The notes under the pieces were generated by a model. The model saw only the letters and a program-made list of their open reading frames with translations, searched no databases and was not told where the DNA came from. Below are positions 1 through 64,000 of a stretch of 64,000 nt of DNA, in pieces. Source of the DNA: Gemmatimonadota bacterium (GTDB lineage: Bacteria; Gemmatimonadota; Gemmatimonadetes; Gemmatimonadales; GWC2-71-9); assembly GCA_039588295.1 (NCBI GenBank), contig JBDHAB010000007.1:64001-128000 (forward strand), written 5' to 3'. The position numbers and the translations under genes are program-made. Each line of letters starts with the position of its first letter. Position 1 is the stretch's first letter.

Positions 1-1751
1 TTCGACACGGCACCAAGTCTGGAGCCGCGAACGACTCTGCGTCCAAGATAGCAGAACACCTTGACCAGATCATCAAAATCGGCCAGCGAGTCCGCAACGA
101 CCACCCCGGCTTCGGTCGCGAGCTCACGGCAGACCGCATAATCACCCGCGACGGCGGCGGTATGTGACGCCGTTGCTCCCGCACCTGCGGGAGTGCGGCC
201 GGCGCGATACAGCACCACGTCACGGCCGCTCGATGCGATCTCCGCCGCGGCGTCGAGCCACCGGTGTCCGTCACCGGGCTGGAACCCTTCGACATAGCAC
301 GCGAACACGTCGATCTCGGGATCGTCTTTCAGATACGTCAGGTAATCACTGACGGTCAAATCGGTCTGGTTGCCAACGGAGATCGAGAACCGCGGGTTGA
401 GCCCCAGGAACCTACTGGCACGTGCCACGGCAAAAGCGCCGCTCTGAGAGATTAGGGCGAGCGGCGTCGCTGCGCCACGTTTCGGCGGGAGCTTGTACTC
501 CGGAATGAACGTGGTGTCGTACCGTCCCGGGATCGAGCGGACCCCCAGGCAATTCCCCCCGTTCAGGACGGGTCCTCCCCATTCGGTCGGGCGCGACGCG
601 TGCAGCGCCTCGAGAATGTCATGCTGGAGCTGCGCCGTGCCACCCTTCTCACCCAGGCCGCCAGGAATCACGATGAGGCTCTCGGCCTTGCGGCCGGCCA
701 CGACTTCCCGAACCGCGTCGGGCACCTGCGAAGCGGCTACACTCAGGACGAGGAGATCGACGCACCCGGGCAATGCCGTAATGCTGGCAAAGCATCGAAC
801 CCCGTCGATTTCCCCGGCGTCGGGCTTGACGATTGCCATGCGTTCGGCGGGGAAACCCTCCCGGAGCATGTTCCGGAGGATGATGCGGCCGGGATTGAGC
901 CGCTCAGACACGCCGACGATGGCGGCGGACTTCGGCTCGAGCAGCGCCTTGAGCTTGTGGATGGGCCGGTCCGGTCGCCGCCCCGGTTCACCGGCTCGGA
1001 GCGTCACCAGCACGTCGAGGGCGGTGGGGCCGTGCTCGCCGGGAACCAGCGGGTTGATCTCGAACTCGCCGATCTGCGTTGCGGCGTCACTGCGCGCGAA
1101 CGCCAACGCCGTCTCGACCAGCGAAACCAGAACCGGCATGTCGAACGCCACGCCCCCACCCCCACCCCGCTCCATGCCGGCCGCGAGCCGTGCGAATGCC
1201 TTCGATGCGAGCGATCGCTCGATCTGATTCCTCGATCTCGTGTGCGCACCGAAGACCGCGGCAGCGCGACCCGCCTGCAACTCGGCCGACAGCAACTCGG
1301 CGTGCATCCCCCCAGGCCCGATGGTCACGACCGGACCGAAGTCGTCGGTCCATCGCATGCCGAGCAGGAGCTCGCCTCCCAGCGCCCGATCGTAGTCGAC
1401 ATGGGCGTTCAGTGCGAACCCCACCACCGCCTGCTCGGCGAGGCTCGATTCCATGGTGCGGACGGCCTCACGCACCGTTCCCGGGTGGTTGCGCACGATC
1501 GCGACCGCGCCGACTTCGGTCTTGTGCACGATACGGGCTGAAACGGCCTTGATGACGACGAGGTCCGTGCCGAGCTGGCGGAGATCACCGTCGTCGACGT
1601 CGGCACTCGAGCGCACCAACACGGCGGCGGGCACCTCGATGCCAAGACACTCGACGATCCGGGCCGCTTCCGGTTGCAGCAGCACGCGCCGGTGCTCCGC
1701 CCGCGCGGCGTCGAGCACCTGTGCGATGTTGTCGGACGTCGCTGTGACCAC
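1..1751 (-). CDS. ADP-forming acetate/acyl-CoA ligase family protein (ATP-grasp domain N-terminal, then CoA-binding and ligase domains); 3' end runs off the window
   Basis: Not in the ORF track because there is no stop in the window. Manual translation from GTG at 1751 gives VVIKAVSARIVHKTEVGAV, ELLLGMRWTDDFGPVVTIGPGG, LLEPKSAAIVGVS, GGNCLG, ALISQSGA, SVGNQTDL and the phospho-His motif ASHTAAVAG. Start approximate. Confidence 0.88.
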   Translation of the reverse strand, partial: MVTATSDNIAQVLDAARAEHRRVLLQPEAARIVECLGIEVPAAVLVRSSADVDDGDLRQLGTDLVVIKAVSARIVHKTEVGAVAIVRNHPGTVREAVRTMESSLAEQAVVGFALNAHVDYDRALGGELLLGMRWTDDFGPVVTIGPGGMHAELLSAELQAGRAAAVFGAHTRSRNQIERSLASKAFARLAAGMERGGGGGVAFDMPVLVSLVETALAFARSDAATQIGEFEINPLVPGEHGPTALDVLVTLRAGEPGRRPDRPIHKLKALLEPKSAAIVGVSERLNPGRIILRNMLREGFPAERMAIVKPDAGEIDGVRCFASITALPGCVDLLVLSVAASQVPDAVREVVAGRKAESLIVIPGGLGEKGGTAQLQHDILEALHASRPTEWGGPVLNGGNCLGVRSIPGRYDTTFIPEYKLPPKRGAATPLALISQSGAFAVARASRFLGLNPRFSISVGNQTDLTVSDYLTYLKDDPEIDVFACYVEGFQPGDGHRWLDAAAEIASSGRDVVLYRAGRTPAGAGATASHTAAVAGDYAVCRELATEAGVVVADSLADFDDLVKVFCYLGRRVVRGSRLGAVS

Positions 1752-1889
1752 ACGGCCCCCAAGCTGTAACGGACCCGGCCCGCGCCGGCGGGCTTCCAGG
1801 AAAGGTCATGGGGAGGGCGTAATCTGGCTATGAAAGTTCTTTAAAGCGTTCTTAGAGGCCCACTTGCAGGCTCGACCCCGGGCGCCGGA

Positions 1890-2924
1890 TCACTCCCCGT
1901 GCGGGCGTCTTCCCGTTGCGTACGCCCGGGCCGCCTCAGCACGCGCTGCGGCGTCCCCAAAGATCTTCTCTCCATCGAACCGGCCGTTCTCGATGAAGAT
2001 CTCCGAGATATCGAACCCCGCGGTGATGCTCCCGGCGAGATGAACGCCCGGCACGGACGTCTCGAGGGTCCCAGGGTCCAGCTCGGGTCGGCCCGTGGCC
2101 GCATCGTAGGCGACCCCGACCCGGTCGAAGAGGGAAAGATCCGGACGAAATCCGGTGAGGGCATACACGCGGTCGGCAGGCAACCGCTCGTGGCTCCCGT
2201 CGGCCCGCTCGATGTGCACGCATTGTCCGTCGATGGCGAGCACGTGGGCTCCCAACCGTGCGGCGATTTCGCCCGCTTCGATCCGGTTCAGGATGTCGGG
2301 GCGCAGCCAGTACTTCACCGAGCGGGAGAAGGCGGTCCCACGGTAGACCAGAGTCACGCGGGCTCCGGCCCGAAACAGCTGCAGGGCGGCTTCGACGGCG
2401 GAATTCCGACCGCCGATGACGACGACATCGAGGCCATAGCTCAGGTGTGCCTCGTCGAAGTAATGGCGGACGTGTGGAGGATCCTCGCCGCTCACGCCCA
2501 AGAGGTTGGGCTGATCGAAATACCCTGTTGCCAAGACCATGCGCCCGCAGGTCACCTGCTCCGTGCTCCTGCCGGTGTCGACGATGCACCGGATCGCCCG
2601 TTCGATGGGTTCCGCCTCGACGAGGCGCGTGTAGGTTTGCACGCGCAAGCCCTCGGCCCGCGCGACACCACGGTAGTACTTGAGCGCCTCCTCGCGCGTG
2701 GGCTTGGCGCCGGCGCACACGAGGGGGTGACCCCCAATCTCGAGCCGCTCCGGCGTGGTGAAGAACACCATGCCGACGGGGTAGTGGACGATGGAGTTGG
2801 CCACTGCTCCGGCATCGATCACGAGGGGATCGAACCCGCGCCGGCGTGCTGAGATCGCGCACGCGAGTCCGATCGGACCGGCGCCCACGATCAGAACGTC
2901 TTCGCTGCGTGTGGGGGGCTTCAT
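1890..2924 (-). CDS. ypdA: YpdA family putative bacillithiol disulfide reductase (FAD/NADPH)
   Basis: GAGPIG FAD motif, YPVGMVFFTTPERLEIGG, KPTREEALKYYR, ATGYFDQPN, GGRNSAVEAAL, VKYWLRPDILNRI, IFIENGRFD. Confidence 0.88.
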   Translation of the reverse strand: MKPPTRSEDVLIVGAGPIGLACAISARRRGFDPLVIDAGAVANSIVHYPVGMVFFTTPERLEIGGHPLVCAGAKPTREEALKYYRGVARAEGLRVQTYTRLVEAEPIERAIRCIVDTGRSTEQVTCGRMVLATGYFDQPNLLGVSGEDPPHVRHYFDEAHLSYGLDVVVIGGRNSAVEAALQLFRAGARVTLVYRGTAFSRSVKYWLRPDILNRIEAGEIAARLGAHVLAIDGQCVHIERADGSHERLPADRVYALTGFRPDLSLFDRVGVAYDAATGRPELDPGTLETSVPGVHLAGSITAGFDISEIFIENGRFDGEKIFGDAAARAEAARAYATGRRPHGE

Positions 2925-3014
2925 TTCAGTGTCGACGTTGGTACTGTTCCTAGGGATCGGAGCTGAGGGAGCCTCCTCGTTGGCAAATGTAACGCCCTTG
3001 CTGCTGGGTTGGCG

Positions 3015-4142
3015 ATGAATCGGACCGTCTTGGTGCTAGGAGGGTATGGCGGCGCGGGCCGTCGGATCACGGAGCTATTGGCGCGGGAGTCCGGGGTGCG
3101 GGTCGTGGTGGGTGGGCGGCAACTGGGCCCGGCGCAGGGATGGGCGGCGGAGCTCAACCGCGAGCTTCGAAGTGAGCGAGTCACCGCCGTCCTAGCGGAA
3201 GCTTCCAACCCGAGCCTGCTCAGGAAGGCGTTGGCCGACGTCGACCTCGTCGTGGTTGCGTCGAGCACGGCTGCACACGTTGCCACGGTGGCCCAAGCGG
3301 CGATCGAGGCCGAGGTGGATTACCTGGATATCCAATACTCCACGTCGAAGCTACGTGTGCTGGACTCGATGAGGGCTGAGATCGAGCGGCGAGGTCGCTG
3401 CTTCATTACCGACGGCGGCTTCCACCCGGGACTGCCTGCGGTTCTCATCCGCTTCGCCGCCGGCTTCCTGGACCGCCTGCAGCGGGCGAACGTGGCGGCT
3501 GTGGCGAGAATCGATTGGCGGAATCGCACGGTTGCAGCATCGACGAGCACGGAGTTTGCGGAGGAACTGCGGCATTACGAGCCGACGGTGCTCAAGCGAG
3601 GCACATGGGCCCGCTCCCGTTGGTGGGAACGCAAGCGATTCGCGTTTGGCAAGCCGTTCGGGACGTTGTCCACGGTGCCGATGCAACTCGGGGAGATGCG
3701 GAACCTCCCGCATCAGTTTCCCATGCTGGTCGATGCGGGATTCTACGTTGCCGGACTCAATTGGTTTGTCGACTATCTTGCGATGCCGTTCGGCATGCTG
3801 GCGCAGCGTCTGGCGGGTGATCGCGCCACGCCGGCGGTCGGGAAGCTGATCGGGTGGGGGCTGCGAACCTTCACAGTGCCCCCCTACGGGACCGTGGCAG
3901 TCGTCGAGGCGAGCGGGTGGAAGAAGGGGAGGTTGGTGGCAGTCCGAGGTCGGATCGCTCACGAGGACGGTTACGAGCTGACCGCGATCACGGTTGTGGG
4001 GTGTCTGCTCCAATACCTGGACGGTTCCGCAAGACGACCGGGGCTGTGGCATCAGGCGCACCTCGTCGATCCGCGCCGGCTCGTGACGGACTTGGAGCGC
4101 CTCGGCGCCACGGTCGAGTACGATCTGGAGGTCGAGACATGA
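3015..4142 (+). CDS. Saccharopine dehydrogenase-like NAD(P)-binding oxidoreductase
   Basis: VLVLGGYGGAG Rossmann motif, AAIEAEVDYLDI, DGGFHPGLP; substrate unknown. Confidence 0.75.
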   Translation: MNRTVLVLGGYGGAGRRITELLARESGVRVVVGGRQLGPAQGWAAELNRELRSERVTAVLAEASNPSLLRKALADVDLVVVASSTAAHVATVAQAAIEAEVDYLDIQYSTSKLRVLDSMRAEIERRGRCFITDGGFHPGLPAVLIRFAAGFLDRLQRANVAAVARIDWRNRTVAASTSTEFAEELRHYEPTVLKRGTWARSRWWERKRFAFGKPFGTLSTVPMQLGEMRNLPHQFPMLVDAGFYVAGLNWFVDYLAMPFGMLAQRLAGDRATPAVGKLIGWGLRTFTVPPYGTVAVVEASGWKKGRLVAVRGRIAHEDGYELTAITVVGCLLQYLDGSARRPGLWHQAHLVDPRRLVTDLERLGATVEYDLEVET

Positions 4143-4182
4143 ACGCTCTACGGTGGGCGGGCATCATGGGAGAGAGACCGGT

Positions 4183-5529
4183 ATGACGCAGCGCGCTGTC
4201 ATTTTGGGTGCGGCAGGACGTGACTTTCACAATTTCAACGTCTTCTTCAGGGGCAACCCCGAATATCACGTCGTCGCGTTCACTGCGACACAGATTCCGG
4301 ATATCGACGGACGCCGCTATCCGCCGGAGCTTGCCGGCGAGGGGTATCCAGACGGCGTACCGATCGAGGCCGAGCAGGATCTCAGCCGACTGATTCGCGA
4401 CAAGAGCGTAGACGTCGCCGTGTTTGCCTATAGCGATGTTTCGCACGAGCACGTGATGCACGTCGGTGCTCGGGCCATGGCGGCTGGGGCGAGCTTCCTG
4501 CTCCTGGGCCCACGGCAGACCATGCTCACGGCGAAGGTTCCGGTCATCTCGGTCTGTGCCGCGCGGACGGGAGCCGGAAAGAGCCAGACGAGTCGACGAG
4601 TAGCGGCCATCTTGCGGAGCAAGGGGAAGCGGATCGTCGTGGTGCGCCATCCGATGCCGTATGGCGACTTGACCCGGCAGGCCGTCCAGCGGTTTGCGAG
4701 CTTCGAAGATCTCGATGCACACCGCGTCACCATTGAAGAGCGAGAGGAGTACGAGCCGCACATTCGCGCGGGCTGCGTGGTGTATGCGGGGGTTGATTAC
4801 GAGCGGATTCTGCAGCGGGCCGAGCAAGAGGCGGACGTGATCATTTGGGACGGCGGCAACAACGACCTGCCCTTCTACAGGCCCGATCTCCACATTGTGG
4901 TGGTCGACCCCCATCGGGCGGACCACGCGAAGCGGTACCACCCAGGGGAAACGAATGTCCGGATGGCGGACGTCATCGTCGTGAACAAGGTGGGAACGGC
5001 CGGTTTGGCGGAAGTGGAGCAGGCACGGAGCGTAGCCATGGATCTCAACCCCGACGCGGTAGTCATCGAGGCGGCAAGCCCGATCTTGGTCGAGGAGCCA
5101 GCGTATATCCGTGGCAAGCGGGTACTGGTCATCGAAGACGGACCGACACTCACCCACGGTGAGATGGCGTACGGGGCGGGCTGGGTGGCTGCTCGCCGCT
5201 TCGGAGCGGCGGAGATCGTTGACCCGCGGCCCCATGCCGTCGGGTCGATTCGGGAGACGTTCGAGCGGTACCCCACGACAGGCGCGGTACTGCCCGCTAT
5301 GGGATACGGTACGCAGCAGGTGGATGAGTTGGCTCGAACCATTGCGGCGGTCCCTGCCGATCTCGTGTTGATTGCCACGCCAATCGATCTGCGCCATCTC
5401 ATTGATTTCGACAAGCCGACGCTTCGCGTACGTTATGAGCTTCAGGAGATCGGACGTCCGACTCTGGAGGACGTCCTCTCGGGCTTCGATGACGGAGCGG
5501 GCTCGGTCGAAGGAGTGGCGGCTCCGTAG
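4183..5529 (+). CDS. COG2403 P-loop protein; probable arginine synthetase ArcE-like (often auto-annotated as cyclic 2,3-diphosphoglycerate synthase or GTPase)
   Basis: N-terminal GAAGRDFHNFN...VVAFTATQIPDI, P-loop RTGAGKSQT, RHPMPYGDL, TIEEREEYEPH, WDGGNND, EDGPTLTHG. Confidence 0.75.
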   Translation: MTQRAVILGAAGRDFHNFNVFFRGNPEYHVVAFTATQIPDIDGRRYPPELAGEGYPDGVPIEAEQDLSRLIRDKSVDVAVFAYSDVSHEHVMHVGARAMAAGASFLLLGPRQTMLTAKVPVISVCAARTGAGKSQTSRRVAAILRSKGKRIVVVRHPMPYGDLTRQAVQRFASFEDLDAHRVTIEEREEYEPHIRAGCVVYAGVDYERILQRAEQEADVIIWDGGNNDLPFYRPDLHIVVVDPHRADHAKRYHPGETNVRMADVIVVNKVGTAGLAEVEQARSVAMDLNPDAVVIEAASPILVEEPAYIRGKRVLVIEDGPTLTHGEMAYGAGWVAARRFGAAEIVDPRPHAVGSIRETFERYPTTGAVLPAMGYGTQQVDELARTIAAVPADLVLIATPIDLRHLIDFDKPTLRVRYELQEIGRPTLEDVLSGFDDGAGSVEGVAAP

Positions 5530-5554
5530 CGCTGCAGTCGAGAGGAGATCCGCT

Positions 5555-6754
5555 GTGACAGCGACGAACGGGACAATCGGACTTCTGACCGGCGGTGGGG
5601 ATGTTCCCGGTCTCAATCCTGCCATTCGCGCCATTACGATTCGCGCGCTGCGGGAGGGCTACCGCGTGCTGGGAATTCGCCGAGGCTGGGCTGGCCTCAT
5701 CGATCTCGTTCCAGAGCGCGACGCTGATAACAGCATGCATGTGCAGATGCTGACGGAGGACGTCGTCAATCGTGCGGGTCGGACGGGAGGGACGTTCCTC
5801 CACACATCGCGCACGCGGCCGAGCCGGCTTCCCAAGCCGGTGGTGCCCGAACACCTCCGCGACCGGTACACGGATGAGATCAACGATGTGACACCGTCGG
5901 TGTTGAGGAACCTCGAGTTCCTTGGAATCGACTATCTCGTGCCGATCGGTGGCGACGATACGCTGAGCTACGGCCTGCGCCTGCACCAGGAGGGGGTGAA
6001 GGTCGTGGCGGTCCCCAAGACCATGGACAATGACGTTCCCGGTACGGACTACTGCATCGGGTTCAGCACGTGCGTGACCCGCACGATTGAGATGACCCAC
6101 AGCCTGCGGACCTCCGCGGGGTCACACGAGCGGTTCCTCGTCATCGAGGTGTTTGGGCGGTACGCGGGGTATACGGCGCTGCTGCCTACCATGGCGGGCG
6201 CGGCGGATCGGTGCCTGATTCCCGAACACCGCTTCCAACTAGAGCATCTCTGCGAGCTGCTCAGCTACGACCGCGGACGAAACCCGAGCAAGTACGCAGT
6301 GGTGCTCGTATCGGAGGGAGCCCGCATGACGGACGATGACGAAATGTCCTTCGAAGGTCAGGAACAGGATCAGTATGGTCATCGCAAGCTCGGGGGGATC
6401 GGCGATAAGGTCGCGTCGCGCCTCAAGCTTTGCTCACCGAGGTACAATCAGGGTCGGCGCGTGAACATCGTGAACCAGCGTCTTGGCTACCTGGTGCGGT
6501 GTGGCGATCCGGATGCGATGGACTCGATCGTGCCCATGGCCTTCGGCAACCTCGCGCTCGACCTGGTACTCGGAGGCACCTCCGGCCGCTTGGTGAGCCT
6601 GCGCAACGGTGTGTACGACAGTGTGCCGATCGACGTGGTGACGGGCCGCAAGAAGGTCATCGACGTCGACAAGTACTACAATGTCGAGCGTCTCCGACCC
6701 AACTACAAGACCTTCATCCGACAACCCCTGTTCATCATGACGAGCGATGTCTGA
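5555..6754 (+). CDS. 6-phosphofructokinase, PPi-dependent signature
   Basis: TGGGDVPGLN, GGTFLHTSRT, GGDDT, PKTMDND, EVFGRYAG; GTG start after GAGGAG RBS. Confidence 0.88.
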   Translation: MTATNGTIGLLTGGGDVPGLNPAIRAITIRALREGYRVLGIRRGWAGLIDLVPERDADNSMHVQMLTEDVVNRAGRTGGTFLHTSRTRPSRLPKPVVPEHLRDRYTDEINDVTPSVLRNLEFLGIDYLVPIGGDDTLSYGLRLHQEGVKVVAVPKTMDNDVPGTDYCIGFSTCVTRTIEMTHSLRTSAGSHERFLVIEVFGRYAGYTALLPTMAGAADRCLIPEHRFQLEHLCELLSYDRGRNPSKYAVVLVSEGARMTDDDEMSFEGQEQDQYGHRKLGGIGDKVASRLKLCSPRYNQGRRVNIVNQRLGYLVRCGDPDAMDSIVPMAFGNLALDLVLGGTSGRLVSLRNGVYDSVPIDVVTGRKKVIDVDKYYNVERLRPNYKTFIRQPLFIMTSDV

Positions 6755-7301
6755 ATCGCTGCGCGACGCGGTCGAGGAGCTCTGGCCCGAACTCGAGTGG
6801 ATTGAGTCGAAGGAGCTCCGCGAGCAAGTCACACAGACGTGGGTCCGGGCGTTCGAGCAGAGTCCGCTCGCGCCCGCCGACCTCAACCGGATTCCGTTCA
6901 CCCTTCTGGTGCCGAACTGTCCGGCCACCTTCATGGAGCACAAGCGCTGCGTCGTCCACATTGCACGGCGAGCGGCGGAATCGATGCACGAGTTCCTTGG
7001 GAGCGCGCTCCACATCGACCGGGACACAGTGATTGCCGGAGCGATTCTGGCCGATGTCGGCAAGTTGTTGGAATACGAGAAACGCGATGGAGAGACGCGA
7101 CAGAGCGCCCGCGGTCAGAGTCTCCGCCATCCGTTTACGGGTGTGGCCCTTGCCATGGCATGCCATGTGCCGGACGCGGTCTGTCACATCATTGCCACGC
7201 ATGCCGCCGAGGGTGACTTGGTGCAGCGGAGCACCGAGGCCTACATCGTCCATCATGCGGATTTCATGAGCTACTTGCCGTTCAAGAACCTCGCCGGCTG
7301 A
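6747..7301 (+). CDS. HD/HDIG-fold protein with degenerate HD motif (AD)
   Basis: EHKR...GAILADVGKLLEY...RHPFTG...IIATH...HHADF; overlaps the pfk stop by 8 nt. Confidence 0.75.
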   Translation: MSESLRDAVEELWPELEWIESKELREQVTQTWVRAFEQSPLAPADLNRIPFTLLVPNCPATFMEHKRCVVHIARRAAESMHEFLGSALHIDRDTVIAGAILADVGKLLEYEKRDGETRQSARGQSLRHPFTGVALAMACHVPDAVCHIIATHAAEGDLVQRSTEAYIVHHADFMSYLPFKNLAG

Positions 7302-7339
7302 CGGGCCGCATCCCGGGCAGACGGAAGGAGCCATCCGGA

Positions 7340-8719
7340 ATGTCACAGTCGATCACCGCCACCATGGCCCAGTGGGCCGCCGACCTCGGGTTCGACGATC
7401 TCGGAGCCGAAGCGATTCACGAATCGCGGCGCTACCTGCTCGACTCGCTGGGCTGTGCCTTTGGGGGATATCGCCAGGAGGACGCCCGCATCGCCCTGGA
7501 TGTGCTGGGCGAGATCGGCGGGTCCGGACTGGCGACGGTCCTCGGGAGCGGCGCGCGAACCGATCCCGTGTCGGCGTCGCTGGCGAATGCGCTCATGGTC
7601 CGGGTGATGGACTACAACGACATCTACTGGCAGCAGGACCCATCACATCCGTCGGATATCATCCCGGCCGCGATCGCCTGTGGCGAACGTGCCGGTCGGA
7701 CCGGTAAGGACCTGATCGTCGGCATCGTCCTCGGGCACGAATTCGAGATGCGGCTGTGCGAGGCGGCGTTTCCGGGCATCCGGGAACGCGGATGGCATCA
7801 CGCGACGCTCACGGCCTTCGTCTCGCCGATCGTGGCGGGTCGAATGCTCGGTCTGTCGTGGGATCGCATTCAGCATGCGATCGGGATCTCGGCGTCGCGA
7901 CACGCGACGTTCGGTGCAGTGACCGCTGGCAAGCTCACGATGATGAAGAACACGGTGGATCCGTTGGCGACGCAGAGCGGCGTACTCGCGGCGCTGTTGG
8001 CCGAACGCGGCTATACGGGTCCGGAGCACGTGGTGGATGGCAAGGAAGGACTGGTCCACTGCTTCGGGCCGGAGTGGAAGCTCGAGATTCTCACAGAGGG
8101 TTTGGGGCAGTCGTGGCGCATCGAGCGCTGCGGGATGAAAGCATTTCCGACCGAGGCGTTGACGCACGCCCCGATCTCCGCGGTGCTTGCCATCGTGCAG
8201 GAGCACGATCTGGCACCCGAGCAGGTGGCGACGGTGCGTATCCGCTCGCTTGCGCGCGCGGCCGATATCCTGGCAGACCCGAGCAAGTACGACCCGCGAA
8301 CAAAGGAGACCGCGGACCACAGTCTCCCGTATGTCGTCGCGGCTGCCCTGGTCGACCGTCAAGTCACGCCAGCCCAGTTTGAGTCCGACCGTATCATGGA
8401 CCCGAAGATTCGTGAGCAGCTCCGCAAGGTCGAAGTGGTGGCCGACCCCGAGATCGAGAAGGTGTTTCCGGAATTGCAGCGGGTAATTGTGCAGATCGAC
8501 ACGACGGACGGTCGTGCGTTGACGCAAACGTTGGACTACCCGAAGGGTGATCCGCGAAACCCACTCACCGACCATGAGATCGAAGAGAAGTTCGACGCGC
8601 TCGCGGCGCCGGTGCTCTCGCAGCGTGCGAGGGACCGGCTGAAGGCCGCCGTCTGGGAGCTGGAGTCCATGGACTCGATTTCAGACCTCATGGCGCTGTG
8701 CCGGGCCGACGTAACGTGA
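7340..8719 (+). CDS. MmgE/PrpD family dehydratase
   Basis: LLDSLGCA, DYNDIY...SHPSDII, KAFPTEALTH, TADHSLPY, YPKGDPRNPL; GGAG RBS. Confidence 0.9.
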   Translation: MSQSITATMAQWAADLGFDDLGAEAIHESRRYLLDSLGCAFGGYRQEDARIALDVLGEIGGSGLATVLGSGARTDPVSASLANALMVRVMDYNDIYWQQDPSHPSDIIPAAIACGERAGRTGKDLIVGIVLGHEFEMRLCEAAFPGIRERGWHHATLTAFVSPIVAGRMLGLSWDRIQHAIGISASRHATFGAVTAGKLTMMKNTVDPLATQSGVLAALLAERGYTGPEHVVDGKEGLVHCFGPEWKLEILTEGLGQSWRIERCGMKAFPTEALTHAPISAVLAIVQEHDLAPEQVATVRIRSLARAADILADPSKYDPRTKETADHSLPYVVAAALVDRQVTPAQFESDRIMDPKIREQLRKVEVVADPEIEKVFPELQRVIVQIDTTDGRALTQTLDYPKGDPRNPLTDHEIEEKFDALAAPVLSQRARDRLKAAVWELESMDSISDLMALCRADVT

Positions 8720-8785
8720 TCCCGCAGTGGCGGGGCGGAGGCGATGGCCGTGGCCGCGGTATCGCCTCCCCTGGGTGAGGGCATT

Positions 8786-10729
8786 ATGGGACAGACCGTC
8801 GTTGAGAAGATCGCCCAGCAGCACATGACAGCCGGTCCCGAGCGGTCGATCTGCACGGGAGACGTCGTGTCGCTTCGGCCTCGGTACGTGATGACCCATG
8901 ACAACACGGCCGCGGTGATGAAGAAGTTCCAATCCATTGGTGCGACGCGGATTTGGGATCCTCGGCAGCCGGTCTTCGCACTCGATCACGACATCCAGAA
9001 CACCTCGGAGACGAATCTCGCCAAGTATCGGGAGATCGAGGCGTTCGCGCGCGCGCACGGCGTCGACTTCTACCCGGCCGGGACGGGCATCGGACACCAG
9101 ATCGTCGTGGCTCGTGGGTATGCGGTACCGGGCGCGCTCGTCGTGGCGTCGGATTCCCATTCCAACATGTACGGCGCGGTTGGGGCCCTCGGGACACCGG
9201 TCGTCAGGACGGACGCTGCCGCCATCTGGGCGACCGGCGAATTCTGGTGGCAGATTCCCAGAACGGTACAGGTCGTGTTGCACGGTCACTTGCGCGATGG
9301 CGTGACAGGGAAGGATGTCATCATTACGCTGTGTGGACTCTACAACGACGAGGTACTGAACGCGGCGGTCGAGTTTGCAGGGCCGGCGATCGCGGGCCTC
9401 AGCATGGACGCGCGCATGACGATCGCCAACATGACCACCGAGTGGGGTGCGTTGGTCGGCTGGTTTCCAGTGGACGATGTGACCCTTCGGTACCTCGCTC
9501 GCCGCAAGGAGCTGCTGGACGCGCAAGGGGAGACACGGTATACGGACGAAGACCTGGCGCAGTGGCGCGAAGCGCCGCCAGCCCCCGATCCGGAAGCGGC
9601 GTACGCGGGGCGCATCGACCTGAACTTGTCCGACGTCAGTCCGCACGCGTCGGGCCCTGACAGTGTGCACGTGATGCGTTCCGTCGCGGATATCGAACAG
9701 GATCGGGTCGTGATACAGAAGGCCTATCTGGTCTCGTGTGTCAACAGTCGCGTCGAAGATCTGGAAGCCGCCGCGCGTGTGATGCGCGGGAAGCGCGTCG
9801 CCGATGGGGTCGAGTTCTATGTCTCGGCGGCGAGCCGCGAGGTGGAGGAAGCCGCGGCGGAATCCGATGCGTGGGGCGCGTTGTTGGAAGCGGGGGCGAG
9901 GCCGCTGCCCCCCGGCTGCGGCCCGTGTATCGGCTTGGGTGCCGGGCTGCTCGAGTCGGGTGAGGTCGGCATCTCCGCCACGAACCGCAACTTCAAGGGT
10001 CGCATGGGGTCGAGGGACGCCCGGTGCTATCTGGCCAGCCCGGAGGTGGTGGCCGCCTCAGCGGTCGCGGGATACATCACCGGGCCCCGTGCGTCCGACG
10101 GACGCCAACCGGAGCGCCGGTATGCCGAGCCGGCGACCGCAGCCTCCGCAGCCGAAGCGGTAAAGATCCAGGAGGGATTCCCGGAGCGAGTCTCCGGGCG
10201 GCTCGTCTTCGTGCCGCAGGACAGCCTCAATACCGACGGGATCTACGGCAAGGACTACACGTATCGCGAGGGCATGACACCGGGGGAAATGGCAGGTGTG
10301 GTCATGGAGAACTACGATCCCACGTTCTCCGAGCGGGTGCGGCCGGGAGACATCCTGGTGGGTGGCTGGAACTTCGGCACAGGGTCGTCGCGCGAACAGG
10401 CCGTGACGGCGCTCCAGGCGAAAGGGCTTCCGCTGGTGATCGCGGGAAGTTTCTCGCAGACGTACCTGCGCAACGCGTACAACAACGGGTATCCCTGCAT
10501 CGCGTGCGACGCGTTGGTGAGACGGTTGAAGGAGTTACTCACCGCTGCCGTCACCGCGCGCGAGCTCACCGTGATTCCAGGTGACGAACTGCTCGTAGAT
10601 TTCGCGCGGAGCACGTTGCGCTACCGCGATGAGGTATTCGCGTTTCCACCGTTGGGGGCCGTACCGCAATCGCTGGTCATCGCGGGTGGGATCGAGAATC
10701 AAATTCGGAACAAGCTGGGAGTGGGTTGA
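8786..10729 (+). CDS. lysF: Single-chain homoaconitase, fungal Lys4/LysF type (large and small subunits fused)
   Basis: MTHDN, LDHDIQN, YPAGTGIGHQ, ASDSHSNMYG, GTPVVRTDAAAIWATGEFWWQIP; Fe-S cysteines in SCVNSR and GCGPCIG; swivel domain NTDGIYG and NFGTGSSREQA. Confidence 0.85.
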   Translation: MGQTVVEKIAQQHMTAGPERSICTGDVVSLRPRYVMTHDNTAAVMKKFQSIGATRIWDPRQPVFALDHDIQNTSETNLAKYREIEAFARAHGVDFYPAGTGIGHQIVVARGYAVPGALVVASDSHSNMYGAVGALGTPVVRTDAAAIWATGEFWWQIPRTVQVVLHGHLRDGVTGKDVIITLCGLYNDEVLNAAVEFAGPAIAGLSMDARMTIANMTTEWGALVGWFPVDDVTLRYLARRKELLDAQGETRYTDEDLAQWREAPPAPDPEAAYAGRIDLNLSDVSPHASGPDSVHVMRSVADIEQDRVVIQKAYLVSCVNSRVEDLEAAARVMRGKRVADGVEFYVSAASREVEEAAAESDAWGALLEAGARPLPPGCGPCIGLGAGLLESGEVGISATNRNFKGRMGSRDARCYLASPEVVAASAVAGYITGPRASDGRQPERRYAEPATAASAAEAVKIQEGFPERVSGRLVFVPQDSLNTDGIYGKDYTYREGMTPGEMAGVVMENYDPTFSERVRPGDILVGGWNFGTGSSREQAVTALQAKGLPLVIAGSFSQTYLRNAYNNGYPCIACDALVRRLKELLTAAVTARELTVIPGDELLVDFARSTLRYRDEVFAFPPLGAVPQSLVIAGGIENQIRNKLGVG

Positions 10730-10777
10730 CCGTCGTAGCCGCTCTCGAGCGCTGAAGGTTGGGAGGAAGAGGCTGAA

Positions 10778-11965
10778 ATGGGGAAACACACCGTCGTGAC
10801 GATGCCGGGTGATGGGATCGGGGCCGTCGTGCTACCGGAGGCCATTCGGGTGCTTCAGGCAGTCGGGTTCGACGCGGACTATGTGCACGCCGACATCGGG
10901 TGGCAATTCTGGGTCACCGAGGCCAATCCGCTCCCGGAGCGCACGATCGATCTGCTGAAAGAACACAAGCTCGGTCTGTTTGGAGCGATCACCTCCAAGC
11001 CTAAAGCCGAAGCACGTGCGGAGCTGCGGCCGGAGCTGCGTGACGCCGGGTACGAGTATTTCAGCCCGATCGTGGGCATGCGGCAGATCTTCAATCTCGA
11101 CGTGTGCATTCGGCCCTGTCGCTCGTTCCCGGGTAACCCGCTCAATTTCGTGCGCCAGCAACCCGGTGGCGGTGCCGAGGAGCCCAAGGTCGATGCCGTG
11201 GTGTTCCGACAGAATACCGAGGGGCTCTACTGCGGCATCGAGTGGACCGACCCGCCGCAAGTGGTCCGCAATGCCCTCGGCATGCACCCGAAATACCGAC
11301 CGTTCGCGGACGTTCCGGGCGAGGAGTTGGCGCTGTCGGTCCGGATGTTCACCCGCAACGCCTGCCGACGGATCGTCCGCGCCGCGTTCGCATACGCGCA
11401 GCAGCACGGCTACCGGTCAGTGACGATCTGCGAGAAGCCGAACGTGTTGCGCGAAACCTCCGGGATGATGGAAGAGATTGCGCGGGACGTACAGCGGGAA
11501 TTCCCCGACATCCAACGTTGGTCGACCAACATCGACGCACAAATGATGTGGCTGACCAAGAATCCCGAAGACTATGGTGTGATCGTGGCGGGGAATCTGT
11601 TCGGCGACATCATCTCCGACGCCTTTGCCGGATTGGTTGGTGGCCTTGGCTTTGCGTGTTCGGGTAACATCGGCGATGACGTGGCCGTGTTCGAACCGAC
11701 CCACGGATCGGCGCCGAAGTATGCCGAGTTGGATCCACCCATCGTGAACCCCATCGCGATGACGTTGAGCGCGGCGATGCTGCTCGACCACGTGGGTGCC
11801 AGCGAGCAGGCCGGTCGTGTGCGGCAAGCCGTTGCGGCTGTCGTTCAACAGGGGCAGGTACGGACCTACGATATGTTGCGCCTGGCAGGCGGGCCGGAAG
11901 TGACGAAAGCCGGTGCCGCGACGACCGCGCAGATGACCGACGCGATCATCAGCGCGCTCGGATAG
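10778..11965 (+). CDS. Beta-hydroxyacid decarboxylating dehydrogenase, homoisocitrate-dehydrogenase-like
   Basis: PGDGIG, FGAITS...YFSPIVGMR, RQNTEGLY, KPNVL, NLFGDIISD, FEPTHGSAP, NPIAM. Confidence 0.85.
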   Translation: MGKHTVVTMPGDGIGAVVLPEAIRVLQAVGFDADYVHADIGWQFWVTEANPLPERTIDLLKEHKLGLFGAITSKPKAEARAELRPELRDAGYEYFSPIVGMRQIFNLDVCIRPCRSFPGNPLNFVRQQPGGGAEEPKVDAVVFRQNTEGLYCGIEWTDPPQVVRNALGMHPKYRPFADVPGEELALSVRMFTRNACRRIVRAAFAYAQQHGYRSVTICEKPNVLRETSGMMEEIARDVQREFPDIQRWSTNIDAQMMWLTKNPEDYGVIVAGNLFGDIISDAFAGLVGGLGFACSGNIGDDVAVFEPTHGSAPKYAELDPPIVNPIAMTLSAAMLLDHVGASEQAGRVRQAVAAVVQQGQVRTYDMLRLAGGPEVTKAGAATTAQMTDAIISALG

Positions 11966-11976
11966 GAGGACACGTC

Positions 11977-13197
11977 ATGACGGTCCGCGGTGTTGCGGGT
12001 CGAACGGGCGACGACGCGCGTTCTGATCTCCAGGTGACCGTGGAGCTCCGGCGGTCCGGCGGACTCGGAATCACGCTTGCCTCCAAGGTGGAGGCGCTAT
12101 ATGGACAGTCGATCGTCGAACTGACGGAGGGGCTGCTCTCGGAACTCGGAGTCGAGCACGCGGCGATTGCGATCGAGGATCAGGGTGCGTTGCCGTTTGT
12201 CATCGCCGCGCGTCTCGAGACAGCCGTGCGGCGTGCCGGCGCTCCGGCCCGCGGAGACGGTCGCCCACCGTGCACCGTCCCGCGGCGCGCGGCATCCCCA
12301 CAGGCGCGTGTTCGGCGCTCTCGGCTCTATCTGCCCGGCAACGAGCCCAAGTTCCTCGTCAACGCCGGTCTGCACCGGCCCGATGCGGTGATTCTCGATC
12401 TCGAAGATTCAGTCCATCCGGCGGAGAAGGACGCCGCGCGCATCTTGGTGCGGAATGCGCTTCGCTGTGTCGACTTCCTGGGTGCCGAGCGGATGGTGCG
12501 GATCAATCAACTGCCCGCCGGGCTCGAGGATCTTGAAATGGTCGTCCCTGAGCACCCTGACCTCGTGCTCATTCCCAAGACCGAGCGACCGGACGCGGTG
12601 CGCCGTGTGCATGAGCAGATTCGCACCATTCAGGATCGGGAGAAGGACGCCGACCCGATTTGGCTGATGCCGATTCTCGAGTCGGCGTTGGGCGTGGAGC
12701 ATGCGTTCGACATCGCCCGAGCGGTGGACTCGGTCGCCGCACTCACCATTGGTCTCGAGGACTACACGGCCGATCTCGGGGTCGCGAAGACTCGGCATGG
12801 CGAGGAGTCGCTCTTTGCGCGCATGCGGCTCGTGAACGCGGCGCGCGCGGCGGGGGTGCAGGCGATCGACTCGGTGTACGGCGATATTGCTGATGTCGAC
12901 GGGCTCGCGGCGTGGGGCGCGCGCTCGCGTGCCCTGGGGTTTGACGGCATGGGGTGCGTTCATCCGCGGCAGATCGACGTGGTCCACCAGGCGTTTGCAC
13001 CGCCGCAGGCGGAGCTCGACAAGGCGTTGCAGATCGTTGCCGCCTTCGAGCAGGCGCAGGCACAGGGACTGGCGGTCGTGAGCCTTGGCACGCGCATGAT
13101 CGATCCTCCGGTGGTGTTGCGGGCGCAGCGGCTCGTGGATCGAGCGCGTCGATCCGGACTGCTCCCCGAAACGGCTGATCGCGGGGGGGCGCCATGA
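11977..13197 (+). CDS. citE: Citrate-lyase ACP (CitD-like) fused to citryl-CoA lyase (CitE/HpcH family)
   Basis: N-terminal ~90 aa with SKVEALYG...EDQGALPFVIAARLETAV (CitD pattern), then RRSRLYLPGN, ILDLEDSV, VRIN, IPK, ILESALG, GLEDYTAD, CVHPRQ, MIDPPV. Confidence 0.85.
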   Translation: MTVRGVAGRTGDDARSDLQVTVELRRSGGLGITLASKVEALYGQSIVELTEGLLSELGVEHAAIAIEDQGALPFVIAARLETAVRRAGAPARGDGRPPCTVPRRAASPQARVRRSRLYLPGNEPKFLVNAGLHRPDAVILDLEDSVHPAEKDAARILVRNALRCVDFLGAERMVRINQLPAGLEDLEMVVPEHPDLVLIPKTERPDAVRRVHEQIRTIQDREKDADPIWLMPILESALGVEHAFDIARAVDSVAALTIGLEDYTADLGVAKTRHGEESLFARMRLVNAARAAGVQAIDSVYGDIADVDGLAAWGARSRALGFDGMGCVHPRQIDVVHQAFAPPQAELDKALQIVAAFEQAQAQGLAVVSLGTRMIDPPVVLRAQRLVDRARRSGLLPETADRGGAP

Positions 13198-14771
13198 GCG
13201 CCGTCGGCTTCGCATCCAATGATGCGGGGCGGCGCGTGCCCAAGGTCGTCAACGGACGGAAGCAGGCGCCCTACCAGGGGGTGGGTGGGTACGATCCGCA
13301 CGCCACGAAGTGCGCACCGCCGGTCCGTTCCTGCCGGGATTATCCGCTGAACGGAGACAAGTGTGTGTCGAGTCTTCGGGCCGCCCTCGAGCAGTGCGGT
13401 CTCGCAGACGGCATGGTGATCTCTACCCATCATCACTTGCGCAATGGGGACCGGGTGGCGGTTGCCGCGCTCGAGGCCGCCGCGGCGCTGGGCGTGAAGG
13501 ACCTCATGTGGTTCCCCAGTGCCTCCTTTCCTTGCCATGCACCGGTGATCGAGCTCATGGATCGCGGCGTGGTGCATCACATCGAAGGCAGCATGAACGG
13601 ACCGTTGGGCGACTACTGCTCTCGAGGCAAGATGCGCGGTCTAGGCGTTCTTCGGTCGCACGGTGGGCGCTGGCAGGCGATCCAGGACGGGGAGGTCAAG
13701 ATCGATGTCGCGGTCATTGCCGCGCCGACCGCCGACCCCTTCGGTAACGCCGACGGGTCGCACGGGCCCTCGGCGTGCGGCTCGTTGGGGTTCGCGTTGG
13801 CGGATTCGATCTACGCCGACCATGTGATCGTCGTGACCGACAACATCGTTCCGTTTCCCTGTGTGCCGTGGCAAATCCAGGGGAACAATGTCGACTGTGT
13901 GGTCCAAGTCGACTCGATTGGTGATCCCTCGAAGATCGTGTCCGGGACCACGCAGATTACCAAGAGTCCGGATCGTCTGTTGATTGCCGAGTACGTCGCG
14001 CGGTTCCTGCGCGACGTCGGCATTATGCGAGACGGATTCTCGTTTCAGGCCGGTGCTGGCGGTATTGCCCTCGCCTTCGTGCAGTTCCTGAAGGGAATGA
14101 TGCAACGGGCGGGCGTGAAGGCGCGTTTCGTGCGTGGTGGATCCACGCAATATCTCGTGGAGTTGCTGAACGAAGGCCTGGCGGACTACATCCTGGACGG
14201 TCAGACGTTCGACCTCGCGGGTGTCGCGTCGATCGCGTCGGATCCGCGCCATATCGCGACGTCGCCATTCACGTCCTACAATTACCACGGGAAGGGGAAC
14301 TTCGCGTCGATCGTCGACGCCGCCGTGCTTGGCGCTACCGAGGTCGACGTGAGCTTCAACGCGAACGTGGTGACCCACTCGGACGGTTTCCTGCTTCACG
14401 GGATCGGGGGATGGCAAAACTGCCTGTTCGCGGGGTGCACGATTCTGGCGGTGCCGGCGTTTCGCGACCGGATCCCCGTCATCGTGGATGAAGTCACGAC
14501 GCTGTGCGGGCCATCCCAATTGATCGACGTGGTTGTAACCGAGCGCGGAATCGCGATCAACCCGCGGCGGGCGGATTTGCTCGAGCGGGTGCAGGGGTCC
14601 GATCTCCCGATTCGACCGCTTGAGGAGATCAAGGACGAGGTCCAGGCTATTCTGGGTGGCCGCCCGGAGCAGCCACGCGTAACCGACCGACCTGTCGCCG
14701 TGATCAAGTGGGTCGACGGGACGGTGTTGGACACCGTGTGGCAGGTCGACACCGCGGATCGGAGAGGATGA
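13194..14771 (+). CDS. citF: Citrate lyase alpha subunit / CoA-transferase (CitF family)
   Basis: GLADGMVISTHHHLRNGD, RSHGGR, ACGSLG, SFQAGAGG, LGATEVD, GIGG, IDVVVTERGIAINPRR, DGTVLDTV; ATGA overlap with the upstream gene. Confidence 0.9.
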   Translation: MSAVGFASNDAGRRVPKVVNGRKQAPYQGVGGYDPHATKCAPPVRSCRDYPLNGDKCVSSLRAALEQCGLADGMVISTHHHLRNGDRVAVAALEAAAALGVKDLMWFPSASFPCHAPVIELMDRGVVHHIEGSMNGPLGDYCSRGKMRGLGVLRSHGGRWQAIQDGEVKIDVAVIAAPTADPFGNADGSHGPSACGSLGFALADSIYADHVIVVTDNIVPFPCVPWQIQGNNVDCVVQVDSIGDPSKIVSGTTQITKSPDRLLIAEYVARFLRDVGIMRDGFSFQAGAGGIALAFVQFLKGMMQRAGVKARFVRGGSTQYLVELLNEGLADYILDGQTFDLAGVASIASDPRHIATSPFTSYNYHGKGNFASIVDAAVLGATEVDVSFNANVVTHSDGFLLHGIGGWQNCLFAGCTILAVPAFRDRIPVIVDEVTTLCGPSQLIDVVVTERGIAINPRRADLLERVQGSDLPIRPLEEIKDEVQAILGGRPEQPRVTDRPVAVIKWVDGTVLDTVWQVDTADRRG

Positions 14772-14953
14772 CAATGCTCGAACTGCAGGAACGCCGCGAT
14801 GTATCGCCCGTGTGCCCGCACTGCGATCAAGCGATTGGTTTGCTGTGGTTTCAGTCGCTGGCGGGGATGTTGGGGCGCCGCTATGTGTACTTCTGCCCGA
14901 GCTGCCACCGGGTACTGGGTGTGTCCCATCGCAAGGGATTCTGGATGGGCTGA
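14768..14953 (+). CDS. Small (61 aa) Zn-ribbon protein
   Basis: CPHC...CPSC, ends SHRKGFWMG; ATG overlaps the citF stop (ATGA). Confidence 0.7.
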   Translation: MTMLELQERRDVSPVCPHCDQAIGLLWFQSLAGMLGRRYVYFCPSCHRVLGVSHRKGFWMG

Positions 14954-15083
14954 GCGAGTAGCTCGTCGCAGGCACTCCGCGGCTTCTTCCCGCCTTAAGG
15001 TGGGCTTCATCGCTTCTTCAAGTTCGGTTGCCTCTTTTCTACGTATCCGCGCGATGTGCCCGCCACTCAGGAGGAGGCTTACC

Positions 15084-16130
15084 ATGGCAGGGATCGTAGG
15101 CTACGGGGCGTTCGTTCCCCGCAACCGGATCACGTCGGAGGAGATCGCCCGGCAGTGGGGCAAGGATCCCGAAAGTATCCGTCGAGGTCTGCTCCTCGAA
15201 GAGAAGTCGGTGCCGGGGATCGACGAAGACACGATCACGATCTCCGTGGCGGCGGGCCGGGCGGCACTCGAGCGCGCGGGGGTCAACCCGCAGCGAGTCG
15301 GCGCCCTGTATATCGGGTCGGAATCCCATCCCTATGCCGTCAAGCCGAGCGGGACCGTTGTTGCGGAAGCCCTGGGGATCGGACCCGAGGTCCACATAGC
15401 CGACTTGGAGTTCGCGTGCAAGGCGGGCACGGAGGCCATGTTCGTTGCCTTCGGACTGGTGGAATCGGGGCGGGTGGAATACGCGATGGGTATCGGCGCC
15501 GACACCTCACAAGGCGCCCCGAACGATGCGTTGGAGTTCTCGGCATCGGCGGGCGGTGCGGCGTTTCTGTTCGGCGGGACGAACCTGCTCACCGAGGTGC
15601 TCGAAACGTACAGCTACACGTCCGACACGCCCGATTTCTGGAGACGTGAGGGTGAATTTTATCCGCGGCACAGCGGGCGTTTCACGGGGGAGCCGGCCTA
15701 CTTCAAGCATGTCACCGCCGCGACCCGCGGCATCTTAGAAAGGTCCGGGCTCCGCCCCCAAGACTTTCGTTACGTCGTGTTTCACATGCCCAACGGGAAG
15801 TTCCCACTCTCGGTGGGCAAGCAGCTCGGGTTCACGAAGGAGCAGCTCGAGGTGGGGTGGGTCGTTCCCACCATGGGCAATACGTACTCTGGCTCCTCGC
15901 CAACCGGGCTGGCGGCAATCCTGGACGTGGCGGCGCCTGGCGATCTGGTGCTCATCACGTCGTTCGGCTCCGGGGCGGGGAGCGACTCGTTCGTCCTCCG
16001 AGCCACCGAGCTCCTCCCCGAACGGCGCAGCCGCGCACCCACGGTGCGCTCGATGCTTGAAGGCAGGAGGCGATACCTCACGTACGGTGAGTACGCGAAG
16101 TATCGCGAGAAGATCTTGGTGAACGATTGA
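15084..16130 (+). CDS. Hydroxymethylglutaryl-CoA synthase, archaeal type
   Basis: GIVGYGAFVP, DEDTITI, GSESHPYAVKP, catalytic EFACKAGT, DTPDFWRR, RFTGEPAYF, FHMPNGKFP, GNTYSG, SFGSGAGSD; GGAGGAGG RBS. Confidence 0.9.
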   Translation: MAGIVGYGAFVPRNRITSEEIARQWGKDPESIRRGLLLEEKSVPGIDEDTITISVAAGRAALERAGVNPQRVGALYIGSESHPYAVKPSGTVVAEALGIGPEVHIADLEFACKAGTEAMFVAFGLVESGRVEYAMGIGADTSQGAPNDALEFSASAGGAAFLFGGTNLLTEVLETYSYTSDTPDFWRREGEFYPRHSGRFTGEPAYFKHVTAATRGILERSGLRPQDFRYVVFHMPNGKFPLSVGKQLGFTKEQLEVGWVVPTMGNTYSGSSPTGLAAILDVAAPGDLVLITSFGSGAGSDSFVLRATELLPERRSRAPTVRSMLEGRRRYLTYGEYAKYREKILVND

Positions 16131-16176
16131 TCCCGGCTCGCGAACCGCAGCCGACAGCTAACACGAGGAGGTGTGC

Positions 16177-17325
16177 ATGCGAGAGGTAGCGATCGTCGCG
16201 GCCGGGATGACCCGCTTCGGCGAGCTCTGGCAATCGAGCCTACGCGACCTCTTTGTCGAGGCGGCGTCCGAGGCACTGCGGAATGCCGGCACCGACCGAC
16301 TCGACGCGATCTACGTGGGCAACATGTCCGGCGGGCAGTTCGTGGGGCAGGAACATCTTGGCCCACTGATGGCGGATCATCTCGGGATGGCGGGGGTGGC
16401 GTCGACGCGTGTCGAGTCCGCCTGCGCCTCGGGAGGCGTGGCGCTCAGGACCGCGGTGCTCGAGGTGGCGTCCGGTATGAGTGACCTGGTGTTGGCAGCC
16501 GGAGTGGAGAAGATGAACGACGGCGTGGACGTGACTAACGTGCTCGCCACCGCCGCCGATCAGGAGACCGAAGTCTATCACGGTATCACGTTCCCTGGGC
16601 TCTACGCGATGATTGCCCGAGCCCACATGAAGGCATATGGGACCACCGAAGAGGATCTGGCCGCTGTCTCCGTAAAGAACCACCGCCACGGAGCGCTCAA
16701 TCCCAAGGCACAGTTCCAAACAGAGGTGACGCCAGAGCAGGTCATGCAGTCCTCGATGGTCGCCGAGCCGCTTCGGCTGCTGCACTGCTCGCCGGTGAGC
16801 GACGGTGCGGCCGCCGTCCTGGTGTGTTCGCTGGAGCGCGCGCGCGAGTTCACTGACAAGCCGGTGAAGATCAGGGGAAGTGGCCTGGCCACCGCCTCGA
16901 TGGCACTCGCCGATCGTCCTGACCCGGCGTTTCTGGATGCCGTGAGCCTCGCCGCCAGTCGTGCATACAAAGCCGCAGGTATCGGACCGGCCGATGTGCA
17001 GGTTGCCGAAGTCCATGACTGCTTCACCATTGCCGAATTGTGCGCGATAGAGGCGCTGTGTCTCACAGAGCGCGGAGCCGCGGGTGAAGCCACGCGTGCG
17101 GGCGAGACGGCGCTCGGGGGGCGCGTCCCCATCAACACGAGCGGAGGGCTCAAGTCGAAAGGCCACCCTGTTGGAGCGACGGGGGTGGCGCAGGCTATCG
17201 AGATCGTGGAGCAGCTACGGGGCGAGGCAGGTGATCGTCAGGTGGAGGGTGCTTCACTTGGCCTCTGTCAGAACATGGGCGGGTCGGGCGCAAGCTCGGT
17301 GGTCCACATCCTCGAGAGAGTCTAA
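16177..17325 (+). CDS. Acetyl-CoA acetyltransferase (archaeal/SCP2-type thiolase)
   Basis: [53 protein letters not shown]. Confidence 0.9.
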
Positions 17326-17327
17326 TC

Positions 17328-17720
17328 ATGCCGAGTCCGAGATACTGGAGAGAGATCCCGAATCGCTACCGACTCGAGGCGCGGCGCTGCGGCAGTTGCA
17401 GTCGTGTCGTGTTTCCGGCGCGTCGTATCTGTCCCGGCTGTGGTGGCAGCGAGTTCGAGACCATCGCGCTGTCGCACCGGGGAACGGTCGTGACATCGAC
17501 CGTCGTCCATGTCGCTCCCGCAGAGTTTCTGATGGAGGCTCCCTATGCCATCGCCGTGGTGGAGACTCCGGAGGGCGCGCGCCTCATGGTCCAGGTAACG
17601 GACTGCGATCCTGCGGAAGTGGAGCCCGGGACTGCAGTCGACTTGGAGTTCCGGAAGATCCGTCGTGAGGGAAACGGCGGCATCCTGTGCTACGGGTACA
17701 AAGGGGTGCCGGCTGGCTGA
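17328..17720 (+). CDS. DUF35 Zn-ribbon/OB-fold scaffold protein
   Basis: PRYWREIPNRYRL, CGSC...CPGC, PYAIAVVE, FRKI...YGYK; 2 nt after the thiolase. Confidence 0.9.
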   Translation: MPSPRYWREIPNRYRLEARRCGSCSRVVFPARRICPGCGGSEFETIALSHRGTVVTSTVVHVAPAEFLMEAPYAIAVVETPEGARLMVQVTDCDPAEVEPGTAVDLEFRKIRREGNGGILCYGYKGVPAG

Positions 17721-17755
17721 GCGATGCGCCGGCTGCTGCCGCCAGAGAGGTGCGT

Positions 17756-17932
17756 ATGCGGAGAGTCCAGGTTTGGGCAACAGTGAGCGAGGAGACGTAC
17801 CACGCGTATGAGGGTGAGGCCCGACGGCGTGGTGTGAATGTGGAAGCGCTGGTCGAGCAGACGGTCAACTGCCTGCTCCAAGAGCTCGAACGCGAGGAGA
17901 ACGAGGGGACGAGCTTCATCGTTCCATCCTGA
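17756..17932 (+). CDS. Small hypothetical protein, possible ribbon-helix-helix fold
   Basis: GAGG RBS; VQVWATVSEETYHAYEGEARRRGVNVEALVEQ (strand-helix-G-helix). Confidence 0.55.
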   Translation: MRRVQVWATVSEETYHAYEGEARRRGVNVEALVEQTVNCLLQELEREENEGTSFIVPS

Positions 17933-18005
17933 TGGTGGTGATCGGGCAAGGTGGGATGGCGGAGATCGTGAACCGATCATAGAATCGACGAGGGACGACC
18001 TGCGC

Positions 18006-18194
18006 ATGCTTCAACTCGATCTCTCGACCAAGGAGCTCGCGATCCTCGAAGAGGTTCTCGAGAGCTACCTTTCGGATCTCCGGATGGAGATCGCCAACAC
18101 GGACAGTATGGACTTCCGCGACATGCTCAAAGAGCGTAAGGCGGTGGTTATGGCTGCACTCCAGGCGGTTCGCGGGGAAAAGGCGGCCCAGTAG
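18006..18194 (+). CDS. Small helical hypothetical protein (62 aa)
   Basis: MLQLDLSTKELAILEEVLESYLSDLRMEIANTDSMDFRDMLKERK; natural amphipathic composition, GAGGG upstream. Confidence 0.65.
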   Translation: MLQLDLSTKELAILEEVLESYLSDLRMEIANTDSMDFRDMLKERKAVVMAALQAVRGEKAAQ

Positions 18195-18217
18195 CGACGT
18201 ATGGTCCACGAACATGG

Positions 18218-18916
18218 GTGCACGCTGCCGTGAAGGCCGTGGTTCCACCCCGCATCGTGCTGTCGCTGGTCCTCTTGGCCCTTTCCGGTAGCGCACTCGT
18301 GGCACAACAGCAACCCGACCGCCCCGTTCGACTCCCCGAGCCCGCGCTCGACGGCCCACGGTCGCTGGAGGCCGCGCTCTTCGCTCGCCACTCCGTGCGC
18401 GAGTTTGCCGAGAGCCCACTCACACTGTCGCAGGTGTCTCAGCTGCTGTGGGCAGCTCAAGGACGAAACCGGGACGACGGGGGGAGGACGGCGCCGTCTG
18501 CTGGTGCCCTGTATCCCCTGGAGGTGTACGTGCTGGCCGCGCAGGTCGACGGCCTGGCGTCCGGTGTGTACCGCTACGATCCCGACAACCACGAGCTCCG
18601 GTGGACCGTCGAAGGTGATCGCCGCAGAGCGCTGGCCACTGCGGCCCTTCGCCAGAGCTGGATCGCGGATGCGCCCGCGGTGTTGGTCCTCGCTGCGGTA
18701 TACGGGAGAACGACGCAAAAGTACGGTGAGTACGGTCGCACTTACGTCCACATGGAAATCGGGCACGTCGCTCAGAATGTCTACCTTCAGTGCGCCGCGC
18801 TCGGGTTGGGCACCAGCATGGTTGGGGCGTTTCATGAGGACCGGGTCACGCGAATCCTCGAATTACCGCTGGGGCACGAGCCGTTGGCCCTGCTGCCGGT
18901 CGGGAAGCCGCGATGA
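18218..18916 (+). CDS. SagB/ThcOx-type nitroreductase with N-terminal signal peptide
   Basis: RHSVREF, QLLWAAQG, RTAPSAGALYPLE, EIGHVAQNVYL, VGAF; hydrophobic leader; start approximate. Confidence 0.85.
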   Translation: MHAAVKAVVPPRIVLSLVLLALSGSALVAQQQPDRPVRLPEPALDGPRSLEAALFARHSVREFAESPLTLSQVSQLLWAAQGRNRDDGGRTAPSAGALYPLEVYVLAAQVDGLASGVYRYDPDNHELRWTVEGDRRRALATAALRQSWIADAPAVLVLAAVYGRTTQKYGEYGRTYVHMEIGHVAQNVYLQCAALGLGTSMVGAFHEDRVTRILELPLGHEPLALLPVGKPR

Positions 18917-19070
18917 TCGGGGCGCGGTCGCACCGCCCATTCGGTGTGTGCAAAGAGGGCGAGGGTCCGTTACACGAACGGTCTTGACCTCGCCCTTCCG
19001 AGCGGGGCACCTTGGTGTGCACCGTGTCTGTCCTGCAAAACGCCCGAACGAACTTGGACCACGAGACCGC

Positions 19071-21056
19071 GTGACCGCACCCCTCTCTGATCGACAGCGC
19101 CGCGTGCTCGCGGCGGTGTGTGATACGCTGTTGCCGTCGATTGCGCGGGACGACGACCCGCATGGCCTCTTCGCCATCGGCGCCGACGCGGCAACGGTCG
19201 AACGGGTCGAGCGGATCATCTGCTCGCTGCGCGATCCGCACGATCGGACGCGCGTGACCCTGTTGCTCTCAGCACTGGGATCCCCGCTCGCCAACGTCGT
19301 ACTCTCCGGGCGCTACGGATCCTTCGCCACGATGTCCGGTGCTACGAGAGAAGCCGTGCTTCGGCGTTGGGCCTTCTCGCGCGTTCCGCTGCAGCGTGCC
19401 GGCTTTCAGGCGCTCAAGCGGCTGGCGCACATTGGATTCCTGGTCTGGCCACTCGAAGACGGTTCGCACCCTGCGTGGCGCGCCGCAGGCTATCCCGGTC
19501 CGCTGCCGCAGCCCGTACATGGCGTGACGCCACTTGCGGAGTGCGAGATCGATCGGGACACCGTGCTGGACTGTGACGTGGTCGTCGTTGGGGCAGGTGC
19601 CGGTGGTGGGGTCGTCGCTGGGGTGCTGGCATCCGCCGGACAGGACGTCGTGGTGCTCGAGAAGGGCCCCAACCCCGGTGCCACCGACATGACACAAGTC
19701 GAAGGCGACATGCTGGGCGCCCTCTATCTCGACGCAGGTCTCCTCATGACCAAGAGTGGCTCCATGCCCATTCTCGCAGGGAGCTGCGTTGGCGGCGGCA
19801 CGACCATCAACTGGACCACCAGCCTTCCGCTGCCGGAGCAGACCCGCGCCGAGTGGGACCAGGTTTCCGGGCTCTCGCTGTTCTCGAGCCGACGCTTCGC
19901 CGATTCGCTCGACCGTGTGGCCGCGCGTCTCCATCTGAGCACGCGCTGGACGACCCCGGGGGTGCGAGACCAGATCCTCGAGCGTGGCTGCCGGGCTCTC
20001 GGGTGGCACGTCGAGGCCCAGCCACGAAACGTGACCGACTGCCTCGAAGGCTTGGAATGTGGCTACTGCGGGTACGGGTGCCGTCATGGCGCCAAGAATT
20101 CCACGGCCGAGACGTATCTCCGCGACGCGGTGGCCGGTGGAGCGCGGCTGGTTCCGCAGTGTGACGTCGAGCGCGTGACCGCGGAGCGGGGCAAGGCGAC
20201 GGGCGTCATCGGAACCGTGAGCCGTTCGGACGGAGCATCGCGCCGCCTCACCGTGAGGGCCAAGGTCGTCGTGGTTGCGGCCGGGGCGATCTACACCCCG
20301 GCACTGCTCGGAAGATCGGGCCTTTCCAATCCGCGGGTGGGTCGCGGTCTTCGCCTTCATCCGGTGAGCGCCGTCATGGGCGTGTTTCCCGAGCGGGTCG
20401 AGGGGTGGAGCGGAGCGCTGCAGACGCGCTTCTCAAACCAGTTTGCGGATCAGAACGGCGGCTTTGGGGCCAGGTTGGAAACCGGTCCCACACACTACGC
20501 ACTTGCCGGAAGTGCTCTGGGGTGGGAAGGCGCAACCGAGTTTCGCCAGGAGCTATCGCGGTTTGCCCATATAAGCCACATCGGCATTCTCCTGCGAGAT
20601 CGGGATGCGGGGCGAGTCGCGGTTGGACGTGATGGGCGCCCGCGGGTCCATTACGAGGTCTCGCAATACGATGCGGCCCACATGCGTGCGGCTGTTCTCG
20701 GTGCCGCGGAGATTCTCGCGGCGGCGGGTGCCACCGAGGTGTTCACGATTCAGACCCCTCCGGTGCGGGTGCGGCCCGGTCGGTCGGGCTGGCTCGACGA
20801 GTTCACGCGGAGGGCGGACACGGTGGGGTACGGCTGCTGCCGGATGTCCTACATCAGCTTCCATCAACTGGCGAGTGCGGCCATGGGCAACGAACCTGCG
20901 TCGTCCGTCGTTGGCGAGATGGGTGAGACGCACGACGTGCGCGGCCTCTTTGTGGCGGACGGCAGCACGTTTCCCACATCGAGCGGTGTGAACCCGATGG
21001 TCACCATCATGGCTATCGCCGATCACGTCGCGCGAGGAATCCTCGAGCGTAGGTGA
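19071..21056 (+). CDS. GMC oxidoreductase, long-chain fatty alcohol oxidase-like
   Basis: VVVGAGAGGG, VGGGTTINW, CGYCGYGC, LRLHP, HQLAS, VADGSTFPTSSGVNPMVTI; GTG start inferred (the track ORF extends back into the previous gene). Confidence 0.85.
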   Translation: MTAPLSDRQRRVLAAVCDTLLPSIARDDDPHGLFAIGADAATVERVERIICSLRDPHDRTRVTLLLSALGSPLANVVLSGRYGSFATMSGATREAVLRRWAFSRVPLQRAGFQALKRLAHIGFLVWPLEDGSHPAWRAAGYPGPLPQPVHGVTPLAECEIDRDTVLDCDVVVVGAGAGGGVVAGVLASAGQDVVVLEKGPNPGATDMTQVEGDMLGALYLDAGLLMTKSGSMPILAGSCVGGGTTINWTTSLPLPEQTRAEWDQVSGLSLFSSRRFADSLDRVAARLHLSTRWTTPGVRDQILERGCRALGWHVEAQPRNVTDCLEGLECGYCGYGCRHGAKNSTAETYLRDAVAGGARLVPQCDVERVTAERGKATGVIGTVSRSDGASRRLTVRAKVVVVAAGAIYTPALLGRSGLSNPRVGRGLRLHPVSAVMGVFPERVEGWSGALQTRFSNQFADQNGGFGARLETGPTHYALAGSALGWEGATEFRQELSRFAHISHIGILLRDRDAGRVAVGRDGRPRVHYEVSQYDAAHMRAAVLGAAEILAAAGATEVFTIQTPPVRVRPGRSGWLDEFTRRADTVGYGCCRMSYISFHQLASAAMGNEPASSVVGEMGETHDVRGLFVADGSTFPTSSGVNPMVTIMAIADHVARGILERR

Positions 21057-21130
21057 GAGTGGACCGCGAGTGTGCAACCGAGCGAGGTTGAGCCGTCATA
21101 CGGGGTGTAACGGGATCAAGGAGCCCATCC

Positions 21131-22573
21131 ATGATTGGCATGATGAACTCTAAGTCGTTGTTTGGTATGATCTTGGCAGCATGGCTCGGTGCGATGCCGA
21201 GCGCGGGGCAGGCGCAGCAGCCCGCCATCCAGTCGACGGCGGCAGACCGGCAGGCTGTCACCATCACGGTCTACAATCAGAACTTTGGCCTCGTCCGTGA
21301 GGTCCGCGACATGACGCTGACCCGCGGCGAGCTGCAGCTCGAGTTCCGCGACGTTGCGGCACAGATCCAACCTGAGACGGTCCACATCCGGAGCGTCGGG
21401 CGTGCGGGAGCGCTTCGGGTGCTGGAGCAGAACTATCAGTACGATCTGCTCAACCCCCAGAAGCTGCTCGAGAAGTATGTCGGACGCACGGTGAAGGTGT
21501 ATCGCTACAACGAGCGGACGGGGCGAGACGAAGAGTATGAAGCCGAAGTCCTGTCCGTGAATCAGGGGCCGATTCTGCGGATCGGTGACGAGATCACGTT
21601 CAACTTCCCCGGCAGGTTCTCCTTTCCCGAAATTCCCGAAAATCTGATCGCCAAGCCCACCCTCGTCTGGACCTTGGACAGCCGTGAACCGCGGCAGCGC
21701 GTGGAGGTGTCGTACCTGACGAACAGCCTCAATTGGAAGGCCGACTATGTCTTTGTCATCAATGAGGACGACACGCTCGGTGACCTCACGGGCTGGGTCA
21801 CCCTGACCAACCAAAGCGGCGCGACGTACGAAGATGCGCAGCTCAAGTTGGTGGCCGGAGATGTCCAGCGCGTGACGCCCCAGGCGCGTCGGCGGATGGA
21901 GTTGGATGCGCTGCGCGCCGCTGCCGTGGAGGAGTCGGGGTTTGTTGAGGAAGCGTTCTTCGAGTATCACCTCTATACCCTGCAACGGCCTACCACGCTG
22001 CTGCAGAACGAGCAAAAACAGGTCACGCTGCTGGAAGGGAGCGGTGTGGGGGTCGAGAAGCGGCTCATCTTTTACGGGGCGCCGTACTACTACCGAGGAT
22101 CCTATGGCCAGGTGATGTCGAATCAGAAGGTCGGTGTGTACCTGGACTTCCAGAACAGTGAGGACAACCGCCTTGGCATTCCGCTCCCCAAAGGGATCGT
22201 ACGCGTTTACAAGGCCGATGGCTCCGGCGCGCAGCAGTTCATTGGGGAAGATCAGATCGATCACACCCCCCGTGACGAGCGTGTACGGATCAAGATGGGC
22301 GAGGCCTTCGACGTCGTTGGCGATCGCCGGCAGATGGAGTACCGGGTCATCAGCAGGTGCGTGTCGGAGAGCACCTGGGAAATCACGCTGCGCAACCATA
22401 AGGATGAGCGTGCGGAAGTGCAGGTCTACGAGCCCGTCGGAGGTGACTGGGAGATCCTCTCCTCGAGCCATTCGCCGGAGAAGCTGGATGCACGGACCTT
22501 CAGGTTCACGGTGGATGTGCCGGCGCGAGGCGAGGTGACCGTGGAGTACCGGATAAGGGTGAAGTGGTGCTAG
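21131..22573 (+). CDS. Exported DUF4139 domain protein
   Basis: Signal peptide; VTITVYNQNFGLVREVR, EQNYQYDLL, YLTNSLNWKADY, FFEYHLY, GEDQIDHTP. Confidence 0.8.
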   Translation: MIGMMNSKSLFGMILAAWLGAMPSAGQAQQPAIQSTAADRQAVTITVYNQNFGLVREVRDMTLTRGELQLEFRDVAAQIQPETVHIRSVGRAGALRVLEQNYQYDLLNPQKLLEKYVGRTVKVYRYNERTGRDEEYEAEVLSVNQGPILRIGDEITFNFPGRFSFPEIPENLIAKPTLVWTLDSREPRQRVEVSYLTNSLNWKADYVFVINEDDTLGDLTGWVTLTNQSGATYEDAQLKLVAGDVQRVTPQARRRMELDALRAAAVEESGFVEEAFFEYHLYTLQRPTTLLQNEQKQVTLLEGSGVGVEKRLIFYGAPYYYRGSYGQVMSNQKVGVYLDFQNSEDNRLGIPLPKGIVRVYKADGSGAQQFIGEDQIDHTPRDERVRIKMGEAFDVVGDRRQMEYRVISRCVSESTWEITLRNHKDERAEVQVYEPVGGDWEILSSSHSPEKLDARTFRFTVDVPARGEVTVEYRIRVKWC

Positions 22574-22602
22574 CAGAGCGCCGACCCAATACGTAGCGGA
22601 AT

Positions 22603-22633
22603 CGACGGGGGGCGAGTGATCGCCCCCTCGTCG
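22603..22633 (+). terminator. GC-rich hairpin with GTGA (GNRA) loop after the DUF4139 gene
   Basis: cgacggggggcga-gtga-tcgccccctcgtcg; no U-tract. Confidence 0.5.
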
Positions 22634-22716
22634 TATGTGGGAGCATCGCTCTCATACTGGGCGTGCCCGACGGCTATCTTACTGCCTCGTCGTTCCGTCC
22701 ACGCTGGGTCCGCGCG

Positions 22717-23913
22717 ATGACCGATGCCACAACCGCTGCGCTGATCTCCGACCCGACCGCCGTCTTCGCCTGGCTCGCGGCCGTCGTGGCCGGCATCTTC
22801 TGGCTCAGTGGGCTGCCGCGGTTCAAGAAGCTGTTCGAGCTCACCCCGCCCGTGATCTACGCGTATTTCCTGCCCGCCATTTCCACGACACTGGGTATCA
22901 CGCCACCACTGTCTGATGCGTACACCTGGATGGTGCAGTACCTCCTGCCCATGGCGCTGCTGCTGCTCATGATCACCGTGGATCTCAAGGGCCTGCTTCG
23001 GCTCGGACCGATGGCGTTGTTCATGTTGGTGGCCGGAACGGCAGGCATCCTCGTAGGAGCTCCGGTGGCATTGGTGATCTTCGGGCCCTTCCTACCGGAG
23101 GACGCCTGGAAGGGCTTCGCCGCGCTCTCAGGAAGCTGGATCGGTGGCTCGGCGAACATGATGGCCATCGCCCGGAGTGTCGGGACGCCCGACGCGCTGC
23201 TCGGACCGATCATCGTGGTCGACACCGTCGTGGGCTACGGCTGGATGGGGGTACTGCTCTTCTTCAGCGTGTGGCAGCACCGGTTTGATCGAAGAACCAA
23301 CGCGCGAACGGACGCAATCGAGGATACCAACCGACGGCTGACAGACATCAATGCGCACCGCCATCCGATCGAGCTGTCGAACGCCGCCGTGATCATCGGC
23401 GGAGGCCTGGCTGCCGCGGCGCTCGCCGTTGGCGTTGGGCGGCAGCTGCCCGTGCTGGGGGACCCGACCATCATCAGCCACACCACGTGGGCCGTGCTCC
23501 TCGTGGTAACGGGTGGCCTGGTGCTCTCGTTTTCTCCGGTGAGCCGGCTCGAGGAAGTGGGAGCCTCTCGGATCGGCTACCTTGCGCTATACCTCATGAT
23601 GGCGGCGGTTGGAGCGCAGGCCGACTTCAAAGCGGTGATCGAGGCACCGGCCTTCTTGGGCGCTGGCGTAGTGTGGATTGGCATTCACGTAGTCGTGCTC
23701 TATCTCGCCGCACGCCTCGTCCGCGCCCCGCTGTTCTTTGTCGCCACGGCCAGCATGGCGAACATCGGAGGCCCTGCCTCAGCCCCGGTGGTGGCGGGCG
23801 TCTACCATCCGGCCATGGCCCCGGTCGGCCTGCTCATGGCGGTCGGCGGTTACGTGCTGGGGATCTACGGTGGATTGGTCTGCGCGTGGCTGCTGAGCTT
23901 GATCGGAGGATGA
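22717..23913 (+). CDS. DUF819 family membrane protein
   Basis: About 10 TM segments; LSGSWIGGSANM, ASMANIGGPASAPVVA. Confidence 0.85.
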   Translation: MTDATTAALISDPTAVFAWLAAVVAGIFWLSGLPRFKKLFELTPPVIYAYFLPAISTTLGITPPLSDAYTWMVQYLLPMALLLLMITVDLKGLLRLGPMALFMLVAGTAGILVGAPVALVIFGPFLPEDAWKGFAALSGSWIGGSANMMAIARSVGTPDALLGPIIVVDTVVGYGWMGVLLFFSVWQHRFDRRTNARTDAIEDTNRRLTDINAHRHPIELSNAAVIIGGGLAAAALAVGVGRQLPVLGDPTIISHTTWAVLLVVTGGLVLSFSPVSRLEEVGASRIGYLALYLMMAAVGAQADFKAVIEAPAFLGAGVVWIGIHVVVLYLAARLVRAPLFFVATASMANIGGPASAPVVAGVYHPAMAPVGLLMAVGGYVLGIYGGLVCAWLLSLIGG

Positions 23914-24022
23914 GAAGAGACGAGGGATAAGCGACAAGGGATAAGGGAGAGGGGTGGCGTGCAACCTCCCGGTATCGGGTGTTCAGTTCCCCTCATCCTT
24001 CTCCCTTGTTTCTTATCCCTTT
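23914..24022. repeat. Inverted pair of heptamer-periodic arrays (purine arm and pyrimidine arm) between convergent genes
   Basis: gaagaga cgaggga taagcga caaggga taaggga gaggggt ... tcccctc atccttc tcccttg tttctta tcccttt. Confidence 0.7.
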
Positions 24023-24024
24023 CG

Positions 24025-25482
24025 TCACAGATACGGCGCCGCAAGCCGGGCCACACCGTCCCGTAACCTGATGGGCAGACTGCGACCGTTTACCTCTTCC
24101 AGCGTGATCTCGCGAGCGCTCTGAAGTTTCTCGTCGACCAGCTCGTGGAGGTGTTGCGTGAGGCTCGTGTCGTAGCACTCGACGCCGAACTCGAAGTTGA
24201 GCCTCAGGCTCCTGGGATCCCAATTGGTGGAGCCAAACAACGCCCAGCCATGGTCCACCAGCATCAGCTTCGAGTGATCGAACGGTGGTAGCGTGGCGTA
24301 CACTCTGCACCCTCGCTTCAAGACCTGCCAGAGCTGTGCGGTAGCCGCCCACTGCACGAACACGAGGTTGCTCTTCTGTGGTAGCACGATTTCTACGCGA
24401 ACCCCCCGCAGGGCTGCTACGTCGAGCGCACTGATGAGCTGTGCGTCGGGAAGGAAATAGGGTGTCACGATCCGGATCGATCGCTGAGCGCAGGCCAGGG
24501 CGCCGTGGAACACGAATCGGGCCCTTTCGAAGTCCTCATCCGGACCGTCGTTGATTCCGCGGGCTGCGACATCACCCACGGGCGGGAGGTGTGGAAACCA
24601 CGAGTCGCCGGTGAGCTGCTCGTTGGTGGTGAATGCCCAATCTTCCGCGAACGTCTGCATGAGCTGGCCCACGACCGGTCCTTCGACACGAAAGTGCAGG
24701 TCTCGGACCGGGTGTCGTGAGGGTGTGGCGAACACTGAGCCCTCGCGGATGTTCATGCCTCCCGTGAACCCGATCGTGCCGTCGACCACGAGGATCTTGC
24801 GGTGATTCCGCAGGTTCATGTACGGCATGCGCCAGGGCAGGATTGTGCGGCCAAACAGCGCGACCCGCACGTGACGACGCTTGAGCTCGTGCACGATTGA
24901 CGGTCGTGAGTACCGCGCGCCGACCGTGTCAATCAACACGCGGACCTGCACGCCGCGGGCGACCGCCCGCTCCAGTGCGTCCTGAAACAGGCGACCCGCA
25001 CGGTCGTTGTCGAAGATGTAGGTGCTGAGCGCCACGCAGTGGGACGCCGCATCGATAGCGGCGACCATGGCGGGATACGCCTCGTCCCCATTGCGAAGGG
25101 GGCGCACCGTGTTACCCGACAGCAGCGGCCGACCGGCGATCCGGTCGACCAGCTCCGCGAGTGGCCGGAGATGCCCGACGGGCTCGGGCAGGGTGGTCGA
25201 GGTCACCGGCAGGGATGGACGCGGATACTCGCCCGACGCCAGGACCGGGCTCTCAGCCCGCTGCTGTACGGCCTGCCGACGGATGCGATTGATGCCGAGC
25301 AGCGCATAGAGGATGGGGCCTACAATAGGGGCGAGCCAGATCAACCCGACCCACCCGACGGCGGCGCGGCTATCGCGCTTATACAGCACGACGTGCGCTG
25401 AGGCGATCACCGACAGCAGGATCGTGAGTGCGGCGGCCACGACCCGCCAGAGGTTAGAGAGGAATTCGATTACCGTTTCCAT
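24025..25482 (-). CDS. cls: Cardiolipin synthase
   Basis: Two N-terminal TM segments; two HKD motifs, NHRKILVVDG and HSKLMLVD...GSTNWDPRSLRLNFE. Confidence 0.92.
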   Translation of the reverse strand: METVIEFLSNLWRVVAAALTILLSVIASAHVVLYKRDSRAAVGWVGLIWLAPIVGPILYALLGINRIRRQAVQQRAESPVLASGEYPRPSLPVTSTTLPEPVGHLRPLAELVDRIAGRPLLSGNTVRPLRNGDEAYPAMVAAIDAASHCVALSTYIFDNDRAGRLFQDALERAVARGVQVRVLIDTVGARYSRPSIVHELKRRHVRVALFGRTILPWRMPYMNLRNHRKILVVDGTIGFTGGMNIREGSVFATPSRHPVRDLHFRVEGPVVGQLMQTFAEDWAFTTNEQLTGDSWFPHLPPVGDVAARGINDGPDEDFERARFVFHGALACAQRSIRIVTPYFLPDAQLISALDVAALRGVRVEIVLPQKSNLVFVQWAATAQLWQVLKRGCRVYATLPPFDHSKLMLVDHGWALFGSTNWDPRSLRLNFEFGVECYDTSLTQHLHELVDEKLQSAREITLEEVNGRSLPIRLRDGVARLAAPYL

Positions 25483-25520
25483 GGAGTTCGACCCAACACG
25501 CCAGGCACCTCAGGCGCCGT

Positions 25521-26495
25521 TCAATCGGCGAGCGTCGCGAGGTACCGGCCCAACTGCTCGAGCACGATGTTACCCCCGCTGAGAACCGAGACGACTCGAT
25601 CGTTGTCCCCGATGGGAATCCGTCCGGACAGGAGCGCAGCGGTGCCGGCGGCGCCCGCCGGTTCGGTGAGGAGCTTGGCACGTGAGAGGAGCGCACCCAT
25701 GGCGTGAATCATCTCCTCATCCGAGACGGTGACAATGTCTTCGACGTACTTCATGGCGAGGGCGACGTTCAACTCACCAGCCATCGGCGTGGCAAGGCCA
25801 TCGGCGATCGTCTCGGTCGAGTCCAACCGCACCGCGCGGCCCTGCTGCAAGCTCCGCTGCATGGCTGGCGCTCCAACCGGCTCGGCTCCATAGATGCGAA
25901 CGCTGGGCCTTGTTTGTTTCACCACCGCGGCAATGCCGGCCAGCAGCCCGCCACCTCCCACGGGAACGACGATCGCCGTGACACCGTCGAGCTGGTCGAG
26001 AATCTCCAAGCCGACCGTTCCTTGTCCCGTGACGATGCGTTCGTCGTCGAATGGATGAACGAAGGACAGATCTTGCTCGGCTTCCATCGTGTGCCCGAGG
26101 TCGAACGCCGCGGCGAAATCGCCGTGCAGCACGATCTGAGCACCGTACCGACGGGTGGCGGCGACCTTGGATCTGGAGGCATTCTCCGGCATGATGACGG
26201 TCGCCGGGATGTCGAGCACCCTCGCGGACCACGCGACTGCCTGCGCGTGATTGCCTGCGGACACGGTAATGACCCCTCGTCTCCGCTTGACGGTGTCCAA
26301 CTGGCCGAGCAGGTTGAGCGCACCTCGGACCTTGAAGGAGCCGGTCTTTTGCAGATTCTCACACTTGAGGAAGAGACGCGCGCCGATCTCGTGACCCAGG
26401 AGCGTCGTCGTCTCCATCGGAGTGACGGGCACCCGCCCCGCCAGCCGGGTGCGGGCGGCTTCAAAATCCGCGAGTGCGAAACCAGTGGTCTGCAT
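25521..26495 (-). CDS. Threonine/serine ammonia-lyase (PLP, short form without regulatory domain)
   Basis: KCENLQKTGSFKVRGA, SAGNHAQ, HPFDD, VGGGGL, EPAGAAG, LSGGN. Confidence 0.88.
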   Translation of the reverse strand: MQTTGFALADFEAARTRLAGRVPVTPMETTTLLGHEIGARLFLKCENLQKTGSFKVRGALNLLGQLDTVKRRRGVITVSAGNHAQAVAWSARVLDIPATVIMPENASRSKVAATRRYGAQIVLHGDFAAAFDLGHTMEAEQDLSFVHPFDDERIVTGQGTVGLEILDQLDGVTAIVVPVGGGGLLAGIAAVVKQTRPSVRIYGAEPVGAPAMQRSLQQGRAVRLDSTETIADGLATPMAGELNVALAMKYVEDIVTVSDEEMIHAMGALLSRAKLLTEPAGAAGTAALLSGRIPIGDNDRVVSVLSGGNIVLEQLGRYLATLAD

Positions 26496-26668
26496 GAGCC
26501 GTAGGAAGCTACGTGGGGATGTGAAGTGGGGTAAGTGGGGTGGTGACCGGTACTTCGGGTGCTGTCTGCGGGGCGCGTGCGACGGTTCGAGTCCGCATCT
26601 TGGTGCGTCACTCAACCTTCAACCTTGGCGCAGTATCTAATGGATATGACCGATAGGAGAGTATTCCG

Positions 26669-27490
26669 ATGAAACAGCGTGCAATGACCGGACTCGGGTC
26701 TGTGGCGGCGCTCGTCATCCTGACGGCCGCGGTTGCCACGCCGGCGCTGGGTCAGGAGCGGATGGTCGCGAATGAGGACTGGTGCCGCCGTTCGGGCGAC
26801 AGGGACAGAGGCTGGTTTTGCGAGGTGCGTGAGTTCACGCTGGCGGCGCGGGATCGCATCGCCGTGGACGCCGCGCCAAATGGAGGGATCAGCGTTCAGG
26901 GCTGGGACCGCGGCGAAATCCGCGTGCGCGCACGGGTGAGCGCCCGCGCCGACACCGATGGCGAAGCACAGCAGATGGTGTCCGAGGTGGAGGTGCTGGC
27001 CGAGGGGCGCGAGATTCACTCGAGCGGTCCGAAGAGGGATTCCGACAATGGGTGGTCTGTCAGCTACCGTATCTCCGCACCGCGTCGGTCGAACGTGGCG
27101 CTCGAGACGACCAACGGTGGAATATCCATCTCAGAGCTCTCTGGAAGCATCGAATTCCGCACGACGAATGGTGGAGTGTCGCTCCGGGACTTGGGCGGCG
27201 ACGTCCGTGGCCGAACCACCAACGGTGGGCTCGATATCGAGCTCAGCGGGTCCGCGTGGCAGGGAGAGCAACTCGACGTTCAGACCACCAACGGTGGCGT
27301 GGAGCTCGTGGTGCCCGAAGGCTATTCGGCCCACCTCGAGACCGGCACCGTGAATGGTGGTCTGCAATTCGACTTCCCCATTACGGTGCAAGGGCGCCTG
27401 GATCGAAACGTCTCGGTCGATCTCGGGAGTGGTGGCAGCCTGATTCGTGCCAGGACCACCAACGGTGGTGTCGTGGTGCGGCGGCAATAG
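26669..27490 (+). CDS. Exported DUF4097 (putative adhesin) beta-repeat protein
   Basis: Signal peptide; repeated TTNGG motifs. Confidence 0.8.
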   Translation: MKQRAMTGLGSVAALVILTAAVATPALGQERMVANEDWCRRSGDRDRGWFCEVREFTLAARDRIAVDAAPNGGISVQGWDRGEIRVRARVSARADTDGEAQQMVSEVEVLAEGREIHSSGPKRDSDNGWSVSYRISAPRRSNVALETTNGGISISELSGSIEFRTTNGGVSLRDLGGDVRGRTTNGGLDIELSGSAWQGEQLDVQTTNGGVELVVPEGYSAHLETGTVNGGLQFDFPITVQGRLDRNVSVDLGSGGSLIRARTTNGGVVVRRQ

Positions 27491-27522
27491 TCGTATTCGG
27501 GTTGGATATCACCGGACAAACG

Positions 27523-27555
27523 AGCGGGCCCTGGATCGTGGATCCAGGGCCCGCT
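27523..27555. terminator. Perfect 15-bp hairpin between convergent genes
   Basis: agcgggccctggatc-gtg-gatccagggcccgct. Confidence 0.7.
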
Positions 27556-27616
27556 GGCTGATGTGGCGGGTGGGTTCCGCGCGTTGGCCACGGCGCCGGC
27601 CCGTCGACATCGCTGG

Positions 27617-29368
27617 CTAGTCGCGCACGACCACGATTTCCCGTTCCGCGTGCGCGTTCGAGCCAGCTGCCGTGACCACGTCCAGCCGAATCCTGAACCG
27701 GCCGTCTTGGTTCTCGGGAATCTGGAGTGTCACAGAGCTTCCACGAACCTCACCCCTGCGCACGACAGGATCGTCCCACTCGAGGCGGACGGTTGGCGTG
27801 TCTCTACTTGCCAGCCCGAGCCATTCCGCGGCACGGCGTAGAAAACCTCTTCCTTGTTTCACGACGGTGAGCGTAACCGCGCGGGTTCCTTCACCGTCGC
27901 CTCCAAGCGTCTCCCAATAGAGCGCGATCTCCTCCCCCGCACCGAAGGTGTTCGATGGACGTGCTCGACGCACGGCGCCCTCGAGTGTTGATGGCAGAGG
28001 TTCCCCGGGATCGAGCAACAGGATGTCTGACAATGCGAACGTCCGTGGTTCGGGTGGTGTCCTGCGCAGCCACCGGCGATAGCGTGCGGCGATACTGTCC
28101 GACCGATTGAGAGTCTCCACGCTCAGCAACGCGGGAAGGGTCGGAGCGAGAACGGCGAGCCGAGCGGCACCCGAAACGATGGTTTCGCGGACGACCGCCG
28201 GACTCCCGTGTGCATGTGTCGTGAGGATCAGGGCGACCTCGGCCGATGAGGCGTTGTCGCCAACGCCTGAACGCTCGTCGAACTCGGCGTTGACGGGTGG
28301 GCTGAACGCGCACACCACCTTCATCCCGTCGCGGCGGGGAAACAGCGCTACCTGTGGCTCCAGGGCGAAGAAATCTGTTGCATACGCGGGGGCGTATCGC
28401 TCGGTCGCCAGCTCGGGGTCGAGCTCCCACTCGTCCATCCCGATCGCGGAGGGGTCAAGGGACAAACCGTGTTGGGGAATGAACTGCCGACCGCCCTCGC
28501 GGCGGAAGCCGATGATCGAAGGTTGGTGAGCACCCGCGTCGTCCCATGACCGCTTCCATCCGGTTGCCCACCCGAACCGCATCGTCACCTCCGCGTAATC
28601 GTCACCCCATCGCATGCCGTGTGGGTTCTCAGCGTGTTCCAGCATGGTGTTGACGACGCGTCGGGCAAAGTGCTCCGTCCGGCGCTCGTTCCCCGGTGTC
28701 AGGAAGAGGGGATCGGCGAGCCAGAAGATGCGGACGTTGAGCGCGGCACGCTCCTCGCAGCGTGCCGTGTGGTAGTGTCTGGCGGCGGCGCCGTCCAGCA
28801 GCAGTTCGAGGTTCGACCACTCACACTGTTGTTCTTCCGGCATGATCGCCAGGCTCACAGCAAAGAGCGAGTCGGCGAGGCGGAAGTCTCCGGTCACGTG
28901 AGCGACGTATCCGGAGAGTGCCGTGCACCACCACGACTCGGCGCGGCAGTTTCCGAGCGCCGCTTCAGCGTTGGCGAACTGTGCCGCCTCGGTCGTATAG
29001 CGGATTCGCTGGCCGACGACCCAGGGATCCCCGGGAATCAGTGCCGCGGCCGAGTCGAGGCGGGCGATGAGCTCGTGTCGCGCCGTGGTAACGCGGTCGT
29101 GCTCGGGTTCCGGGTCCCAGGGGAACTCATCATCGTCATCCCAATAGCAGAATCGGCCGATCACGAGGTCGCAGCGACCTCGGCCTCCTGCCGGCGTCCT
29201 GGGGAGGAATCGGCGGCGGAGACGTTCAAAGCGGCGCTGAGCGTTCTCGAGATCCCTGCGTACGGACACCGAATCCGGGCTCGCTCCAAGTTGATGCTGG
29301 AGTGCCGCGGGCAGCTGCTGAGGGAGTGCGTGCAGGACGAGTCCAACGAGCAAGCTCGCTCGGGTCAC
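27617..29368 (-). CDS. Exported hypothetical protein with a GWxTD-like domain
   Basis: FWLADPLFLTPGNERRTEHFARR followed by WGDD...MRFGW; C-terminal ALSDILL beta domain; GTG start inferred. Confidence 0.6.
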   Translation of the reverse strand: MTRASLLVGLVLHALPQQLPAALQHQLGASPDSVSVRRDLENAQRRFERLRRRFLPRTPAGGRGRCDLVIGRFCYWDDDDEFPWDPEPEHDRVTTARHELIARLDSAAALIPGDPWVVGQRIRYTTEAAQFANAEAALGNCRAESWWCTALSGYVAHVTGDFRLADSLFAVSLAIMPEEQQCEWSNLELLLDGAAARHYHTARCEERAALNVRIFWLADPLFLTPGNERRTEHFARRVVNTMLEHAENPHGMRWGDDYAEVTMRFGWATGWKRSWDDAGAHQPSIIGFRREGGRQFIPQHGLSLDPSAIGMDEWELDPELATERYAPAYATDFFALEPQVALFPRRDGMKVVCAFSPPVNAEFDERSGVGDNASSAEVALILTTHAHGSPAVVRETIVSGAARLAVLAPTLPALLSVETLNRSDSIAARYRRWLRRTPPEPRTFALSDILLLDPGEPLPSTLEGAVRRARPSNTFGAGEEIALYWETLGGDGEGTRAVTLTVVKQGRGFLRRAAEWLGLASRDTPTVRLEWDDPVVRRGEVRGSSVTLQIPENQDGRFRIRLDVVTAAGSNAHAEREIVVVRD

Positions 29369-29385
29369 CGTTGCGTCCCTGCGGC

Positions 29386-30459
29386 TCACTCCGGAACCGG
29401 GTTGAAGCCCGCAGGACTGCGAACCTCGGAGACGCCCACTAACCCTTCGACGTGATCCGCGCGATCCTCCGCCACGATGTACTCCTCGCGGTACATCTGG
29501 ATCAACTCGAAGAAGTACGAGAGTGCGAGTGGACCGATCAGGAGGCCGAGAATCCCGAAAAAGCGGATGCCCGCGAGCGCCCCGACCAGGGTGACGATCG
29601 GGTGGATCTTCGCCCACTTGTTGTAGATGAGGGGCCGGATGAAGTTGTCCACGCTGGCCACAATGATGAGGCCCCAGGCTGCGATGGCGATTCCGGCGGC
29701 GTACCGTCCGTCGAGGACGAGGGCGATTGCACCGGGCCCCCAGATCAGGCCACTTCCAACCACCGGAAGGATCGCGAACACGGCGGTCACCACACCCCAG
29801 AAGAACGCGTTCTGCAAGCCGGCGATGGCGAACGCCCCGCCGACCAACGTGCCTTGGATGACCGCGATGAGTCCGGTTCCAACGAGCGTCGAGTTCGTGA
29901 CGTCACGGAAGCGAACGCGCAACTTCTCGGTATTGTCTGGATTGAACGGGACGTACGGGCTCACCACCCCCCATGCCCGACCGCTCCCGACGAGGAGGAA
30001 GTACAGGCCGAACATCGCGATGGTCAGGTTCAGCGCGAGCTTGGTCGCGGTTCCCACGAGGTTGAACGCGCTCGAGCCGATCCACTGCACGGCGTTCTCG
30101 CCGAGAGAGACGAGTCGCGGGCCCACCTCGAAGTCCCCGAGGCGGAGTTCCGCCAGCCGCCCGACCAGTGGGCTCTGGATCAGCCCGCCGGCCAGCTGTT
30201 GGGCCTCGTTCACCACCAGGCCCGCGATCGAGGCGCCGGGCACGACGAGCATGAATGAAGCTGCCGCGACCACCAGCCCGGCTGCCACCGCCGGATTGAG
30301 CCACCGGCGCAACCAGCGGTAGAGCGGCTCGAACACGACATACAAGACCGGCCCCCCGATGAGACCGGTGACGTACGGCCACAGGGTGATGAGGAGACCG
30401 AGGCCAAGCAGGCCGATCAGGACCTGGGCGCGCTGGTATCTCGATGCCAGGAAGGCCAT
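29386..30459 (-). CDS. AI-2E family transporter
   Basis: Multi-TM; LPVVGSGLIWGP, VDNFIRP, IHP, FGILGLLIGP. Confidence 0.9.
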   Translation of the reverse strand: MAFLASRYQRAQVLIGLLGLGLLITLWPYVTGLIGGPVLYVVFEPLYRWLRRWLNPAVAAGLVVAAASFMLVVPGASIAGLVVNEAQQLAGGLIQSPLVGRLAELRLGDFEVGPRLVSLGENAVQWIGSSAFNLVGTATKLALNLTIAMFGLYFLLVGSGRAWGVVSPYVPFNPDNTEKLRVRFRDVTNSTLVGTGLIAVIQGTLVGGAFAIAGLQNAFFWGVVTAVFAILPVVGSGLIWGPGAIALVLDGRYAAGIAIAAWGLIIVASVDNFIRPLIYNKWAKIHPIVTLVGALAGIRFFGILGLLIGPLALSYFFELIQMYREEYIVAEDRADHVEGLVGVSEVRSPAGFNPVPE

Positions 30460-30583
30460 GGGAGACAGTCTACTCGGAGCCGATCTCCGCTGCCAGCCCG
30501 CCGACCCAGGGGTGGGTAAAAAGCAGCGTGGGAGATCCGCCGCTGCGGACCTCCCACGCGTGCACCGGAGTCGACGCGGCTAT

Positions 30584-33500
30584 TTAGAAGCCGGGGGTGA
30601 ACGAGAACTGCAGGTGCCCGCCGCGCTCCCGACTGAACGGGTAGACGTAGTCGAGTTCGATGATCATGAATCCGAACACGTTCATGCGCAGTCCTGCACC
30701 CGCACTGTAGACGGGATCTCGATTGCCGCCGAGAAAGAACGGCCTGAGCGCATCCTGTTCGGTCGGGTCCACATTTCCGCCGTCGAACCATGCGAGGCCG
30801 GCGTCGCCGAACAGGACCATCTCGATCGGCAAGAACCCGAAGAGGCCGCTTCCGATCCCCAGGAGCCCCAAGGGTGGGAATCGCACCTCGAGATTGCCGA
30901 CGAGAACCTTGGCACCGAGGAGGTTCGTGTAGTTGGTGCAGTCAGCGTCCGTGCACTCTTGGAGGAAGTCGTAGGAGCCGTAACTGTACCCGCGCACAAA
31001 TCCGTCATAGCCGAGGAACAAGGGCTGGAGACGGTTCTGGTCTTCGGAATCTGGCCCGTAGCGGCCGTAGTGCATGAGCCGTGCAGCGATCGTGATGGGC
31101 CGTACCGGCATGATGTACTTCCGAACGTCTGCGATGGCCTGGTGAAAGTCGATCGTGCCGAGGTTGGTGCCGAATTCGAGCCGATAGCGCTGTCCCAAGA
31201 GTGGACTCGCGACGCCGAACAGCGAGTTGTCATACACCAGGGCGAGACTCGCCTGGCCGAGACTGATGGCGTCGGGGGCGTCCAGATCCACGGTTTCGTC
31301 CAGCAGGATCTGGCCGAATTGATCGATCGCTCGGGTCTTTTGCTCGATGTCGTATGTGATGTTGAGAAAGCCGCCGGACATTTCCACGCGTTGGACCCGG
31401 CTGAGCGGATACGCGATAATCCCGCCGAGTGATCGATTGGTCTGCCGATAGAGCAGCTGTTGCTCGATCAGTGCCGGGGTCCCGTTCACCGTACCCACGC
31501 CCGAGTTCACGAATCCGGTGAGATACGGAATCTGTTGCGCCGCGATGCCCCAGTTCAGCCGATTGCTGAGGTTCGTGTATCCCACGAGAGCGGCCACGTC
31601 CTTGAGACTACCCTGAACCTGGAGCGCCGTCGCCAGGTTGTGATTGCCCAGCATGTCGCTCCAGAATAGCGATGCGCCGCCCGCGACGTAGGTGCCGTAC
31701 CTGTCGGCCCCGACCGCGAGTGATGGCTGACCGATGTAGTCCAAGGCGAATCTGGTCCGATAGGGATCGCGCGCGTAGGTGGACGTGTCACGCGGGAGGC
31801 CATAGAACGCGTTCGCGATGAGGTTCTCGACGTCAGCGGTCAGACGCTCGACCGGCGGGAGCACCGCAGGGTCGAGATCAGCGAACGCCGTTCGCACCGG
31901 CCCCCCGGCACGGGTGTCCTGCCGCTCGATGAGGTAAATGGAATTCTCGTCGTGCCCATAGACGCTCATCGCGATCTCGCCCGTCCTGAGCGCGACCGAG
32001 AGCGCTGGGCTGAGCGCCGTGATGCCCGTGACGCCCGTGTACAGGTTGGTCACTTGGAACAGCTCGCCGGACTCCACCTGGACCCGGTACACATTGGAGA
32101 TTCCGCTCTGGTCAGACACGAAGTAGAGACTCTGCCCGTCGGGCGACCATTGCGGACTGATGTGCTTGCCGTTCTCAAAGCCGGGTGCGGGTCGGATGGC
32201 ACCGGTCACGGGGTCGGCGAACGCGAGGCGGTAGTTCCCAAACAGCAGGCTCGACAGTCCGGTCGAGAATCGGTCGGAGACGAACGCAATGGTCGAACCG
32301 TCCGGTGAGAACACGGGCTGGAGGTCGGCATAGGGATCGTTGGTCAGCCGCCGCAACTGCTCTTCCTGCAGGTCGTACACGTAAAGGTCCGACAGACCGC
32401 CGACCAGGCCTGAGAAGGCGACGTACCTGCCATCGGGCGACCAGCTCGGGTTGAAGATCTCACCGATTTCGGGTATCGGGATCTCCCGTTCGGTCTTGCC
32501 ACGCTCGACGTCGACGATCGTGAGGAGTGGACGCCCTTTCGCAACGGCGCCGAACGCGAAGCGCCGGCCCTCAAAGTCCCACGCTCCGGCCGAATTGATG
32601 AACTGGATGCTCTCGAAATGCGGATCGACGGCCGTCTTGGTGATCTTGCGGATGACCTCGCCGGTCTCCACGTCGGCCAGGAACATGTCGATCGAGAACA
32701 AATCCCGCTCCGACAGGAACACCAGGTGCTTGCCGTCCGGCGAGATCGCCGGCGCGATGTTGAGCCTGCCGCCGCTTATCTCCTTGGTCATGAGTGGGCG
32801 CCCGTACTCCTCGGGCCCGTCCGTCTGGTCTGCCAATGGCTCGTACGCGGTGGTCAGCGCCCGATGCCATCCGGCCACGACCGAGTCAGGGGAGATGCGC
32901 AGCACCCGCGTGAACGCCGCAGCGGGGCTGCCCGCGGTTCGCGAGGCCTTGAGGATCCGACCGACGACATCGTCGCCCCACTGGCCGGCGATATACGCCC
33001 ACAGCGAATGCCCATAGCGGTACGGGAAGAACCGTGGATCACTGAGCTTCTGAACCGTCGGGAGCCCCTCCCGCACGGCATCCCGCATCCACATGGCGGT
33101 ATTGGCGTCCTTGGGGCCGACGGACAGGTATTCGGCCATCCCCTCCACGAACCAAAGGGGAAACCGCATGACGGACGGCACTCCGGCGAGTGCAATTCCC
33201 CCACCTTCACCGGTGATATCGAACTGGAAGGCGTGCACCAACTCGTGTCCGAGCACGTGGTCCGTCTCGGGCAACGGCCCGGCAAACGGGAGCACAATAC
33301 GGCGTTTGAGGATCTCGGTGACCCCCCCCGTCGCCTCGCCGAGGTCGCCCTGCAGCGTGTTGGTCTGGCGGAAGTGTGGAGCACTGGCGTACAGGATCAG
33401 TGCCTGGCGGCCCGACAGATCGTGATTCAGCAACCGCGAGAGACGGGCGTACCAGCGCTCAGCCATGAGCGCCGCGTACTCGATCGCCGGCTGTTCTTCG

Positions 33501-33670
33501 GCGTAGTGGTAAATGTCGAAGTGCTCGGTCTTCAGCACCTTGAAGTCGAAGCCTTCGTACTGCACTTTGTTCCGCCCGAAGTACTGAGCTTCGGCCGGTG
33601 CCGCAGCCACCAGCGCCGTCCCCACCACGAGTGCGGCGATAGCGCTCGAGATTGTACGCGTTGGCACCAT
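30584..33670 (-). CDS. Outer-membrane protein: gluzincin peptidase-like domain, PD40 (TolB-like) propeller and BamA/Omp85-like barrel
   Basis: QYFGRNKVQY, HELVH plus WFVEGMAEY, repeated PSWSPDG/PVFSPDG, C-terminal AGAGLRMN...terminal Phe; GGAGG RBS. Confidence 0.85.
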   Translation of the reverse strand: MVPTRTISSAIAALVVGTALVAAAPAEAQYFGRNKVQYEGFDFKVLKTEHFDIYHYAEEQPAIEYAALMAERWYARLSRLLNHDLSGRQALILYASAPHFRQTNTLQGDLGEATGGVTEILKRRIVLPFAGPLPETDHVLGHELVHAFQFDITGEGGGIALAGVPSVMRFPLWFVEGMAEYLSVGPKDANTAMWMRDAVREGLPTVQKLSDPRFFPYRYGHSLWAYIAGQWGDDVVGRILKASRTAGSPAAAFTRVLRISPDSVVAGWHRALTTAYEPLADQTDGPEEYGRPLMTKEISGGRLNIAPAISPDGKHLVFLSERDLFSIDMFLADVETGEVIRKITKTAVDPHFESIQFINSAGAWDFEGRRFAFGAVAKGRPLLTIVDVERGKTEREIPIPEIGEIFNPSWSPDGRYVAFSGLVGGLSDLYVYDLQEEQLRRLTNDPYADLQPVFSPDGSTIAFVSDRFSTGLSSLLFGNYRLAFADPVTGAIRPAPGFENGKHISPQWSPDGQSLYFVSDQSGISNVYRVQVESGELFQVTNLYTGVTGITALSPALSVALRTGEIAMSVYGHDENSIYLIERQDTRAGGPVRTAFADLDPAVLPPVERLTADVENLIANAFYGLPRDTSTYARDPYRTRFALDYIGQPSLAVGADRYGTYVAGGASLFWSDMLGNHNLATALQVQGSLKDVAALVGYTNLSNRLNWGIAAQQIPYLTGFVNSGVGTVNGTPALIEQQLLYRQTNRSLGGIIAYPLSRVQRVEMSGGFLNITYDIEQKTRAIDQFGQILLDETVDLDAPDAISLGQASLALVYDNSLFGVASPLLGQRYRLEFGTNLGTIDFHQAIADVRKYIMPVRPITIAARLMHYGRYGPDSEDQNRLQPLFLGYDGFVRGYSYGSYDFLQECTDADCTNYTNLLGAKVLVGNLEVRFPPLGLLGIGSGLFGFLPIEMVLFGDAGLAWFDGGNVDPTEQDALRPFFLGGNRDPVYSAGAGLRMNVFGFMIIELDYVYPFSRERGGHLQFSFTPGF

Positions 33671-33799
33671 CGATCCTCCAATCCAGTTCATGCGTCCCTA
33701 ACTAGGACAGTCGAGCGCCGCATTTTGTTCCCAGGTGTCAAACCGGCTCGCGCCGGTCCGGTTGCGGATCTGCCAGAACTGCTCTATTAGAATACCCCA

Positions 33800-34585
33800 A
33801 TGTTCGCCATGACGTCTCGATCCTCGAGTTCCCCGCCGTGTCCGTCTGCCACCCCCACGAGGACTGCAGCGTTGGCCATGCGCCGGCTGCGTGCTGCGGC
33901 AAACCCCGACGCGGCATCCGGGGCCAGGGCGTTCTTCAAGAAGGAGGACGAGATCGTGCTCCTTGGTGTTAAAGCACCGGCGCTCCGGGCACTGGCCCGA
34001 GAAATCCATGGCCAGGTCAAGCAACGGTGGGACATGAAGGCGGCGCTGCGGTTCTGTGAAGCGCTGGTGACCCGTCGGGAACATGAAGCCAAAATGCTCG
34101 GCGTGCTGCTCTTAGGCCGATATGAGCGGGAGTTTCCGCGCTCGCTGTTTGCAACCGCTCGTCAATGGGTCGCCGCCGGTCACTTCGCTAATTGGGCGGC
34201 CATCGACGCCCTGTGCCCGCAGATCCTGACCCCGTTGCTGCGCCGCTACCCCGCGTTGCTCGCGCCGCTCCGACGATGGACCGCCTCACGCAACCCCTGG
34301 CTGCGCCGGGCGGCAGTCGTCACGCTGGTACCGCTGGCGCGACGGGGGGAACAGCTCGCTGCCGCCTACACCTTCGTCGAGGGGCTGCTGGGGGACCGTG
34401 AAGACTTGATGCACAAGGCCTGTGGATGGCTGCTTCGTGAGGCTGGCAAGACCGACCCCGATCGACTGGAGCGGTTCCTGCTGCGTCATGCGGCTCGCGT
34501 CCCGCGGACTACCGTACGCTATGCCATCGAGCGATACCCACCGCACACCCGCCGCCGGCTGCTTGTGGACACTCGCGGGCCCTAA
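33800..34585 (+). CDS. DNA alkylation repair protein (AlkD-like HEAT repeat)
   Basis: LGVKAPALR, NWAAID, WLRRAA, DLMHKACGWLLREAGK, PRTTVRYAIER; start uncertain. Confidence 0.85.
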   Translation: MFAMTSRSSSSPPCPSATPTRTAALAMRRLRAAANPDAASGARAFFKKEDEIVLLGVKAPALRALAREIHGQVKQRWDMKAALRFCEALVTRREHEAKMLGVLLLGRYEREFPRSLFATARQWVAAGHFANWAAIDALCPQILTPLLRRYPALLAPLRRWTASRNPWLRRAAVVTLVPLARRGEQLAAAYTFVEGLLGDREDLMHKACGWLLREAGKTDPDRLERFLLRHAARVPRTTVRYAIERYPPHTRRRLLVDTRGP

Positions 34586-34694
34586 TGTTCGCTGGTGTGG
34601 TCCCTCCACGACTGTTCGGTTCCCTGGTTATTATTGGACCGCCCTAACGAGCCGTTTGCATCATGACACACATACGCGTGATGGGGATCGTGCG

Positions 34695-35594
34695 ATGAGG
34701 AAAGTCGAGCCAACCGAATCATCGGGGCTCCCGACGCCGCGACGGGGGAGGGGAGCGATCCTCTGGGTGGTGGCCGTGCTCCTCATGCTGGGCTCGGCCG
34801 CGTTTCAGCGCGTCACGGGACCGACCCGCCCCTTGCGCGGTTCGTTCGACGTCGCTGGCCAGCAACACCAGCATCGCCTGCGGCGCAGCGGTGTCACGTC
34901 GGCCGACGCACGCATCGTGGTCCCGAATCCTGGGGGCGGTGTGAGTGGTGTGCTCTACTACAAGCGGTTCAACACCAATGATCCGCTCACCGCCGTTCCC
35001 CTTCGGCCCGAAGGCGACGAGCTCGCCGGCGACCTGCCACGGCAACCCGCCGCGGGGAAGCTGGAGTATCGTATCGTGCTCACCACGCCGGAGGGTGATG
35101 TGCCGGTTCCGACGGAGCGAGAAAGTGTGGTGTTGCGGTTCAAGGATCCCGTGCCGGCGTACTTCCTGGCGCCGCACATCGCCTTCATGTTCTTCGCCGT
35201 TTTGGTTGGGATTCGTGCCGGCCTCGGGGCGGTCTTCCAGCCCCGCGCCATGCAGGGGCTTGCCGTGACCGCCCTCGTCTTGATGACCGCTGGCGGAATG
35301 ATTCTCGGTCCCATTGTCCAGAAGTATGCGTTCGGGGCGTTCTGGACCGGCTTCCCCTTTGGGTATGACCTCACGGACAACAAGACGCTGCTGATGTGGA
35401 TCGTGTGGGTGCTGGCGTGCGGGGTGCTGTGGCGAGGAGGTCACCGGCGCGAGACGCTCAAACGGGCGGTCGTGGTAGTCGCGATGCTCGTGATGTTGGC
35501 CGTGTACCTCATCCCTCACAGTCTCCGCGGCAGTGAGCTGGACTACTCTGCGCTCGACCGTGGCACCAACGTGGAGGAGACACCGCAGGGCTAG
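34695..35594 (+). CDS. Hypothetical membrane protein
   Basis: N-terminal TM, beta domain (LPRQPAAGKLEY), four C-terminal TM segments with GPIVQKYAFGAFWTGFPFGYDLTDNKTL. Confidence 0.7.
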   Translation: MRKVEPTESSGLPTPRRGRGAILWVVAVLLMLGSAAFQRVTGPTRPLRGSFDVAGQQHQHRLRRSGVTSADARIVVPNPGGGVSGVLYYKRFNTNDPLTAVPLRPEGDELAGDLPRQPAAGKLEYRIVLTTPEGDVPVPTERESVVLRFKDPVPAYFLAPHIAFMFFAVLVGIRAGLGAVFQPRAMQGLAVTALVLMTAGGMILGPIVQKYAFGAFWTGFPFGYDLTDNKTLLMWIVWVLACGVLWRGGHRRETLKRAVVVVAMLVMLAVYLIPHSLRGSELDYSALDRGTNVEETPQG

Positions 35595-35639
35595 ACGTCA
35601 ACCACCGCCACGCCCGACCGGCCACGGACGCCACGAACG

Positions 35640-36875
35640 CTAGCGGTTCTGCCGAAACAGCGGGAACACGTTCTCGAAGAGCCTGTCTCGGACAGCCCGG
35701 AGCACACGGCGGGTGTCGGGTCTGGGATCCCCGTCACTTGCGATGCCCAGCGTGTTGAATGCCGCGATCGCAGCGGCACCGGACTCGGGGTCGACGTAGA
35801 AGAAGGAGACGAAGCCCTTCTGACCGCCGGTGTGACCGATGACACGGAGGTCCCGGTGCCGCAGCACGAAGAACGTGAGCCCCATGGCCTCACGGAGTGC
35901 GGATTCACCCTCGGCCGGCATCTCGACCTGGATCTGCCACATCTCCTCGAGCGATCGCCTTGCGAGGATATGACCGTACCGGTCGGCGCCTGGATAGCTC
36001 GCGTCTCCGGCCAGGAACGTGAGGTAGTGGATCATGTCGGGAATCGGCGCGTTCAGACCGCCGTTCGACACGGTGATGCCGGTGTCGAAATCAAGGCCGT
36101 TCGCCGATACCTGACCATCGGTCACATAGTAGTTGTTCGACCGGTCGCCTAAGAGGTGATAGGGAGTGCCGTCGAAATAGGCGCGGTACATTCCGAGCGG
36201 CTTCAGGATGTTCTTGTCCACGTATACCTCGTAGTCGTCCCCCGTGATCTGCTCGATGATGCGTCCGAGGAAGATGATGGCGGGATTCGAGTAGCCGTAG
36301 CGGCTTCCAGGTTCGAAGTGGATACGTGTATAGGGGAGCATTGCTACGATTTGGCTCCACGCCGTTGGCTCGTGAGGGTGCCAAGGCTCCTCGCCACCCC
36401 AGGGCCAGGTCGGTCCACGGAATCCGGACGAATGGCTCATGAGATGGCGGATCGTAATCTCGTCCATGCCGCCAAACGGATTGTGTACCGCGCGCAGCTC
36501 GGGGAGGTAATGCACAATCGGGTCGTCGAGGTGCACCAGGTCGCGGTCACGCAGCTGCATGATCGCGATGCCCGTGAAGGTCTTGGTGATCGAGGCCCAG
36601 TGATAGATGGTGGCATCGGAGACCGGTCGTTGCGTTTCGACGTCGGCAAGACCGTAGAGCTCCTTGCCAAGGATGCGTCCGCGATCGGCGAACCACAGAC
36701 TGCTCCCAATGATGCCTGCGTCTTCGACGCGCTGCCGGTACAAGGCGCTTGCGTCTCGCCAGGCTGCGTCGTACCCGGCGGGCGTCTGAGCCGCCAAGCG
36801 CGAGTGGGTGTCGGGGACGACGAGGGGCAGCACCAACAAGCATGTGGTTCGTGCGAAGTGCCAAGTGCCGGCCAT
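35640..36875 (-). CDS. Serine hydrolase (beta-lactamase class C-like), exported
   Basis: SxxK in WASITKT, LMSHSSG, YxN in YGYSN, GHTGG. Confidence 0.88.
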   Translation of the reverse strand: MAGTWHFARTTCLLVLPLVVPDTHSRLAAQTPAGYDAAWRDASALYRQRVEDAGIIGSSLWFADRGRILGKELYGLADVETQRPVSDATIYHWASITKTFTGIAIMQLRDRDLVHLDDPIVHYLPELRAVHNPFGGMDEITIRHLMSHSSGFRGPTWPWGGEEPWHPHEPTAWSQIVAMLPYTRIHFEPGSRYGYSNPAIIFLGRIIEQITGDDYEVYVDKNILKPLGMYRAYFDGTPYHLLGDRSNNYYVTDGQVSANGLDFDTGITVSNGGLNAPIPDMIHYLTFLAGDASYPGADRYGHILARRSLEEMWQIQVEMPAEGESALREAMGLTFFVLRHRDLRVIGHTGGQKGFVSFFYVDPESGAAAIAAFNTLGIASDGDPRPDTRRVLRAVRDRLFENVFPLFRQNR

Positions 36876-36985
36876 GGTTTGGCTCCAGTCTGCGCGCTTG
36901 TGCTAATCTATCCTCGGGGGCGAGGGCGCGAGCGGCCGTCCCGCCTGGTTACATTCTCTGCGCCACACCACCAAAGGAGACCGGC

Positions 36986-37417
36986 ATGAGAACGAGCAAG
37001 GCTACGGCGACATGGCACGGCATTCTGCGGGAGGGCAACGGACGGTTCACGGCAGGGTCGGGCACGTTTGAGGCCCCATACAGCTTCGCCACACGGTTTG
37101 CAGACGCCCGCGGGACCAACCCTGAAGAGCTCATCGCGGCGGCTCACGCCGCCTGTCTCAGCATGGCGCTTTCGGCGAGTCTGGAGAAGGCCGGGACGCC
37201 GGCGACCTGGGTCACGACCGAGGCGTCCTGCCAAATGGATACGGTCGACGGGGCCCCAGAGATCACGACGATGCAACTCGGGGTGCGGGGAAAGGTCGAC
37301 AACTTGGACCAAGCTGGCTTCGCGACTGCGGCGGCGGCGTCGGCGGAGAACTGCCCTGTCTCGAAGGCACTGCGAGGGAACGTGAACGTCGTCGTCGAGG
37401 CCGTGCTGGAGCAGTGA
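36986..37417 (+). CDS. osmC: OsmC family peroxiredoxin
   Basis: YSFATRF, GTNPEELIAAAHAACLSMAL, NCPVSKAL; AAGGAG RBS. Confidence 0.92.
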   Translation: MRTSKATATWHGILREGNGRFTAGSGTFEAPYSFATRFADARGTNPEELIAAAHAACLSMALSASLEKAGTPATWVTTEASCQMDTVDGAPEITTMQLGVRGKVDNLDQAGFATAAAASAENCPVSKALRGNVNVVVEAVLEQ

Positions 37418-37758
37418 GCGCCGATTCGATCCCGCAACGGATCCATCGCGGAGAGCGTGAGATCGTCATCACGTGGGATGAGACGCACGTTGGCACGTTC
37501 TCCGCGCGCGAGCTGCGGTTGCAGTGCCAGTGTGCTCTGTGTCGGGATGAGCTCACCGGGCGTCCGCTTCTGGTTCCGGCGGCCGTGCCGGAAGACGTGC
37601 ATGCGATAGCCATTGGCCTGGTGGGGAGCTACGCGGTCCGCGTGGACTGGAGCGACGGACATGACTCCGGCATCTACCCGTACGACTTCCTCCGTTCGCT
37701 CTGCCCGTGCCAAGCCTGCACGTCCGTGCGCCGCCACGCCTCGGAGGACGGGGGCTAG
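37414..37758 (+). CDS. DUF971 / GBBH-like N-terminal domain protein
   Basis: LRLQCQCALC, VGSYAVRVDWSDGHDSGIY. Confidence 0.88.
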   Translation: MSADSIPQRIHRGEREIVITWDETHVGTFSARELRLQCQCALCRDELTGRPLLVPAAVPEDVHAIAIGLVGSYAVRVDWSDGHDSGIYPYDFLRSLCPCQACTSVRRHASEDGG

Positions 37759-37760
37759 CC

Positions 37761-38726
37761 CTGGACCCGGTGTCTCACACACTCGTCGGAGCAGCGCTCG
37801 CCGAGACGGGACTCAAACGGCGAAGTGCGCTGGCGACGGCGACGCTCCTGATCGGTGCAAACCTACCGGACGTCGACATCCTTGCCTATGCGGACAGCTC
37901 CGTCACCGCGCTCTGGTTCCGGCGAGGGGTGACCCATGGGGTGCTCGGATGGCTGCTGCTGCCGCTCCTGTTGACCGGTGTCATGCTACTCTGGGATCGG
38001 CTCTTTCGAAAAAGGGGTGGCAGAAGTCCGGATGCTCCGGTCAGGCCCGCGCAGCTGCTGGCGCTCGCCGTTCTCGCCGTTATCACCCATCCCCTACTCG
38101 ACCTGCTCAATGTCTACGGGATTCGGCTCCTGATGCCGTTCTCCGAAACGTGGTTCTACGGTGACACGCTCTTCATCGTCGATCCGTGGCTTTGGGCGAT
38201 TCTGGTGGCGGGAATCTTCCTCACTCGGCGTCGGGCGGCCCGTTTCGGTTCGGGACGGCGTGTTGCACGGCTCACACCCGCGCTCGGGGCCGTGTTGCTC
38301 GTTGTCGTGTACATCGGGACCATGGCGGCGCTGAACGTGGCCGGTCGTCGGGTCGCCGAGCGGGCGATTGCGGATGCCGGTCTGGGGAGGCCCGTCCGCC
38401 TGATGGTGGCACCCGTGCCGGTGAATCCGCTGCGGCGATGGGTTGTATTCGAGTTCGAAGACGGCTACCGGTTTGGAACGCTCAGGTGGCTGGGACGGCG
38501 GCGTGTGGAGCTTCATGACCTCTTGTACACGCAGTATACGGGCGGATATGGGGCGGTTGCAGCGACTCGGGGCCCCAACGCGCGGAAGTTCCTCAGTTGG
38601 GCGCGGTTTCCGTATTTCCGAGTCTCGGAAACCCCGGGTGGTCGGGTGGTGCACATCGGCGATGCGCGCTACACCCTGGACCCTGCGAATTCGTGGGCGA
38701 GCCTCACCGTGCCGATCGGCGAGTGA
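37761..38726 (+). CDS. Metal-dependent membrane hydrolase (YdjM family), apparent CTG start
   Basis: (M)DPVSHTLVG, ANLPDVD, RGVTHG, THPLLDLLNVYG, FIVDPW. Confidence 0.82.
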   Translation: MDPVSHTLVGAALAETGLKRRSALATATLLIGANLPDVDILAYADSSVTALWFRRGVTHGVLGWLLLPLLLTGVMLLWDRLFRKRGGRSPDAPVRPAQLLALAVLAVITHPLLDLLNVYGIRLLMPFSETWFYGDTLFIVDPWLWAILVAGIFLTRRRAARFGSGRRVARLTPALGAVLLVVVYIGTMAALNVAGRRVAERAIADAGLGRPVRLMVAPVPVNPLRRWVVFEFEDGYRFGTLRWLGRRRVELHDLLYTQYTGGYGAVAATRGPNARKFLSWARFPYFRVSETPGGRVVHIGDARYTLDPANSWASLTVPIGE

Positions 38727-38755
38727 CATCCGCGGCCGTCTGGCGGTCAAGCGGT

Positions 38756-38791
38756 GAGGGCCGGGGGCCCCCTGGGGAGTCTCCGGCCCTC
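38756..38791. terminator. Hairpin between convergent genes
   Basis: gagggccggggg...ctccggccctc inverted repeat. Confidence 0.55.
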
Positions 38792-38829
38792 GATCGTTCG
38801 GCACACGGTTCCCTGCGGACTTCTGGTTG

Positions 38830-39309
38830 TTAGTCCTCGCGTGCGGCGACACGCACCTGGTTCCATGGTGCGTTCTGATCTCGGTTGTGGCGTTGGACCG
38901 CAGTTCGGGTTGCCGCGGCGCCCCGCAGCACACTGCGCTCAAAATCCGTCGGGAGCTGCTCGTCCTCGACGTTCAACCGAATCGATGCGACGAAGTCGTT
39001 CATGTAGCATCGCCGGTCGGAGGGCGAGCCGTCGGCCTTGGCGAATACCCTGTTGTGGATCACTTCGACATCGAGCCGAATAGCCTCGCGGTAGCGGAAC
39101 AACCGTGCGGTCACGGCGCCCCGTCCGATGCCGTCGGAGAATCTGAGCGGCACCGAGAACCGGTATCCGGACTCGTCAGTCTCGCTGGCGACCGTCTCTG
39201 AGGGGGCGAGACGCTGTAGGAGAGCCGCCACAGCCTGGGCGAGGGCCTCGAGGGTCCCCTCCAACTGCTGTTGTACGAGAAACGGGCCGCTCTCGACACA
39301 TCCGTTCAT
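38830..39309 (-). CDS. Hypothetical protein
   Basis: Fills the gap between convergent/divergent neighbours; protein-like alpha/beta composition; start uncertain. Confidence 0.6.
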   Translation of the reverse strand: MNGCVESGPFLVQQQLEGTLEALAQAVAALLQRLAPSETVASETDESGYRFSVPLRFSDGIGRGAVTARLFRYREAIRLDVEVIHNRVFAKADGSPSDRRCYMNDFVASIRLNVEDEQLPTDFERSVLRGAAATRTAVQRHNRDQNAPWNQVRVAARED

Positions 39310-39646
39310 GTCAGGGCTCCACATTGCAGAGTGATCCCCCACCGTCTGGCTCTCCACCCTCCCGCCAAATATAAGCGCCAGAAATGTGCCACAGTTCCCC
39401 TAATCTAGCGAACCCACCCAAGTTGTTGCAGTACAGTCAATTCCAAGGTTCGGAGCGGTCCCCGGCCAGGCACTGCGCTCCCCCATGTCTTGCAAATTGT
39501 CTCCTGCCGCGAACACCCCTGGGTTTGAGGGGCCACCGGCTCGTGATCCGTGTCACGGACTCGCGGGAGCGGCTCAATGTCGCCGCCTGCCGACCAGATC
39601 CCTGCTCTGGCCTGGATCGCGGTGTCTTCGTACAATGCACGGTCAC

Positions 39647-40699
39647 ATGACACGACCCCCAGTCACGTTCCGAGAGGTACTCGACCGGTTTCACCGACCG
39701 CTCGAGAGCCTTCGCGTCTCCGTGACGGACCGCTGCAATCTGCGCTGCCATTACTGTATGCCCGAGGAGCACTACGTGTGGCTCCCTCGGCGGTCGATTC
39801 TCGACTACGAAGAGCTCGCCAGGTTGGCGGCGGTGTTCGCTGGATTCGGAGTCGAGAAAGTACGCATCACCGGTGGAGAACCCCTGCTACGGCGTGATCT
39901 CTCCCAATTGGTGGCGTTGCTGCGCGCCGATGCTCGCCTGACGGATGTTGCGCTGACGACGAACGGGCTTCTGCTCCCGCTTCACGCCGCCGACCTCGCG
40001 TCGGCGGGGTTGAATCGGCTGACGGTGAGCCTGGACACGTTGCGCGCCGAGCGCTATCGCGATCTTACGGGCCGCGCGCGTCTCCAGGACGCGCTTGCCG
40101 GGATCGACGCGGTGCTTGCGGCCGGGTTTCGCGGGACCAAGCTGAACACGGTTGTGATGCGTGGCGTGAACGACGACGAGCTCATCGACCTGCTGGAATT
40201 CGGCCGCGCCAAGGATCTGGAAGTGCGGTTCATCGAGTACATGGATGTGGGTGGGGCGACGCGGTGGTCTCCGCATGATGTCGTTTCCCGGTCCGAGATC
40301 CTCGAGATCGTGCGCCGGCACTACGGCTCGGTCGAACCGGCGGAGGAATCCGCCGATGCCCGGGCCCCCGCCGATCGATTCCTCTTGCCGGACGGGTCGA
40401 CCTTTGGGGTGATCGCATCGACCACCGCCCCGTTTTGCCGGTCGTGCGGCCGCAGTCGATTGACGGCGGACGGGATGTGGTACCTCTGTCTGTACGCGGA
40501 CGACGGCGTCGACCTCAAGGCCCTGCTGCGGGGCGGTGCCTCGGATGCCGACATAGCCGCCGCGATTCGGGAGGCCTGGGAACGGCGTACAGATCGTGGT
40601 GCGGAGCAGCGTCTCGATCGTGGTGATCGGGGACCGCTCTATCGGCTCCAAGGTCTGCGCGAGGATCCGCACCGGGAAATGCACACCAGAGGGGGTTGA
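39647..40699 (+). CDS. moaA: GTP 3',8-cyclase (Moco biosynthesis radical SAM enzyme)
   Basis: LRVSVTDRCNLRCHYCMP, RITGGEP, RFIEYM, FCRSCGRSRLTADG...CLY, C-terminal GG. Confidence 0.95.
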   Translation: MTRPPVTFREVLDRFHRPLESLRVSVTDRCNLRCHYCMPEEHYVWLPRRSILDYEELARLAAVFAGFGVEKVRITGGEPLLRRDLSQLVALLRADARLTDVALTTNGLLLPLHAADLASAGLNRLTVSLDTLRAERYRDLTGRARLQDALAGIDAVLAAGFRGTKLNTVVMRGVNDDELIDLLEFGRAKDLEVRFIEYMDVGGATRWSPHDVVSRSEILEIVRRHYGSVEPAEESADARAPADRFLLPDGSTFGVIASTTAPFCRSCGRSRLTADGMWYLCLYADDGVDLKALLRGGASDADIAAAIREAWERRTDRGAEQRLDRGDRGPLYRLQGLREDPHREMHTRGG

Positions 40700-40754
40700 G
40701 ATGTGTGATGTGCTGACGGCCAGCCGAGGATCTTCGGTGATCGGGTGTGGACGC

Positions 40755-41855
40755 ATGCGCGCGAAGTCGGTGGTGACCATTGCTTTCCTCCTGCTACCGG
40801 CCGCGTGCTCCAAGAACCCTCCGCCGGACTTCGCCCCCGATCCGGGGTTGGTCGGGCAAATCTCCGAGATTCGCATCCGCACCGCGGTCGGGCGAGTGTG
40901 TCCCGGCCAAACGATCCGGGCCGACTACGAAGCGGTGCTGGAAGACGGGCGGGTGATTCCGTTCGCTCGCGAGTACGACGACGACGACCCGCCGCCGCTG
41001 CACGTGGTGTTTCTCCGCCGCACGAGTCCCGCAGCGGAGAGCGAGGGTGACGGGGACTGGAGCACCGACCCTGACCCACTGCTCAGCGCCATGGACGGGT
41101 TTCGGCTCCACGCGGAACTCAGGGCGCGCCCCTCGCTGTCGGCATCCGTGACGGTTGCCCCGGAGTATTCCTGTGCGCGGCATCGATTCCGGTTCGCCGG
41201 CCGCACCGGCGCGCGGGGACGGTCCGGGCGTTCCGGACCCGATGTCCTGGTGCGGCTGGCCGTGCTGGGCTCGCCGTTCCACGAGCGGTTGCTCGTGCTC
41301 GGCATCGAGGTCGGTGATGCGCCACCGTTCTTCGTGCTCCAGGACGCCGCGGCGGTTCCGCCCGCGGACTGGTATGTGATCGAGTCGGTCGGCGGGCGCG
41401 GGGGACGTGGTGAGGATGGGGGTGATGGAGCCGAAGGAGTCAAGGGACGCGCCGGCTGCCCTGGAGGCCGTGGAGGGGTAGGCGGGCCGGGTGGTGACGG
41501 TGGTCCCGGTGGGCCGGGCGGTCCGGGCGGTCCGATCACGATTATGGTTCCGTCAGACGAGCCGTTCCTCGCCGGCCTCGTCGATGGCCGCAGCATCGGT
41601 GGGCCGGGTGGTGCGGGAGGCAGTGGGGGCGACGGTGGGCCTGGGGGTGAAGGGGGAGACGCGATCGTGGTCACGGGGCGCCAGTGCGCGGCTGGGCCTC
41701 AAGGCCCTGTGGGACGCGAGGGGCGAGCTGGGGCGGAGGGACCGGACGGCAGTCGCGGGGTGCGGCCCAGGGTCATCACAGTGTCGGCGTCGGAAGTGTT
41801 CGGGAGCAGGGCTCCACTTTCACTACAGGCCCTGATAGATTTCACCCGCAATTGA
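40755..41855 (+). CDS. Lipoprotein with Gly-X-X (collagen/polyglycine-II-like) segments
   Basis: Lipobox LPAAC; long G-x-x runs at about 41390-41530 and 41600-41760. Confidence 0.75.
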   Translation: MRAKSVVTIAFLLLPAACSKNPPPDFAPDPGLVGQISEIRIRTAVGRVCPGQTIRADYEAVLEDGRVIPFAREYDDDDPPPLHVVFLRRTSPAAESEGDGDWSTDPDPLLSAMDGFRLHAELRARPSLSASVTVAPEYSCARHRFRFAGRTGARGRSGRSGPDVLVRLAVLGSPFHERLLVLGIEVGDAPPFFVLQDAAAVPPADWYVIESVGGRGGRGEDGGDGAEGVKGRAGCPGGRGGVGGPGGDGGPGGPGGPGGPITIMVPSDEPFLAGLVDGRSIGGPGGAGGSGGDGGPGGEGGDAIVVTGRQCAAGPQGPVGREGRAGAEGPDGSRGVRPRVITVSASEVFGSRAPLSLQALIDFTRN

Positions 41856-42029
41856 AACCCATTGGATCGGGGAGTGGGGCGTTGGGGAGCGGTATCTCGA
41901 AGCGAGCGGTAAGGCAAGACCGGCAACCCGCCGGGAGCGCCAATCGTGTTCGCGTCGCAGGCCCTCCGCAGCACTCGACTTCCCGTTGTTGTTTCTGAGC
42001 CCGCTCAGGGAAACCGAGGAGATTCACCC

Positions 42030-43184
42030 GTGATTGTTTCCGTTCCGAAGGAATCGGCCAGCGGTGAGCGGCGTGTCGCCCTCACGCCGGACGTCGTGAA
42101 GCGGCTGGTCGGTCAAGGGGTTGAGGTGCGCATCGAGCACGATGCCGGCCGCACCGCGTCCCATTCCGACGCCCTCTACGAATCGGCGGGAGCCACGATC
42201 GTCAGCGACCGCGATGCCGTGTGGCGTGAGGCCGACGTCGTGCTTCGGGTGCAGCGTCCCATGATCTCCGGCGAGCGAGACGAGGTTGCATTGCTGAGCG
42301 AGGGCGCCGTGGTGGTCGGAATGCTGCAGCCGGCGACGAACGCCGATCTGGTCAACCGCCTTGCCAAGCAACGCGTGACCAGCTTCAGCCTAGACCAGCT
42401 ACCGCGCATCACGCGCGCGCAAACGATGGATGTCTTGTCGTCGATGAGTACGATCGCCGGATACCGCGCGGTGCTGCTGGCGGCGGCAAACAACGCAAAG
42501 TTCTTCCCGATGCTGATCACGGCCGCGGGGACGATCGCCCCCGCCAAAGTGCTGATCCTCGGCGCCGGGGTTGCCGGATTGCAGGCCATCGCCACGGCTC
42601 GTCGGCTCGGCGCAGTGGTCGTGGCGTTCGACGTGCGCCCCGCGGTGAAAGAGCAGGTCGAGAGTCTCGGGGCGAAGTTCATCTCCCCCGACACAGGTGC
42701 CCTCGAGGCCGAAGGGGCTGGCGGGTACGCCAAGGAATTGAGCGAGGACCAGCACAAGAAGGAACTCGAGTTCCTTCATGAACACATCAAGGCCGTCGAC
42801 GTCGTAATCTCGACGGCGCTCATTCCCGGCAAGCCTGCGCCGAAACTGATCACGCAGGACATGGTGAAGGACATGCGGCCGGGGAGCGTCATCATCGACC
42901 TCGCCGCCGAGATGGGGGGGAACTGCGAACTCACGCAGCCCGGTGAGACCGTCGATCGGTTTGGGGTCAGCATCATGGGCCCGCTGAACATCCCCGCCAC
43001 CATGCCGGTGCATGCGAGTCAGATGTACGCGAAGAACATGCAGGCCTTTCTGGGCCTGGTGATCGACAAGGAAGGCAAGCTTACACTCAACTTCGAAGAT
43101 GAGATCGTGCAGGGAACCTGTGTTACCCATGAAGGCAACATTGTGGACGAGGCGACCCGTAGTGCTTTGGGAGGCAAGGCGTGA
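42030..43184 (+). CDS. pntA: NAD(P) transhydrogenase alpha subunit, part 1 (dI)
   Basis: VPKE...ERRVALTP, PRITRAQTMDVLSS, GAGVAGLQAIA, GGYAKE, DLAAEMGGNC; GTG start after GAGGAG. Confidence 0.95.
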   Translation: MIVSVPKESASGERRVALTPDVVKRLVGQGVEVRIEHDAGRTASHSDALYESAGATIVSDRDAVWREADVVLRVQRPMISGERDEVALLSEGAVVVGMLQPATNADLVNRLAKQRVTSFSLDQLPRITRAQTMDVLSSMSTIAGYRAVLLAAANNAKFFPMLITAAGTIAPAKVLILGAGVAGLQAIATARRLGAVVVAFDVRPAVKEQVESLGAKFISPDTGALEAEGAGGYAKELSEDQHKKELEFLHEHIKAVDVVISTALIPGKPAPKLITQDMVKDMRPGSVIIDLAAEMGGNCELTQPGETVDRFGVSIMGPLNIPATMPVHASQMYAKNMQAFLGLVIDKEGKLTLNFEDEIVQGTCVTHEGNIVDEATRSALGGKA

Positions 43185-43476
43185 TGATTGAGGAACTCGT
43201 TGGGCTGCTCGTGATCTTCGTACTGGCGATGTTCGTCGGCTTCGAAGTGATCACGAAGGTACCGCCCACCCTTCATACGCCGCTCATGTCCGGCTCCAAC
43301 GCGATCTCCGGGATCACGATCATCGGAGCGCTCATCATTGCCGGGAAGGGTGAGACGCGGCTTACGTCGATCCTCGGGCTGGTGGCGGTGATCTTCGCCA
43401 TGATCAATGTCGTGGGCGGGTTCATGGTCACCGACCGGATGCTCCGGATGTTCAAGCGTAAACCCGAGGAGCAGCA

Positions 43477-43480
<4 letters not shown>
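43181..43480 (+). CDS. NAD(P) transhydrogenase alpha subunit, part 2 (membrane)
   Basis: VPPTLHTPLMSGSNAISG, NVVGGFMVTDRML. Confidence 0.93.
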
Positions 43481-44868
<1,388 letters not shown>

Positions 44869-45036
44869 CCGGCGACGGGAAGGATGGTCAGCGGCGGCCG
44901 GTGGCCCACCATTCGGGATCGCCGGCCGCCGCGGTGTATGCGAGCTCGGGTGGTGCAGGTCGGGGAGGAATCGGGAGGGGAGCGTGACGGGATCCACACT
45001 TCCGATGCGACGGATCCAGAGATGATGAACCGTGTG

Positions 45037-45444
45037 TCAGTCCTCTGGTTTCACGCGGCCGCGTTGGCGTTTGGTTTTGGAGCGGTGCTGCTTGTCGGCC
45101 AACCGCCGCTCGCGCGCCGACGCCGGTGGCTTGGTCTTTTTGCGGGGCTTGGGAAGCACGAGCGCATCCTTGACGAGCTTGCGGAGCCGCGCGATGGCCG
45201 CGCGGCGGTTCTGCCACTGGCTGCGGCGTTCGGCGGCCACGACCCGGAGCACGCCCCGTCTATCGATCCGGCGAGCGAGCTTGTGGAGCAGACGCTCCCG
45301 CTGAGCCTCCGTCAGGCTCGGGCTCGCAGCGACGCTCCACCGCACCTCGACGCGCGTCGCGGTCGTGTTCACGTGCTGCCCACCCGGGCCACGGGCTCGA
45401 GTGGCGCGCACATCCAACTCCTCGAGCGGAACGGTGTATGCCAT
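45037..45444 (-). CDS. arfB: Alternative ribosome-rescue peptidyl-tRNA hydrolase
   Basis: GPGGQHVN, RSQWQNR, basic C-terminal tail PKPRKKTKP. Confidence 0.92.
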   Translation of the reverse strand: MAYTVPLEELDVRATRARGPGGQHVNTTATRVEVRWSVAASPSLTEAQRERLLHKLARRIDRRGVLRVVAAERRSQWQNRRAAIARLRKLVKDALVLPKPRKKTKPPASARERRLADKQHRSKTKRQRGRVKPED

Positions 45445-45528
45445 ATCGCACCAAGATAGCAGCGTATTGGTGGGGGCACCCGCTCTGGCGCTCCGTAGGG
45501 CACCCGGGCAGCTTCCAATGAGGTATCA

Positions 45529-46668
45529 ATGAATACGATGCGCGTGTCAGAGTCTGGTACCCTCGCGCTGGTGCTGTCGGGGGGTGGGGCAAGGGCGGCG
45601 TATCAGGTTGGCGTGCTGAGCGCCATCGCAGAAGGGTATCCCAATCTGGAGATCCCCATCCTCACCGGTGTTTCCGCCGGTGCGATCAACACGGTGTATC
45701 TCGCCGCCCACACTGGACCCTTCAGTCGAGCCGTCGAGGGACTGCGAGACCAATGGAGTCGGCTGACACCCGATCAGGTTTATGCGGTGCGATCCCACCG
45801 GTTGGGTCGAGCGGTGCTGCACTGGGTGTTCAACATGATCACGCGCCGAGGATCCCCGAGACCCTCCTTGCGCGGTCTCATGGACATGGCGCCGCTCGGT
45901 GGATTCCTGGCCGCCTGCATGGAGATCGACGGGATCCAGAAGAACATCCGTCGTGGGCAACTGCGGGCGGCCGCCTTGAGTACCACATGCTATTCGTCGG
46001 GACAGACGGTGACGTTCGTGCAAGGCACGGCGGATGTACCGCTTTGGAAACGGCACATGCGTGTGGCGGTGCGCACCAATGTCACGGTCGAACATCTCCT
46101 CGCGTCGGCCGCCATACCCATCGTGTTTCCGGCCGTCCAGATTGGCGACGCGTTCTATGGGGACGGGAGCGTGCGACAGACGGCTCCGCTGGCACCGGCG
46201 ATTCACCTCGGAGCCGAGCGCATCTTGGCCATTGCGATGCGGTCCGGCGAAGTCCCGGAGTGCACGCGGCGGACCGAGCGATACCCGGTAGCGGCGGAAG
46301 TCTTCGGACTCCTGTTGCATTCGGTGTTTCTCGATTCCCTCGACGCCGATGCAGAGCGTCTGGACCGGGTGAATCGTCTACTCGCCGCGCTTCCGGCAGA
46401 GGAGGCTCGGGCATCGGGTATGAGGCCCGTGGAGTTGCTGCTGTTGCGGCCCTCCAGGGACCTCGGCACGATTGCGAGTGACTTCGTGCTCGATATCCCT
46501 GCGCTGGCGAAGCTCTTGATCTCGGGCATTGGCGGTGAGCGCGCCCGATCTTCCGACTTCCTGAGCTATCTCATGTTCCAGCCCGACTACACCGGCTCGC
46601 TGATACAGTTGGGGTACGAGGATGCACGGCGTCGGTGGGGAGAGATCCAAGATTTTCTGAGCGTCTGA
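45529..46668 (+). CDS. Patatin-like phospholipase
   Basis: LSGGGARAAYQVG, GVSAG, ASAAIP, DGSVR. Confidence 0.9.
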   Translation: MNTMRVSESGTLALVLSGGGARAAYQVGVLSAIAEGYPNLEIPILTGVSAGAINTVYLAAHTGPFSRAVEGLRDQWSRLTPDQVYAVRSHRLGRAVLHWVFNMITRRGSPRPSLRGLMDMAPLGGFLAACMEIDGIQKNIRRGQLRAAALSTTCYSSGQTVTFVQGTADVPLWKRHMRVAVRTNVTVEHLLASAAIPIVFPAVQIGDAFYGDGSVRQTAPLAPAIHLGAERILAIAMRSGEVPECTRRTERYPVAAEVFGLLLHSVFLDSLDADAERLDRVNRLLAALPAEEARASGMRPVELLLLRPSRDLGTIASDFVLDIPALAKLLISGIGGERARSSDFLSYLMFQPDYTGSLIQLGYEDARRRWGEIQDFLSV

Positions 46669-46755
46669 AGTCCGACGAGCGAGGAAGGCAGACCGGCGAC
46701 GTGGTGAGGGGGCGGGAGGGTCAACCCTCCCACCTCCGGTGTGCGTGTGCCGAAC

Positions 46756-49545
<2,790 letters not shown>

Positions 49546-50063
49546 GTTTCGGTATCGAGGGCTGAGTTCAGGAGTTGGACCGTGGCCCCTAACAGTAACA
49601 TGCCGTTTGATGGGCGGGCAGGCGGTGCCTGAAGCGGAGCTGCTTCGCGTCGGGGAACGCGCACCTCGGCCTGGGGCGCAGCAAAGGCGGCCTCATCTCT
49701 GATTCCTCAGAGGTGGAGGCCGCCGAGCGGACCTCTGTCCGCTGGATGCCCGTAGTCTCTGCACGCCCAACCCGTGTCCAGCCCCGTCAGAGGCCGCGGG
49801 ATTGTGACTCACAGCCCCTACAGATCGCCCATCCGCTGCGGGTATCTGCCGCCGTGAATCGCGAGAGGACAAACCGCCACTTCCCATTACCGGACACGGG
49901 TTCCCCTCGATGGCATTTGGAGAATAGCGCTGACCATCTGAAGGGAAAGTGAATTGAACGTGAAACCACTGGACCTTCGTCTCGGCGCGCTGCCGCGGTG
50001 GGGACAGGATGCTATCTTTGCTGTCGCCGAATCCCTCAAGACGCGACGATGGAGACCCTCGAC

Positions 50064-52091
50064 ATGACCGACGGCGCCGTGGAGCAGGGCTCTGCCCTGG
50101 ATCAACTGTGCGTCAATACGCTCCGCACCCTTGCCATCGATGCAGTGGAGCGTGCGAAGTCCGGCCATCCCGGTGCACCGATGGGTCTGGCGCCCGTGAG
50201 CTATGTCCTGTGGACCCGCCATCTGCGTCACAGTCCCGAAAATCCGCAGTGGGTGGGACGGGACCGATTTGTGCTTTCCTGTGGGCATGCGTCGATGCTG
50301 CTCTACGGGCTTCTGTATCTCAGCGGATACGATCTATCACTCGAGGACCTCAAGACGTTTCGTCAGTGGGGCAGCAGGACGCCAGGCCATCCGGAGTATG
50401 GTGACACGCCGGGCGTTGAGACCACGACGGGTCCGCTCGGCCAGGGCTTCGGCAACGCGGTCGGCATGGCCCTGGCCGCGGCGCATCTGGCCGCGCGGTT
50501 CAATCGGCCGAAGCTCGAAGTGGTCGCGCATCGGGTCTACGTGCTGGCCAGCGACGGAGACCTCATGGAGGGGGTGTCGCACGAGGCCGCCTCGCTCGCC
50601 GGCCATCTTGGTCTTGGCGATCTCATCGTGCTGTATGACGACAACGGCATCACGATCGACGGCTCCACGGACCTCACCTACAGTGATGACGTGCCGCAAC
50701 GCTTTGCGGCCTACGGGTGGCAGGTCCTCACCGTGGATGACGGGAACGATCTGAGCGCCGTCGACGCCGCCATCGTCGCGGCGAAGGCCGAGCGAGCCAG
50801 GCCGTCGCTGGTGGTGGTCCGCACCCACATCGGCTACGGCAGTCCAAACAAACAGGACACGGCTGCGGCGCACGGCGCGCCGCTCGGTGAGGAGGAGGTG
50901 CATCTCACGAAGCGGAACTTGGGATGGCCCCACGACGCGCCGTTTGCCGTACCGGACGACGCGCTCGAGGTGTGGCGCCGCTGCCGTGACCGGGGCACAG
51001 CGCTGGAGTCCGAGTGGAAAGAGCTGAATCGAGAGTACAGGGTGCGGGAGCCGAAGCTCGCCGCGGAGTTCGATCGACGGTTACGAGGCGAACTTCCCTC
51101 GGGGTGGGAGGACGCGATGCCGCGGTTCACGGAGGCCGACGGGCCGATGGCGACGCGCGCGGCATCTGGAAAGGTGCTGGCAGCGCTCACGCCTCGGATC
51201 CCTGAGCTGCTCGGTGGATCGGCGGACCTTGGCGGTTCGAACAACACGCTCGTCAAGGAGGCGGACGATCTCGGTCGGGGCAACCTTGGTGGGCGCAACA
51301 TGTACTTCGGGGTCCGCGAGCATGCCATGGGTGCGATCCTCAACGGCATGGCACGGCACGGCGGAATCGTCCCCTACGGCGGGACGTTCCTGGTGTTCTC
51401 GGATTACATGCGCCCGCCGATTCGCCTCGCAGCAATGATGGGTCTCAAGGTCGTGTACGTGTTCACCCATGATTCAATCGGTCTCGGGGAGGACGGTCCG
51501 ACACACCAACCCGTCGAGATGTTGGCCGCGCTGCGCGTGGTGCCGAACCTCATCATCATTCGGCCGGCGGACGCCGCCGAGACCAGCGAAGCGTGGCGGG
51601 TTGCGCTGGAGCATCGGGGAGGACCCGTCGCGCTCGCGCTGACCCGACAGAAGATTCCCGCGCTCGCACGGGAGCAGGTTTCGGCCGGTGATGGCCTCGC
51701 GAACGGAGCGTATGTCATTGCCGACGCGCCGGGTGGACAGCCCGACGTGATTCTGCTCGCCAGCGGCTCGGAAGTCCACGTCGTGCTGGACGCGCGGCAG
51801 CGTCTCCGCGCGGACGGGATGGAAGCACGGGTGGTGAGCATGCCGAGCATGGAGCTCTTTGCAGCCCAACCGCGTGGCTACCGTGAAGATGTGCTACCCC
51901 CGTCCGTGACGCGGCGGCTTGCGGTGGAGGCCGCGCATCCAATGCCGTGGTGGCGCTGGGTGGGTGAACACGGCGACGTGCTCGGTATTGAAACCTTCGG
52001 CCGGTCCGCGCCTGCCGCACGGCTGCTGGAGGAGTACGGCTTCAGCGCCGACAACGTCGTGCAGCGGGTGCAGCGTCTCCTCGCCCGATGA
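50064..52091 (+). CDS. tkt: Transketolase
   Basis: [50 protein letters not shown]; alternative start at 50049. Confidence 0.96.
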
Positions 52092-53662
52092 CCGTCTCGA
52101 ATCGAGAACTCCAGGACGCGGTCTCTCGGCGGTTGTCCGAGCTAGACGAGCACCATGCCATTCAGCGTTTGTGGAACGGCGATCCCACGTTGTGGACGGA
52201 CGACCCGGCGGTGCCGGAGCTGGCCGATCGTCTCGGCTGGCTCACCGTGGGCTCCCTGGTTGCGGGAGAGGTGGAGCGGCTGGGGGCGTTCGCGGACAGC
52301 GTGCGTTCGCAGTTCGACCGGGTTGTGCTCCTCGGTATGGGCGGGTCGAGCCTCGCTCCGGAGGTCCTGTGGCGATTGATCGGGCGCAGACCCGGATTCC
52401 CGGTGTTCCAGATGCTGGACAGCACCCACCCTGCCGCCGTCCGAGAGATCACGAGCGGCGGTGACCTCGAGCGAACGTTGTTTGTCGTCTCGAGCAAGTC
52501 TGGCACGACCATCGAGACCGCGAGTTTCCTGCGACACTTCTGGCATGTGATGCGGGAACGAGGTGATCGATTCCTCGCTATCACCGATCCGGGAACGGCG
52601 CTCGAGCGGCTGGGTCGGGAGCGCGGGTTTCGCCGCGTGTTCTGCAACCCACCCGATGTCGGGGGCCGCTACTCGGCGCTGTCGTTGTTTGGCATGGTCC
52701 CGGCGGCGCTCTTCGGAGCCGACGTTCGACGGCTGCTTGATCGTGGTGAGGCCATGGCGGATTGCTGCTCGTCCGACACGAGCATCGCCGACAACCCCGG
52801 TGCGTCGTTGGGCGTCCTGATGGCCGAGGCTGCTCGTGGGGGTCGGGACAAGCTCACGCTCGTGCTGGAGGGCGAGCTCGCGAGTTTCGGACTCTGGGTC
52901 GAGCAGCTCGTCGCCGAAAGCATTGGGAAGGAAGGTACGGGCATCGTGCCCATCGTCTGCGAGCGACCCGATGCACAAGTCGGGCAGTGTGACGACCGGC
53001 TGTTCGTTACGATGGCCATGTCGGGACGGCGACCGGCGGCGATCCTGGATCGCGAGCTGGTGCTCGAGACGGGCGACCATCCGCTGGCGCGTATCGCCCT
53101 CGACGACCCGTACGATCTTGGCGGCGAGTTTTTCCGGTGGGAGTTTGCGACCGCCGTCGCCGGGGCCGTCCTTCGGGTGAATCCGTTTGATCAACCGAAC
53201 GTCGCCGAAAGCAAAGCGAACACCAAGCGCGTGCTTGCGGAGGGGTACGGTGGGGCCCGCCCGGATCGGCTTCGGCGGAGCGAACTCCTGGCATTCTTCG
53301 AGAACGTGCGAGCTGGAGATTACGTTTCGGTACAGGCGTTCTTGTCACCCAGCGCCGAGAGCGACGGTAGCCTCCGAGAGCTGTGTGGTGCGTTGCGTGA
53401 CCGACTGGACGTCCCAGTGACAGCGGGGTATGGGCCGCGCTACCTCCATTCCACGGGGCAGCTTCACAAAGGTGGTTCGGTGCGTGGACACTTCGTCCAG
53501 ATCATCGACGAACCGAGGCAGGACCTGCCGATCCCGGGGGAATCGTACAGCTTCGGCGGACTCATGACGGCGCAGGCGTTCGGTGACTACGAGGCCCTGC
53601 GGAAACGGGGACGTGCGGTGATCCGGGTAACCGGTCCGTCCGAACTGTTGGAACACCTGTAG
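52088..53662 (+). CDS. pgi: Glucose-6-phosphate isomerase (type resembling the Pgi half of Tal-Pgi fusions)
   Basis: [59 protein letters not shown]. Confidence 0.88.
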
Positions 53663-53663
53663 G

Positions 53664-54338
53664 ATGTCCGCGGCGGAACAGAAACGGCGCGCGGCAGAAG
53701 CATCCGTCACGAGGGTGCGACCGGGGCAGGTCGTTGGCCTCGGTACGGGCTCCACGGCGGCGCTCGCGGTCGAAGCGATTGCTCGCAGGTTGGAGGCGGG
53801 GACCCTGCACGACGTCATCGGCATTCCGACGTCAACGCAAACCTGCGAGCTTGCGCGGTCACTGGGAGTTCCCCTGGGCACGCTGGACGATCACCCGACG
53901 GTCGACGTCACGATCGACGGTGCCGATGAAGTGGACCCCGACGGCAACCTGACCAAGGGCGGCGGCGGCGCGCTGCTCTGGGAGAAGATTGTGGCCGCGG
54001 CGTCTCAGCGGTACATCATCGTTGTCGATGAATCGAAGCTCGTACGACGGCTCGGCGTCCTGTGTGCGATCCCGATCGACGTCATGCCGTTCGGGTGGAA
54101 GACGCATCTCGACGCCGTGGAGGGCTTGGGTGGTGAGGCGGTGTTGCGAACGACGGGGGACGGGGCTCCGTTCGTCACGGACGGCGGACATTACATCATC
54201 GATTGCCACTTTGCCGATGGTCTCGCAGACCCGCAATGGGTCGAGCGTACGCTGCGCGCCCGACCGGGGGTGGTCGAGACGGGTCTCTTCCTGGGGATGT
54301 CGCCGGAGGTGATCGTCGGACGCGCGGATACACCGTGA
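53664..54338 (+). CDS. rpiA: Ribose-5-phosphate isomerase A
   Basis: GLGTGST, IDGADEVD, KGGGGALLWEKIV, PGVVETGLF. Confidence 0.95.
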   Translation: MSAAEQKRRAAEASVTRVRPGQVVGLGTGSTAALAVEAIARRLEAGTLHDVIGIPTSTQTCELARSLGVPLGTLDDHPTVDVTIDGADEVDPDGNLTKGGGGALLWEKIVAAASQRYIIVVDESKLVRRLGVLCAIPIDVMPFGWKTHLDAVEGLGGEAVLRTTGDGAPFVTDGGHYIIDCHFADGLADPQWVERTLRARPGVVETGLFLGMSPEVIVGRADTP

Positions 54339-55069
54339 GACGATTCGTCGTCCTCATCCTCGGAGTCCTAGCTGCGGTCGTGTGCGTGCGGTTGGGATTC
54401 TGGCAGCTCCAGCGACTGGCACAGCGGCGCGCGTCCAACGCGGTAATCGAGACGCGCCGTAGGGCGCCGTCGGTGGATCTCCTCAATACTGAGCCGAGCG
54501 CACTTCGGGGTGACACGCTTGCCTGGAGAAGAGCGACTGCGCGCGGTGCATTCGACTTCGAGCACGAGATTGTCGTGATGGTGCGACCATGGCGTGGCGT
54601 GCCCGGCGTGCATGTGGTAACGCCGCTTCGATTGTCTCCCAATCGAGCCGTCCTGGTCGAGCGGGGATGGGCGCCCTCTCCTGATGGCCGGAGCGTAGAT
54701 CTCTCGGCCCTCAGAGAGGATTCCGTGGCGACGGTTGAAGGGGTTCTCCGAGGGCGAAGCTCAACGGTGATGGCCGGTCACGCGTCGACCTGGCCGATGA
54801 ACGTGCGGACCATCAGCCCCGATGCGCTCGCGTCTGCTTATCCGTATGAACTCCTTCGCGTGGTGCTACGTCGGACGACCGAGCCGCCCGAGACTCCCGG
54901 CGTGATGACGGTGATCGAGCTCCCGGAGCTCACGAACGGCCCGCATCTCTCCTACGCGATCCAGTGGTTCACCTTCGCGACGATTGCGCTGGTGGGGTCG
55001 GTCACCTTGAGTGTCAGGGGAGGGACGAGAGAGAAGAGAGAAGGGAGAAGGGAGAAGGAAGCAGGGTGA
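54335..55069 (+). CDS. SURF1 family protein
   Basis: RLGFWQLQR, VVTPL, VLVERGW, HLSYAIQWF; GTGA overlap with rpiA. Confidence 0.88.
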   Translation: MRRFVVLILGVLAAVVCVRLGFWQLQRLAQRRASNAVIETRRRAPSVDLLNTEPSALRGDTLAWRRATARGAFDFEHEIVVMVRPWRGVPGVHVVTPLRLSPNRAVLVERGWAPSPDGRSVDLSALREDSVATVEGVLRGRSSTVMAGHASTWPMNVRTISPDALASAYPYELLRVVLRRTTEPPETPGVMTVIELPELTNGPHLSYAIQWFTFATIALVGSVTLSVRGGTREKREGRREKEAG

Positions 55070-55080
55070 AGGGATAGGGA
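55020..55080. repeat. Heptamer-periodic purine tract (consensus gaaggga)
   Basis: cgagaga gaagaga gaaggga gaaggga gaaggaa gcagggt gaaggga. Confidence 0.7.
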
Positions 55081-55184
55081 AGAAAAGAGGATCCGTCGCC
55101 ACCCCCACCGCTATTGACTTCGCCTGGCCCAGCCGGCAGACTCGCACGGGTCTATCCATTTCACGCGACGACAAGGAGCTCCCC

Positions 55185-56480
55185 GTGTTCACCCGACGCG
55201 ACTTCGTGCGCTCCATGTTCTCAACGGCGGCGGTATCGCTGCCCGCCCTCAAGAACGACGGCCTCGTCCGCGTCTCGGCACTCGATGGTGCCGCTGCGGG
55301 GCGGAGCCCCGAAGCGATCGCCTCCGACGAAGACTTCTGGTATCAGGTGCAGCAGGCGTTCACGGTCGACCGAAGTCTCGTCAATCTCAACAACGGCGGT
55401 GTGTGCCCCAGCCCTCGGGTCGTGCAGGATGCCATGCGCAGGCACCTGGAGTTCTCGAATCAGGCACCGGTCTACACGATGTGGCGTGTACTCGAACCGC
55501 AGATCGAGAGCGTGCGACAGCGCCTGGCCGGCACGTTCGGCTGCGATCCCGAGGAGATGGCAATCACACGGAACGCGAGCGAAGCGCTGGAAGCCGTACA
55601 GCTCGGGCTCGACCTCCGGTCCGGTGACGAAGTACTCACGACCGACCAGGACTACGGCAGGATGCTTACCACGTGGGACCAGCGTCGTCGTCGCGAGGGT
55701 GTGGTGGTGAAGAGCGTACCATTCCAGACGCCACCTCCCTCGATGCAACATCTGGTGGACATCTTCGAGGAAGCCATCACTCCGCGCACACGGGTCATTC
55801 ACTTCTGCCACATCACGAACCTGTCGGGCCAGATCTTCCCCGTGCGGGACATCTGTCGCCTGGCCCGCTCGCGCGGAATCCCGACGATCGTGGATGGTGC
55901 CCACGCGTTCGCCCACTTTCCGTTCACGCGCGATGATCTGGAGTGCGACTACTACGGCACGTCGCTGCACAAGTGGCTGCTTGCTCCACATGGGACGGGC
56001 TTCCTGTACTGTAAGCGGGAGAACATCGAGAAGGTGTGGCCGCTCATGGCGGCGCCCGAGTCGATGAACGATAACATTCGTAAGTTCGAGGAAATCGGCA
56101 CCCATCCCGCTGCCAATCATAACGCCATCGCGGAAGCGCTCACCTTCCACCAGGGTATCGGTGCGGAGCGCAAGGCGGCCCGGCTCCGCTACCTCAGAGA
56201 TCGGTGGATGAAACGCCTCGACGGGCAGCCTGGAGTGATTCTGCACACGAGCTATGACCCGGCGATGTCATGCGGCCTCGCCAATGTAGGGCTCGAGGGC
56301 GTCGATCCAGGCGCGCTCACCACTCATCTCTGGGCACAGTACCGCATCATCGTGACCCCCATCGGCCATCCCGCCTGTACCGGGATCCGGGTGACTCCCA
56401 ACGTGTACACGACGTTGGAGGAAATAGACCGGTTCGTCGAAGCCATGGAGCTGGTGGTGCAGAAGGGTCTGCCAGCCTAG
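55185..56480 (+). CDS. Class V PLP-dependent enzyme (isopenicillin N epimerase/cysteine desulfurase-like) with twin-arginine signal
   Basis: TRRDFV leader after AAGGAG; NLNNGGVCPSP, VDGAH, SLHKWLLAPHGTG. Confidence 0.85.
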   Translation: MFTRRDFVRSMFSTAAVSLPALKNDGLVRVSALDGAAAGRSPEAIASDEDFWYQVQQAFTVDRSLVNLNNGGVCPSPRVVQDAMRRHLEFSNQAPVYTMWRVLEPQIESVRQRLAGTFGCDPEEMAITRNASEALEAVQLGLDLRSGDEVLTTDQDYGRMLTTWDQRRRREGVVVKSVPFQTPPPSMQHLVDIFEEAITPRTRVIHFCHITNLSGQIFPVRDICRLARSRGIPTIVDGAHAFAHFPFTRDDLECDYYGTSLHKWLLAPHGTGFLYCKRENIEKVWPLMAAPESMNDNIRKFEEIGTHPAANHNAIAEALTFHQGIGAERKAARLRYLRDRWMKRLDGQPGVILHTSYDPAMSCGLANVGLEGVDPGALTTHLWAQYRIIVTPIGHPACTGIRVTPNVYTTLEEIDRFVEAMELVVQKGLPA

Positions 56481-56549
56481 GTGTTGCTGGCCGCAATCCG
56501 GTGTCCGTCGCGCCGTTGAGACCGATATCGGATCGCGGCTGGACAACGT

Positions 56550-56818
56550 CTACTCCCTCAAGGGAGCCAACCCCTCTCTGCCGACGGCGCCAACGGCCGT
56601 CTTGACCATCTCGCCCTGCTCGCATCGGCCGAAGAATGGAATCGAGCGAATGCCGCATCGCTGACGCACGCAGGGGGGCGATGGGTGTCTACCTTCGCGA
56701 CGAGTAGCCGCCCGACATTCTGTGATGCGAGCTCGTTGAGCACGGGTGCCATCGTCCAACACGGCCCAGACCAGTCGGCGCAGGTGTCGCCAAGCACGGG
56801 GATATCCGACTTAAGCAC
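56550..56818 (-). pseudogene. Frameshifted, degenerate thioredoxin
   Basis: Frame 1: SDIPVLGDTCADWSGPCWTMAPVLNELA...LLVAKVDT; after a shift near 56670, QRCGIRSIPFF...GEMVKTAVGA. Confidence 0.75.
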
Positions 56819-56963
56819 ACTGCATGGGGTCGGGATGCCCGGATCTTCCGTGAAGCCGGTTTCACAGTCTCCGTCAGCCGGCGTTCATGCCGGTCCGGTT
56901 AGACTTGACCGCTCGACCTGGGGTACGCAATCGTTGTGTAGACGCGTTGGCGGGAGGCAAACG

Positions 56964-58313
56964 GTGTCGCGATACAAAGGTCGCCAGGTCGGCGACAAGA
57001 CGCTCAAGCCCGAGAGCATGATGATGAGTTACGGGTACGATCCGATGCTCTCGGAAGGGGCGATGAAATGCCCGATTTTCCAAACGTCCACGTTTGTGTT
57101 CAAGACCGCAGAGGATGGCAAGGCGTTCTTCGAGCTCGCGCTGGGGCTGAGGGAGAAAGGGCCGACGGAGGAGCTAGGCCTCATCTACAGCCGGCTCAAC
57201 AATCCGGATCTCGAAATACTCGAGGACCGTCTCTGCCTGTGGGACCAAGGCGAGGAAGCTGCCGTGTTCCAGAGCGGGATGGCCGCCATTGCAACCTGCC
57301 TGCTCGCGTATCTGCGTCCCGGAGACGTCCTGGTTCACAGCGACCCGGTGTACGGAGGCACCGACTACCTGGTCAAACACTACCTCCCCGAGTTCGGCGT
57401 GGACGTCGTGGGGTTCCCTGCCGGCGTACCGAACGCCGACGTGATGGACACGGTTGGCGAGCAAGTCGCCGGTCGGCGGGTACCAGTGATCCTGATCGAA
57501 ACACCCTCCAACCCGACGAATTGTCTCGTGGACATCGAGGGAACCGTGAGCCTCGCGCGAATGCTCGGTTCGGGTGGCGAACGTCCCGTCGTCATGGTCG
57601 ACAACACGTTCCTCGGGCCGTTGTTCCAGCACCCGCTCAGGCATGGTGCCGATCTGGCGATCTACTCGGCTACCAAGTTCCTGGGAGGACACAGCGACGT
57701 GGTGGCCGGTGCGTGTGTGGGAACCGAAGAGGTGGTGGAACGGATCCGCACGCTGCGCACCTTCATCGGCACGGCAGCGGGTCCGTGGACTGGGTGGCTC
57801 CTGCTGCGAAGCCTCGAGACGCTCAAGATGCGCATGACCGCACAAATGAAGAACGCGCAGTACGTCGCGGCGCACCTCAGCGAGCATCCCAAGGTTCGCC
57901 ACGTGAACTACCTCGGTCTGATGTCGGAAGACAACCCGATGTACGAGGTGTACCGCAAGCAATGCGCCGCGCCGGGCTCGCTGATCGCGTTCGAGATTGA
58001 GGGAGGTGAAAAGGAGGCATTCGAATTCTTGAACGCGTTGCAGCTCATCAGCCTCGCCGTGAGCCTTGGCGGCACCGAGTCATTGGCGGAGCACCCGGCG
58101 TCCATGACCCATGCGGATGTCTCGCCGGACGACCGGAAGCGACTTGGCATCACACCATCATTGGTCCGGGTCTCCATCGGCGTCGAGCACTTTGAGGATT
58201 TGATCGCCGACGTCGACCAGGCGTTGGCGGCGGTGGGCAGCCCCAAGAAGACAGCCAAAAAGAAGAAGACCGTCACCGGGCCGGGGTCGGTCAAAGCAAG
58301 AGCCGCGCGCTGA
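56964..58313 (+). CDS. Cys/Met metabolism PLP enzyme (cystathionine gamma-synthase / methionine gamma-lyase family)
   Basis: PIFQTSTF, YSRLNNP, SGMAAI, ETPSNPT, VDNTF, SATKFLGGHSD, AVSLGGTESL; GGAGG RBS. Confidence 0.9.
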   Translation: MSRYKGRQVGDKTLKPESMMMSYGYDPMLSEGAMKCPIFQTSTFVFKTAEDGKAFFELALGLREKGPTEELGLIYSRLNNPDLEILEDRLCLWDQGEEAAVFQSGMAAIATCLLAYLRPGDVLVHSDPVYGGTDYLVKHYLPEFGVDVVGFPAGVPNADVMDTVGEQVAGRRVPVILIETPSNPTNCLVDIEGTVSLARMLGSGGERPVVMVDNTFLGPLFQHPLRHGADLAIYSATKFLGGHSDVVAGACVGTEEVVERIRTLRTFIGTAAGPWTGWLLLRSLETLKMRMTAQMKNAQYVAAHLSEHPKVRHVNYLGLMSEDNPMYEVYRKQCAAPGSLIAFEIEGGEKEAFEFLNALQLISLAVSLGGTESLAEHPASMTHADVSPDDRKRLGITPSLVRVSIGVEHFEDLIADVDQALAAVGSPKKTAKKKKTVTGPGSVKARAAR

Positions 58314-58326
58314 ACGCGCGCGGCTC
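58300..58326. terminator. 11-bp hairpin spanning the stop codon, between convergent genes
   Basis: gagccgcgcgc-tgaac-gcgcgcggctc. Confidence 0.65.
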
Positions 58327-58368
58327 CTTACGCTTTAATACGGGCGGTTGACCACCGACTGTGGTGGG

Positions 58369-58953
58369 TCAGCCGCTCGCTGTTACGCTCTGCCCGCAGA
58401 CCGTACCGGTGACTGTCAGGTTCGTGAAGTCGATCCCAACGTTCAACGCGCAGGAGCCGGAGCGACCGTCACTCGATGTGTAGCTGAACCCACCTCCCAT
58501 GTTGTAGCTACCACTGATCGCGAATTCCGGCCCGATCGTGACCTCGCCATCGATCGTGATCCTCGGCGCTCCATTCATCGTGAACGTGACGGCGTTGTGG
58601 ACGACGCCACAGTCGTTGATCTCCTCTCGCAGTGTGAAGGTGATCGTGCCCAAGCCGTTCTGGTCCAGGTTGTCGTCGGCATTACCCGACACGGTAACCG
58701 TACCGCCGGCCGGGCAATTGCCGGTGGACTCAGGAATCGGCACGGCCATGATCCCCGCGGGGAGTACGGCGGGTGGAGCTGTGACCCCGCCCAGTGCGGC
58801 TGCGACCGCTGTCTGGAGTTCGGAAAAGACCGCGAACGCCTCGTCGGCCTCCAGTAGGTCACCGCTATTGACGCCGGTCGTGTCTTCGCCGCACGCGGCA
58901 AAGACAAGGGTGAGACCGGCGAGGACGGTGCAGAATCGAGTGGTCTTTCTCAT
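58369..58953 (-). CDS. Hypothetical lipoprotein
   Basis: GGAGG RBS; lipobox VFAAC; beta-rich with CPAGG and paired cysteines. Confidence 0.8.
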   Translation of the reverse strand: MRKTTRFCTVLAGLTLVFAACGEDTTGVNSGDLLEADEAFAVFSELQTAVAAALGGVTAPPAVLPAGIMAVPIPESTGNCPAGGTVTVSGNADDNLDQNGLGTITFTLREEINDCGVVHNAVTFTMNGAPRITIDGEVTIGPEFAISGSYNMGGGFSYTSSDGRSGSCALNVGIDFTNLTVTGTVCGQSVTASG

Positions 58954-59163
58954 GCATCCTCCAGGAGGCTCGGGTAGCTTGGTTTGCGAGCTGGCATGCC
59001 TGGTGCCAATCGAAACCAAACTAGAAGGTTCGGGATCGAACGCAATGCCGACGGCCGCCAGCTGCGCTGGAGATCGTGCTGCGCTGCCCAGTATTGTGGC
59101 TGAAGTCGGTGAAACTCGGTGTGACACGCATCACCGGTAGCGGGGCGAGGACGCTGTCCCGCC

Positions 59164-61888
59164 CTACGGCACGACGTTGACCGTTCGCACCCCGTTGGCC
59201 GTCGTCGTGATGAAGCCGATCGTGTCGGCGGTGACGGTCGTGCTCCCCACCGTGAGCGGGTCGAATGCTACCCCACCGGCGGCCACCGAGCTGGGCGTCT
59301 GCGTCGCACCTACGGCGATCTGCACCGTCACCGAGCCGCCCGTGAGCGTGGAAGTCACGAGCTGCCCGACCACGTCGTCACTGCTGGTAACGGTGACTGT
59401 GAGCGCACTGCCACCGGCTCGGATGGCCTGCAATTCGTTCAGGAATGTCTGGCTCCCGTTGGGAACCCCCACTCGCACGACAAACAGATCATCAGCGGCC
59501 CCCACGGTGGGATTGAGGTTGAGCCCGCTGATGTCGAGCGCCGGCTGCACGATGGTCTTCGTCGTCGAGCCGTCGGTAAACCCGCTTGCCCGGGCGGTGA
59601 AGGTCACCGTGCCGGTCTGACCCTCGACGCCCTGGACGTAGTAACTGAAGGTCGTCTGACCATCGGACAGCGAGACGATGATCGACTCGGTGCCCGGTGT
59701 GCTGGCGTCGGGCGCCACCAGGGCGACTGTCGGATTTGAGCTCGTGATCACGACGTCGACGCCGCCGTGATTCGACAACCGCTGCAGGCCCGCCCCCACC
59801 GTCACCGGCGACAGGTTGATCCCCGGCGCCGAGACCGTCACCGTCCGCGTCCCATTCGTCACGGTGGCAAACGCCGGATGCGACGCGGTGACCGTCGTGC
59901 TGCCCGTCGTGAGCGGGTCGAACGCCACCCCGCCGGCCGCCACGCTGCTGGGCGACTGGGTCCCGCCAACCCCGATCTGGACCGTCACCGAGCCGCTCGT
60001 GAGCGTGGAGGTCACGAGTTGGCCGACGGTGGCACTACTGCTCGTGACCGTGACGGTAATCGGGCTGCCGCCGGCCCGGATGGCCTGCAACTCGTTCAGG
60101 AACGTCAGGCCCGCATTCGGCACGCCGACCCGCACGACAAACGGATCGTCCGGCGAGAGCGTGGTGGTGCTGGTGCCGAGCCCGGTGATGTCGAGTCCCG
60201 GCCGCACGATCGTCTTGGTCGCGCTGTTCGTCGTGAAGCCCGGGGCCGACACCGTGAAGGTGGTCGTGGCGGTCCCGGTGTCGGCCACCCCCTCGACGCC
60301 CTGGACGTAGTACACGAAGCTCGTCTGGCCGTCGGGCACGGGCACGGTGATTGACGTGGCGCCCGGTGTCGTGGCGTCGGGTGCGACCTGCGCGACCGCC
60401 GGATCGTCACTCGTGATCACGACGTCGACGCCGCCGTGGTTCGAGGCCCCGAGACTCCCACTCCAGAACCGCTGCAGGCCCGCCCCGACCGTCAATGGCG
60501 ACAGGTTGATCCCCGGCGCCGAGACCGTCACCGTCCGCGCCCCATTCGTCACGGTGGCAAACGCCGGATTTGACGCGGTGACCGTCGTGCTCCCTTCCGC
60601 GAGCGGGTCGAACGCCACCCCGCCGGCCGCCACCGAGCTGGGCGACTGGGTCGCGCCAACCCCGATCTGGACCGTCACGCTCCGACTCGTATCCGGTGTC
60701 GTGACGAGTTGTCCGGCCGGGCTACTACTCGTGACCGTGACGGTAATCGGGTTGCCACCGGCTCGGATGGCCTGCAACTCGTTCAGGAACGTCAGGCCCG
60801 CATTCGGCACGCCGACCCGCACGACAAACGCGTCGTCCGGCGAGAGCGTGGTGGTGCTGGTGCCGAGCCCGGTGATGTCGAGCCCCGGCCGCACGATCGT
60901 CTTGGTCGCGCTGTTCGTCGTGAAGCCCGGGGCCGACACCGTGAAGGTGGTGGTCGCCGTCCCGGTGTCGGCCACCCCCTCGACCCCCTGGACGTAGTAC
61001 ACGAAGCTCGTCTGGCCGTCGGACAGCGAGACGATGATCGACTCGGTGCCCGGTGTGCTGGCGTCGGGCGCCACCAGGGCGACTGTCGGATTTGAGCTCG
61101 TGATCACGACGTCGACGCCGCCGTGATTCGACTCCCGCTCCAGAACCGCTGCAGGCCCGCCCCCACCGTCACGCCCGACAGGTTGATCCCCGGCGCCGAG
61201 ACCGTCACCGTCCGCGCCCCGTTCGTCACGGTGGCAAACGCCGGATTTGACGCGGTGACCGTCGTGCTGCCTGCCGTGAGCGGGTCGAACGCCACCCCGC
61301 CGGCCGCCACGCTGCTGGGCGACTGGGTCCCGCCAACCCCGATCTGCACCGTCACCGAGCCGCTCGTATCCGGTGTCGTGACGAGTTCCCCGACCAGTGG
61401 ATCGCTACTACTGACGGTGATCGTGACCGGGCTGCCGCCGGCCCGGATGGCCTGCAACTCGTTCAGGAACGTCAGGCCCGCATTCGGCACGCCGACCCGC
61501 ACGACAAACGGATCGTCCGGCGAGAGCGTGGTGGTGTTGAGGGTGAGCCCGCTGATGTCGAGCCCCGGCCGCACGATCGTCTTGGTCGCGCTGTTCGTCG
61601 TGAAGCCTGGGGCCGACACCGTGAAGGTGGTGGTCGCCGTCCCGGTGTCGGCTACCGCCTCGACCCCCTGGACGTAGTACACGAAGCTCGTCTGGCCGTC
61701 GAGCAGCGACACGATGATCGAATCGGTGCCCGCGGTGCTGGCGTCGGGCGCCACCTGGGCGACCGCTGGGTTGTCGCTCTTGACCACGACATCCACGCCG
61801 CCGTGATTCGACGCCCCGAGACTTCCACTCCAGAACCGCTGGAGACCCGCCCCGACCGTTACGCCCGACAGGTTGATCCCCGGCGCCG
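59164..61888 (-). repeat. Four tandem ~690-bp coding repeats
   Basis: Anchor ggttgatccccggcgcc at 61871, 61181, 60504 and 59814 (spacings 690, 677, 690). Confidence 0.95.
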
Positions 61889-64000
61889 GGTTCACGGTCA
61901 CGTTGAGGGAGTCTGGATCGACACTCGGCGCTTCCGCGACGACCCAGGTCGTGCACGACAGTGTCGCCGTGCCGGCGTAACTCAGCGTGGATGTAGTGCT
62001 CACCAGCCCCGTCGGGATCGTCACCGGGGAGGTGGCCGCGACGCAGGTCGGATCTCTCGGTGTGAGGGTCACGTCCACGCCGGGTGACGGCGCCGCGATG
62101 GCCGAGCCGCCGCTTTCCAGCTGGACGGTGATGTCCGTGCCGAAACTCGCGTTGATGGTGGCGAAGGTTTGGATGATGTTCAGGTTCGCCGTGGTCGAAA
62201 CGGTCGACTGCGCCGTTCCGAAGTCGGTGGTGGTTCCGGTGACCGTCGCGGTGCCCGGCGACACGCCAGATACGGTTCCATTGGCGGTCTGCAATCCTTC
62301 GGGGATGGTGACGGTCGGCGTCAGCACCCCGACTGCCGCCGGGTCACTGCTCACCAACGTCACGTCCACTCCGCCGGCGGGGGCCGGCGTGGAGATTTGC
62401 ACGGGCATCGATGCCGTCCCGCCCAACGGGACGTTCAGCGTTGCCGGCAGGCTCAGTACCTGCACCGACACGGTCACCAACAACGTGCCCTCGGTGTAGC
62501 CGGGTGCGATGCCGCGTATGACAGAGGTGCCGCCCGCAACACCGGTCAGTGTCGTCTGCCCGGTCGTTTGACCCTCTGGAATTGGCACTACGGGCGTTTC
62601 GACCGCCACGACCGCCGGGTTGTCGGATGTCACGTCGACCACAACACCGCCGACGGGGGCCGGGGCCGTGAGCGTGATGTCGAGTGTCCCCGAGCCGCCC
62701 AGGACAATTCGATCGGTCCCACCCGCCAGTGCGAGGAGCACTGTGGGGTTCGGGAAGATTGCCGTCGCCGTAAACACGACGGGAGTGAGACCCGCAACGG
62801 TCGCGGTTGCGGACTGGTTGATGTCGCCTGTGCCCAACGTCCACACGGTCTGTGACCGTCCTGCGGCGTCGGTCGTGCCGGTGGCGGGTACGACCGATCC
62901 CGTGCGGGAATCCCACAGCACGGTCACGCCGGGTACCGGGTTCCCCCCCGCGTCCTGCACTTCGACCACGAGCGGCTGGGGCAGGGTGGTCCCCGCGTCC
63001 GCTGATTGATCGTCGCCCGACACGAGGATGACCGCTGCCGGCGGGCCGACGGTGCCCGTTGCGGTGAACACCACGTCAGGCAGACCGAGCAGGCTGGCTG
63101 TCAGCGTGTTCGAACCCACCGCGCCAAGGGTCCACGTGCCGACCGATGCAATGCCACTGGCGTCGGTGACCGGGTTGTTGACCTCGATGCTTCCGCCACC
63201 TGCCGTGACGGCGAAGTTCACCGTCACGCCCGCAATCGGGTTGCTCCCTGCGTCGGTTACGAGCACGGTGGGTGCTACGGCAACCGCAGTACCTGCCAGT
63301 GCCGATTGTCCATCGCCGGCGCTGGCGCTCATGGTGGTCGCGCCACCGGGGCCGGTGGCATTGGCGGTGAACACGACCGGCATGAGCGATTCCGCCGTGA
63401 CGCTGAGGGTGTTCACGCCGATCGCGGGCCCGAGTACCCAGCTGCCCACCGCGGCGACGCCATTTGCGTCCGTGACGGGCGTGGCGCCCGTCACGGTCCC
63501 ACCGCCGCCGGTTACGGCGAACGTGACGGTCACGTCCGGCACGGGGTTCCCTTGTGGATCCGTCACCCGCACCGTTGGGGGCGTGCCCACGGCGCTACCT
63601 ACCACTGCGCTCTGGCCGTCACCGTCCACGATCGTTATACCACCGGGTTCCGTGGCTTGACCCGTCGCCGTGAAGGTCGCGGTAACCCCAGGCAACCGGG
63701 CTGTCGTTGCCTGGACGATCTGCGAGCCGATCATCTGGCCGAGAGTCCACTGCACGGACGCGCGCCCAGTGGCGTCAGTGAGTGCAGAATCGGCCGAGAG
63801 CGTGCCGCCTCCCGCGACCACCGTGAACCGCACCCACTGGTCCGCCACACCGATGCCATCGCTCGCCGTGACACGAGCGACGAGGGGGGCGGGTAGCAGG
63901 CTCCCCGGTGGCTCACTCTGTCCCGACCCCGACTCGGCAACCAACGCCGCGGGCGGAAGTTCGACGGTGAGCAACACCGTGTCCGCTTGACCCGTGAGCA
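59164..64000 (-). CDS. Giant Ig-like repeat surface protein; 5' end beyond the window; frameshifted at about 61130 (shown as two ORFs in the track)
   Basis: Open frame from the window edge; Big_1-like repeats (GDGQSA..G...P.V.V.D..GNPV..V.V.F.V..GGG) followed by four ~230-aa repeats that continue across the ORF break. Confidence 0.85.

Follow-up and report, generated by a model that had tools for sequence, protein, structure and literature searches.

A conserved homoaconitase and citrate-lyase-like gene module in a Gemmatimonadota bacterium suggests a reverse homocitrate route from 2-oxoadipate to 2-oxoglutarate and acetate

Introduction

In the upper alpha-aminoadipate pathway homocitrate synthase is followed by an aconitase together with Lys4/LysF and by the Lys12 homoisocitrate dehydrogenase (HICDH), with HacAB variants in Thermus and archaea. 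Lys4-type enzymes are unable to dehydrate homocitrate, M. jannaschii HacAB catalyses the two steps, and homocitrate is strongly favoured at equilibrium (PMC3556520). Related chemistry is found in the 2-methylcitrate cycle (PrpC, PrpD, AcnB, PrpB); the acyl-derived arm of methylcitrate is not dehydrated by aconitases (PMC5690661). Citrate is cleaved by citrate (pro-3S)-lyase, CitDEF with CitC, CitG and CitX (Klebsiella aerogenes type, loci L110-L112 of our collection), and in the reductive TCA cycle by CcsAB/Ccl or ATP-citrate lyase. Known sinks of 2-oxoadipate are the HglS/YdcJ oxygenase and 2-oxoadipate dehydrogenase, which yields glutaryl-CoA; HglS also leads towards 2-oxoglutarate.

Here we analysed a 64,000-nt stretch of DNA (the window, to which all coordinates refer) from a Gemmatimonadota bacterium (GCA_039588295.1, contig JBDHAB010000007.1, positions 64,001-128,000 of the forward strand), which carries a module of homoaconitase, dehydrogenase, PrpD-family and citrate-lyase-like genes. 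With the upper alpha-aminoadipate pathway the module shares a homoaconitase that passes TIGR00139, the SPIV motif of S. pombe HICDH and isomerisation by two enzymes. It differs in having lyase systems and no synthase, an NADP-type instead of an NAD-type coenzyme site, a PrpD-family protein instead of aconitase at the homocitrate step and, as we propose, (S)- instead of (R)-homocitrate and the reverse direction. CitD, CitE and CitF are adjacent and in the same order as in citrate (pro-3S)-lyase, but CitD is fused to CitE, the prosthetic-group serine is replaced, the 2-oxoacid pocket is altered, citC, citG and citX were not found, and the neighbours are homoaconitase and dehydrogenase genes rather than a citrate transporter. 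The proposed route follows the logic of the reductive TCA segment (reductive carboxylation, isomerisation, CoA activation and retro-Claisen cleavage), longer by one CH2, and sister loci use a ligase and Ccl pair; the window, however, encodes a CoA-transferase that uses no ATP, and the route would be linear, not an autotrophic cycle. A PrpD-family dehydratase and an aconitase-family hydratase for a (3S)-alkylcitrate are common to the module and the 2-methylcitrate cycle, whereas the module is without methylcitrate synthase and PrpB, its PrpD-family protein fails the PrpD equivalogs, and the tertiary alcohol of 2-methylisocitrate is not oxidisable by a dehydrogenase. As far as the available parts of their descriptions go, the known 2-oxoadipate sinks act on the same proposed substrate but release CO2, and HglS requires O2; the module would fix CO2 and spend NADPH. 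A literature search found no description of such a pathway.

Results

The preliminary description of this DNA reported seven co-oriented genes separated by less than 70 nt, and the open reading frames, strand and gaps agree with it. In order, all on the + strand, they encode an HD-fold metalloprotein in which A102-D103 replaces the HD motif (6747..7301), an MmgE/PrpD-family protein passing PF03972 and PF19305 (7340..8719), a single-chain Lys4/LysF-type homoaconitase (8786..10729; longest ORF from 8744), a beta-decarboxylating dehydrogenase (10778..11965), a CitD-like ACP domain fused to a CitE-family acyl-CoA lyase (11977..13197; PF06857 and PF03328 pass), a CitF-family CoA-transferase (13194..14771; PF04223 438, cut-off 27) and a 61-aa zinc-ribbon ORF with CxxC...CxxC (14768..14953). 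The intergenic gaps are 38, 24, 48, 11, -4 and -4 nt, the second becoming 66 nt with a homoaconitase start at 8786, the position at which its homologues begin. The co-oriented run nevertheless extends past seven genes: a pfk gene shares 8 nt with the start of the HD gene, and 130 nt past the zinc-ribbon ORF begins a gene for an archaeal-type HMG-CoA synthase. A gene with a saccharopine-dehydrogenase-like NADP domain lies upstream of the operon; no confirmed lat, pcd or LKR gene was found adjoining it, which counts against a reverse route. The ordinary acnA reported about 32 kb from the module (46756-49545, - strand) passes TIGR01341. Homocitrate synthase and LysW-type genes are indeed missing from the window, as reported; both HMGL-like matches lie on other contigs, and no LysX over cut-off was found in the genome.

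Around homoaconitase genes (n=80 loci) we observed the HD gene in 57, the dehydrogenase in 57, PrpD in 44, CitDE in 36 and CitF in 33. Synteny therefore holds across phyla for six of the seven genes, with shuffled gene order, and many carriers are soil and sediment bacteria. Because the zinc-ribbon ORF occurred in none of the 80 loci and at the same position in only one of 17 loci of the phylum (L176, 58%), the conserved unit consists of six genes: HD, PrpD-family, homoaconitase, dehydrogenase, CitD-CitE fusion and CitF. The ORF matched no Pfam or NCBIfam model and its atlas neighbours are hypothetical proteins; it is probably a real but local gene outside the module core.

The homoaconitase scored 719.7 with TIGR00139 (cut-off 529.9), and its SCxN, CGxCxG, DSH and GSSRE motifs, which we take to be the three Fe-S cysteines and the aconitase catalytic motifs, were present in 79/79 sequences. 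The enzyme is predicted to interconvert cis-homoaconitate and homoisocitrate. As LysF of A. fumigatus has measurable activity on citrate and isocitrate (PMC3556520 Table 1), family membership is no proof of specificity.

In the dehydrogenase, S96-P97-I98-V99, K314, Y315, V323 and Y364 are invariant (56/56), and a family-specific insertion stands ahead of SPIV. This motif aligns with 'sspiv' of S. pombe HICDH and with S113-L-N115 of isocitrate dehydrogenase (ICD), where Ser113 and Asn115 presumably bind the gamma-carboxylate of isocitrate. The Ser113 equivalent is retained and that of Asn115 is Ile in all 56 sequences; with this replacement and a TIGR00183 score of 177 (cut-off 567), an assignment as NADP-isocitrate dehydrogenase is disfavoured. 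The protein passed none of 16 NCBIfam models and thus no HICDH equivalog either (best NF040626, 252.5 of 540). The NADP determinants K344/Y345/V351/Y391 (PMC10574006) map to K314/Y315/V323/Y364 in 56/56 sequences, and the NAD-type site, Asp-Ile in Thermus HICDH, is missing; assays of the fungal HICDH use NAD as coenzyme (PMC3556520). Judged by these motifs, the dehydrogenase combines a fungal HICDH-type substrate motif with an NADP-type coenzyme site.

NADP use alone leaves the direction unfixed, since NADP-ICD runs oxidatively, and this counts against a reverse route.

The name 'PrpD' given earlier to the second gene product is correct for the MmgE/PrpD superfamily (both Pfam domains; H103, the conserved HPS histidine, and R148 invariant in 43/43), but the sequence is nearer to IDS epimerase (E 3.5e-40) and cis-aconitate decarboxylase (~1e-32), its best PDB matches, than to PrpD (2e-17 to 4e-11). 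It fell below all three PrpD equivalogs (99/950, 82/575 and, for TIGR02330, 60.5/458) and neither prpB nor prpC was among the frequent neighbour families in the 80 loci, and a function as 2-methylcitrate dehydratase PrpD is disfavoured. At the alignment position of the IDS epimerase Tyr, which we take to be its second catalytic residue, 43/43 sequences have Arg. With this query, run without a positive control, two distinct CitE-type genomes (G009 = G164, and G016) gave no PrpD match, which argues against a strict PrpD requirement.

The HD protein exceeded the TIGR00277 cut-off (29.8/27.6), and H65, D103, K106, R127, H128, H147, H152, R161, H169 and D172 are invariant (58/58). Both the window protein and the consensus of the alignment have Ala-Asp in place of the His-Asp doublet, the Asp being invariant. 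The predicted model (pLDDT 93) gave YhaM as best fold match (Z 15.9, rmsd 3.1, 161 aligned), a Foldseek match at E 5e-5, and a match to the HD-fold hydratase Ddi2 (Z 8.0, rmsd 3.5, 130 aligned). We would guess at a metal-dependent enzyme, either a hydratase or a repair hydrolase, dedicated to the (S)-branch outlined below.

All three citrate-lyase homologues remained under their equivalog cut-offs (CitD TIGR01608, 53.4/63.5; CitE TIGR01588, 257.9/443.4; CitF TIGR01584, 481.3 against 501.45). Ser14 of CitD, presumably the ACP serine holding the prosthetic group, is Arg in 31/33 and Lys in 2/33 sequences; the next Ser is retained in 32/33 and is Ala in L028. CitE G326 is invariant (33/33), the same position being S in three canonical CitE and W in malyl-CoA lyase. 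In CitF, 43 module-invariant positions differ from invariant canonical residues and 87 are invariant in both groups. The genome (96% complete) yielded no citC, citG or citX; among carriers CitG was found in 0/50, CitX in 0/35 and CitC over cut-off in 0/34, with 7 weak partial matches, and the E. coli positive controls were detected. The module lyase is probably not ACP-dependent.

The lyase slot beside the dehydrogenase clade is occupied by four unrelated C-C lyase systems: the CitE/CitF type of the window, an ATP-dependent ligase with a protein that passes citryl-CoA lyase models (12/80 loci), a CoA-transferase III with an HMG-CoA-lyase-family protein (36 and 45 of 80 loci), and an isocitrate-lyase-family (ICL/PrpB) protein (12/80). 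No homocitrate-synthase-like gene was present in the 80 metagenome loci collected around the HMGL-type dehydrogenase; these have one HacAB, and PrpD, HD and the Lys4-type enzyme occurred in 0/80. Where PrpD is missing in L182 and L183, its place is taken by a second HacAB-type hydratase, which suggests that this position is a hydro-lyase slot.

The genome itself encodes lat, pcd, lysA (which passes its model), ICD, LeuB, citrate synthase and AcnA, so the module is unneeded for those jobs. Its one short LeuA-like gene adjoins leuB and is below all homocitrate synthase (HCS) cut-offs (189.5/413.55, 196.9/462.9); a GcdH-like gene and a 1208-aa E1-family gene likely provide a competing glutaryl-CoA route. 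At other loci, lysine-degradation genes adjoin two different lyase architectures; pcd and lat exceeded their cut-offs in L042, both are present in L080, pcd in L043 and L186, and LKR-like and saccharopine-dehydrogenase-like genes in the L257 operon. Against a reverse route, pcd or true lat adjoins none of the 36 CitDE loci found around homoaconitase genes. Across 151 phylum genomes, in which kin are not independent, pcd was present in 13/18 dehydrogenase carriers vs. 20/133 non-carriers and in 10/10 CitE-type carriers; for the HMGL-type dehydrogenase clade in the phylum sample it was found in one of four (G107, not G117, G147 or G176). Neither pcd nor lat was found in 17 Terriglobia carriers, whose 2-oxoadipate source is unaccounted for, and this too counts against the route; two of them have a full-length 3-HAO and 12 a saccharopine-dehydrogenase-family gene. 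HglS was found in 0/50 carriers.

LysX exceeded its cut-off in 10/50 carriers and lysA was present in 38/50. The Ignavibacteria carriers inspected have LysX accompanied by lysW and an HCS-like gene. The expectation that carriers lack homocitrate synthase and LysW genes thus agrees with the 40/50 without LysX but not with the remainder, and consistent co-occurrence of both with the module was not seen. From this distribution, a minority of carriers may also run the homoaconitase and dehydrogenase forwards, for lysine synthesis, and this counts against the reverse route. In G033, which has a lysW/HCS-like/lysX/Y/Z/J operon, the aconitase family is represented by just two genes, one for a 757-aa aconitase and one for the module enzyme, and the module dehydrogenase gene is the sole PF00180 gene; this gene content points to homoisocitrate as the dehydrogenase substrate.

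Discussion

With a probability of roughly two in three, the six genes serve an oxygen-independent consumption of 2-oxoadipate, mostly lysine-derived, in which the upper alpha-aminoadipate pathway would be reversed to give 2-oxoglutarate and acetate. The conserved synteny, the motifs of the active sites and the genome context speak for the homocitrate series and for catabolism, and lend support to the reversed trunk ending in a 'homocitrate lyase' that had been proposed from the window; no outcome named there as refuting it was encountered. From the gene set, its synteny, families, motifs and co-occurrence we infer the substrates, stereochemistry and direction as follows. The NADP-type dehydrogenase would carboxylate 2-oxoadipate with NADPH and CO2 to (2R,3S)-homoisocitrate, the Lys4-type enzyme would dehydrate this to cis-homoaconitate, and the PrpD-family protein, a putative (S)-homocitrate/cis-homoaconitate hydro-lyase, would hydrate it to (S)-homocitrate, the enantiomer that a Si-specific lyase would require; the synthase makes the other one. 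CitF, a candidate acetyl-CoA:homocitrate CoA-transferase, would then move CoA from acetyl-CoA onto homocitrate, and the CitE domain would cleave (S)-homocitryl-CoA to 2-oxoglutarate and acetyl-CoA. Free CoA would cycle, acetate would be released, and the fused CitD would be an unmodified structural relic. Together with lat, pcd and an aminotransferase, lysine + 2-oxoglutarate + CO2 + H2O would give 2 glutamate + acetate; atoms balance in the overall sum, in which NADH would be made and NADPH spent.

The odds seem even for a wider reading, in which a single clade of NADP-type dehydrogenases has on separate occasions joined up with four unrelated 'homocitrate lyases' as part of a widespread, undescribed, CO2-fixing and redox-balanced catabolism of lysine/2-oxoadipate. 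Its two stereochemical branches would be an (S)-branch with CitE or Ccl, PrpD or a second HacAB, and HD, and an (R)-branch with an HMG-CoA-lyase- or ICL-family enzyme and a single HacAB.

An anabolic or mainly amphibolic role, in which 2-oxoglutarate and an acetyl unit give 2-oxoadipate for aminoadipate or lysine with CitE/CitF as a reversible synthase, appears unlikely. CitE-family reactions are reversible (PMC3832036), LysX does occur in some carriers, and operons of G029, G033 and G049 contain HCS-like and lysX-type genes without homoaconitase and HICDH, steps for which the module is the only supplier in G033. Most carriers and the genome studied here, however, have no LysX over cut-off, lysA is common, and the inspected Ignavibacteria LysW carriers have their own HCS-like gene, therefore the module lyase is not their synthase. 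The ATP-dependent and CoA-free lyase variants suit cleavage, and the linked pcd gene encodes an aldehyde dehydrogenase that produces aminoadipate from lysine.

We consider it similarly doubtful that the same chemistry acts on another substrate, by chain-shortening of other or several 2-oxoacids (2-oxopimelate, branched or aromatic-derived) or by scavenging of environmental homocitrate or homoaconitate. Such a role would fit the Terriglobia carriers, the scarcity of pcd with the HMGL-type clade, the insertion before SPIV and a dehydrogenase that passes no characterised equivalog, but lysine-catabolic genes stand beside two different lyase architectures and the gene content of G033 points to homoisocitrate.

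A citrate-level route, either a spare reductive TCA segment (2-oxoglutarate + CO2 to isocitrate, citrate, and oxaloacetate + acetate) or citrate fermentation, is quite improbable. It draws on the homology to CitDEF and to the ligase/citryl-CoA lyase pair, the ICD-like NADP-type site, the retained Ser113 equivalent, and the dehydration of citrate by PrpD in vitro (PMC5690661). Yet Ile stands in place of Asn115, the hydratase is of Lys4 type and not AcnA, CitE and CitF differ from the canonical enzymes at many invariant sites, and the HMGL- and ICL-type replacements are not citrate lyases. The genome already has ICD, an NAD-IDH-like gene, AcnA and citrate synthase, and a second dehydratase would be redundant, as one aconitase is enough for citrate.

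A decarboxylase or epimerase role for the PrpD-family protein, with HD as the hydratase and a route that branches at homoaconitate, is highly improbable: it accommodates the best PDB matches of the PrpD-family protein, the greater constancy of HD (kept where PrpD was not found) and the Ddi2 fold match, but not the Arg in the epimerase Tyr column or the second HacAB-type hydratase in the place of PrpD.

If the wider reading is true, (S)-homocitrate would be a natural metabolite and the Ala-Asp HD protein would gain a new catalytic role. Annotation of MAG genes as 'citrate lyase' or 'citryl-CoA lyase' would then in many cases be no sign of citrate use or of a reductive TCA cycle.

Gene content and conservation of the module

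The genes described here encode an HD protein, a PrpD-family protein, a Lys4-type homoaconitase, a dehydrogenase, a CitD-CitE fusion (CitDE) and CitF. We consider it roughly 70% probable that this module forms a reverse homocitrate route for 2-oxoadipate, in which 2-oxoadipate, CO2 and NADPH would yield homoisocitrate, homoaconitate, (S)-homocitrate and finally 2-oxoglutarate and acetate. The seven plus-strand ORFs of the preliminary description, the seventh encoding a Zn-ribbon protein, were all found where it had placed them (gaps of 38, 24 or 66, 48, 11, −4 and −4 nt), and AcnA was located about 32 kb from the operon, as it had also claimed. In family-model scoring the homoaconitase passed TIGR00139 (719.7 vs. 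a cut-off of 529.9). CitF, CitE, CitD and PrpD were all under cut-off, as was the dehydrogenase in every model, and these proteins are therefore divergent homologues. The Zn-ribbon ORF was rejected as a LysW candidate, as LysW models gave no match to it. A promoter/terminator scan (3 vs. 2.2 and 4 vs. 6.9 in shuffles) was not usefully above shuffled sequence. The window is part of contig C7; the genome itself (4.5 Mb, 96% complete) has its nearest named relatives in the Gemmatimonadota.

The module is conserved. Among the best 80 loci of at least 598 confirmed homoaconitase relatives, several of them short contigs, the HD protein and the dehydrogenase were each encoded in 57, the PrpD-like protein in 44, CitDE in 36 and CitF in 33. 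The expected synteny of the seven-gene set thus held for these genes and failed for the Zn-ribbon ORF (0/80 loci). Gene order is as in the window in Gemmatimonadota and Terriglobia; it is shuffled in Ignavibacteria and Marinimicrobia, which argues for a functional unit. The distribution is patchy, with the dehydrogenase in 18 of 151 genomes of an even phylum sample. Soil and sediment lineages with the module include Terriglobia, Chthoniobacterales/Udaeobacter, Ignavibacteria, Marinimicrobia, Planctomycetota and Gemmatimonadota; a search for a cultured carrier gave MAG or unnamed proteins throughout its best 120 matches.

Several neighbouring genes were recorded as well. At 3015-6754 (+) lie genes for a saccharopine-dehydrogenase-like NADP domain protein, a GTPase-like protein and a PFK-family protein, with an 8-nt overlap with the HD start; this order is kept in the genus (loci L173-L175), and the GTPase and PFK genes also occur in L021 and L176. 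An archaeal-type HMG-CoA synthase (passing TIGR00748 and NF003274), a thiolase (passing NF004720) and a DUF35/ChsH2 protein are encoded at 15084-17720 (+). Several relatives also have this trio next to the module: it lies downstream in L021 and L174-L176, and divergently in L010 (the same as L179) and L019. A Beta-lactamase-family (PF00144) serine hydrolase lies at 35640-36875 (−), and pntAB transhydrogenase genes at 41946-44868 (+) might connect NADH to NADPH in the redox balance proposed here.

Substrate and coenzyme of the dehydrogenase

Databases name the module dehydrogenases IPMDH or NAD-IDH. The protein keeps every catalytic residue of the beta-decarboxylating family, and its substrate loop reads S96-P97-I98-V99 in 56/56 sequences. 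The same SPIV motif occurs in S. pombe HICDH, vs. Ser113-Leu-Asn115 at this position in ICD. A separate ordinary ICD is encoded in one of the compared genomes, G027. Characterised HICDHs are NAD-dependent. In the module enzyme, K314, Y315, V323 and Y364 are invariant (56/56) and align with E. coli Lys344, Tyr345, Val351 and Tyr391, which PMC10574006 gives as NADP determinants. NADPH use by the module enzyme would suit reductive carboxylation without proving it.

The gene set of an Ignavibacteriales genome, G033, offers independent support for the substrate assignment. Its operon contains lysW, an HCS-like gene (best score among homocitrate synthase models, still under cut-off), lysX, lysY, lysZ and lysJ. 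The aconitase family is represented in G033 by just two genes, for a 757-aa aconitase and the module enzyme, and PF00180 by the module dehydrogenase alone; the other four of the five genomes inventoried have extra paralogues. This operon (L119:6389-15870) also includes a class II amidotransferase-like gene, and lysK was not seen inside it. Genes for an Rrf2-like regulator and pcd lie divergently to it, which places lysine synthesis beside degradation genes.

Four lyase systems in one slot

Comparison of loci revealed four types of lyase system. Type A, CitF with CitD-CitE, is that of the window. Type B consists of succinyl-CoA-synthetase-like alpha and beta subunits and a citryl-CoA-lyase-family protein; its lyase was found in 12/80 homoaconitase loci and in L182-L184 and L186. 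Type C (L185, L188, L189) combines a family III CoA-transferase, an HMG-CoA-lyase-family protein and one HacAB, and type D has an ICL/PrpB-family protein. In a set of 80 metagenome loci chosen by the L185 dehydrogenase, the HMG-CoA-lyase-family lyase was present in 45, the transferase in 36 and the type D protein in 12. Of the 80 loci, 36 were 9 kb or longer; 22 of these had lyase, transferase and HacA, six had HacA alone, six had none and two had other sets. Dehydrogenases of this set carry SP[IV] in 80/80 and HGSAPKY in 70/80 cases. The best PDB match of the type D protein is the petal death protein, which cleaves (2R)-alkylmalates.

The CitE, citryl-CoA-lyase, HMG-CoA-lyase and ICL/PrpB families all cleave 2-substituted malates by a retro-aldol or retro-Claisen reaction. 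Lyase types were interleaved on a dehydrogenase tree of 41 module rows and three references, which has long outgroup branches and was used for this interleaving, not for root or event order. The best argument for a cleavage as terminal step is that one such system has repeatedly been swapped for another. L185, L188 and L189 were also considered as biosynthetic homocitrate synthase operons, and this was rejected when the weak match turned out to be the HMG-CoA-lyase-family gene. In L182 (970-3138) a single 722-aa protein combines the ligase alpha subunit with the citryl-CoA-lyase domain; this fusion within the module resembles ATP-citrate lyase and could be mistaken for an rTCA marker.

The lyases of the module pass or approach citrate-lyase models. 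Judging from their residues and accessory genes, those of type A are not canonical citrate lyases. Where malyl-CoA lyase has a Trp, three canonical CitE proteins have Ser and 33/33 module CitE domains have Gly326. We take this Trp to be the one contacting the pyruvate methyl group in PMC3832036; the apparent widening of the pocket in the order Trp, Ser, Gly would match the series pyruvate, oxaloacetate, 2-oxoglutarate. The CitD column of Ser14, the prosthetic-group site of canonical CitD, holds Arg or Lys in 33/33, and the next Ser is also missing in one member. CitG was found in 0/50 carriers (genomes with the module), CitX in 0/35 and CitC over cut-off in 0/34, and none of the three was found in the 96% complete genome of the window. 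Free CoA is the likely carrier.

Proposed stereochemistry and the PrpD-family and HD proteins

(S)-homocitrate would be required by CitE and Ccl, since both use (3S)-CoA esters as substrates. Synthases and aconitases handle (R)-homocitrate according to PMC3556520. PrpD, unlike aconitases, is described as dehydrating (2S,3S)-methylcitrate at its acyl-derived arm (PMC5690661, PMC3556520). We infer from this why a PrpD-family gene accompanies a Lys4-type enzyme, which cannot handle homocitrate. One HacAB of M. jannaschii can do both steps (PMC3556520), so R-type lyases with a single HacAB for both steps would predict no PrpD. In line with this, a search of the type C/D-centred loci found PrpD, the HD protein and the Lys4-type enzyme in none of the 80; in L182 and L183 the place of PrpD is taken by a second HacAB. 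We infer from this pattern a division of lyase types between (S)- and (R)-homocitrate. There are exceptions: 5/36 CitDE loci have no nearby PrpD, some of these lying at contig ends, and a genome search run without a positive control did not find PrpD in two distinct CitE-type genomes (G009 and G164 being the same genome). It also counts against the proposed route that the PrpD-family protein resembles PrpD less closely than it does IDS epimerase and cis-aconitate decarboxylase.

The HD protein accompanies types A and B. Its predicted structure is a confident YhaM-like HD fold, in which the HD His is replaced by Ala and Lys, Arg and His residues are invariant; a PDB sequence search and Atlas gave no function. 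Our guess is a metal-dependent hydratase or a repair hydrolase of the (S)-branch, which might, speculatively, remove wrongly activated (R)-homocitryl-CoA or open homocitrate lactone.

Link to lysine degradation and competing explanations

The genome encodes lat and pcd, both above cut-off and on contigs other than the window's, together with lysA, NADP-ICD, LeuB and citrate synthase. Among 50 carriers (completeness not stated), pcd was present in 25 (23 over cut-off) and lat in 18 (17 over cut-off); lysA was over cut-off in 38 and 3-HAO in ten. In the phylum sample pcd occurred in 13/18 carriers (10/10 of type A) vs. 20/133 non-carriers, 13 of these 20 belonging to one family, and relatives in this sample are not independent. 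Direct linkage was seen in L042 and L080 (lat, pcd), L043 (pcd) and L186 (pcd, divergent), and L257 has LKR-like and saccharopine-dehydrogenase-like genes within the operon. Against the link, none of the 36 CitDE loci among the best 80 has an adjacent lat or pcd, and neither gene was found in 17 Terriglobia carriers, 12 of which have a saccharopine-dehydrogenase-family gene.

Forward, biosynthetic use is likely in some carriers, since LysX was over cut-off in ten of the 50; no LysX over cut-off was found in the genome of the window. That genome also encodes a GcdH-like protein and a large E1-family protein, which could degrade 2-oxoadipate by the usual route, and HglS was found in 0/50 genomes (the carrier set with G050 swapped for the window's genome; completeness not stated). 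A further point against the proposed reading is the side activity of a fungal LysF on citrate and isocitrate (PMC3556520). A methylcitrate route was rejected: the dehydrogenase cannot oxidise 2-methylisocitrate, and prpB and prpC are unlinked.

Other genes bearing on these pathways were noted. Glutaryl-CoA-dehydrogenase-like genes directly adjoin the module at L064:14280-15440 and L042:4519-5760, suggesting that some genomes cluster the two routes for 2-oxoadipate. A short LeuA-like gene of the window's genome, considered as a homocitrate synthase, is more probably a leucine gene, being under all cut-offs and adjoining leuB. On contig C1 of genome G000, benzoyl-CoA-reductase-like or 2-hydroxyacyl-CoA dehydratase subunits and two activases (L091:645-3582; under equivalog cut-offs) adjoin leuB, a short LeuA-like gene and indolepyruvate oxidoreductase, and a 680-aa aconitase-family protein with a C-terminal large-subunit domain (L098:5866-7908; under all cut-offs) is probably a fused LeuD-LeuC.

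Proposed route and its meaning

Known 2-oxoadipate sinks release CO2, and one needs oxygen. In the reverse homocitrate route NADPH would be spent in 2-oxoadipate carboxylation and CO2 would be fixed, with lysine carbon and nitrogen returned as glutamate and acetate. Judged by the energies of the citrate series, the overall reaction would probably run close to equilibrium, with the NADPH ratio as its driving force. The homocitrate/homoaconitate equilibrium, reported to lie far on the homocitrate side (PMC3556520), would pull the homoaconitate-to-homocitrate step. In its logic the route matches the arm of the reductive TCA cycle that cleaves citrate, the module version being one carbon longer. 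The parts are known families; the route is apparently undescribed, no description having been found in the literature searched (titles and abstract starts, with most subscription journals outside the scope). If the reading is correct, it would give four enzyme families new activities, namely homocitrate lyases and NADPH-dependent 2-oxoadipate carboxylation, correct the annotations of genes now named IPMDH or NAD-IDH or matched by citrate-lyase models, and provide a short heterotrophic carboxylation module for engineering.
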